The position numbers and the translations under genes were made by a program. A DNA stretch of 64,000 nt, taken from assembly GCF_044704955.1 (NCBI RefSeq), contig NC_091999.1:23250001-23314000 (forward strand). The letters are read 5' to 3'. The DNA comes from Pristiophorus japonicus. Its lineage: Eukaryota. Shown one piece after another: positions 1 through 64,000 of this stretch. The notes under the pieces are model-generated. The model was not told where the DNA came from and ran no database searches. It worked only from the letters and a program-made list of their open reading frames with translations. Each line of letters opens with the position of its first letter. The first letter of the stretch is position 1.

Positions 1-1373
1 GAGGGGAGAAGAGAGGGGAAGTGGAGAGGAGAGTGGAGAAGAGAAGAGCTATGGAGTTTCGAGCAATGGAGAGGAGAATAGAAGAGATGAGAGGATAGCA
101 GAGAAAAGATGAAAGCAGAGTAGAGAGAGTAGGTAGTAGATTAGAGGAGAGGAGAGGACAAGAGAGGGGACAAGGGAGGAGATTAGAAGAGAGTGCAGGA
201 GAGGATAGAAGAGTGGGTAACGGAGAGAGGAGTAGAGGTGAGTGGAGAAGAGGGGGGGAAGTTAGGGGAGAGAAGAGGAGAGAGAAGACAGTGCATGAAA
301 GGAGGAGGTGAAAAGAGGGTAGAGGAAAGGAGAGCAGAGGGGAGGAGAGGGTAGGATGGGGAGGAGAGGAGTGGAGAAACGAGGACTGGAGAGGGTACAG
401 GAGAGCAGAGGGAAGGAGAGGAGCGGGGAGGAGAGGAGAGGGGAGAACATCAGACGACACAAGTGAGGAGAGGAGTTAAAATGAAAAGGGAGAAGAGGTG
501 AGGTGGAGAGGAGAGGGGTGAGGAGAGGAGGGGAGAATTTATGGGAGAGGAGTCGAGATGATTGGAGTGGAGACGAGTGGAGAGGAGAGAGGAGAGTGGA
601 GTGAGAAGCGACCTGAAAATAGGAGAGAGGAGAGGATAGGGGTGGATCGGGGAAGACGGGAGATGAGTGGAGATGAGACAGCAGAGGAGATGAGAGGAGA
701 ATGGAGGAGAGGGAAAGGGAGGAGAATAGTGTAGGGGAGAGGAGAGAATGGAGTAGAGGCGTGGAAAAGGTAGGCAAGACGGGAGAAAATGAGGCACAAC
801 AGAGTTGATGAGAACAGCTAAAAGGGGAGGAGAGTTGAGGAGAGGGGAGAGGAGAGAGGAGAGGAGACAGGAGAGAACGGGAAGACAGGTGAGAAGAGAA
901 GTGGAGAGGAGAGAGGACGAGATGGGAGAAGGGATGAGCCGAGTGGAGAGGATGGGGGAGGAGAGGGGAGAGGAGAGATGATGAAAGGATAAGGAGGTGA
1001 GCAGAGGGGAGAGGAGAGGAGTGTGAAGGAGAGGAGAGGTGAAAGGAGGAGAGTAGTGGAGAGGCGAGGAAAAGAGAGACGAGGGGAGAGAGGAGGGTAG
1101 AGATGAGCAGGGAGGGGACGAGTGTGTAGGGGAGGAGAGGGGAGAGGAAAGCAGAGCAGGGGAGAGTAGTGGAACGGAGAGTGGATGTGTTGAGAGGAGA
1201 GGAGAGGAAAGCGGAGTGAAGAGGGGAGGGGATTAGAGGAGAGGACTGGGGAGAGGAGAGGGTAGAGGCTAGGGTGGGAGAGGAGAATAGAGTAGAGGAG
1301 GGTAGAATGTAGGGGAGAGGAGAGGAGATGAGCATTGGAGAGAGGTGAGGAGAGGAGGGGTGAGGAGGGAAGG
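1..1373. repeat. Polypurine low-complexity tract, degenerate (GGAGA)n
   Basis: Almost entirely G/A on the + strand with recurring ggaga/gagga units. The minus-strand Ser/Pro/Leu ORFs are artefacts of this. Confidence 0.95.
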
Positions 1374-2024
1374 CGTTGTGGTAAAAAGGAGGCTTCTCTC
1401 CTTCAAGGTGGACTAACTGATGTAGTTAATCGACACCTGCCCTTCCGTTGGGATAAAACTAGGCTTCTCTCCCTCGGGGTGTACTAACTGATATAGTTAA
1501 TCGATACCTCGTCCAGCTTCCCACTGTTTGACGAACACGGAAGTAAACAAACGAAACCTCAGGTTTATCGGTTTTTTTACGAGCAATGCACGGGAAGGTT
1601 CAGTATTGGAACCTCCGAAATAGAAGAGTTTTGAAGCATAATTTATACAGGTGTTGGAGAGGAGCTATCCTCCTACAAAATCATCGATAGGTCTATTGCT
1701 ATCACCGAAGTTACAGTGATTTGTCGACTCTTATCAGACGGGCTCCGAGTGGTACATGAAACTGTCCATCTCTCATCATTGTTTTATTCCATTTTGCCCT
1801 CTACCCCAGTCTATCCGACGCCTGGTGTGGTTGTCCTGGCTTCTTTATCTCTTGATCAGCGACTTTTAAACAAAACTGCTGACTTTGGCTGTTTAAGTGT
1901 TACTCAGGTTAAGCTATGATATAATGCGTATAAGTGTGTCATACCTATATAAACAATTGATAAGTTCACTACCTTCGGCATAATTCTGACCCCCTATCTA
2001 GAACCTTACTATTTATCCCTTACA
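1374..2024 (-). repeat. 3' LTR of ERV-A
   Basis: Aligns with 10522-11117 (ggaggcttctct...ggactaactgat...gagctatcctcct...tttatccctt) and ends in cccttaca. It has a ~60-bp internal duplication (~1390 vs ~1460). A purine-rich PPT (AGTGGGTAAT on minus) lies at 2025-2034. Confidence 0.9.
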
Positions 2025-2199
2025 ATTACCCACTAATGGCCCTTGACTATATGCCCAAGATAGGCCATTTCACAATTAATTCCACATGGGTGAGATTCCA
2101 GGGTTGTCCTTTCACTTGGGTAGTGCTACTTCCCGAGCTCCTGGAGCTATCTGTTGGCTTTCCCATCAAGGTTATACTATGTATGTCCTTTCTGCCGGA

Positions 2200-4290
2200 C
2201 TATCTGATTTCCCTTTCTTCAATGTTTTAACTATAGTACGGGCTCGGGCTTGCCTCTTACGTCGGTTACAGCTTTCTGAAGGATAATACTAGCAAGGTGA
2301 GCACCCTTGCACCACAACCAGTACATTGAGTCTAGCTTAGTTCATGTATAAGTCCTTTGTAGCCAACATTTTCTCGGTGTTTGAATTATGCCACGCCTGG
2401 AGTATCTGCTGTTTCATCTATCTTCCCTCCACTTGGGGTCTTCACTGTTCTGCCGAATTTCTGCCCCGCCTGGAGTATCCTATATGTTGTCGAATGGTGT
2501 CCAATTCAGTCGAGTTTGTTTCTCTTTCAATTCGAGTATCAGTTTTCATTTTGGCCCGCTGGTCTTCGCATAATCTCCTCAGGCAATGTCCATCATTGTC
2601 CCATCGATCATTCCTCCTTTAGCTCAGGGGTTATAATAAACCCATTTATATCTGTCTCATCAAGTGGAGTAAAGCAGAAGTCTATATCCATAATGGTGCA
2701 TGCGGTGTTGCTTTCTTCATTTCAGTTGCAATGGTGGTCACACATCAATCTCCATATCCTCGTGAAACAGCGATAATTTTGTAGTCCTGTGTTAGTGGAG
2801 GTGATGCTCAAGGTTAACGCGTCCACGTGGTTATATCCACAGTCATCTTTGATCATTCGTATTGGATCTCGACATAAAGCAACTTGGTTATTTTTATAAC
2901 AATCTACATATGCTGAGATTCTTAGTACTATTGTTCTCCTCAGTTACATTTCTGGTTTGTCATCATACCACAAGCGAGTTTGATTCCTTATTTCTCCTGC
3001 ATTGTTTAGTATAGAGGATCTCCTGTTGTCACATCATACTGTGGTAGAGATAATAAAAAATCTATTTAAATGTCCGGTAACACAGCTGGCCTTTGAAACC
3101 CAAGCATGACTGTTTCTCTGCACCTCGCAGGCATGAGTCATGTTTTTTCTAAGGTCCACTTGGTAAATATATCGAGTGTTATCCAATCCGGCACCTTTCC
3201 ATTCTGAAGCTACTCTATGTTATGTTGTATTCCATTGAGCAACCATGCTCCATATCCTGCACGTACTAGTTCTGTCTGTATGGTTTTACTTAAGTTGCGT
3301 TATGCTCTATTCATTTATATTTCTGGTGTGGTCTCGCAATGTGTGCGCCACTGTAATAATTCGATTTCTGCGCCATTACCCAGCTGTGCCTGTATCTTTT
3401 CATTATCCTTATCTCTTTACAGCAATCCCTGTCAGGTTCATGCGAAGGCGTTAACTGAATCATCTATCGTGTGCAGGTCTATAGTTTCGCAACTCCCGCC
3501 ACATACACGTATCCCGCCGTGTATTCTGCAGTGTATCCTGCCACGTATCCTGCCGTGTATCCTGCCTCGTACCATTTCTAGTATCCCTCTTTTTCCCCTG
3601 ACCCGTTTTTTTTTTACCTGACCCTCTTTCCACATTAAACTTCATGGTTTTGGATTCAGCGCCTTTAAGTGCTCGAAGGATCATGTTTCTATACAGGCTT
3701 ATACTGTTTAACCCGCAGATGTTGGGGTAGCTTTATTTTTTAAATTTAGGAATACAGTAATTATTCGCTGACGTACCCTGAAGTGTATCTTATCCTTGGT
3801 CTGCCTTATCAATTTCTCTTTTGCCCCAGTGTTCACAGTTGGACAGGTTTGTGGCGCTGGGGGTGTGATGGTCGAGGCCCTGGTCATGCTCACTGTTGCT
3901 AAACGAGTGGATGGGGCCGTGTTGGTAGGTCTATCTCTGGAGATATCCCTCCACCACCATTCATAGATGTTAGTGAAATCTGCACCCCCTTCCCCGGGTG
4001 CAGTATGTTTGTCCCTCTTGATTAAAAACACACCGCGGTCTTATTCCCACTAATTATGGTTCTATATTATTGACTCATCCCCAATGTTGTTTTGTTTCCT
4101 TGTAACGTTGTTTTATGCCCGTTATTTAACTCGACTATTGTTCCGTCCGTCACAATCAGTGTTTTTGATGTTTTATTAAACTAATGTCGCCCAAGTCCCT
4201 GTAGTACTGGCCTTGCCATCCCGCAGTCTGTTGTCCCTGATATGAGGCTGCCTCACTCCACGTTATTTCCACGAGCTCTCGAGTCCTGCA
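2200..4290 (-). pseudogene. env: env-like envelope glycoprotein pseudogene of ERV-A
   Basis: Lies between integrase and PPT, after a splice-acceptor-like TATTGCTTTTTGCAG (~4287-4301). It has a Thr/Pro-rich segment, RGKR|GILEMV (~3570-3600), a helical segment, AGYGAWLLNGIQHNIE*LQNGKVPDWI (~3180-3260), a Cys-rich region and a hydrophobic stretch near 2280-2330. Disrupted. Confidence 0.75.
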
Positions 4291-4311
4291 AAAAGCAATA
4301 TTTTCCGGTCG

Positions 4312-7260
4312 TCACTGGTTAGTTAGTGACCATGCTTTTTTAACTGGATCCAGTGTTTCCACTTGCCGATACTCCTTATAAGTACCATAACTTACCATGA
4401 TTACCTGATAGAGACCGATCCATTTGGATGCGATCCCGAACCTCTCTGGGGTAATCTCTTGACTGCCTATTTGGGGTGTTTGGAACTTCTGTTTCTTAGT
4501 GTCGTTCTCTAAATCCTTGATTTGCTGATCTCGAACCTTTGACTCTAAATCATGTAACTGCTTACAGAGTTCCATTACAGATTTCCATATTTTTTTAGTT
4601 CAAAGGTATCATTCCTGTCGTTCGACTAGGGGTTGCCTTGAGCTTTATTTATACTCGGGGTATCCTGTCTACCCATAACTTTCCAGTCTCGTTGATGTGG
4701 GATAGTTTTTGCCTAATCCCTAAGCGCACGCCTGTATCATTATCTTCCCTGTGAAGTGTGTACCTTGATATGAGTTCAGCTGCAGTGCCATTATTTTGTT
4801 TGCTAGGATCCTGGCCATGGTTTCTACTGAACAATTCCTAGTGGCGAAAGCTTCTACCCACTTCATAAACGTGTCTATTATAACTAAGCAGTATGTTTTC
4901 CCCTTGTTGCTGGATAAAGGTCCAATAAAATCTACCTGCAAATTTTCCCAGAGTCCCTTCGGTCGGGGCTGATGTCCCATTCTGACCTTTACTTTCCCCC
5001 CTGGGTTGTATTTTGCGCATATCACGCACCTTCTGCAGAGGTCCTCTATATCTCTAGATATTCCCTTCCACCACCAGCATCTGGACATCAAGCTTATCAT
5101 GTTGGTTCGACCTGTATGCACATACCCGTGGTATAAATTTAATAGGCTCCCCTGGATGCATTCCGGGGCCACAACATTCCCATCTTTTCTCCATATCCCG
5201 TTGGTCCCTTGTTTGGCCCATCTCTGCTTCCACTCCTCCTGTTCCTGCGGAGTGGCCTCTCCCTGTACCTCAAGCATATTTACTTCCTCAGGCCCAATTG
5301 TACATGCTCTGCCTTGGGCTTCCCCGGTCAGTGTACCTGCCACTCGCTTGGCTGCTTCATCTGTCCATGCATTCCCCTGTTCATACTGATCATTATTTTT
5401 TACGTGTGCTTTGATCTTTATTATCGCACACTCCTGGGGTAGGAAGGAGGCTTCCACTAGATGTTTCCCAATCTCCTCATGTTTAATCGGTCCTCCTCCT
5501 GAGGTCGTGTATCACCGTCTGCTCCAGGCTATCATATAATCATGCTCTACTCCGAAAGCATATCGACTGTCTGTATAGATATTTACTCATTTTCCCCTCG
5601 CAAGCCTCAGAGCCTCAGTGAGAACCACAAATTCAACCACTTGAGCTGATAGATTCTCTTCTAACCGTCCTTCCCCTTTGACCTGACCGCTGCTATCTAC
5701 CACGGCCCATCCCGTCTGTGGTGTCCCATTGATATAGCGCCGAAACTCATCTACATATAGATCCATGTCTGCCTCCTCAAGCAGGGTTTCACTTGCCTGA
5801 CTACTTCCCTCATCTTCTGTTGTGCTACAATGATGCTCCTCTCCCTTTGTAATGATCCACCCTGCAGGCATCTTTTATTATTGTTACCGTCCCGTTGAGT
5901 GGGGCGGGGGGCGGGGTGGGGTGGTGGGGGGGGGGAGGAGGGGGGAGAACATTATTTACCTCCTCGCCATTTGTGCATCGAATACATTTTTAGCCTTCCA
6001 GTGTTAAGTAATTCTACTAAGGTACGCTGGGTTTGTAGAATAATGCACCCTGACATTATTATTGGTTCGTTAACTCTGATGGCCCAAGCCGCACAGTCGA
6101 GGGCAGCAACGCACCTGGACAGTCCTGCAGCTACAGGTTGCGGTTTGTCTGAGTAATATGCCACGGTCTATGCCTGTCTCCATGTAATTGAATCACCACC
6201 GCGTTATAATGATGGTTAATGTGGTAGGTATAGACGTGAAAGGGCCTATTCTGGTCTGGTAGTCCCAGGGCTGGAGCCCTTGTGAGAGTTTGTTTTAACG
6301 GCACACATGCAGTTTCTTGATCTAGGCCCCAGTTTACTGGCTCTTAGGAGGGTTCCCACCCTTTGACCTGTTTCTGTATAGGTTAGTCCACCTTGGCATA
6401 TTCGGGAATAACATTTCTGCAGTAGTTGAATAGCCCTAGTACCTGCCTGACCCCTTTCACGGTTCCTGGTCTGGGGATTAATTGAATTGCTTCCTTACTG
6501 TCCTCGGGCATCTGTCTCTTCCCTTACGATATTATGTATCCCAGATATGTTACTTCGCTCCATCTTTCTCCTAAGTCTACTGGTTCCAAACTCCCTGACA
6601 ATATTCGATGAAATATGCTCCAGCTGTTATTGAATCCCAGTGGTACCTTCGCCCATGTGTTTTGTTATCCATTTACCGTGAAGACAAATTTTCCTTGAGA
6701 CTCTTTGGCTAAGGGAATGGTCCAAGTTCCATTCACTATATCCAGCATGGTGAATATCTTATGATCTGGATCCAGGCCATTAAAAATTGTGGCTGGACTT
6801 GCCACTATTGGGTGTTCTCCGGAAGTCACCTTATTCAGGGTGGTATAATCGATAGTCAATCGGTAAGACCTGTCGGGTTTCTTCATCAGCCACACAGGTG
6901 AATTAATGGAGGCTATTACATGTTTCAATATACTTTGCTCCTCTAATTCATGCACTATCTGACAGACCGCTACCTCAGCTTCGGGTGTTAATTGGAACTG
7001 TCGGTGAGCTTTGTGTTAGGGTCCAGGAATTTTGATGGGTGATATCTCTGCTAATCCATAATCTTGTTTGCATTGTGCCCACAGAGTCGGGTATAATTGG
7101 CACACGCTACCCCATACACCCTTTGTTTCCCACTCGGGTTGGATTATGGTTGTTCCTACCACTCGTTGCTGCTGGTGTCCCGGGTTTTCGAACTTAATTC
7201 GGTTTTCGTGCTTATCCCCCAAAATTATCCGATTACGCTGAAGAGCTATCAGTACCCGTA
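4312..7260 (-). pseudogene. pol: pol pseudogene (RT, tether, RNase H, integrase) of ERV-A
   Basis: ORF pieces 6665-6955 (RT N-half), 5952-6164 (tether), 5587-5871 and 4720-5457 (RNase H, integrase), 4312-4575 (integrase C-terminus). Confidence 0.92.
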
Positions 7261-7454
7261 TCTCCCTTAATGTATCGCTGCCTTCTGTATGCCTTCTTTA
7301 TGTTGTCTTCTGTATTCTGACAGCACCAAAACTGAACAGGTAGCATTACCCCTGTACTTCGACAACACCATCTCACTTCGGGTTGCTTTCTGATATCCCC
7401 CACTCTCTCCTTGTATGTTGATGGTCCTATGGGTCAGGGGCAAATCTAAGTTGG

Positions 7455-8480
7455 CTATTGGGTATTCTCTGGTTGGGGCGGTGGTGGCCGTGGTACTGAT
7501 ACCTGTCTGAGCATGTCCATCAGATCTTCCCTGATTAATGGTATTCCCTTCTTTGCCTGTTTGTGGTCTCGCCATCCAGCGCCTTCCTCATAACTCCAGC
7601 AATATTTGGCCAAATGTCCAAGTTTACCACAATTATGACATTTCCCTTTAGAATTGCCGTAATGTCTGCTTTTCTGCAGGCAATCCCTACTGAAGTTGCC
7701 TTCCTGATTGCAGTTTAAACATATCAGTGGAGATGCGCGGGAGTCTGTCTCTTCCTCCTTCATCTCTGCTGCTAACGCTGTTGCTGCTATTTTTGCTCTT
7801 TTATCCCTTGTTCTAACTTTAACCCCTCTTCATGTTCTGACCATTCCAAAGTTTCATCATAATCATCTCCTAACTTAAATACTCACGTAATTATCTGTTG
7901 ATGTGCCTTTCCTAGTCCATTCTTAAACATTTTCAAGAATGCTGCATCATTTCTGTTGCGGTCATCAGCCCCAGAGTGGTTTTTGTATTCAATCCACTTT
8001 CGTTCCCCGTACTCCCCACCCCTTTTCCCTGCCTTTTGAGTGACAGTATTCTACTCCAGTCTTTTGTCAAAGATCTGTATCTCGACTATTTTGCTTTAGC
8101 GGGTGGTAACTTATTCATTAGAATTTGTCTCCTGTGGGCTGAGGGGCACCTCCTGCATGGTAATGTGGGCTGCTCTACATCCGCTGGAGCGAATGGTGGT
8201 CGTGCGTATCAGTGCCACTGATAAATAGCCATTATCAGGTGCTGGGGCCACCTCTACTCCAAACTCATTATCCCTCTCTGGTTGACTGTTAGGTTGGGGT
8301 TGTGGACTGCACTTACCCACCTTGGGGTACATTATCTCTATTACCGTAGGTGATGGTGCTCTGGCTGTGCTCTGCACTATCCATCTGGTCCTGTCTTTTT
8401 CTCTGCCAGCTTATTTATCTTAGCTTCTAACTCTTGAATTTGATGTGTTTAAGTATCTATCTGTCCTCTGTAGGAGGTGA
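7455..8480 (-). pseudogene. gag: gag pseudogene (C-terminal part with two zinc knuckles) of ERV-A
   Basis: CLNCNQEGNFSRDC and CHNCGKLGHLAKYC in ORF 7455-7763, with a Pro-rich region at 8111-8377. The upstream part is interrupted by a CR1 insertion. Confidence 0.85.
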
Positions 8481-8483
8481 GTA

Positions 8484-9147
8484 AACATAGAAATATAGAA
8501 ACAGAGAAACATAGAAAATAGGTGCAGGAGTAGACCATTCGGCCCTTCTAGCCTTCACCGCCATTCAATGAGTTCATGGCTGAACATGCAACTTCAGTAC
8601 CCCATTCCTGCTTTCTCACCATACCCCTTGATTCCCCTAGTAGTAAGGACTTCATCCAACTCCTTTTTGAATATATTTCGTGAATTGGCCTCAACAACTT
8701 TTTGTGGTAGAGAATTCCACAGGTTCACCACTCTCTGGGTGAAGAAATTCCTCCTCATCTCGGTCCTAAATGGCTTCCCCCTTATCCTTAGACTGTGTCC
8801 CCTGGTTCTGGACTTCCCCAACATTGGGAACATTCTTCCTGCATCTAACCTGTCTAACCCCGTCAGAATTTTAAACGTTTCTATGAGGACCCCTCTCATT
8901 CTTCTGAACTCCAGTGAATACAAGCTCAGTTGATCCAGTCTTTCTTCATAGGTCAGTCCCGCCTTCCCGGGAATCAGTCTGGTGAACATTCGCTGCACTC
9001 CCTCAATAGCAAGAATGTCCTTCCTCAGGTTAGGAGACAAAATTGTACACAATACTCCAGGTGTGGCCTCACCAAGGCCCTGTACAATTGTAACAACACC
9101 TCCCTGACCCTGTACTCAAATCCCCTCGCTATGAAGGCCAACATGCC
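8484..9147 (-). mobile_element. 5'-truncated CR1 LINE inserted in ERV-A gag
   Basis: CR1 ORF2 C-terminus (EGVQRMFTRLIPG...RRNFFTQRVVNLWNSLP) plus 3' UTR and (TTTCTATG)n tail at 8484-8520. Confidence 0.95.
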
Positions 9148-10501
9148 TTATTACATAGGCTTTCTTCGTTTTGTTTTCATTCTGAATATCCCCACATTTC
9201 TTCTGTCTGTCAGGTGAGTCTTTTTTCTTTTATTAAGAAATCCAAACTAATAATGTCCAGTATAAAACATCTTTCAATGGAAAGGGTTAACTCCACTACA
9301 GGTCTGTAAGAAGGTCTGGCGTCATTACATGACTTCGGGTATCCATCTGAAAATATTTCCCCAAGTCTTTGTGCTTTCAAAACTTGATAAGAAATTAGGA
9401 ATCCGTTCAAATAGCAGAAATTATTGGTAAAGTTGTCAAAATAAAACCTTCTCAGCGGGAAAGGCAGCATTTTAGATTAAACTCCAATTTCTCTACACAC
9501 CCGATTCAAATACGTGCCAACGAGTTTTTCATTGATTTAAAGCGAGACCACACATTTTAATAGCTATTTTGTTTACAGAAATCCAATTTCCACGCAAGCT
9601 ATATACATTCCAGTATTTTGTTTTTTTATGGTCCCGTTCACTGAGCAAATCTTGTGTTTTATTTTCTCTCGGCACAAATCTAAACTTCGGTGCCGGTCCA
9701 TCTTTTTAAGAATCCTGTAATTCCCAGTTTTTTCTTTCTGTGCTGAGTTCACATAGCTTAGATCTTTTCCCCCTTTTGAATCTGAACCTAATCATTTTTT
9801 GATGACCTTACTCCAGTCCATAGTTAAACATCTTTGTTTCTCTTCCTCGGCAAAAACCGCTGTCGGGTTTAACTCATAAGTTTTTATATTTCAACCAATA
9901 TCCTTTTCACAGCCAATTTAAATCTCGTTTCTTCAAATTAGGTTTAGTATTTTGATGATCTTCCTCCAGTCCATTTTGCTCAACATCTTTGTTTCTCTGC
10001 AGCTTTCAAGGTCAAATTTCTATCTTTTGATAAAAACAAATTGTCCTTTGTAAATTCAATTTGATATCCAACATTTTTCTTTTCTTTTATTAATTTTCCA
10101 TTTATCTCAGCGAGCATTTTATCCCACTGGCCAGTTTTCCTAGGATCCTGGGGTCCCATCCCACAGTTTAGGTTGTATCCCTTCTTGTTTGCACCGCACA
10201 CGATCAATACCAGCTTCACTGTGTTATTACCACGTCATGCTTCAGGACATATGCCTTATACTTCCCATAACGATCGCTGGGGTCCACTCCCCATGCGGTT
10301 GCATTCCTTCTTTCTCAGGCATACACCTATCCCACCCTTGGTTTTCAGCCATCTGTGGTTCGTTATAAGTTGTCCTACAGCTGACCCCTTCTAATTCTTT
10401 ATACAAATTAGCTCCTTCCCCGTCAATGCTACAGCTGCATGTGGTAAAAAAACATGCTCACTACCATTTAGCTGTCACGTGATCCAGGTCGGAAGGTCTG
10501 C

Positions 10502-10519
10502 ATCCGGTTCATGACGCCA
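10502..10519 (-). promoter_or_regulatory. Primer-binding site, tRNA-Ser
   Basis: Minus strand TGGCGTCATGAACCGGAT, 2 nt after the LTR-terminal CA. It has 2 mismatches to the complement of a vertebrate tRNA-Ser(CGA) 3' end (TGGCGTCACGAACAGGAT, from recall). Confidence 0.8.
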
Positions 10520-10521
10520 AA

Positions 10522-11117
10522 TGTTGGGGTTAAATGGAGGCTTCTCTTCTTCGACGTGGACTAACTGATATAGTTCATCGACACCTCACCTTTCTCCCAC
10601 TGTATAACGACCACGGATGTGAACATACGAAATCCAGGATCAACTGGCTTTTATTACGAGCAATTGCAAGGGAAGGTTCAGTCGTGGAACCTCCGAAATA
10701 CAAGAGTTTCCAAGCATAACTTATACAGGTTTTGGAGAGGAGCTATCCTCCTGCAAAATCATTGATACGTCTATTGATATCAGCGAAGTTACATTGATTT
10801 GTCGACTCTTATCCGACGGGCTCTGAGTGGTAAATGCAACAGTCCATCTCTCATCATTGTTTTGTTCCATTTTTCCCTCTACCCCAGTCTATCCGACGGT
10901 TAGAGTGGCTGTACTTGCTTATTTATCTCTTCCTCAGGGACGTAAAAAAACTACTGACCGGCTGTTTAAGTATTACAGAGGTTACGGATTCAGTTCAATG
11001 CGTTATACATTTGCGCTGTACCTAAATAAGCAAGTGTTACCTACGTAGCAATTATAAGTTCAAGAACTTCATCATAATTCTGAGCTCCTATTTGCACCTT
11101 ATAATTTATCCCTTGAA
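10522..11117 (-). repeat. 5' LTR of ERV-A
   Basis: Homologous to 1374-2024, with AATAAA on minus near 10650 and the PBS adjacent. Confidence 0.9.
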
Positions 11118-12400
11118 GGGGTCGATGCAAAGCCTCCATCATTGTTCCCCATGAGTCCTCTAATTGTTTGGTGAGACGTTTATTCTCTCTGCTTAGATCT
11201 TCTTTTTAAATCTCAAGATTTCCTAATTGTTTACATTGCAGCCCCTACGTGAATTGCATTGATACTCTGCTGTTGCATTACTGCAGTTGCTGAGGCAAAT
11301 TGACTGCAAATTCACAATTTTCTGTTTCATGTCTGAATCTATTTTCTGCAATTCTTCATTCTTAGCCGAATTTTTTTTCCAGTTCTGATATTTTATCCTA
11401 TAATTCTTTCTTGACCTTTGATTGACGTCCTGCGAAGTACGAAGCTGCACAGGTGACTAGACTCATCGCCTTACCCAGCTTCCATTACTTAGCTTTAATC
11501 TGTTCATCAATTAAAGTGACCATATCCTTAAGGGATACATTCGGATTCTTCCCTAGGCAATCTAGCAACAGTGTCTGCACTTGAGTTTCGTCACATCTTT
11601 TTTCTAACTTTTTCTGATACTCTTCCAAGAGACACTCCTCCGGCATCTGAAAATTAATTATTTTTAAGTAAGCTTCATTAATGAAGATAACAGTCACTAG
11701 CAGTTGACGTAAATCAACCTTACACAAGATTTGATCGGTGATCAAATGATCTGCCTTGCATCTGCTGGTGATACACAACAAATTGTTTTCAAATAGACAG
11801 AAAATATTACAAGAGTTCCCAATTAACTTGATTATTGAGTATATTGCATTTTGTTCAATATCTCTTTGTTTTGTTCCTTCGTGGTCGCCAGATGTAGTTT
11901 TTAACCAATGAGCAGCTTTTTGCCGCTTTGCTAACTATAGCAATTCAGCTATTTCCAGGGTATATACTTAATTGAAACTGGGAGACTCTTGTTCAGATCA
12001 TACCAAATACTTTTAATACAGGTATAGTGAGTAAAAACAGTGTTTTATCAAGTAAATTACATTCTGTTACAAAAAGTAATACTTAACAAATTACAGTCAC
12101 AGTCTAATTCTCGATAGCGTCCTCTCGAGCTGACCGTGGTGCGGACTCCTTATCTCCTGTTCGCTTGATTCGCACTGCCTTCTGAGTAGAAGAGCTGTTA
12201 CTTTATAACATTTTTCTCCATTCAAAAACTGTGAAAATTTACAGCTGTTGTAGCCTTACAGTAGAGCATATTATCTACTGCCTTTGACTTTCTATGTTAT
12301 CTCTATCTCCCTCCCTCTCTGTGGCAGGAATCACTTCTCTGAGAACAATTATACAGACCACTGTCGCACAGAATTAATTACTGAGCTTGGCTTTACAAAA
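11118..12400 (-). mobile_element. 5' end of a second LTR retroelement ERV-B (LTR, tRNA-Arg PBS, gag-like N-terminus)
   Basis: The LTR ends in ...CTACA at 11893 on minus, then PBS TGGCGACCACGAAGGAAC (11873-11890). TATA-like (~12201-12209) and ATTAAA (~12012-12017) occur on minus. Coiled-coil ORF pieces at 11223-11781. The far LTR boundary is approximate. Confidence 0.65.
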
Positions 12401-12549
12401 ATATGACAAGAACTGGTACGCAATGTATACCTTTATGTTATTGATTAATAATTTTGGCCTTGATCGTTCTATTTCTAAATGAAGCTTTATCAGCAGTTAA
12501 AAAAATGATAAAATAATAATGACTCAATTTTAAAATGATGCTTTGTTCA

Positions 12550-13560
12550 TGTGTGTAAATGTGTATGTATGGTTATGTCGAAATGTTTGTTTATGTTGAG
12601 GTGTAAGTGTGTGTGAGTTTTCGTGTAACATTGTGTTCACATGTAAGTGTGTGTGTGTGTGTTTTGTGTTAGTTTGTGTTTGGATTTATAGGCATGTTCA
12701 TGCTTGTGTAAGTGTGTTGAGGTGTGTGTTTTCCTGTAAGTGTATGGTTATGTCTCAATGTTGTTCATGTTTAGGTGTAAGTCTGTGTGTGTTTGTGTGT
12801 GTATGTTTCGTGTAAGTGTGTGTTTTGATTGATGTGTGTGTATAAGTGCAATAGTGTGTTTGCATGTAAGCGTGTGTGTGTTTTGTGTAAATCTGTATTT
12901 GGATTGATGCGTTTGTTTACGAGTGTGTGTGTGTTTTATGCAAGTCTGTGTGTGGATTGACGTGTGTATTTACCTGTGTGTAAGTCTGTTTGTGTGTTTT
13001 GTGTAAGTGTGTGTGTGGATTGATGTGTGTGTTTATGTGTGTGTAAGTGTGTTTTTGCAAGTGTGTGTGTGGATAGATGTGTGTGTTTATGTGTGTGTAA
13101 GTGTGTATAAGTGTGTTTTGTGTAAGTGTGTGTGTGTGGATTGATGCGTGTGTTTATGTGTGTGTAAGTGTGTGTGTGCTTTGTGTAAATGTGTGTGTGG
13201 ATTGATGTATGTGTTGATATGTGTGTAAATGTGTGTAAGTGTGTTTTGTGTAAGTGTGTGTCTGGATTGATATGTGTGTCTATGTTTGTGTAAGTGGGTA
13301 TAAGTTTCCGTTGTGTTAGTGTACGTTTCGAATGACGTGTATTATTGTTTTGTTCAAAGTTTCAGAGAGTACCAATAACTGGATTTGACAATGATGGTTT
13401 TCATTATATTCTAGTTATGTATAATATTATGTTTCAGGTTGTTAGTATGTCTTTATATGTAAGTCTTTGTGTGTTCATGTGTAATTGTGCACTTACACAA
13501 AAACACAAACTTATACAAAATCATCAAAACACTTACATGTGAACACACACAAACTCACTT
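12550..13560. repeat. TG-rich degenerate minisatellite
   Basis: Recurring gtgtgtggattgatgtgtgtgtttatgtgtgtgtaagt units about every 55-70 bp, with a CA-rich inverted piece near 13490-13560. Confidence 0.9.
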
Positions 13561-14204
13561 TCACATGTATTCTCCTCCGCTCTGTGTAAATGTTTTCTGT
13601 GTGAGGCGCAATGTGACATCAGCCGAACGATTGCAACAATTCAACCGATGGGCTTCAGCAACATCAGGGACACAACTGTGAGAAACCCGCAGAGGATTCA
13701 GTCACCAGTTTAGACATGGCCCATTAGAATTCAACATGTTAGTTTACAATTAACAGGGACTGTTGCACCCCCAACTCTATTTAAAAATATTACGTGGAAT
13801 AAATAGTTATTTCAGAATATAATACTCATATGGCAAGTTTAAAATCTTTAGATCATGGGTTAGAATGTACGATGGCAACGTAGTGCATTTAAAAGAGGGT
13901 AGTTCACTTCCCATCTCCCTGCGGGTGCGTGTGAGAGGTACAGTGAGTTAAAATTACCCTTTACTCCCTCTCAGCTGAAGTTACCTTCAGGAATCCTGTA
14001 ATGAGAGAACTCCACCCAGTTTCTAACTCATGCTGTATCTGAGCTGGGAGCGCTGGCTGTACAAGCCTTGGGACCGAGATCCGCAAACACCCTACTTCAG
14101 ATAAAAAGCCCTCACATTGGTCAAAATACGCAACATAATTAATTGAGTGGCTGTGTGTTCAACTCACGATGGCAGAAAAGCCCTTTATTGTTTTTTATTT
14201 AAGA

Positions 14205-15466
14205 ACTGAAAGGCAATCGAGACATTCTCATCGACAAGAATGACTAAGAAAGCTATAAAGAAAGGAAAGATACATTTCAAAGGTAAACTTGCGCAAAACA
14301 TGAAAAAGGATAGTAAAAGCTTTTACTAATATGTAAAACGGATAAGAGTGACTAAAATAAATGTTGGTCCCTTAGAGATGAGAAGGGGGATTTAATAATG
14401 GGAAATGTGGAAATTGCTGAGAGCTTAAACAATTATTTTGCTTCGGTCTTCACAATGGAAGACACAAAAACCATGCCAGAAATTGCTGGTCAAAGGAATG
14501 TGGGAAGGGAGGACCTTGAGACAATCACGATCACTTGGGGGGTCGTGCTGGACAGGCTAATGGGACTCAAGGTAGAGAAGTCCCCCGGTCCTGATGAAAT
14601 GCATCCCAGGGTATTAAAAGAGATGGCGGAAGTTATAGCAGATGCATTCGTTATAATCCACCAAAACTCTCTGGACTCTGGGGAGGTACCAGCGGATTGG
14701 AAAGCAGCTAATGTAAGGCCTCTGTTTAAAAAAGAGGGCAGATAAAAGGCAGGTAACTATAGGCCGGTTAGTTTAACATCTGTAGTGGGGAAAATGCTTG
14801 AAACTATCATTAAGGAAGAAAGTGCGGAACATCTAGATTGGAATAGTGCAATCAAGCAGACGCAGCATGGATTCATGAAGGGGAAATCATGTTTAACTAA
14901 TTTACTGGAATTCTTTGAGGATATAACGAGCATGGTGGATACAGGTGTACCGATGGATGTGCTATATTTAGATTTTCAAAAGGCATTCGATTAGGTGCCA
15001 CACAAAAGGTTACTGCAGAAGATAAAGGTACGCGGAGTCAGAGGAAATGTATTAGCATGGATAGAGAATTGGCTGGCTAACAGAAAGCAGAGAGTCGCGA
15101 TAAATGGGTCCTTTTTGGGTTGGAAATCTGTGGTTAGTGGTGTGCCACAGGGATCGGTGCTGGGACTACAACTGTTTACAATATATATAGATGACCTGGA
15201 AGAGGGGACAGAGTGTAGTGTAACAAAATTTGCAGATGAAACAAAGTTTAGTGGAAAAGCGGGTTGTGCAGAGAACACAGAGAGGCTGCAAAGAGATTTA
15301 GATAGGTTAGAGAATGGGCTAAGATTTGGCAAATGGAATACAATGTCGGAAAGTGTGAGGTCATCCACCTTGAGGGAAAAAAAACAGTAAAAGGGAATAT
15401 TATTTGAATGGGGAGAAATTATAACATGCTGCGATGCAGAGGGACCTGGGGGTCCTTGTGCATGAA
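14205..15466 (+). mobile_element. CR1 LINE (subfamily 1), 5' part of a split element
   Basis: ORF2 motifs KSPGPDEMHPRVLKE, QHGFMKGKSCLTNL, GVPQGSVLG, KFADET. It stops at ...gacctgggggtccttgtgcatgaa (DLGVLVHE) and resumes at 34729. Confidence 0.95.
15451..15466. repeat. Target-site duplication GGTCCTTGTGCATGAA (also at 20210-20225 and, with 1 mismatch, 34600-34615)
   Basis: The same 16-mer occurs at three junctions of the Tx1 stack and is native CR1 sequence at this position. Confidence 0.92.
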
Positions 15467-18400
15467 ACTCTTTTAGGAGCAAACAAAAAACATTAAACCG
15501 TGCCCCCCGATCTGGGGGAAGCACCAACATTTACAAGGTTTCTTTTTGGCACAAAAACATATTTTTTCTCCAAGTGCCCCCTATAAAAAGGGAGGGGGAC
15601 ACTAAAAGCACCGGCAATTAAAACAAATTAACTTAAAAACATAAAATCAAATTAAAATTTGGTTGCCGGGCGTGATGATGCACTCCAGTCCCTCCGGTGC
15701 CCACCTCTTGCGGAAGGCCGCGAGCGTACCGGTGGACACCGCGTGCTCCATCTCCAAGGATACCCTGGAACGGATGTATACGCGGAAGAGAGGCAGGCAG
15801 TCTGGCTGAACGACCCGCTCGACCGCCCGCTGCCTGGACCGGCTGATGGCCCCCTTGGCCGTGCCCAGGAGCAGTCCTTCGAGGAGGCCCTCGGACCCAG
15901 CCGCTCCCCTCCGCACAGGGTGCCCGAAGTTCAGGAGTGTGGGACTGAAGTGCAGCCAGAATTTCAGTAGCAGCCCCATTAAATAACAAAACAGGGGCTG
16001 CAACCTCGTGCACTCAATAAAAACATGGAACACGGACTTTTCCAGACCACAGAAATTGCAGGCGGCCTGGGAGCCCGTGAACCGGCATAAAAATTTATTC
16101 AACGGCACTGCTCAGTGCACCACCCTCCAGGCCAAGTCCCCGACAAATAGTGGGAGGACCCCTGTGTAGAGTGCCCTCCATCGAGGACCCCCGCCTCCTC
16201 CGGACGGCAAGATGGTATGCCATGGCGTGTCCGGATTGCAGGCGAGGATGGCAAAGTTGAGAGTGTGCAGGAGCAGCCCGTATAGGAAAACCCTCCACGC
16301 AGAACTGAAAGGCACGGAGGGGATTTCTCCGAGTCGGCTCAAGTTGTGAGGCGCCGGCCCCCGAGGGAGGTTCCGGGGTTTGGCGCCGATGAGGAATTCC
16401 GTCCCGACGGGATCTCCCCGCGTGCTTGAGCCTCCTCAATGCACCTAATGGAGTCGGGGCCCAGAGCTGTTTTTAGCGACTCGATGGCATCGGCCGCGAG
16501 GCGGACGTTGGCGGAAATTAAGCGCCGCGCCAGCGTGTCTGGCGCCATCCAGCCCGCTCCTCCGCCATCGAGCAGGTCCCTGGCCCTGGTCACCTCACCA
16601 GCCACAGCCTTCTCGTCCGACCGCCACCTAAAACCTCGGTCGTGGAGGTACGGATTCCCGAGCAGCGGCTCCTGCAGGACAGCCGCCACTCCAGTCGGTG
16701 GAGAGCTGCGCTTGGTGGAGACTTTGTTCCAGACCCTGGTGAGTTCCTTGTAAAAGACAGGCAGCTCCTGAAAGGCGGTCCTGACGCCCCCCACACTCAC
16801 AAACAGGAGCTGCGTGTCGTAGTTGAGGCCGGGCTGCAGGCGGAAGAAGTACATCGCCAGAGCATGCCACCTAGGAGGGGGTTCGACGTAAAGGTATCTC
16901 TGCAGGGTCTGAAGACGGAAAGTCACGAGCTGGGTGCTGACGCACATCAACGACTGACCGCCCTCCCCAAGCGGGAGACTCAAGACCGTGGCAGAGATCC
17001 AGTGCTTCCTGTTGTTCCAGAAGAAGTCCACCAGCTTCTTCTGTATCTTGGTTAAAAACGCAGGGGGAGGGGTCAAAGTGACCAGCCGGTACCACAACAT
17101 TGCGGCCACCAGCTGGTTTATGACTAGCGCTCGACCCCTGTAGGACAGCATTCGGAGCAGTCCTGTCCAGCGCCCTAGGCGAGCGGCGACCTTGGCCTCC
17201 AGCTCGTGCCAGTTCGCCGGCCAGGGTTCGTCGTCGGGGCTAAGGTAGACTCCCAGATTGAGGAGATGGGTCGTGCTACAGGCAAAAGGCCTGAGCTCCT
17301 CCGGCAGGGACTCCACCCGCCACTGACCCACCAGGAGTCCGGAACATTTCTCCCAGTTGATCCTGGCGGAGGATGCGGCCGAGTAAATCACCTGGCACTC
17401 ACGCATCCTCCGCAGGTCAGTGGGATCCTCTACCGCGAGGAGCACGTCATAGGCGTAAGACGAGAGGACGACCTCCACGCCCGGCCCTTGCAGAGCCAGT
17501 CGCGTCAACCTCGTCCGCAGGAGGCGCAGGAAGGGCTCCACGCAACCAGCATATAACTGGCCGGACATGGGACATCCCTGGCGCAGCCCTCTCCCAAAGC
17601 GAAGGGGCGCTGTCAAGGACCCGTTAACCGTAATCTGACACTCCGCGGTGGCGTACAAACGTCGGATCCGGGATACGAAATGCGTCCCAAACCCGAAAGC
17701 GCGCAGAGTTCCGAACAGATAGTCGTGATCCACCCTGTCGAACGCCTTCTCTTGGTCGAGGGATAGGAAGGCGACCGAAAGACCAGCCTCCTGGGAATAA
17801 TGGATGAGGTCCCGGACCAGATGGATGTTATCGTGGATTGTCCGGTCCGGGACCGTGTAGGACTGGTCGGGGTGGATCATGTGGTCCAGCACGGCACCAA
17901 GGCGAGCAGACATCGCCCTGGCTAAGATTTTGTAGTCCGTGCTGAGGAGGGAGACCGGGCGCCAGTTCTTAAGGAGGCGGAGATCGCCCTTCTTTGGCAG
18001 CAGGACGATGACTGCCCTGCGCCAAGAGAGGGGTATCTCCCCGGTCACCAGACTTTCCCACAGGACCCACGCCTAGTCGCCCCCCAGGACTTCCCAGAAT
18101 GCCCTGTGGAACTCCACGGTCAGCCCGTCCAGCCCTGGGGCTTTTCCCCTCGAGAGCCGGTCGAGGGCGCCGGTCAGCTCTGCAAGGCTAAGCGGAGCTT
18201 CCAGATTATCGGCGCCCTCCGGGCTGACCTTCGGCAGGTCCTCCCACAACACTCTACGCGCTTCCTCGCTGGACGACTCCGGAGAGAACAGGGCCCCGTA
18301 ATATTCACGGGCCCTGTTGTTGACGCCCTCCGGATCCGAGACTAGAGAACCGTCGTCGGCCAGCAGTGTCAAGAGCTGCTTATGGACACTCTGTCTTTTT

Positions 18401-20209
18401 TCCAGCGAGTAGAAGAAGGAGGAGCCGTGGTCCAGATCCCGCAGGAACCGGATCCGCGACCTCACGAACGCGCCTCGGGCCCCGGCGAGCTGTAGGTCTT
18501 TCAGCGTGGCCTTATTCGCTTCGTACACCGTCCGCAGGGCCGGGTCCCCGATGACTTCACCGAGATGGGATTCCAGGTCGAGCACCTCTTTTTCTAGGCG
18601 CCCGACCCTTGCCGCCCGCCTCTTGGTCGACCCCCTCGCGTACTCTTGACAGAAGACGTGGACGTGAGCCTTGCCAACATCCCACCATAGCCTCAAGGAG
18701 GGGAAGCCCCCTGCTTCCTTCTCCAGTCGGCCCAGAAATGACGGAACGAGTCCTGGAACCGTACATCTTCCAGCAGCCGGTTGTTAAAATGCCAGTACGT
18801 GGACCCCGTCCTCGTGCGGAGCGAAGCGAGCTCCGCTCACACCAGGTGGTGGTCCGAACACGGCAACGGTCGCATGGAGGCCGCCGGGACGCAGGAAACG
18901 TACGCCCGAGACACGTAAAGGTGGTCGACTCTGGACCATCCTACTCCAGGCCTCACCCAAGTAAAGGCGCTGGAGTCGGGGTGGAGATTTCGCCAGACGT
19001 CCACCAAGTCGAAGGACCCGATCAGGTCCCTAAACTTCTCCATCGCCGTCATGCTCTGCGGGGCACCGGAGCGGTCCCTCGCCTCGAGGGTGCAGTTAAA
19101 ATCCCCCCCGAGGACAATGCAGTCGCCGACGTCGACGGAGCCAAGAAGAGCGGACACCTCTTCGAAGAAGTGCGTTTGCTGCGGGCCGGGCTGAGGGGCA
19201 TACACGTTCACGAGATGGAGCGGCACGTCCCCCAGGCGAACCGTTACGTGAAGCAAGCGGCCTGGCACAGGCTCCTCGACCCCCAAGATCTCCGGCTGAA
19301 AATGCGGGGCCAGCATGATGGCCACCCCACTAGAAGTGGCGGTGAAGTGGCTCATGCGGACCTCTCCTTGCCATTCCAGGCGCCACGTGGCTTCATCTCC
19401 CGGAACGGTGTGGGTTTCTTGCAGGAAGCACGCCGCATATTTCCCCTCCCGAAGGAGCGAAAAATTCTTAAATCTACGGCGTGCCCCTCTGCCGCCGTTG
19501 ATGTTGAGGCTGGCTATGGTTATCTTCATGACTAGAGCATAGTGCAACCTCTACCTAACCTATTGTGATGGGGGGAGTGGAGTCGCTTGTTGACCTCCAC
19601 TCTTTCAGCAGCCCAGCGAGGAACTTTTTGAGCCGATGCAGCTCAAGGCCTTGCGCCTTTGATAAGGGCCCGCCCGCAGCCATGGTTTTAGCGGCGGCGT
19701 GGATGGAAGCGACGAGCAACACCGGCTCAGATCATCTTTCCAGGGCCAGACGGGCTTGGTCGCAGCGACCCCGGCACTGGACCAAAAAGGCCCCCACACA
19801 CACTTCCACACACACACACACACCCCGCGATGTTCCGGCCCTCGAAAAATCTTCTTTCCTCCCCCCACCGATACACAATGTCTTTCGGGGAAATGCACCA
19901 ACACCCACCTGTAGAATGGTAGAGTCTCCCTCCTTCCACACTGGATGTTGTTGTTGGTCTCTCTCTCCTTCCACACTGGATGTTGTTTTTGGTCTTTCCC
20001 CCTCTCTCCAACTCTTTGTAGAAATTGTAAAGTTGTTCAAGTTTTCTGCTTTCCTCCTCTCCCTCTGGGTGAATGTTGGTGGTGACGCCCCTTCCTTCCT
20101 TCTCTTCCTGGGCTGATTCATAGGCCCAGCCAGGAGCTACAACAGGAGCTGCTCTCCTCACTGCTCACTCAGCCAACTGAGCAGGACACGCCTCCAAAGC
20201 TCCACGATT
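15467..20209 (-). mobile_element. Tx1-clade non-LTR retrotransposon, copy A (most of ORF1 deleted)
   Basis: ORF2 has APE (SLNING, LQETH, GGDFN, SDH; 18837-19547), RT (16339-18048) and C-terminal CNFCGLEKSVFHVFIEC. The 5' UTR is joined to the ORF1 tail at ~19785. 3' end AAAAGAGT. Confidence 0.93.
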
Positions 20210-20225
20210 GGTCCTTGTGCATGAA

Positions 20226-23200
20226 ACTCTTTTTGGAGTTTATCTGCAAAACAAAAAACATTAAACCGTGCCACCCGACCTGGATGACACACCAGACATT
20301 TATAAGGCCCTCTTTTTTTTCTTTTTTTGGTTTTTTTTTGGGCACTAAATCACTTTTTTTTTCCAGTGCCCCCTATAAAAGGGGAGGGGGACAATAAAAG
20401 CACCAGCAGTTAAAACGAATTAAACTTTAAAACGTAAAATCAAATTAAAATTTGGTTGCCGGGCGTGATGATGCACTCCAGTCCCTCCGTTGCCCACCTA
20501 TCACGGAAGGCCGCGAGCGTTCCGGCGGACACCGCGTCCTCCATCTCCAAGGACACGCTGGACCGGATGTAAGAGCGGAAGAGAGGCAGGCAGTCAGGTT
20601 GAACGACCCCCTCGACCGCCCGCTGCCTGGACTGGCTGATGGCACCCTTGGCCGTGCCCAGGAGCAGTCCTACGAGGAGGCCCTCGGACCTACCCGCTCC
20701 CCTTCGCACAGGGTGCCCAAAGATCAGGAGAGTGGGACTGAAGTGCAGCCAGAATTTCAGGAGCAGCCCCTTCAGATAATGGAACAGGGGCTGCAACCTT
20801 GTGCACTCAATAAAAACATGGAACACGGACTCCTCCAGACCACAGAAATTGCAGGCGGCCTGGGAGTCCGTGAACCGGCTTAAAAATTTATTGCACGGCA
20901 CTGCTCCGTGCACCACCCTCTAGGCCAAGTCCCCGACAAATAGTGGGAGGACCCCTGCGTAGAGCGCCCTCCATCGGTGATCCTCGCCTCCTCCGGACGG
21001 CAAGATGGTATGCCATGGCGTGTCCGGACGGCCGGCGAGGATGGCAAAGTTGAGAGTGTGCAGGAGCAGCCCGTACAGGAAACCCCTCCGCGCGGAACTG
21101 AAAGGCACGGAGGGGATTTCCTCGAGGCGGCTCAAGTTTTGAGGCGCCGGCCCCCGATGGAGATTCCGGGGTTTGGCGCTGATGAGGAATCCCGTCCGGA
21201 CGGGGGTCAGTTCGGACGGGATCTCCCCACGTGATTGAGCCTCCTCGATGCACCTAACGGAGGCGGGGCCCAGAGCTCTTTTCAGCGACTCGATGGCATC
21301 GGCCGCGTGGCGGACGTTGACAGAATTTAGGCGCCGCGCCAGCGTGTCTGGCACCATCCAGCCCGCTCCTCCACCATCGAGCAGGTCACTGACGCTGGTC
21401 CCCTCACCAGCCACAGCCCTCTCGTCCGACCGCCACAACAAACCTCGGTCGTGGAGGTACGGATTCCCGAGCAGCGGCTCCTGCAGGACAGCCGCCAATC
21501 CAGCCGGTGGAGAGCTGCGCTTGGTGGAGACTTTATTCCAGAACATGATGAGTTCCTTGTAAAAGACAGGCAGCTCCCGGAGGGCGGTCCTGGCGCCCCC
21601 CACACTCACAAACAGAAGCTGCGTGTCGTAGTGGAGGCCATGCTGCTGGCGGAAGAAATACATCGCCAGAGCACACCACCGAGGAGGGGGCTCAACGTAA
21701 AGGTATCTCTGCAGTGTCTGAAGTCGGAAAGTCGCGAGCTGGGCGCTGACGCACACCAACGACTGACCGCCCTCGCCAAGCGGGAGGCTCAAGACCGCGG
21801 CAGAGACCCAGTGCTTCCTGTTGTTCCAGAAGAAGTCCACCAGCTTCTTCTGTATCTTGGCGACAAACGCAGGGGGAGGGGTCAAAGTGACCAGCCGGTA
21901 CCACAACATGGCGGCCACCAGCTGGTTTATGACTAGCGCTCGACCCCTGTAGGACAGCACTCGGAGCAGTCCTGTCCAGCGCCCTAGGCGAGCGGCGACC
22001 TTGGCCTCCAGCTCCTGCCAGTTCGCCGGCCAGGCTTCCTCTTCGGGGCTAAGGTAGACTCCCAGATAGAGGAGATGGGTCGTGCTCCAGGCAAAAGGCC
22101 TGAGCTCCTCGGGCAGGGAATCCACCCGCCACTGACCCACCAGGAATCCGGAACATTTCTCCCAGTTGATTCTGGCGGAGGATGCGGCCGAGTAAATCTC
22201 CTGGCACTCACGCACCCTCCGCAGGTCAGCGGGATCCTCAACTGCGAGGAGCACGTCATCGGCGTAAGCCGAGAGGACGACCTCCACGCCCGGCCCTTGC
22301 AGAGCCAGTCCCGTCAACCACGTCCGCAGGAGGCGCAGGAAAGGCTCCATGCAGACGGCATATAACTGGCCGGACATGGGGCATCCCTGGCGCACCCCTC
22401 TCCCAAAACGAAGGGGCGCCATCAAGGACCTGTTAACGTTAATCAGACACTCCGCAGCGGCGTACAGAAGTCGGATCCGCACGACGAAATGCGTCCCGAA
22501 CCCAAAAGCGCGCAGAGTTCCGAGCAGATAGTCGTGATCCACCCTGTCGAACGCCTTCTCTTGGTCGAGGGATAGGAAGGCGACCGAAAGACCAGCCTCC
22601 TGGGAATGATGGATGAGGTCCCGGACCAGATGGATGTTGTCGTAGATTGTCCGGCCCGGGACCGTGTAGGACTGGTCGGGGTGGATCATGTGGTCCAGCA
22701 CGGCACCAAGGCAAGCAGACATCGCCCTGGCGATGATTTTGTAGTCCGTGCTGAGGAGGGAGACCGGGCGCCAGTTCTTAAGAAGGCGGAGATCGCCCTT
22801 CTTAGGCAGCAGGACGATGACTGCCCTGCGCCAAGAGAGGGGCATCTCCCCGGTCGCCAGACTTTCCCCCAGGACCCGCGAGTAGTCGCCCCCCGGGACG
22901 TCCCAGAACGCCCTGTGGAACTCCACGGTCATCCCGTCCACCCCGGGGATTTTCCCCTCGAGAGCCGGTCGAGGGCGCCGGTCAGCTCCGCCAGGCTTAG
23001 CGGAGCTTCCAGATTTTCGTTGCCCTCCGGGCTGACCTTCGGCAGGTCCTCCCACAAAACGCTACGCGCTTCCTCGCTGGACGGCGCCGGAGAGAACAGA
23101 GCCCCGTAATATTCACGGGCCCTGTTGTTGACGCCCTCCGGATCCGAGAGAGAGCCGTCGTCGGCCAGCAGCGTCAACAGCTGCTTACGGACACTCTGTC

Positions 23201-35424: not shown

Positions 35425-36330
35425 ACAGCCTTCCAGTCACAAATACACCCATGTACCATTACCTTTTGCTTCCAGCCTGAGCCAATTTTGGATCCAACTT
35501 GCCACTTAGCCCTGGATCCCATGGGCTTTTACTTTTGTTACCATTCTGCCATGTGGGACTTTATCCAAAGCATTGCTAACATCCATATACACTACATCAT
35601 ACACACTACCCTCATCGACCCTCACGGTTACCTCCTCTCAAAATTCAATCAATTTAGTCAGACATGACCTTCACTTAACTAATCCATGCTGACTCTCCTT
35701 AATTAATCCATGTCTTTCCAAATGAAGATTTATCCTGTCCCTCAGGATTTGTTTCCAATAATTTTCCCACCACTGAGGTTCCGGGGTGATGTCAGGAAGC
35801 ACTTCCTCACACAAATGGTGAGAATCTGTTTCTCTTGGCTCGAGAGTCGAGAACGAAGGGTTATTGTCTCAGGATACGGGCTCGGCCATTTAGGACTGAG
35901 CTGATGAGAAATTTCTGCACTCAGAGGGTCGTGAATCTTTAGAAATCTCTCCCCCAGAGGACAGTGAATGCTGAGTCATTGAGTATATTCAGAGCTGAGA
36001 TAGAAAGCTGTTTGGACACGAAAGGAATCGAGGGATACGGGGATAGTGCGGGAAAGTGGAGCTGAAGTACAAGATCATCCTGAATCTTATTGAATGGTGC
36101 AGCAGGCTCAAGGGGCCGTATTGCCTACTCCTGCTCCTGTTTCTTATGTTCTTAAAGGTTGTGGAAATCTGGAACTCTGTTCCCCATAAAACTCAGGCTG
36201 GGGCCCAATTGAAAATTCCAAAACTGTGCTTGATAGATTCTTCTTGGGGAAGGGTATTAAGAGTAATGCAACCAAGGCAGGTAGACGGAGTTAAGATACT
36301 GATCAGTCACGATCTAATTGAATGGTGGAA
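35425..36330. mobile_element. Cluster of short CR1 fragments in both orientations
   Basis: Minus-strand RT piece ~35425-35770, then several + strand CR1 3' ends (cagagggtcgtgaatctt, gggccgtattgcctactcctgctcct). Confidence 0.75.
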
Positions 36331-36358
36331 CTATGCCTCAGTCACACTGGGTGGTGCC

Positions 36359-37440
36359 TGTGAGAGATTCGCTAAACCCTCAACAACAGTTCTTGACTTC
36401 AGGATTTATAAAAACAAAATACACTCGGCACAGGGTTTTGGCTCAACCTTAAACTTGTATGTTTATTGAACTTGCGTTATTCCCCAGCACACAACCTCCC
36501 TGAGATTCTGACCGGAATAACACCGAACCCATAATACAAACCCCCTCCACAAGGTTACCTGAAACCTAACAGGAAATATCACAGTTTAACACCCTTCCAC
36601 GATTCGACTGCGATTATAAAACGACTGGGACAAATTCCCCGACGGTTTGACTGAAACTTATAATCACCCACACAGCTGGTGGTTGTGGTGTGGATTGTAG
36701 GCCGGGACCAGGTGACCACCCTGCATCCTCCTTCACTGCACTGTCCTCGCTCCGAAGTGGTCCTCTTTTTATGGGGCTTCATAATCACAGCATCAAACAT
36801 ATTTCCTGCTGTTCCCCTGTCGACTCTTCCGATGGTTAATAACCTCTTGATCATCAGTGTATTCCACTCCCTGGTCCAGACAGGGGCACGATCAGCTCTC
36901 CTGCTGTGTAGTACAATGCAAACCTTCCTTGGGAACAGGTCTGGCTCCACAGTTGAGGAATGTATGAATGTCCCTCTTCCTTCTTGACAGGGACCAGGGA
37001 CCATTGAAGGTGTGCATGGCCGGCGTCTGGTGCTATTGTCTGTGTTGATTAGATCGATGGCAGGTGTCCTGTATCATTGTCTCTGAAGATGTCCTTCCAG
37101 TCTCTCAATGAATCATCATTTCGCTGCAATGTTTGAATGAACCCCTTACTGTATAGCCCACCCTTTGGGTGTTTGTACTGAGGTTTGTTTTTTATTAACC
37201 CGTCCCACCGCCCGTGGGTTTTATATTCCATTCGACAATCCATTTTACAGTTGGGGTGAGGGTGGGTGGGGAACAGATCCGACAAGCCTTTATCCACTGA
37301 GCCATTGGGAGGAGGGTCCGGTGGCCCTACTGGAAAATGCACGTGTGAGGCCTCAGGTGAGAACAGTGGAATTGCCAGTCGACACTCACTGTCGAGGTTC
37401 ACACATGGAGTTTGGGCACATGGGTCACATATTGGAGAGA
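36359..37440 (-). mobile_element. Possible LTR-element remnant (short 3' LTR ~36359-36632 plus internal sequence)
   Basis: On minus: GGGGAATT, then TGT start, TTATAA, AATAAA (~36462) and a CA end at 36359. The internal ORFs are not recognisable. Confidence 0.35.
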
Positions 37441-37442
37441 AA

Positions 37443-37775
37443 CTGGTGAGTGTAGAACTGAACCCAGCCAGAGTCAGTACCTTCAGGGGAGGAGAGGGAA
37501 GGGAACCAGTGAGTGTAGAACTGAACCCAGCCAGAGTCAGTACCTTCAGGGGAGGAGAGGGAAGGGAACCAGTGAGTGTAGAACTGAACCCAGCCAGAGT
37601 CAGCACCTTCAGGGGAGGGGAACCAGTGAGTGTAGAACTGAACCCAGCCAGAGTCAGTACCTTCAGGGGAGGAGAGGGAAGGGAACCAGTGAGTGTAGAA
37701 CTGAACCCAGCCAGAGTCAGCACCTTCAGGGGAGGAGAAGGAGTGGAACAAGTGAGTGTGGAGCTAAACCCAGCA
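37443..37775. repeat. ~63-bp minisatellite (about 5.5 units)
   Basis: Unit ccagtgagtgtagaactgaacccagccagagtcagtaccttcaggggaggagagggaagggaa; one unit is shortened. Confidence 0.95.
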
Positions 37776-37959
37776 TAGGATATTAAGGGAATCAAGGGAT
37801 ATGGGGATAGTGCTGGAAAGTAGAGTTGTGGTAGAAAATCAGCCGTGATCTTATTGAATGGCGGAGCAGGCTCGAGGGGCCGTATGACCTACTCCTGCTC
37901 CTACTTGTTATGTGTGTTCTTGTGTTCATTCACGACTGGATGTGGGAGGACTGCAGAGC

Positions 37960-38670
37960 TTTGATCTGATTCATTGATTGTGGGCTTGCTTAGCCCTGTT
38001 TATACCATGCTGCTCTCGCTGCTTAGTATACATGTAGTCCTGTGTTGCAGCTTCCCCAGGCTGGCACCTCATTTCTCAGTACGCCTGGTGCTGCTCCTGG
38101 CATGCTCTTCTGCACTTCTAATTGAACCAGGCTTGATGGTAATGTTAGAGTGAGGGATATGCCAGACCATGAGGTTACAGATTGTGGTGGAATACAATGC
38201 TGCTGCTGCTGATGGCCCACAGCACCCTGAGGATGCCCCGTTTTCAGCTGCTAGATCTGTTCTGCATCTATCCCGTTTAGCACGGTGATGGTGCCACACA
38301 ACACATTTGAGATTGTGTTCGGTGTGACTTTTTCTCCACAATGACTGTGTGCGGTGGTTACTGCTACCAATGCTGTCATAGACAGAGGCAGCTCCATGTG
38401 GGACAGGCTGGATGTACCCGATGGTCTTTACCTGTCCGTCATTGTTCGTATCTGTGACAGGTAGATTGGTGAGGATCAGGTCAAGTAGGTTTTTTGCTCG
38501 TGTTGGTTCTCTCACCATCTGCTGCAGGCCTAGTCTGGCAGATATGTCCTTCAGGACTCGACCAGCTCAGTTAGTAGTGGTACTACCGAGTCACTCTTGG
38601 TGATGGACATTGAAGTTCGCCACCCAGAGTACATTCTGTGCCCTTGCTCCCCTCAGTGCTTCTTCCAAGC
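37960..38670 (-). mobile_element. Fragment of a different APE-type LINE (endonuclease region)
   Basis: Minus translation gives NFNVHHQE*LGSTTT...VREPTRAKNLLDLILTNLP...RTDLAA. A short unrelated insert lies at ~38390-38450. Confidence 0.75.
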
Positions 38671-38679
38671 TTAAACCAG

Positions 38680-41600
38680 TGTGAGTAATAGAATAGATCA
38701 GATTATAATGTGAGATGTTTATAACTATAATTGTGAAACTATAAGAACTAACAGCAGGCAGGGTAGTTTAGGCATAATGAGAAAATTACTGAAGAAAAGT
38801 AAGTGCTGGGAACCAGGGAAAGTGTCCTTGTTAATCACATATTAGAGAAGTTCCAGCTGTCATTTCCTCACTTCCTGCCCAAACACAGCAGAGAAGACAA
38901 AGAAGAGTCCGGTGCCAGAGGTGGATCAGTGCCGGGTATAAAAGTGAGGGGAGACTGATGTAAGGGGGCAGTGGGCACTGGAGACACCGGAGATCAAGCT
39001 CAGGGCGCCCGAGGTTCCATCCAGCGGGCTGACCTGGTGTCAGTTACTGTGGACACGCGGGACTTGCATCTTTACTCTGATTGGTGGATCAGTATAAGAT
39101 ACGGTGGATGACGGAGAAACTGCTCATCTTATAGAAACATAGAAAATAGGTGCAGGAGCAGACCATTCAGCCCTTCTAGCCTGCACCGCCATTCAATGAG
39201 TTCATGGCTGAACATGAAACTTCAGTACCCTCTTCCTGCTTTCTCGCCATACCCCTTGATCCCCCGAGTAGTAAGGACTTCATCTAACTCCATTTTGAAT
39301 ATATTTAGTGAATTGGCCTCAACTACTTTCTGTGGTGGAGAATTCCACAGGTTCACCACTCTCTGGGTGAAGAGGTTTCTCCTCATCTCGGTCCGAAATG
39401 GCTTACCCCTTTTCCTTAGACTGTGACCCCTGGTTCTGGACTTCCCCAACATTGGGAACATTCTTCCTCCATCTAACCTGTCTAAACCCGTCAGAATTTT
39501 GAACGTTTCTATGAGGTCCCCTCTGATTCTTCTGAACTCCAGTGAATACGAGCCCAGTTGATCCAGTCTTTCTTGATAGGTCAGTCCCACCATCCCGGGA
39601 ATCAATCTGGTGAATCTTCGCTGCACTCCCTCAATAGCAAGAATGTCCTTCCTCAAGTTAGGAGACCAAAACTGTACACAATACTCCAGGTGTGGCGTCA
39701 CCAAGGCCCTGTACAACTGTAGCAACACGTCCCTGCACCTGTACTCAAATTCCCTCGCTATGAAGGCCAACATGCCATTTGCTTTCTTAACCGCCTGCTG
39801 TACCTGCATGCCAACCTTCAATGACTGATGTACCATGACACCCTGGTCTCGTTGCACCTCCCCTTTTCCTAATCTGTCACCATTCAGATAATAGTCTGTC
39901 TCTCTGTTTATACCACCAAAGTGGATAACCTCACATTTATCCACATTATACTTCATCTGCCATGCATTTGCCCACTCACCTAACCTATCCAAGTCACTCT
40001 GCAGCCTCATAACATCCTCCTCGCAGCTCACACTGCCACCTAACTTAGTGTCATCCGCAATTTTGGAGATACTACATTTAATCACCTCGTCTATATCATT
40101 AATGTACAATGTAAACAGCTGGGGCCCCAGCAGAGAACCTTGCGGTACCCCACTAGTCACTGCCTGCCATTCTGAAAAGCACCCATTTACTGCTACTCTT
40201 TGCTTCCTGTCTGACAACCAGTTCTCAATCCACGTCAGCACACTACCCCGAATCCCATGTGCTTTAACTTTGCACATTAATCTCTTGTGTGGGACCTTCT
40301 CGAAAGCCTTCTGAAAGTCCAAATATACCACATCAACTGGTTCTCCTTTGTCCACTTTACTGGAAACATCCTCAAAAAATTCCAGAAGATTTGTCAAGCA
40401 TGATTTCCCTTTCACTAATCCATGCTGACTTGGACCTATCATGTCACCATTTTCCAAATGCGCTACTATGACTTGCTTAATAATTGATTCCATCATTTTA
40501 CCCACTACTGAGGTCAGGCTGACCGGTCTATAATTCGCTGTTTTCTCTCTCCCTCCTTTTTTAAATATTGGGGTGACAATAGGAACTATCCAGAGTCAAT
40601 GGAATGTTGGAAAATGACTGTCAATGCATCCGCTATTAACAAGGCCACCTCCTCAAGTACTCTGGGATGCAGTCCATCAGGCCCTGGGGAATTATCTGCC
40701 TTCAATCCCATCAATTTCCCCAACACAATTTCCCGACTAATAAAGATTTCCCTCAATTCCTCCTGCTTACTGGACCCTCTGACCCCTTTTATATCCGGAA
40801 GGTTGTTTGTGTCCTCCTTAGTGAATACCGAACCAAAGTACTTGTTCAATTGGTCTGCCATTTCTTTGTTCCCCGTTATGACTTCCCCTGATTCTGACTG
40901 CAGGAAACCTACGTTTGTCTTTACTAACCTTTTTCTCTTTACGTACCGATAGAAACTTTTGCAATCCGCCTTAATGTTCCTTGCAAGCTTCTTCTCCCAC
41001 TCTATTTTCCATTCCCTATTCAAACCCTTTGTTCTCATCTGCTGCGTTCTAAATTTCTCCCAGTCCCCGGGTTCGCTGCTATTTCTGGCCAATTTGTATG
41101 CCACTTCCTTGGCTTTAATACTATCCCTGATTTCCCTAGATAGCCACGGTTGAGCCACCTTCCCTTTTTTTATTTTTACGCCAGACAGGAATGTTCATCC
41201 ATGCGTTCTCTAAATGTCTGCCATTGCCCATCCACAGTCAACCCCTTAAGTATCATTCGCCAATCTATCCTAGCCAATTCACGCCTCATACCTTCAAAGT
41301 TACCCTTCTTTAAGTTCTGGACCATGGTCTCTGAATTAACTGTTTCATTCTCCATCCTAATGCAGAAATCCACCATATTATGTTCACTCTTTCCCAAGGG
41401 GCCTCGCACAACGAGATTGCTAATTAATCCTCTCTCATTACACAACACCCAGTCTAAGCGGGCCTCCCTCCTAGTTGGTTCCTCGACATATTGGTCTAGA
41501 AAACCATCCCTTATGCACTCCAGGAAATCCTCCTCCACCGTATTGCTTCCAGTTTGGCAAGCCCAATCTATGTGCATATTAAAGTCACCCATTATAACTG

Positions 41601-41915
41601 CTGCACCTTTATTGCATACACCCCTAATTTCCTGTTTGATGCCCTCCCCAACATCACTACTACTGTTTGGAGGTCTGTACACAACTCCCACTAACGTTTT
41701 TTGCCCTTTGGTGTTCTGCAGCTCTACCCATATAGATTCCACATCATCCAAGCTAATGTCTTTCCTAACTATTGCATTAATCTCCTCTTTAACCAGCAAT
41801 GCTACCCCACCTCCTTTTCCTTTTATTCTATCCTTCCTTGTTTCTTATTAAGGTATTAAAGTTGCTGACACTGGACTCTGGAACTTGCTAATTAATAAGG
41901 AAAGGGACTTTTACA
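38680..41915 (+). mobile_element. Possible solo LTR split by a CR1 (arms 38680-39130 and ~41838-41915)
   Basis: TG start and TATAAAA at ~38937; after the CR1, ATTAAA and an ACA end. No TSD found. Confidence 0.4.
39131..41837 (-). mobile_element. CR1 LINE (subfamily 3), 5'-truncated within the endonuclease
   Basis: EN 41176-41799 (VVYRPP, GDFN), linker, 427-aa open RT/C-terminus 39222-40505 (IADD), (TTTCTATG)n tail. Confidence 0.97.
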
Positions 41916-42249
41916 TCCCCAAATCTCTCTACCCCTCCACTCCTTTTAAAATGTTACCATTTAATGTACATTTCCTCCATTTTTCTTCCAAAATGTTTTG
42001 CATCAGATTTCTCTGCACTAAATTTCATCTGCCATTCATCCAGCCCATTTACAAACCTGTGCATTCAGACTGAGCTCACTTACAGTCCTCTTCACAGAGC
42101 CCCACGCTCCCCATTTTTGGCGTCAGCTGGAGATTTTGATCATACTGCAGGTCTGATCACCGATTTTTAAAATAATGTATTTATTATTATTTATTGTCCC
42201 TCTGGCCCCAATCTCGATAGCATGACAAAATAAGATTCAGTTACCCCAG

Positions 42250-43280
42250 TTTGGACTTTCAATTATTGGAAAAAATTCTGAGGGACAGGATAAATCTTCA
42301 TTCAGGAAGACCGGGATTAATCAGGGACATTCAGTACGGATTTGTTGATGGAAGGTCGTGTCTGACTAACCTGATTGCATTTTTGGAGGAGGTCACACGG
42401 AGGGTCGATGACGGTGTTGTGTTTGACGTTATGTATATGGATTTTAACAAGGCTTTTGATAAGATCCCACATGGCAGACTGGTCATGAAAGTAATAGCCC
42501 ATGTGATACAAGGCAAAGTAGCAACTTGGATCCAAAATTGGCTGAGGTCGGAAGCAAAGGTTAATGGTCAATGGGTGTTTTTGTGACTGGAAGGATGTTT
42601 CTGGTATACATCAAAGATTTAGACTTGAATGTCAGGGTTATGACTACGAAGTTTGCAGATGAGACGAAAATTGTCCATGTGGTTGATAATGAAGAAGAAA
42701 GCTGTAGACTGCAGGAAGGTATTAATGGACCTGTCAGGTGGGCAGAGCAGGGGCAAATGGAATTCAATCTGCAGAAGTGTGAGGTAATGCATTTGGTGAG
42801 GGCGAACAAGGAAAAGGAATACACAATAAATAGTCGGACACTGAGAAGTGTAGAGGAACAGGGGGACCTTGGAGTGTTTGTCCACTGATCCCTGAAGGTA
42901 GCAGAACAGGTCGACAAGGTGGTTAAGAAGGCATACGGGGTACTAGACTTTATTAGCCGAGGCATAGAATACAAGAGCTTGAACTGTATAAAACACTAGT
43001 TAGGCTACAGCTAGAATACTGCGTGCAATTCTGGTCATCACATTACAGAAAAGAGAAGGTATAGAAGAGTTTACCAGGGTGATGCCGGGACTGGAGAATT
43101 TTAGGTATGAGGAAAGATTGGATCGGCTGGGGTTATTTTCTTTGGAACAGAGGAGGCTGAGGGGAGAACTTATTGAGGTTTCTAAAATTATGAGGGGCCG
43201 AGATGGAGTCGTTAGGAGGGACCTATTCCTCTTAGCAGAGGGGTCAGTAACTAGGGGCATAGATTTAAAGTAATTGGTAG
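42250..43280 (+). mobile_element. Decayed CR1 fragment (subfamily 2-like)
   Basis: RT motifs QYGFVDGRSCLTNL, KFADET, QGDLGVFVH, with internal deletions. Confidence 0.9.
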
Positions 43281-44285
43281 AAACTTAGAAATTTACAGCG
43301 CAGGAGGCCATTTCGGCCCATCGTGTCCACGGCGACCGATAAACAGCCGCACGGTCCTCGGTCAGCAGCCCTGAAGGTTACATATAAACCTGTGAGCAAT
43401 GAACAATGGTGGAAAGGTAAAGAGCACCGAGCCAACCAGTCCGCCTCACACAACTGCGACACCCCTTACACTGAAACATTCTACACTCCACCCCAACCGG
43501 AGCCATGTGATCTCCTGGGAGAGGCAAAAACCAGATAAAAACCCAGGCCAATTGGGGGAAAAAATCTGTGAAAATTCCTCTCTGACCCATCCAGGCGATT
43601 GAAACGAGCCCAGGAGATCACTCTGGCCATATTCGATTTGCTGCAGTACTTACCATCGTATCTGCGCCAGCCAACAGGAGGTTATCCAGTCTAATCCTAA
43701 CTACCAGCTCTAGGTCCGTAACCCTGCAGATTACGGCACTTCAAGTGCCCATCCAAGCACCTTTTAAATGTGGTGAGCGCTTCTGCATCCACCATCCTTC
43801 CAGGCAGTGAGTTCCAGATCCCCACAACCCTCTGCGTGAAGAAGCCTCCCCTCAAATCCCCTCTGAGCCTTCCACCAACCACCTTAAAACCATGCCCCCT
43901 CGTAATTGACCTTTCCACCAAGGGAAATAGACCCTTGCTATCCACTATATCCATGCCTCTCAAAATGTTGTCACCGAATGAGGTCTCCTCTCAGCCTCCA
44001 CTGTTCCAATGAGAGCAAACCCAGCCTATCCAATCTGCCCTCACAGCTAAGATGCTGCATTCCAGCCAGCATCCAAGTAAATCTCTGTACCCTCTCTCGT
44101 GCAATCACATCCTTCCTATAATACTTCAACCAGAACTCCAGCTGTGGCCTAACCAGAGTGTTATACAATTGAAGCATAACCTGTGTGCTCTTGTATTCTA
44201 TGCTTCGGCCAGTAAAGGCAAGCATTCTGTATGCCTTCTTAACCACCTGATCCACCTGACCTGCTACCTTCAGGGATCTGTGGAC
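43281..44285 (-). mobile_element. CR1 (subfamily 2) 3' part with ~410-bp 3' UTR, cut by Tx1 copy D
   Basis: ORFs 43971-44288 (VHRSLKVAGQV...) and 43697-43963 (FFTQRVVGIWNSLP). The sequence stops exactly at the VH codons, where the Tx1 5' end begins. Confidence 0.9.
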
Positions 44286-47200
44286 CAATGGTGGAGCTTT
44301 GGAGGCGTGGCCTATTCAGTTGGAGCTGTGCTGCTGAGAGAGAAGGAACTCCCTGCTGAAGCTCCTGTCTGGAAGGCCGAGAGTGAGCCCTGAGACCAGC
44401 CCAGGAGTAGGAGGAAAGGGCTGGCTTGCTACAATACAACGTCCGGAGGGAGAGGAGGAGAGCTGAAAATTTCAACAACTTTATTTACTTCTACAGAGAG
44501 TTGGAGAGAGTGGGAAAAGAGCAACAACCTGTGTGGAAGGAGGGAGATTCTACAACATTCTACAGGTGGGTGTTGGTGCATTCCCCGAAATACATTGTTT
44601 TATTAGTGGGGGGAGAAAAGAAGATTTTCTTCGAGGCCCGGAACATCGCGGGGGGTGTGTGTGTGGAAGTGTGTGGGGGTCTTGCTCACAGCTAGGCCCC
44701 ACACACCACTGAAGCACCCCTCCCCAATTGCCTAGCCTGGGATAGATGGAGCAACCTTGCTGAAGATTTACTAATCACCCTATTAAACATCGTTGGGCGT
44801 GTGTGCCTGGGTGGCTCCAGCTGTCCTAGATGAAGACATCTTCTCCTCCCACCCGAAGACCATCCCATAAGACTGTGCCTTGCTTTGTTTTCCATCATCT
44901 AGGGAGTGCGCCCCAGAAAAACACCCACCAATCACTGTGAGGGGAGACCTTCCCTCACAGCTTCCCTCTTTCCCACCCCCCACTCCCTCTCTGTCTCTCC
45001 CGTCTCTCTCTGAGAGCTCCTTTCCTGCTTAATTGGAAAAACAATTAAGACAACTGAGCAGAGGGAGCAAGGCCCCTCCCCAATTGTCAACTAGGGGAGA
45101 GGTGTACCTCATTGAGAGCTCCTCTGCTCATAAATTCAAACGAGGCCAATTTAAGACCATTAAGGCCTGTGACTCTGGGGTGGGTGTTGCCATTAAAGGG
45201 ACCCCGTGATGGCGACTCCATCCACGCCGGTGGCAGGGCCAGCTAAGACTTATGCGCAGGTGGCGTCCACATCCACGGCGCCTCCTGCGCCACCTGCTGC
45301 CCTGCCACCATTCAGACTAATTTCTAAGAAAAACGGGGTCAAGAGCTACACTCACCCCACAATGAGCATTGAGGAGTGCGTGCGTGTGATGGCTGGGGTA
45401 GTCGGCCCCTCGGCCATTGTCGCAGCCTCCAAGATGACTGGGAAGGCCGTATTATTCCTGGGGTCGGAGTGGGCGGTGTCCCTGGCCCTTGAAAAGGGGC
45501 TCACTATGGGCGGGACATTCCTGCCGGTGGACCCTCTCGAGGCCACCGCGCACAGGGTCATCATTTCAAACGTCCCGACCTTTGTTCCCGCTGAGCTCCT
45601 CCTCCCTCACCTGCACCAACTGGGGGAGGTAAGGTCAGGGCTCAACCCCATACCGCTCGGCCTCAGGGAGAACAGTCTGCGCCATGTGTTCTCCTTCCGC
45701 CATCAGCTCTTTGTCCGGCTGGCGCTGGAGGAGACAACAGAGGGCAATTTTAATGTGGTGCACGAGGGGACTGCCTACCGCGTCTTCTGGACGTCGGATG
45801 GCGTGCGGTGCCATGCCTGTAGGGAGATGGGGCACTTTCGCAAGAACTGCCCCGCCTCCAAGACAACCAAACGACCGAAGGCAGCCAAGGCTGGCGCCGC
45901 CGCCACCCCTCCCCCTAGTAGCGTCCGCGTGCCGGGAGCCATAGGTGCGCGGGCATCGTCGGAGGCCTTTGTTTTCACGGCCTCTGGCGGGGGGGAGGGA
46001 GAGCGTCCGACCGGAAAGAAGGCGCGGAGGAAGGCGAAACATCTCGAGGCGGGTCCCCTCGGTGCGCCAGAAAGTTTGACCACGGCGCTCAGCCCAACCC
46101 CGTCACCGGCGAGCGCGGGGTGCCCTGAGCCCTTGCATGAGCCCTTGACCAATACCGCAGAGGGGCTCGGGCGCGGGCAAGATAAGAAAAAGGGGGGGGC
46201 GGAGCGGGAGGCCTCGGCAGACATGGAGGTCTCCCTGCCTCCGCGCACCCCCAGGAACAAAAGGAGGCGCCGCTCCAATGAGGCGGAGGGGGAACAACAT
46301 CCCTCCGCGGAGGAGTCGGTGCCCGCCGCCTGTCCCGCGTCCCCCACCAGCGCCCCCAAACTGCGCCGTCGGCGGGAGGAATCTGTCCCCGGGGAGGGAG
46401 GGGCAATCGAGGCTGCCCAGCCTCTGCCTCCCGTGGATGGCGTGGAAGATCTGCCTGTCGTGGGGGGCGTGGGGCCAGCGGAGGAATACGATGCCGCCGG
46501 GTCGAGCGTCCCGGGGACTGAGGCGGGTGGGGCCGAAATGGCCGAACCTGAGCCCACCCAGCTATTAACCAACTTCCCCGGGATTTTCTCGACTCAGCAG
46601 AAATACACAGTATTAACAATTTTAATCAATCTGTAGACGCTGACCGGAGGGTGGCGGCGGGGAGGGGGAAGAACAACAATCCTCGCCCCCTACTTTGGAG
46701 CTGGGGTACTTGGAGGACCTGGAACATTTCTTTGACCAGGTCTCTCCGTGTTGCCCGGTTCCTGGGGCGGAGGAGGAACCCCTTCTGCTGTCGCTTCCTG
46801 ACCCAGCACCACTTTTAAAAGAGCCCAGTGCGGACTGCTCGGCCGACGATCCTGGGGGTGGGGTCGGGGCAGAGCCAGGGTCGGATGGAGCGGCCGGGCC
46901 GTTTGCTGTACCTCGTGCGGTCGACGGGTCGGCTGCTGGCAGCGACCTCCGGAGTGGGACGGGGACTCGATGGGGGACTCGGGAGAAGATCTAGAGTCCA
47001 TCGCCAGTGAGGCGGTGGATCTCCTCGTGCCCACCGCTGAGACCCTCCTCATTCCTGCAAAGAAACTCCGGGACTTTTTGGTCCAGAGCCAGGGTCGCCG
47101 CAACCGAACCCATCTGTCCCGGGAAAGATGATCCGAGCCGGGGCTGCTCGTCGCGTCCATCCGCGCCGCCACTAAAACCATGGCCGCAGGCGGGCCGTTA

Positions 47201-47890
47201 TCAAAAGCTCAAGGCCTTGAGCTGCGCCGGCTCAAAGGGTTCCTCGCTGGGCTGCTGAAGGAGTGGAGGTCAACAAAAGACTCCACTCCCCCCCCCAAAA
47301 TAGGTTAGGTAGAGGTTGCACTATGCTTTTGTCATGAAGATAACCATAGCCAGCCTCAACATCAACGGCGGCAGAGAAGCACACCGTAGATTTAACAATT
47401 TTTCGCTCCTGCGGGAGTGGAAATATGCGGTGTGCTTCCTGCAAGAAACCCACACCGTTCCGGGAGACGAAGCCACGTGTCTCCTGGAATGGCAAGGAGA
47501 GGTCCGCATGAGCCACCTCACCGCCACTTCTAGTGGGGTGGCCATCTTGTTGGCCCCGCATTTTCAGCCGGAGATCTTGGGGGTCGAGGAGCCCGTGCCA
47601 GCCGCTTGCTGCACGTCACGGTTTGCCTGGGGGACGTGCAGCTCCATCTCGTGAACGTGTACGCCCCTCAGCCCGGCCTGCAGCAAATGCGCTTCTTTGA
47701 AGAGGTGTCCGCTCTTCTTGGCTCCGTCGACGTCGGCGACTGCATTGTCCTCGGGGGAGATTTTAACTGCACCCTCGAGGCGAGGGACCGCTCCGGTGCC
47801 CCGCAGAACATGACGGCGATGGAGAAGTTGAGGGACTTCTTGATGCTATGGTGGGACGTGGGCAAGGCTCACTTCCACGTCTTCTTGTGC
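44286..47890 (+). mobile_element. Tx1-clade retrotransposon, copy D (5' end intact, 3' part lost)
   Basis: Same 5' end CAATGGTGGAGCTTTGGAGG; ORF1 from 45206 (476 aa open, CCHC knuckle); ORF2 APE start near 47334; truncated after WWDVGKAH. Confidence 0.95.
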
Positions 47891-48295
47891 TGAAGTATTG
47901 CTTCCTCTGACTTGGATATGGCGTTATATTAGAGTCTCATTCAGCGCTTTACCCACCCGGTAAAAGTCCAATCCATTAAATATTTCGGTCATGACCCAGC
48001 ACCCTCACATAAGATCCACCGCTTCACACACTCCCAGTCACAACACCCAAACATCCCTTCCACTGGTACATTCAGTTCCTGTCCCACCATCCACACGTCC
48101 CATACATTGGTTCTTTCTGTACCTGTGCCAAACAGCACACGTCCCATCCGATGATTTCATCAGTCCTGACCCACACACCACAAGTCCCATTGGCTAGTTC
48201 ATTTCATCCTGACACATTTCACACGTAATTGTTTGAGACAGCTGTTATTGCTCTCAATCTGAAATATAAATTCCCTGTTTTTCTCTTCCCTGCAG

Positions 48296-49183
48296 TGAAC
48301 TTAGTGACAATAATGATCCTGTCTCGACGAAGGTGCGGTCTCTCCAAGTGTGTCAGCCGTTACCTGGTGGCAATGGCAGCGGTGGATCTACTGGTCGTTA
48401 TCCTCGACCTGATATCCAGGCAGATTCCTATTGGTTATTCAACCGCTTTTGAGTTCATGTGGGCCATTAAAGTGTGTAATATCCATGCCATCCTGCTTTA
48501 CGCAGTCACAGACTGTTCCGTCTGGTTCACAGTTGATTTTACCTTTGATCGATGTATAGCCATTTGTTGTCAGAAGCTCAAACCCAAATATTGCACCGAG
48601 AAAACGGTGACTGGGGTTGTGGGAGCAGTGAGTGCGCTGTTCTGTGCACAGAACACTTTCTGGTAGTTTATGTTTGGAGGTATGTATCAGATTTCCAATA
48701 ATCCCTGGTTTTGTTTTGTTATATGGGATGTCTATGCGTCACTAGCATGGGCAGTAATTGAATTCCTTCATTATATTATTACACCGTTTTTCCATTTGTT
48801 CTGATTCTTCTGCTCAATGCTTTAGCTGTCAAACACTTTTAGTATCGAGCAGAGCTCGTAGGCGACTCCGGGCCCACATTAGTGGGGAGGGTCCCAGTGA
48901 CCCAGAGATGGAGATGCGAAGGAAATCCATCATTTTACTCTTTGTTATATCCGGCAATTTTATCCTCTTGTGGGCAGTGTTTCTGTGCTCTTCTGTGGTT
49001 AATCGATTGTATTCGTTAAAATTTCTTTCTGCATATCTACCTGATTATATACAAGAATTGGGATTTATGCTTCAGCTCCTGAGTTGATGCATCAACACAT
49101 GTATTTATGCTGTGAAATTCAGAGAGGAGTTGAAGAATGTGGTGAAATATCCCTTTACTGTAATTTTTAAATGTATTAATTAA
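48296..49183 (+). pseudogene. GPR139/GPR142-like class A GPCR pseudogene, main exon
   Basis: Polypyrimidine plus AG acceptor at 48295. NLVTIMILSRRRCGLSKCVSRYLVAMAAVDLL, SVWFTVDFTFDRCIAICCQKLK, RRKSIILLF. Stops at 48664 and 49085 and a frameshift near 48790. Confidence 0.85.
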
Positions 49184-50289
49184 TAAGAATCACACAATGT
49201 GTTGGGCGGGTGTTCTGCTCAATCCGCTCATCTCTGTGATACACACACAGTGAGGCCTGTTTTCATCTTTCACCGCCCGGATTCAGCGACTAACAGAAAT
49301 GATAGAGGTGGGGAAGTCCACGGGGATCAGTACAGCTGGGCCCCTGCAGGTTTTAACGCCGCTATGACCTCTGGTGCGGCCTGGGACAGGTTTATAAAGC
49401 TCCCAACCGCCAGGCTCGGGTCTGATGTGGTTACCCAAAGGCGTGGGGAATGTGTCTCTGTTACTGTACCGTCCACGGGCGGAAGGGCCGCTCAGTCCCA
49501 GCACTCCCAGGGAAACCACGGTGGAAATGGCCTGGGACCAAACAACAGCCAGGGAGGGAGGCTTTCAAAGGCTCAAAGCTCAGTGCTTTCAGCCTTTTAC
49601 AGGCTCCTTATGTTTTTCTCCCAGTGGGGTTTAACCTGAGCAGCCCCAGCGCCTGCTGATAGCGACGAATCCTTCTTTCAGATAATCTACCTTTGGGATT
49701 AAAGGGTCTCCTGCAGACGGAGTATGTCCCAGTGACATTCACCACTGTAACGTTCCTTTGTAAATCTGCCTGAACAATGCAGTGATCTGCAGGATGAAGT
49801 GATGCCCGCAAATTGAACTCAGCTCCTCCTCACTCTCTGTAAATTCTCCTTGCTAAACATAGCCCATAATATACAGTGTTCAAAGAGGGTGGAAACGAGT
49901 TTGTTGCTAGGTATTGCTGTACCTGTGAAGTAATACAGCGGTGAAACCCCCATGACACTGTGCCTGAGCATTGTGACATCACAGACCTGCCCTTCTGACC
50001 AAGCCCTGGTCTGTTGTTGACCCACAATCGGATTTTAGACATCCCTTCTCCTTCACCCATCACCTTACATAGAGTTACATAACGTCTGCAACATAGAAAG
50101 AGGTCATTTGGTGGCCACCGCTGCACGTTGGTCTGAGCCTGTTTCTTGTGGTTTCCCTGGGGGCTCGTGGAGTCAGCAGCCCGACTGCCTGTAGACGGCA
50201 AATTTACAGAGCGACCTTCCCCACCCCGTCCCCTTTCGGCCCAGCACACCATGCCAGAGTTTACTGTATCACCACATCCTGATCTTAAA

Positions 50290-51870
50290 CGGAGGGCACA
50301 AAGAGAGTGTTAAACTTGGGAATGGGGAGAGAGTGGGATTCAATGGTAAGTCGTGGGTGAGTCTGGCTGAGTATTAGCTGTAAGAAGGGAAATTTAGTTT
50401 AAGGTTTTGAATTGAACTTAGAACTTTAACAAATGTAGTTAGCAGAAACTGCCTGTTAGTGGTAGTTAAATATCAGTCAGCTGTAAGTGTTAGTCCTCAA
50501 TATGTGCTAATTCCTGCGAGCAATGGGCATGGAGCTGAGACAAGTTGTGTGTGGCTCCAAAGGTAAGAATAAACACTAACTGCTGATGCACAATGTGTTC
50601 AGCACAGTGATATTAAACGGAATTTGGAGAGAATTGGAATGGGAACAGTGGTGGAAGGAGGTGCTGCTTTGGTCTCCAAAATACAGCAGGTAGATGAATG
50701 TTTGGTGAGTATTGCCTTTTTCTCGAAGCTTGGTCTAAACTAAGACCTGGGAGCAATAACAACACTTAATTAAAATAATAATTTAACTATATAACCTAAT
50801 TAATTAATAGAATTATAAATAACCGTTTGAATAAAAACTAACTATTTAAATTAATTCAGTGTGTAAATAAGCAAATACATTTTAAAAAAATAACTAAAGA
50901 TGGCAGGGTAGGCAATGAGTCAAGACTGCAGTGTGTGAGAGTTTGTGGACAGCAAATCTGTCCCGCATTTCCACATCTGCAGGAAATGTCTCTGCTTTAT
51001 TCTCTCTGGCTCAGGGTAATTGGGCTGGAGTGCGAGTTCGACACATTCTGAAACACACAGGAGAAGTGATTTCTGGATAGTTTAATCCAGAAAACATTCA
51101 CACCCCACAGAAAAGCGCAGGTTCAGGAAAGTCCGTGGCTGGATGGGTGCCATGTAGCGAGAACTGAGGAGAGGCTGAGAATGAGACACTGCTCCTGTCC
51201 AACAGGTAAGATATACTCGTTACCTTTAACGAGAAGGATACAGATTGAGTGGAGGACAGCCACAATACATACCAAGGTACGTGGCTCAGAAGGTTGTCCA
51301 CAGGCAGAGATAGGTAGAAATATTAAACAATTACTTTGCATCAGTATTTATCGGGGAGACAAAAAGGTGGACATGACATCGGATGATATTAGAAATGAAA
51401 TAACTGCATTTAATAAGAACAAAAGGAAAATATTATTTAAACTAATCAAACCGAAAAAGGATAAAATGCTTGCTTCGGACGAATTACATCTTGGGAAGAG
51501 ATAGCAGAGGCATTAATAAACATATTTAATATTTCATTAGAATAAGGTGCAGTGCCGGAGGATTGGCAGATACCTAATGTAATACCTATTTTTAAGAAGG
51601 GAGATGGAACGTGTCTGAGGAACTATAGCCCAGTCAACTTAACATCCTTGGTAGGAAAAATAATGGAATCCCTACTAAAGGAGAAAGTGGAAGAACAACT
51701 AGAAACCAAAAATGAATAGTCAGCATGGATTATAAAAGGGAAAGTCTTGAATTGACCACATTCTTTGAATTTTTCGAAGAAGTAACAGATAGCGTAAACT
51801 AACGTAATGTAGTAAATGTAATTTATCTAGATTTTCCAAAGGCCTTCGATAGGATACCCCATAATCGACT
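50290..51870 (+). mobile_element. Internally deleted CR1 (5' UTR, ORF1 zinc-finger remnant, RT fragment)
   Basis: ATG at ~50900 followed by a Cys-rich ...DCSV*EFVDS...HICRKC segment, then RT N-terminal motifs at 51440-51870 (NYSPVNLTS, YLDF). Confidence 0.7.
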
Positions 51871-51874
51871 GAAA

Positions 51875-54310
51875 GGGCAGATCACAAATCGTAATTACAA
51901 TTAATAATAATAATTGGGATGTTTTGAAATGGAGTTAACAGATTTTTAAATGGATTCCACAACCTGATTATCAGACTGTTAAAAGCATGTGTGGGAAGCC
52001 TTCCGCACAGTGTCAGATGTTCCAATTCATAGACCAAAGGCCTTGGGAGCTGGGCACAGACACAGATAACATAGGATTTGAATTCTATAACAAAATACAA
52101 GTTAAATAAAAAGAATCATAACAACATGTATCCTGAATTACCAATTAAACATATAGAGGCCAGATTGGAGGAAGCAACCTACCAGATAATCATGTATTTA
52201 TTAATCAGCACGTATTAATTGTAACTTGCATAATTATGTAATGCTATAATCTGAAACTGTATAAAATAAGATGTCTCTGGCAGTTTCTCTGAGCATTCCT
52301 TCAAGGATAGCTCCCCTGTTGGCTTGTATCTTTTATTAATAAAAATTGCATTTACTTTAAGGCTAACGGACTCCGAGTGGTGATTTGAAGTTAACCCTAA
52401 CAACTTGACGCAGTCAGCAGGATCTAGTGGACGGGCAGATTAGACTCAAAAAGCCCACCAACCTAACAACGAATGAGTAGAGAATTACCTTGAGGAATTC
52501 TCCTCGCAAAGTAACCAGATCCAACGAATCTGAAGCAGAGTCTGTGCAGCCAGTAAATCCAGTTGAGGGGTGCGTCAGGACAAAATAAGTAAATACATGT
52601 GTCGGGAGAATAAGTACGTATACGGGATATCGGGGTAAAAGCCTCGGTGTAAATGGTTCCGCTTAAGTAAAGATGTTAAAACAGGAACTGGGGAAAAAGC
52701 CCCTGTGTAAGAAATGGCAAAGGAATCTTCTAAGGCATTTGGAGGGGTGATGTATAAACCACCAGAAGAGTTTCTGAGAGATAAATCTGAAAAGCTTAAG
52801 AAGATGGTTAAGGCAGGATATGATGAAGCGAAAAAGAGCAGTTTAACAGCCGGAAAGATGAATAGAAAGATACCCGAAGGTGAGATGGACAGAAAAAGTG
52901 ACAAAAGACAAGAGGATGTAAGTATAAAAATAGATATAGATGACAGAAGGGAATGGACAGAGGAATTTGCCCCAAATTTGTATCCCCACACTAACAGGGT
53001 TATGATTAGGAGCAGAGGAAAATAAAGGATTCATTGGGGCCAGAAGACTAGCTTAGTAGATATTTTTCCGAAGACCATAATAAAAACTGTTACTGACTAC
53101 CTTAAGTGAAGTATTGATCCGAAATTAGAGCCGGCCAAACAATAAGCTTTGTTGAATGAAGAGAGAACTTTGTGAATGTCTGTCTTTGAATGAAAGTGAT
53201 TGAGTGATTTTTGACTGCGGAATATTTGAGGTGGGAATTAATGAATTTTTCATGTGTCTGAAAGCCTGCTTCAGAAAGTGGTGGAGCTGTCTGTTGTTTT
53301 GGCTCCACCCACTTTTTCAGACAGAGTGAAAGTTTTTTTTAACCCTGTGCAGTGTTGTCCTGTATGAGGGAAGTTTTAAGAAAGTATGAACCTAGAATTG
53401 AATTACATTTTAATTTAGAAACCCACTTGTGTATTTATTCGGAAGATATGTTCTGGAGCTCGGAAATGCACAAAGGACAGATTTGTCAAGCAAAAGATAA
53501 AAAATGCATGTTGGTTTAAAAAAAAATTACTGGGGAAGTACGCCCCATATTCCTTTGTGTAAACACTTGATGAAAAAGCTTCTAGCTCAGTAAAAATATT
53601 TTTAAATAAATTGTGTAAATAATGTTACCTGAATATTGTAAACCAGGGGAATAAACCTTGGGAAATTGCGTGGTAGTTAAACCTGGAACAGAAGTAATGT
53701 TGTTATTTGACAATGTCCAGCATGAAATGTGACCTGTGAGCATAAATTGAACAGCCAGAAAAAATTAGCCACAAGACGAAAGCATTGTAAACATGATTGC
53801 TAGACCCAATCCTGAGAATAGCTAGTGACACATCAGGAGCAAGGGAGTAACACAAGCAGCTGAGACACAAAGAAGGAAGAAAGAGGAGATCTATAGCAAA
53901 TGACGTATTAACTGTACAGGGACATCTCTAGTAGGTGCACCAGATATACAGGTGATCCAGGCAAGTGTAGATAGTTTGAGGGGAACAACGGATTTACTAA
54001 TCAGGAAACAGACCAGGATTGGGATAGAATCTTCACAGTTAGGATCCAAAACATCCAAAAAAATGCTACAGGGTGTATCCGTATTGGAAGGCCATGCACG
54101 AACAATTAACGAGCTAAATAAGCAGGAATTGAGAGGACGATGCCGAGGACAGGAAAAGAGACACATGTCATGCCTATGGGAGGTGGATGATTGGTCAGGT
54201 GAGACACAATGTGGATCAGATACAAACCGGGCAAGTTACAGATTCAATAAATAGCACCCAGTTAAAAGAAATGGCACAGCACACTGGGCCATTAGATGCA
54301 TGCACCCTGA
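51875..54310 (+). mobile_element. ERV-C remnant: LTR, tRNA-Ser PBS, leader/gag-like region and env fragment, no pol
   Basis: TATAAAA ~52260, AATAAA ~52338, LTR end CCCTAACA at 52402, PBS TGACGCAGTCAGCAGGAT at 52406-52423. Env RKRR|SIANDVLT ~53878 and CHAYGRWMIGQVRHNVDQIQTGQV. Confidence 0.75.
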
Positions 54311-57300
54311 AACATAGAAACATAGAAACATCGAAAAAGTTTGCAAGAATAGACCATTCGCCCCTTCAAGCCTGCACCAACATTCAATAAGATCATGGCT
54401 GATCATTCACCTCAGTACCCCTTGACAGCTTTCGCACCACACCCCTTGATCCCATTAACTTAACGGCCATATCCAACTCCCTCTTGAATATATCTAATGA
54501 ACTGGCATCAACAACGTTCTGCGGAAGAGAATTCCACATGTTAACAACTCTCTGAGTGAAGAAGTTTCTCCTCATCTCGGTCCTAAATGGCTTATCCCTT
54601 GTCCTCAGACTATGACCACTGGTTCTGGACTTCCCCAACATCGGGAACATTCTTCGTGCATCTAACCTGCCCAGTCCCGTCAGAATGTTTCTGAGGTCCC
54701 CTCTCATTCTTCTAAACACCAGTGAATACAGACCCAGTCGATCCTATCTCTCCTCATATGTCAGTCCTCCCATCCCGGAAATCAGTCTGGTGAACCTTTG
54801 CTGCACTCCCTCAATAGCATGAACGTCCTTCCTCAGATTAGAACAAAACTGAACACAGTATTCCAGGTGAGGTTTCACCAAGGCCCAGTACAGCTGCTCT
54901 ATTAAAATCCCCAAGATATGGGGCCAACATGCTATTTGCCTTCTTTCTGTCTCCTGCACCTGCATGACAACCTTCAATGACTGATGTACCATGACACCCG
55001 GATCTCGTTGCACTTCCCCTTTTCCTCTTCTGCCGCCATTCAAATAATATTCTGCCTTCGTGTTTCTGCCACCAAAGTGCATAACCTCACATCTATCCAC
55101 ATTACACTACATCTGCCATGCAATTGCCCACTCACCTAACCTGTCCAAATCACCCTGCAGCCTCTTAGCATCCTCCTCACATTTCACACCGCCATCCAGC
55201 ATATTGTCATCTGCAAACTTGGAGATATTATTCAAAATTCCTTCATCTAAATCATTGATGTATATTGTAAATTGCTGGCGTCCCAGCACTGAGCCCTGCG
55301 GCACCCAACTAGTCACTGCCTGCCATTATGAAAATAACCCGTTTATCCCGACTCTCCACTTCCTGTCTGCCAATGAGTTCTCTATCCACGTCAATACATT
55401 ACCCCCAATACCATGTGCTTTAATTTTGCACACCAACCTCTTGTGTGGGACCTTGTCAAAAGTATTTTGAAAGTCCCACTACACCATATCCACTGGTTCT
55501 CGTTTGTCGACTCTACTAGTTACATCCTCACACAATTCTAGAAGATTTGTCAAGCTTGATTTTCCATTCATAAATCCATGCTGACTTGGACCAATCCTGT
55601 CACTGCTTTCCAAATGGGCTGCTATTTCATCTTTATAAATTAATTACGACATTTTCCCCACCACTGATGTCAGGCTAACTGGTCTATAATTACCCGTTTT
55701 CTCTCTCCCTCCTTTTTCAAAATGTGCTGTTAGATTAGCTACCCTCCAGTCCATACAAACTGATGGAGAATCGATGGACTGTTGGAAAATAATCACCAAT
55801 GCATCCACTATTTCTAGGGCCACTTCCTTAAGTACTCTGGGATGCAGACCATCAGGCCCCGGGGATTTATTGGCCTTTAGTCCCATCAATTTCCCTAACA
55901 CAATTTCGCACAAATAAGGATTTTCTTCAGTTCCTCCTTCTCACTAGCCCCTCGGTCACGTACCATTTCCAAAAGATTATGCGCGTCTTCCTTCGTGAAG
56001 GCAGAACCAAAGTATTTGTTCAACTGGTCTACCATTTCTTTGTTCCCTATTATAAATTCACCTGAATCTGACTGCAAGGGACCTACGTTTGCCTTCACTA
56101 CTCTTTTTCTCTTCAAATATTTATAGAAGTGTTTATGTTCCCAGCAAGCTTCCTCTCATACTCTATTTTCCCCCTCCTAATTAAACCCTTTGTCCTCCTC
56201 TGCTGAATTCTAAATTTCTCCCCGTCCTCGGGTTGATGCTTTTTCTGACCAATTTATATGCCTCTTCCTTGGATTTAACGCTATCCTTAATTTACCTTGT
56301 TAGCCACGGTTGAGCCACCTTTCCCATTTTATTTTTACTCCAGACAGGGATGTCCAATTGTTGAAGTTCATCCATGTGATCTTTATATGTTTTCCATTGC
56401 CTATCTGCCGTCAACCCTTTATGTATCATTTCCCAGTCTATGCTAGCCAATTCATGTCTCATACCATCGAAGTTACCTTTGCTTAAGTTCACGACCCCAG
56501 TCTCAGAATTAATTGTTTCACTCTCCACCTTAACAAAGAATTCTACCTTATTGTGGTTACTCTTCCCCAAGGGGCCTCGCACAACAAGATTGCTAATTAG
56601 TCCTTTCTCATTACACATCAAGCAGTCGAGGATGGCCAGCCCTCTAGATGGTCCCTCGACATATTGGTCGAGAAAACCATCCCTAATACACTCCAGAAAA
56701 TCCTTCTCCACCGTATTACTACCAGTTTGGTTAGCCCAATCTATGTGTAGATTAAAGTCGCCCATGATAACTGATGTCCCTTTATTGCACACATCCCTAC
56801 TTTCTTGTTGGATGCTGTCAGCAAACTCACTACGATTGTTTGGTGGTACACAACGCCCACTAGCGTTTTTTTCCCTTTGATATTCCACAGATCCACCCAC
56901 GTGGAATCCACACGAATGTCCTTCCTGACTATTGCATTAATTTCCTCTTCAACCAGCAATGCCACCCACCTCCTTTTCCTTTGTGTCTATCCTTCCTGAC
57001 TGCTGAATACCCCTGGATGTTGCGTTCCCGGCCTTCGTCAACCTGGAGCCATTTCTCCATGATGCCAATTGCATCATATTCATTAATTGCTGCCTGTGCA
57101 GTTAATTTGTCCACCTTATTCCGAATACTCCTCGCATTGAGGCACAGTGCCTTCAGGCTTGTTATCTTAACACACCTTGTCCCTTAGAAGTTTGCTGCAA
57201 TATGGCCCTTTTTGATTTTTTACTTTGGGTTTATCTGCCCTCCACCCTTACTTTTCTGCCCCCAAAGGTTCCCATCCCGCTGCCATATCAGTTTAACCCC

Positions 57301-57565
57301 TCCCCAACAACATGAGCAAACTCTCCCTCGTGGACATTGGTTCTGCTGAGGTGCAGACCGTCCGGTTTGCACAGGTCCCAGCTCCCACAGAACGGTTCCA
57401 ATGTCCCAAGAAATTGAATCCCTCCCTTCTGCAAAACACAGTCATCTGAACTATCCTGCGATTCCTACTCTGAAAAGTGGTAGCTCTCCCTGAGATTGCT
57501 ACCTTTGAGGTCCGATTTTTTAATTCAGCTCCCAGCTCCCGAAATTCAGCTTCTAATTCCTCAGA
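54310..57565 (-). mobile_element. CR1 LINE (subfamily 3), decayed, with an ORF1 esterase remnant
   Basis: (TTTCTATG)n tail at ~54310-54331, RT, EN (GDFN) and an SGNH-esterase-like ORF1 piece 57293-57568 (EFRELGAELK...CRREGFNFLGHW). Confidence 0.93.
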
Positions 57566-57746
57566 CACAGAGAGTCAGACTCAAACACATAAAGAGCACT
57601 CTAAAGACAGAGAGTGAGAGGCACAGATATATTGCACAATTCCATTTGTTTGAATGTTACAAAGTTAACGACAAATGCAGATTCAACAGAATAGATTTTG
57701 GTATAACTGAGCAGGATGGCAGGAAATCGGTTTGAATTTAAAGATT

Positions 57747-57829
57747 TACCAGGAGTGGGGTTCGAACCCATGCAGGTATAAACCCTTTGGATTTTCCGTC
57801 CAACGCCTTAACAACTCGGCCATCCTGGT
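57747..57829 (-). tRNA. tRNA-Leu(TAA)-derived pseudogene, anticodon loop mutated (CGGAAAA)
   Basis: ACCAGGATGGCCGAGTTGTTAAGGCGTTGGA...GGGTTCGAACCCCACTCCTGGTA matches the vertebrate tRNA-Leu(TAA) body. Confidence 0.85.
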
Positions 57830-57914
57830 TTTGTCAGTATTCGGATTTTGTCTTTGTGAGAATCTGGGCTGCAGCTCCACTCTCACAGACACAGGTTTTC
57901 AATGAGCATTTTCG

Positions 57915-58170
57915 AATATTTATAGTAATATTGACACAGGGGCAACTCTCCTGTTCTTTTTCGAGTAATGCTCTGGGAACTTTCACATCCACCCGAGGGT
58001 GCAGACAGAGCTTCAATTTAACATTTTATCCGAAAGTCAACAGCTTCAACAATGCAAAATCCCCCAAGTACTGCATTTGAATGTCAGCCAAGATTATATG
58101 TTCAAGTCTCAGGAGTGGGACTTACACACACAACCTCCTTATTCAGTCGAGAATGCTGCCACTGAACCAA
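57915..58170 (-). mobile_element. DeuSINE/SacSINE1-like tRNA-headed SINE (partial copies at ~60905-61000 and ~62320-62470)
   Basis: Minus strand head GGTTCAGTGGCAGCATTCTCG...AAGTCCCACTCCTGAGACTTGA, then Deu-domain-like CTTTCGGATAAAATGTTAAA...CTCGGGTGGATGTGAAAG. Confidence 0.7.
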
Positions 58171-58268
58171 AGCCGATACCAAAGTTCACATCCGTATTAT
58201 TTTCCCCAAGTCTTTTTATAAAGTTTCAGGACATACAGAAGTAATATTCAACATTTTAAAAAAGCTTC

Positions 58269-58340
58269 ATTGTCGTCGGGGAATTGAACGCCTACCTCGC
58301 GCGTGACAGAGAGAGATATTAACTAAGACACGAATGAGGA
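58269..58340 (-). pseudogene. Degenerate tRNA-Asp(GTC)
   Basis: Retains CTGTCACGCG and GTTCAATTCCCCGACG; the A box and acceptor stem have decayed. Confidence 0.75.
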
Positions 58341-59099
58341 GCTGACGGGTGTGGATTCTGTCAGTGCAGGAATCGAGCTGAGAACAGAAATGGACACCAT
58401 GAGAAGTAGACAGACACATTGAGAGACAGAGACAAACCGACAAACAGGGAGAGACAGACAGCGAGATAGAGACAACGTGAGACAGAAAGTGTGAGACTGA
58501 GAAGGAGAGGCAGACTGAGTGAGAAAAAGACACAAACACACACACATACAGATATAAAGAGAGAGAGGGAAACAGTGAGAGAAAGACAGTGATAAAGACA
58601 GTAACAAGGAGAGAGACAGATGAAGAGTGAGCGACAGATAGAGAGATATAGAGAGATATAAACAGAAAATGATGGAAATACTCAGCAGGTTAGAGACAGG
58701 AACTAACAGAGACAGGCAAATAGAGACAGACAGGTCGAGACATAGACAGACAGAGATGATGGGAATGAGAGAGACAGTCAGACAGAGAGACTGAGAGAAT
58801 CCCACTGGAACAGAACTGGACATCGTGAGAAAGAGACAGACACGTTGAGAGACAGACAAAGAGGGAAACAGGGAGAGACAGACAGCGAGATAGAGGCAAA
58901 GAGAGACAGAATGTTTGAGATTGAGAGGGAGGGTCAGTCTGAATGAGAAAACGACTCAAACACATACATACACAGAGATGTGTTTGTGTGCTCCATAAAG
59001 AGAAGGAGGCAAATATGATGCAATGACAGAGACAAAGCCAGGGACAATGAAAGAAACAAAGAGGGAGACAGATAGAGAGAAAGACAGATAGAGACAATA

Positions 59100-60826
59100 A
59101 TTCGGTTCTGTCTTTACAAAGGAAGATACAAAAAACCTTCCGAATGTACGAGGGGACTGTGCATCTCGTGAGAATGAGGAACTGAAAGATATCCTTATTG
59201 GCGGGAAATTGTGTTGGAGAAATTGTTGGGATTAAAAGCCGATAAATCCCCGGCTCCTGATAGTCTGCATCCCAGAGAACTTAAGGAAGTGGCCCTAGAA
59301 ATAGTGGATGCATTGTTGATCATTTTCCAACAATCTATCGACTCTGGATCAGTTCCTATGGACTGGAGGGTAGCTAATGTGATGGCACTTTTTAAAAAAG
59401 GAGGGAGAGAGAAAGCAGCTAATTATAGACCAGTTAGCCTGGCATCAGTCGTGGGGAAAATATTGGAATCAATCATTAAGGATGAAATACAACCCATTTG
59501 GAAAGCAGTGACAGGATCGGACCGAGTCAGCATGGATTTATGAAAGTGAAATCACGCTTGACGAATCTTCTGGAATTTTTTGAGGATGTAATGAGTAGAG
59601 TGGACAAGGGAGAACCAGTGGATGTGGTGTATTTGGACTTTCAATAGGCTTTTGACAAGGTCCCGCACTAGAGATTGGTGCACAAAATCATAGCGCATGG
59701 TATTGGGATTAATGTACTGACATGGATAAAGAACTGGTTGGCAGACAGGATGCAGAGAATCGGGATAAACGGGTCCTTTTCAAACTGGCAGGAAGTGACT
59801 AGTGGGGTGCCGCAGGGCTCAGTGCTGGGACTCCAGCTCTTTACAATATACATGAACGATTTGGTTGAAGGAATAGAGTGTAATATCTCCAAGTTTGCGG
59901 ATGACACTAAACTGGGTGGCGGTCCGAGCTGTGAAGAGGATGCTAAGAGGCTGCAGGGTGAATTGGACAGATTAGGTGAGTGGGCAAATGCATGGCAGAT
60001 GCTGTATAATGTGGATAAATGTGAGGTTATCCATTTTGGGGGCAACAACACGAAGGCAGAATATTATCTAAATGGCGGAAAACTAGAAATAGGGGAGGTG
60101 CAGTGAGACCTTGGTGTTATGGTTCATCAGTCACTGAAAGTGGGCATGCAGGTACAGCAGCCGGAAAAGAAGGCAAATGGTATGTTGGCCTTCGTAGCTA
60201 GAGGATTTGAATATAGGAGCCAGGAGATCTTACTGCAGTTGTACAAGGCCTTAGTGAGGACACACCTGGAATATTGTGTTCAGTTTTGGTCTCCTAGTCT
60301 GAGGAAGGACGTTCCTGCTGTTGAGGGAGTGCAGCGAAGGTTCACCAGACTGATTCCAGGGATGGCAGGACTGTCATATGAGGAGAGATTGGATCAACTA
60401 GGCCTTTAATCACTGGCGTTTAGAATGATGAGAGGGGATCTCATAGAATCATATAAGATTCTGACGGGAATGCACAGGTTAGATTCGGGAAGAATGTTCT
60501 CGATGTTGGGGAAGCCAGAACCAGGGGACATAGTCTTAGGATAAGATGTAGGCCATTTAGCAGTGAGATGAGTAGAAACTTCTTCACTCAGAGAGTTGTT
60601 GACCGGTGGAATTCCCTGCCACAGAGAGTTGTTGAAGCCAGTTTATTGGATATATTCAAGAGAGAGTTAGATATGGTCCTTACGGTTAAGTGGATGAAGT
60701 GGGATGGAGAGGAAAACAGGAAAGGGTAACTGAAAGAATGATCAGCCATGATAATATTGAATGGCGGTGCAGGCTCGAAGGGCCTAATGGCCTACTCCTG
60801 CAGCTTTTTTCTATGTTTCTATGTTT
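59100..60826 (+). mobile_element. CR1 LINE (subfamily 3), 5'-truncated
   Basis: RT pieces 59211-60409 (KFADD), C-terminus and TTTCTATG tail at ~60808-60826. Confidence 0.95.
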
Positions 60827-61407
60827 CAAAAACAGAAAATGATGGAAACGCTCATCAGATTAGAGACAGGGACAAAATGAGACAGGCAAAAACACGGACA
60901 GGGAGTGCTGCACTTGAGTGTTTGCCAAGATGATAATGCTCAGAAGTGCGACTTGAACACACAAACTCCCGATTCAGTCGAGAATGCTGCCACTGAAACA
61001 AAGCCAATACAAAAGTTCACAACCTTATTATTTCCCCCAAGTCTGTTTTATAAGTTCCAGGACATACCAAATTCATGGTGATGATTTCCACAGACAGTTG
61101 CACATACACAGAGACATATATAGAGATAGACAGACACAGACACACACACACATAAACAAAAATTTGCACGCACCAACGGGCATGCACAGATGCCTTCGTC
61201 ATCTCGAGGGATAGACAGGCTGAATCACTCGCAACTTTGACTGATGCTTGCGATTTTTGAAACGGATCTATCGTGAATATTGCAGATTAATTAAAATGAG
61301 AAAAAAATGTCAGTGTTGAAAGCTGTGGGACGTTATTCCATCTATCTCAGGATCAGTTTGGCAGAGAACGGGTTAAATTGTGAAATGGAATGAAAAATAC
61401 TGAGAAT

Positions 61408-61488
61408 GGTAGTCGGCAGGATTCGAACCTGCGCGGGATAACCCAATGGACTTCCAGTCCATCGCCTTAACCACTCGGCCACGAGTCC
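61408..61488 (-). tRNA. tRNA-Ser(AGA)-derived copy, anticodon reads GGA, acceptor stem mismatched (probable pseudogene)
   Basis: GGACTCGTGGCCGAGTGGTTAAGGCGATGGACTGGAAGTCCATTGGG...GGTTCGAATCCTGCCGACTAC. Confidence 0.8.
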
Positions 61489-61707
61489 TGTGTTGCTGCG
61501 TTTTTTCACGTTACTCAGAAAAAACTCAGTCATCCATCTCTGTGCTGCAGACGGCCAAAGACTCCTGAAAAATTCTCCGTTTGCTAAAAATCTGGACGGG
61601 GCAATCTCCTCCACCTGTATTTTTACAGTTCGATATTGCTCTGGAACTTTTTAATATGAATCTCTTCCAAGAAACAGAAGTAAAATTATACGATTTGAAA
61701 TAACTGC

Positions 61708-61779
61708 CTCCCCCTCGGGGAATTGAACCCCGGTCTCCCACGTGACAGGCTGAGATACTCACCACTATACTAACGAGGA
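61708..61779 (-). tRNA. tRNA-Asp(GTC), several stem mismatches (possible pseudogene)
   Basis: TCCTCGTTAGTATAGTGGTGAGTATCTCAGCCTGTCACGTGGGAGACCGGGGTTCAATTCCCCGAGGGGGAG, with a TTTT terminator ~22 nt downstream. Confidence 0.85.
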
Positions 61780-62556
61780 ACTGACATGTACCAATTCTGT
61801 CAGAGCAGTAATCGAGCCACTGTGAACAGAACTGGGCACCATGAGAAGTCGACAGACACATTGAGAGACAGAGACAAACCGACAAACAGGGAGAGACAGA
61901 CAGTGAGATAGAGACAACGAGAGACAGAAAGTGTGAGACTGAGAAGGAGAGGCAGACTGAGTGAGAAAAAGACTCAAACATATACATATACAGAGACGTG
62001 TGTGAGTGATCTATTAAGAGAGAGGGAAAGAGTGATAGAAACATAATGATAAAGAAAGTGACAAGGAGACAGATGGAGAGAGAGCGATAGTGACTAAAAC
62101 AGAAAATGATGGAAATACTTCTCAGCTTAAAGGCAGGGACTAACAGAGACAGGCAAAGACATGGACAGACCGAAATGATGGGAAAGAGAGAGCCAGTCAG
62201 ACAAAGAGTCTGAGAGAATCCCATTGGAACAGACGTGGCACCGTGAGAAAGAGACAGATTGAGAGACAGAGACAAACAGAGAAACAGGGACAGCCAGAGT
62301 GAGTCAGACTGAGAGAGACAATTTCATCCGAAAGTCAACAGCTTCAACATTGCAAAATTCCCCAAGTGCTGCACTTGAGTGTTAGCCAAGATGATAATGC
62401 TCAAGTCTCAGAAGTGCGACTTCAACACACAAACTCCCGATTCAGTCGAGAATGCTGCCACTGAAACAAAGCCGATACAAAATTTCACAACCTTTTAATT
62501 TGCACCAAGTCTTTTTTATGAGTTCCAGGACATACCAAATTCATGATGATGATTTA

Positions 62557-63364
62557 TAGAAACATAGAAACATAGAAATATAGAAAATAGGTGCAGGAGT
62601 AGGCCATTCGGCCCTTCTAGCCTGCACCGCCATTCAATGAGTTCATGGCTGAACATTCAACTTCAGTACCCCATTCCTGCTTTCTCGCCATACCCCTTGA
62701 TCCCCCTAGCAGTAAGGACCTCATCTAACTCCTTTTTGAATATATTTAGTGAATTGGCCTCAACAACTTTCTGTGGTAGAGAATTCCACAGGTTCACCAC
62801 TCTCTGGGTGAAGAAGTTCCTCCGCATCTCGGTCCTAAATGGCTTACCCCTTATCCTTAGACTGTGACCCCTGGTTCTGGACTTCCCCAACATTGGGAAC
62901 ATTCTTCCTGCATCTAACCTGTCTAACCCCGTCAGAATTTTATATGTTTCTATGAGGTCCCCTCTCATTCTTCTGAACTCCAGTGAATACAAGCCCAGTT
63001 GATCCAGTCTTTCTTGATAGGTCAGTCCCGCCATCCCGGGAATCAGTCTGGTGAACCTTCGCTGCACTCCCTCAATAGCAAGAATGTCCTTCCTCAGGTT
63101 AGGAGACCAAAACTTTACACAATACTCCAGGTGTGGCCTCACCAATGCCCTGTACAACTGTAGCAACACCTCCCTGCCCCTGTACTCAAATCCCCTTGCT
63201 ATGAAGGCCAACATGCCATTTGCTTTCTTAACCGCCTGCTGCACCTGCATGCCAACCTTCAATGACTGATGTACCATGACACCCAGGTCTCTTTGCACCT
63301 CCCCTTTTCCTAATCTGTCACCATTCAGATAATAGTCTGTCTCTCTGTTTTTACCACCAAAGTG
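62557..63364 (-). mobile_element. Young 5'-truncated CR1 inserted in a tRNA-array spacer
   Basis: Open ORF2 C-terminus and (TTTCTATG)n tail. The flanks rejoin to the uninterrupted spacer seen at ~61070-61110 (gatgattt|ccacagacag). Confidence 0.95.
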
Positions 63365-63687
63365 CACAGACAGGTGCACATTCACAGAGACATATATTGA
63401 GATAGACAGACACAAAGACACGCACACACATAACCAAAAATGTGCACGCACCAACGGGCATGCACAGATGCCTTCGTCATCTCGAGGGATAGACAGGCTG
63501 AATCACTGTCGCAACTTTGACTGATGTTTGCGATTTTTGAAACGGATGTATCGTGAATATTGCAGATTAATAAAAATGAGAAAACAATGTCAGTGTTGAA
63601 AGGTGTGGGACGTTATTCCATCGATCTCAGGATCAGTTTGGCAGAGAACCGGTTAAATTGTGAAATGGAATGAAAAATGCTGAGAAT

Positions 63688-63768
63688 GGTAGTCGGCAGG
63701 ATTCGAACATGCGCGGGATAACCCAATTGATTTCTAGTCCATCGCCTTAACCACTCGGCCACGACTAC
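63688..63768 (-). tRNA. tRNA-Ser(AGA), with mismatches in the anticodon and T stems
   Basis: GTAGTCGTGGCCGAGTGGTTAAGGCGATGGACTAGAAATCAATTGGG...ATGTTCGAATCCTGCCGACTAC. Confidence 0.85.
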
Positions 63769-63987
63769 TGTGTCGCTGCCTTTTCAAACTTTACTCAGAA
63801 AAAACTCAGTCATCCATCTCTTTGCAGCAGACGGCCAAAGACGCCTGAAAAATTCTCCGTTTGCTAAAAATCTGGACGAGGCAATCTCCTCTATCTGTAT
63901 TTTTACAGTTCGATATTGCTCTGGAACTTTTTAATATGAATCTCTTCCAAGAAACAGAAGTAAAATTCTACATTTTGAAACACCTGC

Positions 63988-64000
63988 CTCCCCGTCGGGG
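63988..64000 (-). tRNA. 3' end of the next tRNA-Asp (cut by window edge)
   Basis: ctccccgtcgggg in the same repeat position as 61708. Confidence 0.75.

Follow-up and report, generated by a model that had tools for sequence, protein, structure and literature searches.

A retrotransposon copy in the genome of the shark Pristiophorus japonicus, here called copy D, is probably a separate antisense insertion of a Tx1L-lineage element at a site in ORF2 of CR1 LINEs, a site that is homologous in two CR1 subfamilies, and this locus was later multiplied by segmental duplication. We consider it likely that the endonuclease of this family nicks its target at ^TC(TG), where ^ is the nick, and that full-length copies complete their insertion by annealing a target-derived RNA leader of approximately 10 nt to the cut. 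Copy D lies in a stretch of 64,000 nucleotides of contig NC_091999.1 (positions 23,250,001–23,314,000; RefSeq assembly GCF_044704955.1), which was analyzed as a whole and is referred to as the window. Comparison of the window with itself revealed four related elements: three on the minus strand at 15467–34600, arranged head to tail (copies A, B, and C), and copy D on the plus strand. The features at copy D are as follows.

42880–42892, plus strand: empty R-type site with one base changed, in a plus-strand CR1 adjoining the host of copy D (alignment)
43279–44285, minus strand: host of copy D, the 3′ piece of an R-type (VHRSLK) CR1 LINE, truncated at the target site (sequence comparison and alignment with empty copies)
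44277–44285, plus strand: TCTGTGGAC, 9-bp target-derived leader or apparent target duplication of copy D; the nick is between 44276 and 44277
44286–47886, plus strand: copy D, a Tx1L-lineage element with 5′ UTR, ORF1, and the start of ORF2 (self-comparison of the window)
45209–46636, plus strand: ORF1 of copy D up to a frameshift, with a visible CCHC knuckle (Pfam zf-CCHC, 19.9 bits)
47334–47886, plus strand: ORF2 of copy D, broken start, encoding an APE-type endonuclease with Ser at residue 67 (sequence)

At the junction, TCAGGGA (44270–44276) is followed by the 9-mer and then by CAATGG, the start of the element, at 44286; unoccupied copies of the VHR|SLK subfamily read RDLGVLVHRSLKV at the site. 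The junction letters agree with the preliminary description of this DNA, in which copy D was placed antisense in a minus-strand CR1 at VH-R|SLK. The loss of the 3′ end and of the second target duplication, also stated there, was confirmed: after an internal deletion near 47836, the element stops at 47886, and its 3′ end, the second repeat, and the other half of the host are gone.

The other three copies form an array that interrupts a plus-strand CR1 of the E type, at VHE|SQK, with the following parts.

14386–15466, plus strand: part of the E-type (VHESQK) CR1 host to the left of the array; 15452–15466 is the 15-mer TTCATGCACAAGGAC on the minus strand
15467–20210, minus strand: copy A, internally deleted, both ends E-type (sequence comparison)
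20226–27422, minus strand: copy B, with an R-type front and leader (27423–27431) and an E-type tail (sequence comparison and tree)
27432–34600, minus strand: copy C, with an E-type leader (34602–34615) and an R-type tail (sequence comparison and tree)
34616–34728, minus strand: tRNA-Asp with its own short flanks, joined to a very short Tx1 tail (AAAAGAG), at the same target site (sequence)
34729–35420, plus strand: part of the E-type CR1 host to the right of the array (sequence comparison)

Copies B and C are mosaics of the R and E types, and the R-type tandem joint at 27423–27431 inside this E-type array likely came from exchange with another array. The tRNA-Asp insert has no 5′ repeat, is the same in all five paralogues that contain it, and looks like a template-switch chimera. 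Small-RNA heads were also found beside truncated Tx1 copies or bare tails at other loci (5S rRNA at L180:6995–7103; tRNA-like at L220, L305, L204, and L211). Chimeras of small RNAs and Tx1 are recurrent, and they are possible SINE seeds.

The breakpoints of the two hosts fall in the same alignment column. The left half of the array host ends GTGCATGAA at 15466 and the host of copy D reads GTCCACAGA|TCCC, and in an alignment that included empty copies, the shared column lies just after the RDLGV motif. The site of copy D is therefore indeed that of the split CR1 at VH-E|SQK, as had been proposed. The opposite orientation and the divergence of the host were also correctly described: copy D is on the plus strand and copies A–C are on the minus strand, each antisense to its own CR1, and the two hosts are 68% alike over 139 nt. 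The host of copy D was 82–85% alike to each of the five empty R-type sites tested, and the halves of the array host were 92–94% like E-type flanks and 69–73% like R-type flanks, the subfamilies being about 70% alike. The two hosts are thus different CR1 subfamilies that carry the homologous site. The host LINE is identified here as a CR1, a name that no matched protein carries; it has an RT near bird and turtle CR1-type RTs, the RDLGV motif, and a short tandem tail. The RT of the CR1 copy at 39225–40595 of the window shared about 50% of its residues with many LINE RTs of birds and 72–82% with those of rays and sharks, and the two target hosts are 68–74% like this copy. Other CR1 subfamilies are present in the window at 39131–41838, 54309–56997, 59094–60827, and 62556–63364; they have VHQSLK where aligned and no TC after the nick position. 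In the samples read, these subfamilies were never a host at the site.

The element was classified mainly with copy C, in which the Pfam domains Exo_endo_phos and RVT_1 both scored above the cut-off. When the endonuclease was compared with the PDB, the matches were L1 endonucleases, the best being a Tx1L-loop chimera (2V0R). The ORF2 protein of Xenopus laevis Tx1L (YTX2_XENLA, P0213) was 51% identical over the whole 676-aa query and 64% identical in the RT core. In an RT tree of 19 rows, built without any L1 row and with a very long outgroup, a starred clade of six rows united the family with P0213 and with sturgeon and turtle proteins (97/95). A CCHC knuckle in ORF1 is a feature of the Tx1 clade, and the zf-CCHC score of ORF1 in copy D (19.9 bits) lies just below the Pfam cut-off of 20.8. 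Judged from the endonuclease and RT comparisons, the family is assigned to the Tx1L lineage of non-LTR retrotransposons, within the Tx1 clade. Tx1L proper is recognized by its insertion in Tx1D, and the flanks found here are LINE ORF2 sequence.

The insertion site was surveyed across the genome with exact sequence patterns, and the places were listed contig by contig; searches with the ends of the window gave mostly paralogues on contig C23 and were not used as a sample. The patterns read backwards gave no matches genome-wide, and the pattern counts are therefore not due to chance. There were 775 exact matches to the front of the element, and in the first 30 read, all on contig C1, the front followed the target 9-mer or 15-mer without exception: 19 lay directly in R-type CR1, eight were in tandem with the R 9-mer, and three had the E 15-mer. 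Joints with the E leader numbered 202 exact matches, and the 30 read were divided between E-type CR1 directly (10) and the back of a Tx1 tail (20). The 3′ ends, sampled with the tail pattern of the R lineage alone, gave 111 exact matches; among the 70 read, 38 were at the R site, 11 were stacked on a resident copy, one was at the E site, and 20 were elsewhere, including two at different positions in CR1. In the available part of Kojima (2015; PMC4494074), an element is regarded as target-specific when one repeat type makes up over 20% of its flanks; here, the figures were 50 of 70 for the 3′ ends and 30 of 30 for the 5′ ends. All 35 full-length copies were on site, and all 20 off-site copies were 5′-truncated (Fisher p = 4e-8, 69 rows); the front was determined for every on-site copy except one. 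Where the repeat was readable, truncated copies had duplications of 13–16 bp. Copies were also shown to stack in tandem on the 5′ joint of a resident one, and one copy (L197) was inserted into the front of a resident copy with a 15-bp duplication. At least 4,486 exact R-type sites (28-mer) had neither the extra purine described below nor a full-length front. The survey of further loci thus confirmed a site-specific family across the genome. Also seen were minimal insertions of the last 10–15 tail bases only, between two E-type repeats (L291, L296, L311, and L320), and a locally amplified array in which one 345-bp truncated insertion occurs four times about 8 kb apart (L298–L301; G000:C1:353.52–353.54 Mb).

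The preliminary description had proposed GGGA^TYYRTGSAC as the shared core of the target. This motif proved to be the union of two host sequences, and as a recognition core it is ruled out by 15 off-site targets, of which 14 had TC after the nick, 10 had TCTG, and none had GGGA before it. GGGA is therefore not required, and only ^TC(TG) is retained. The nick position in E hosts is certain to within one base.

The 9-mer had also been taken for an ordinary target duplication, but it is probably of another kind, because full-length and truncated joints differ. Full-length R-host copies have the 9-bp repeat only. An extra A or G was found exactly at the nick in 26 of 40 full-length R-host joints, compared with none of nine truncated R-host joints (p = 4e-4), and none of 10 full-length E-host joints had an extra purine. 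Genome-wide, sites with the extra purine gave 239 exact matches, and 99 of the 100 listed were filled. The extra-base state was not inherited: it changed 19 times on the tree, against a mean of 20.5 after shuffling, and 56 of 200 shuffles were as low. Similarly, in 44 copies lying directly in CR1, the upstream flank did not co-vary with the lineage of the element in any of five windows; a long co-transcribed or converted upstream flank is ruled out by the lack of such a signal. Based on these two results, we infer that the extra base arises at each insertion and that a long flank does not travel with the element. Both repeats held host variants of the 9-mer in four of 12 truncated copies versus one of 40 full-length copies. 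The unshared variants of full-length copies (seven on the 5′ side versus eight on the 3′ side) do not separate overwriting from the choice of perfect sites. Two truncated E-host copies (L191 and L316) had an extra G near the nick, so nick repair can add purines too.

The joints suggest the following likely course of insertion, with a predicted RNA leader and a predicted transcription start. The first nick would separate AGA (or GAA) from TCCC on the sense strand of CR1 and would prime reverse transcription, which may be aided if the 3′ end of the RNA contributes a few read-through bases for pairing; the second cut would fall about 14 nt further. An internal promoter would start transcription about 10 nt before CAATGG, and in R hosts, the RNA would begin at the A beside the nick. 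The end of the cDNA would then pair with the 14-nt overhang across the 9-mer, the unpaired AAGCA would be trimmed, and the first RNA base or a copied cap would often be retained as the extra A or G. A transcript starting at this point would begin within the 15-mer in E hosts, with no extra base left behind. The requirement for homology between leader and target would account for the on-site position of all full-length copies read.

These steps have precedents in the available parts of two papers: one describes tandem arrays of R1 and an R1A RNA that bears target sequence (Stage and Eickbush, 2009; PMC2718515), the other a cap-derived G in L1 (PMC11702581). According to the former, Drosophila R1 has a 14-bp duplication, tandem arrays formed by insertion at the resident 5′ duplication, and off-target copies, and in melanogaster-type R1A, the target-bearing RNA anneals and gives precise full-length joints. 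However, R1 belongs to the R1 clade and targets 28S rDNA, and the R1A joint is a 9-bp deletion upstream of the nick, whereas the shark joint repeats 9 bp and has its extra purine at the nick. In human L1, full-length 5′ joints have an extra G that the latter paper ascribes to the RNA cap; there, the G is found where the duplication ends and homology is slight, whereas the extra base in the shark precedes the 9-mer, at the nick itself, and is A more often than G.

The sublineages each keep to one host subfamily. Among 34 whole units outside the window, 21 were R-type at both ends and 13 were E-type at both ends; none had mixed ends, and a single branch with a support of 100 separates the two groups. 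The leader type clustered on a tree of the fronts, with six changes against 16.8 after shuffling and none of 500 shuffles as low (50 of 60 rows, the other ten being omitted for too little ORF1). All 38 R-host tails fell in one starred clade of 42, together with three E-host tails and copy C; 28 of the 38 had been chosen by an R-type pattern, and the other 10 were in the same clade, with one junk row (L266_5305) on a long branch. Cross-host insertion might leave an E host with an R leader, a hybrid leader in an R host, or an E-type tail joint in an R host; none of the three gave a match to exact patterns genome-wide, which counts against the explanation proposed above, and a fixed leader that enters the other host without change is ruled out by the first two. 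A joint one T shorter in E hosts (149 matches) had been predicted to mark the R lineage there, but this was ruled out, as the R lineage accounted for three of the 21 tails placed on the tree and the rest were mostly of the E lineage; the shorter joint is therefore no marker of cross-host events. We tentatively suggest, as a possibility that is open to considerable doubt, a hyperparasite of LINEs now divided into host races between two CR1 subfamilies, in which short target-derived RNA ends and not the endonuclease would keep the choice of host, and each full-length insertion would record the RNA start as a single base at the nick.

It is rather unlikely that the endonuclease alone accounts for these observations, with a longer DNA motif setting both site and subfamily (Ser67 for E and Cys67 for R), a variable second cut, a 9-bp joint produced by a four-base microhomology between the GGAC start of the element and the overhang, and an extra purine that is a non-templated gap-filling base. 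Both joints do end in GGAC, an extra G does occur in the two truncated E-host copies, and S67C was the only near-fixed change between R and E units across 240 endonuclease residues: Cys or a Cys-derived codon was present in 20 of 21 R units and in nine of 10 further readable R copies (Cys), and Ser was present in all 13 E units. However, copy D, L177, and L329 have Ser67 despite their R hosts, and Tx1L, whose target is a different one, and a sturgeon relative have Cys at this position. S67C is therefore a weak candidate for the determinant of host choice. Moreover, off-site targets retain TC(TG) alone, and the extra purine is confined to full-length R-host copies.

We regard as improbable a homing-like copying of DNA, in which the cut end invades an occupied locus or a resident neighbor and copies its front joint. 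The constant agreement of leader and host, the R/E mosaics in copies B and C, and the tandem pairs, in which the neighbor was the best front match in five of 14 (median 0.91 versus 0.88), are consistent with such copying, but the extra base is not inherited, the flank is independent of lineage in the 44 copies directly in CR1, and many copies with the extra base are singletons. Copying from a resident is thus weakened as an explanation for singletons; it may contribute inside arrays, as the five tandem pairs suggest.

The locus of copy D has itself been multiplied. Among the 30 best matches to the front of copy D, one was copy D, 26 had 1.3–1.4 kb of its flank at 94–99% identity, two matched the CR1 part alone (82–83%), and one was a tandem copy. 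The flank common to copy D and the 26 paralogues includes the junction of two unrelated CR1 pieces, and the 3′ break with the sequence that follows it was the same in all six paralogues read (96–99%). The joint between copies C and B was present at 20 of 29 D-like places, 13.9–16.9 kb away and in the same arrangement. Copy D with its flank therefore belongs to a segmental duplication of at least 27 paralogues, in which the array is carried as well. The duplicated segment is at least 29 kb long, with more than 20 repeats at 94–99% identity in both orientations (G000:C23:17–64 Mb), and the D-like places are mostly on C23. Because copy D and the array share one duplicated segment, each counts as one locus; the duplication is later than both insertions and so does not undo their independence. 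Copy D was 89.6% identical to copy B, 90.0% to copy C, and 94% to R-host copies on contig C1, with which it forms a starred clade. These identities, and the position of its nearest kin elsewhere, rule out copy D as a duplicate of B or C. The earlier argument against simple local duplication was hence right in that copy D was not copied from A–C, but not in that copy D plus its flank is itself duplicated, with 26 paralogues. Copy D is a separate insertion that had already lost its 3′ part when it was multiplied. That it is merely a segmental duplicate, with the shared site an artefact of duplication, is extremely improbable: 26 of the 29 other top matches are paralogues of its locus and 20 of 29 places also hold the array, but the paralogues copy D and not A–C, and same-site insertions with unrelated outer flanks occur on C1–C21 and beyond, so this explanation is refuted for the family and holds for the copy number of D alone. 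The family is a real, target-specific Tx1, to which copy D adds a second host subfamily while counting as one event, not 27. The duplicated segment also holds a broken single-exon gene of the rhodopsin GPCR family at 48229–49140 on the plus strand (7tm_1, E = 3e-4, below the cut-off). Elsewhere in the window are a repeated tRNA-Ser/tRNA-Asp unit (61408–61780 and 63688–64000), a tRNA-Phe (57747–57829), and a tandem repeat with a unit of about 63 bp (37434–37774).

Among known elements, Tx1L likewise has two ORFs and a target within another mobile element, according to the available parts of two papers (PMC4494074; PMC1950540). Its target, Tx1D, is a non-autonomous piggyBac DNA transposon, in contrast to the LINE coding region of two subfamilies targeted in the shark. 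The crocodilian families Tx1-Mar, Tx1-8_Crp, Tx1-4_AMi, and Tx1-9_AMi and SINEU are similar in preferring transposons (Mariner, LTR, Harbinger), partly in antisense, and in having tandem copies around one duplication and small-RNA heads (Kojima, 2015; PMC4494074). However, the available part of that paper names no LINE target for them, and the heads in the shark are tRNA and 5S, in single chimeras. The same part lists as Tx1 targets Tx1D, U2, U5, 5S, satellites, microsatellites, Mariner, Harbinger, and LTR elements, with no LINE among them. We found no CR1-targeting Tx1 in the literature searched; one could be described in Repbase reports, in the supplements of PMC4494074, or in subscription papers, for example Kojima and Fujiwara (2004).

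The known targets of Tx1 are small-RNA genes, microsatellites, DNA transposons, and LTR elements. By targeting a fixed position within the coding sequence of a different LINE, the family gains a safe harbor: the empty copies run to thousands (at least 4,486 exact R-type sites), and the dated insertions run to hundreds. The mechanism of 5′ joining in non-LTR elements is still under debate, and this one site, occupied by both full-length and truncated copies and present in two host sequences, offers a natural experiment with a countable scar. In addition, a pair of lineages one endonuclease residue apart makes targeting by protein versus RNA directly testable.
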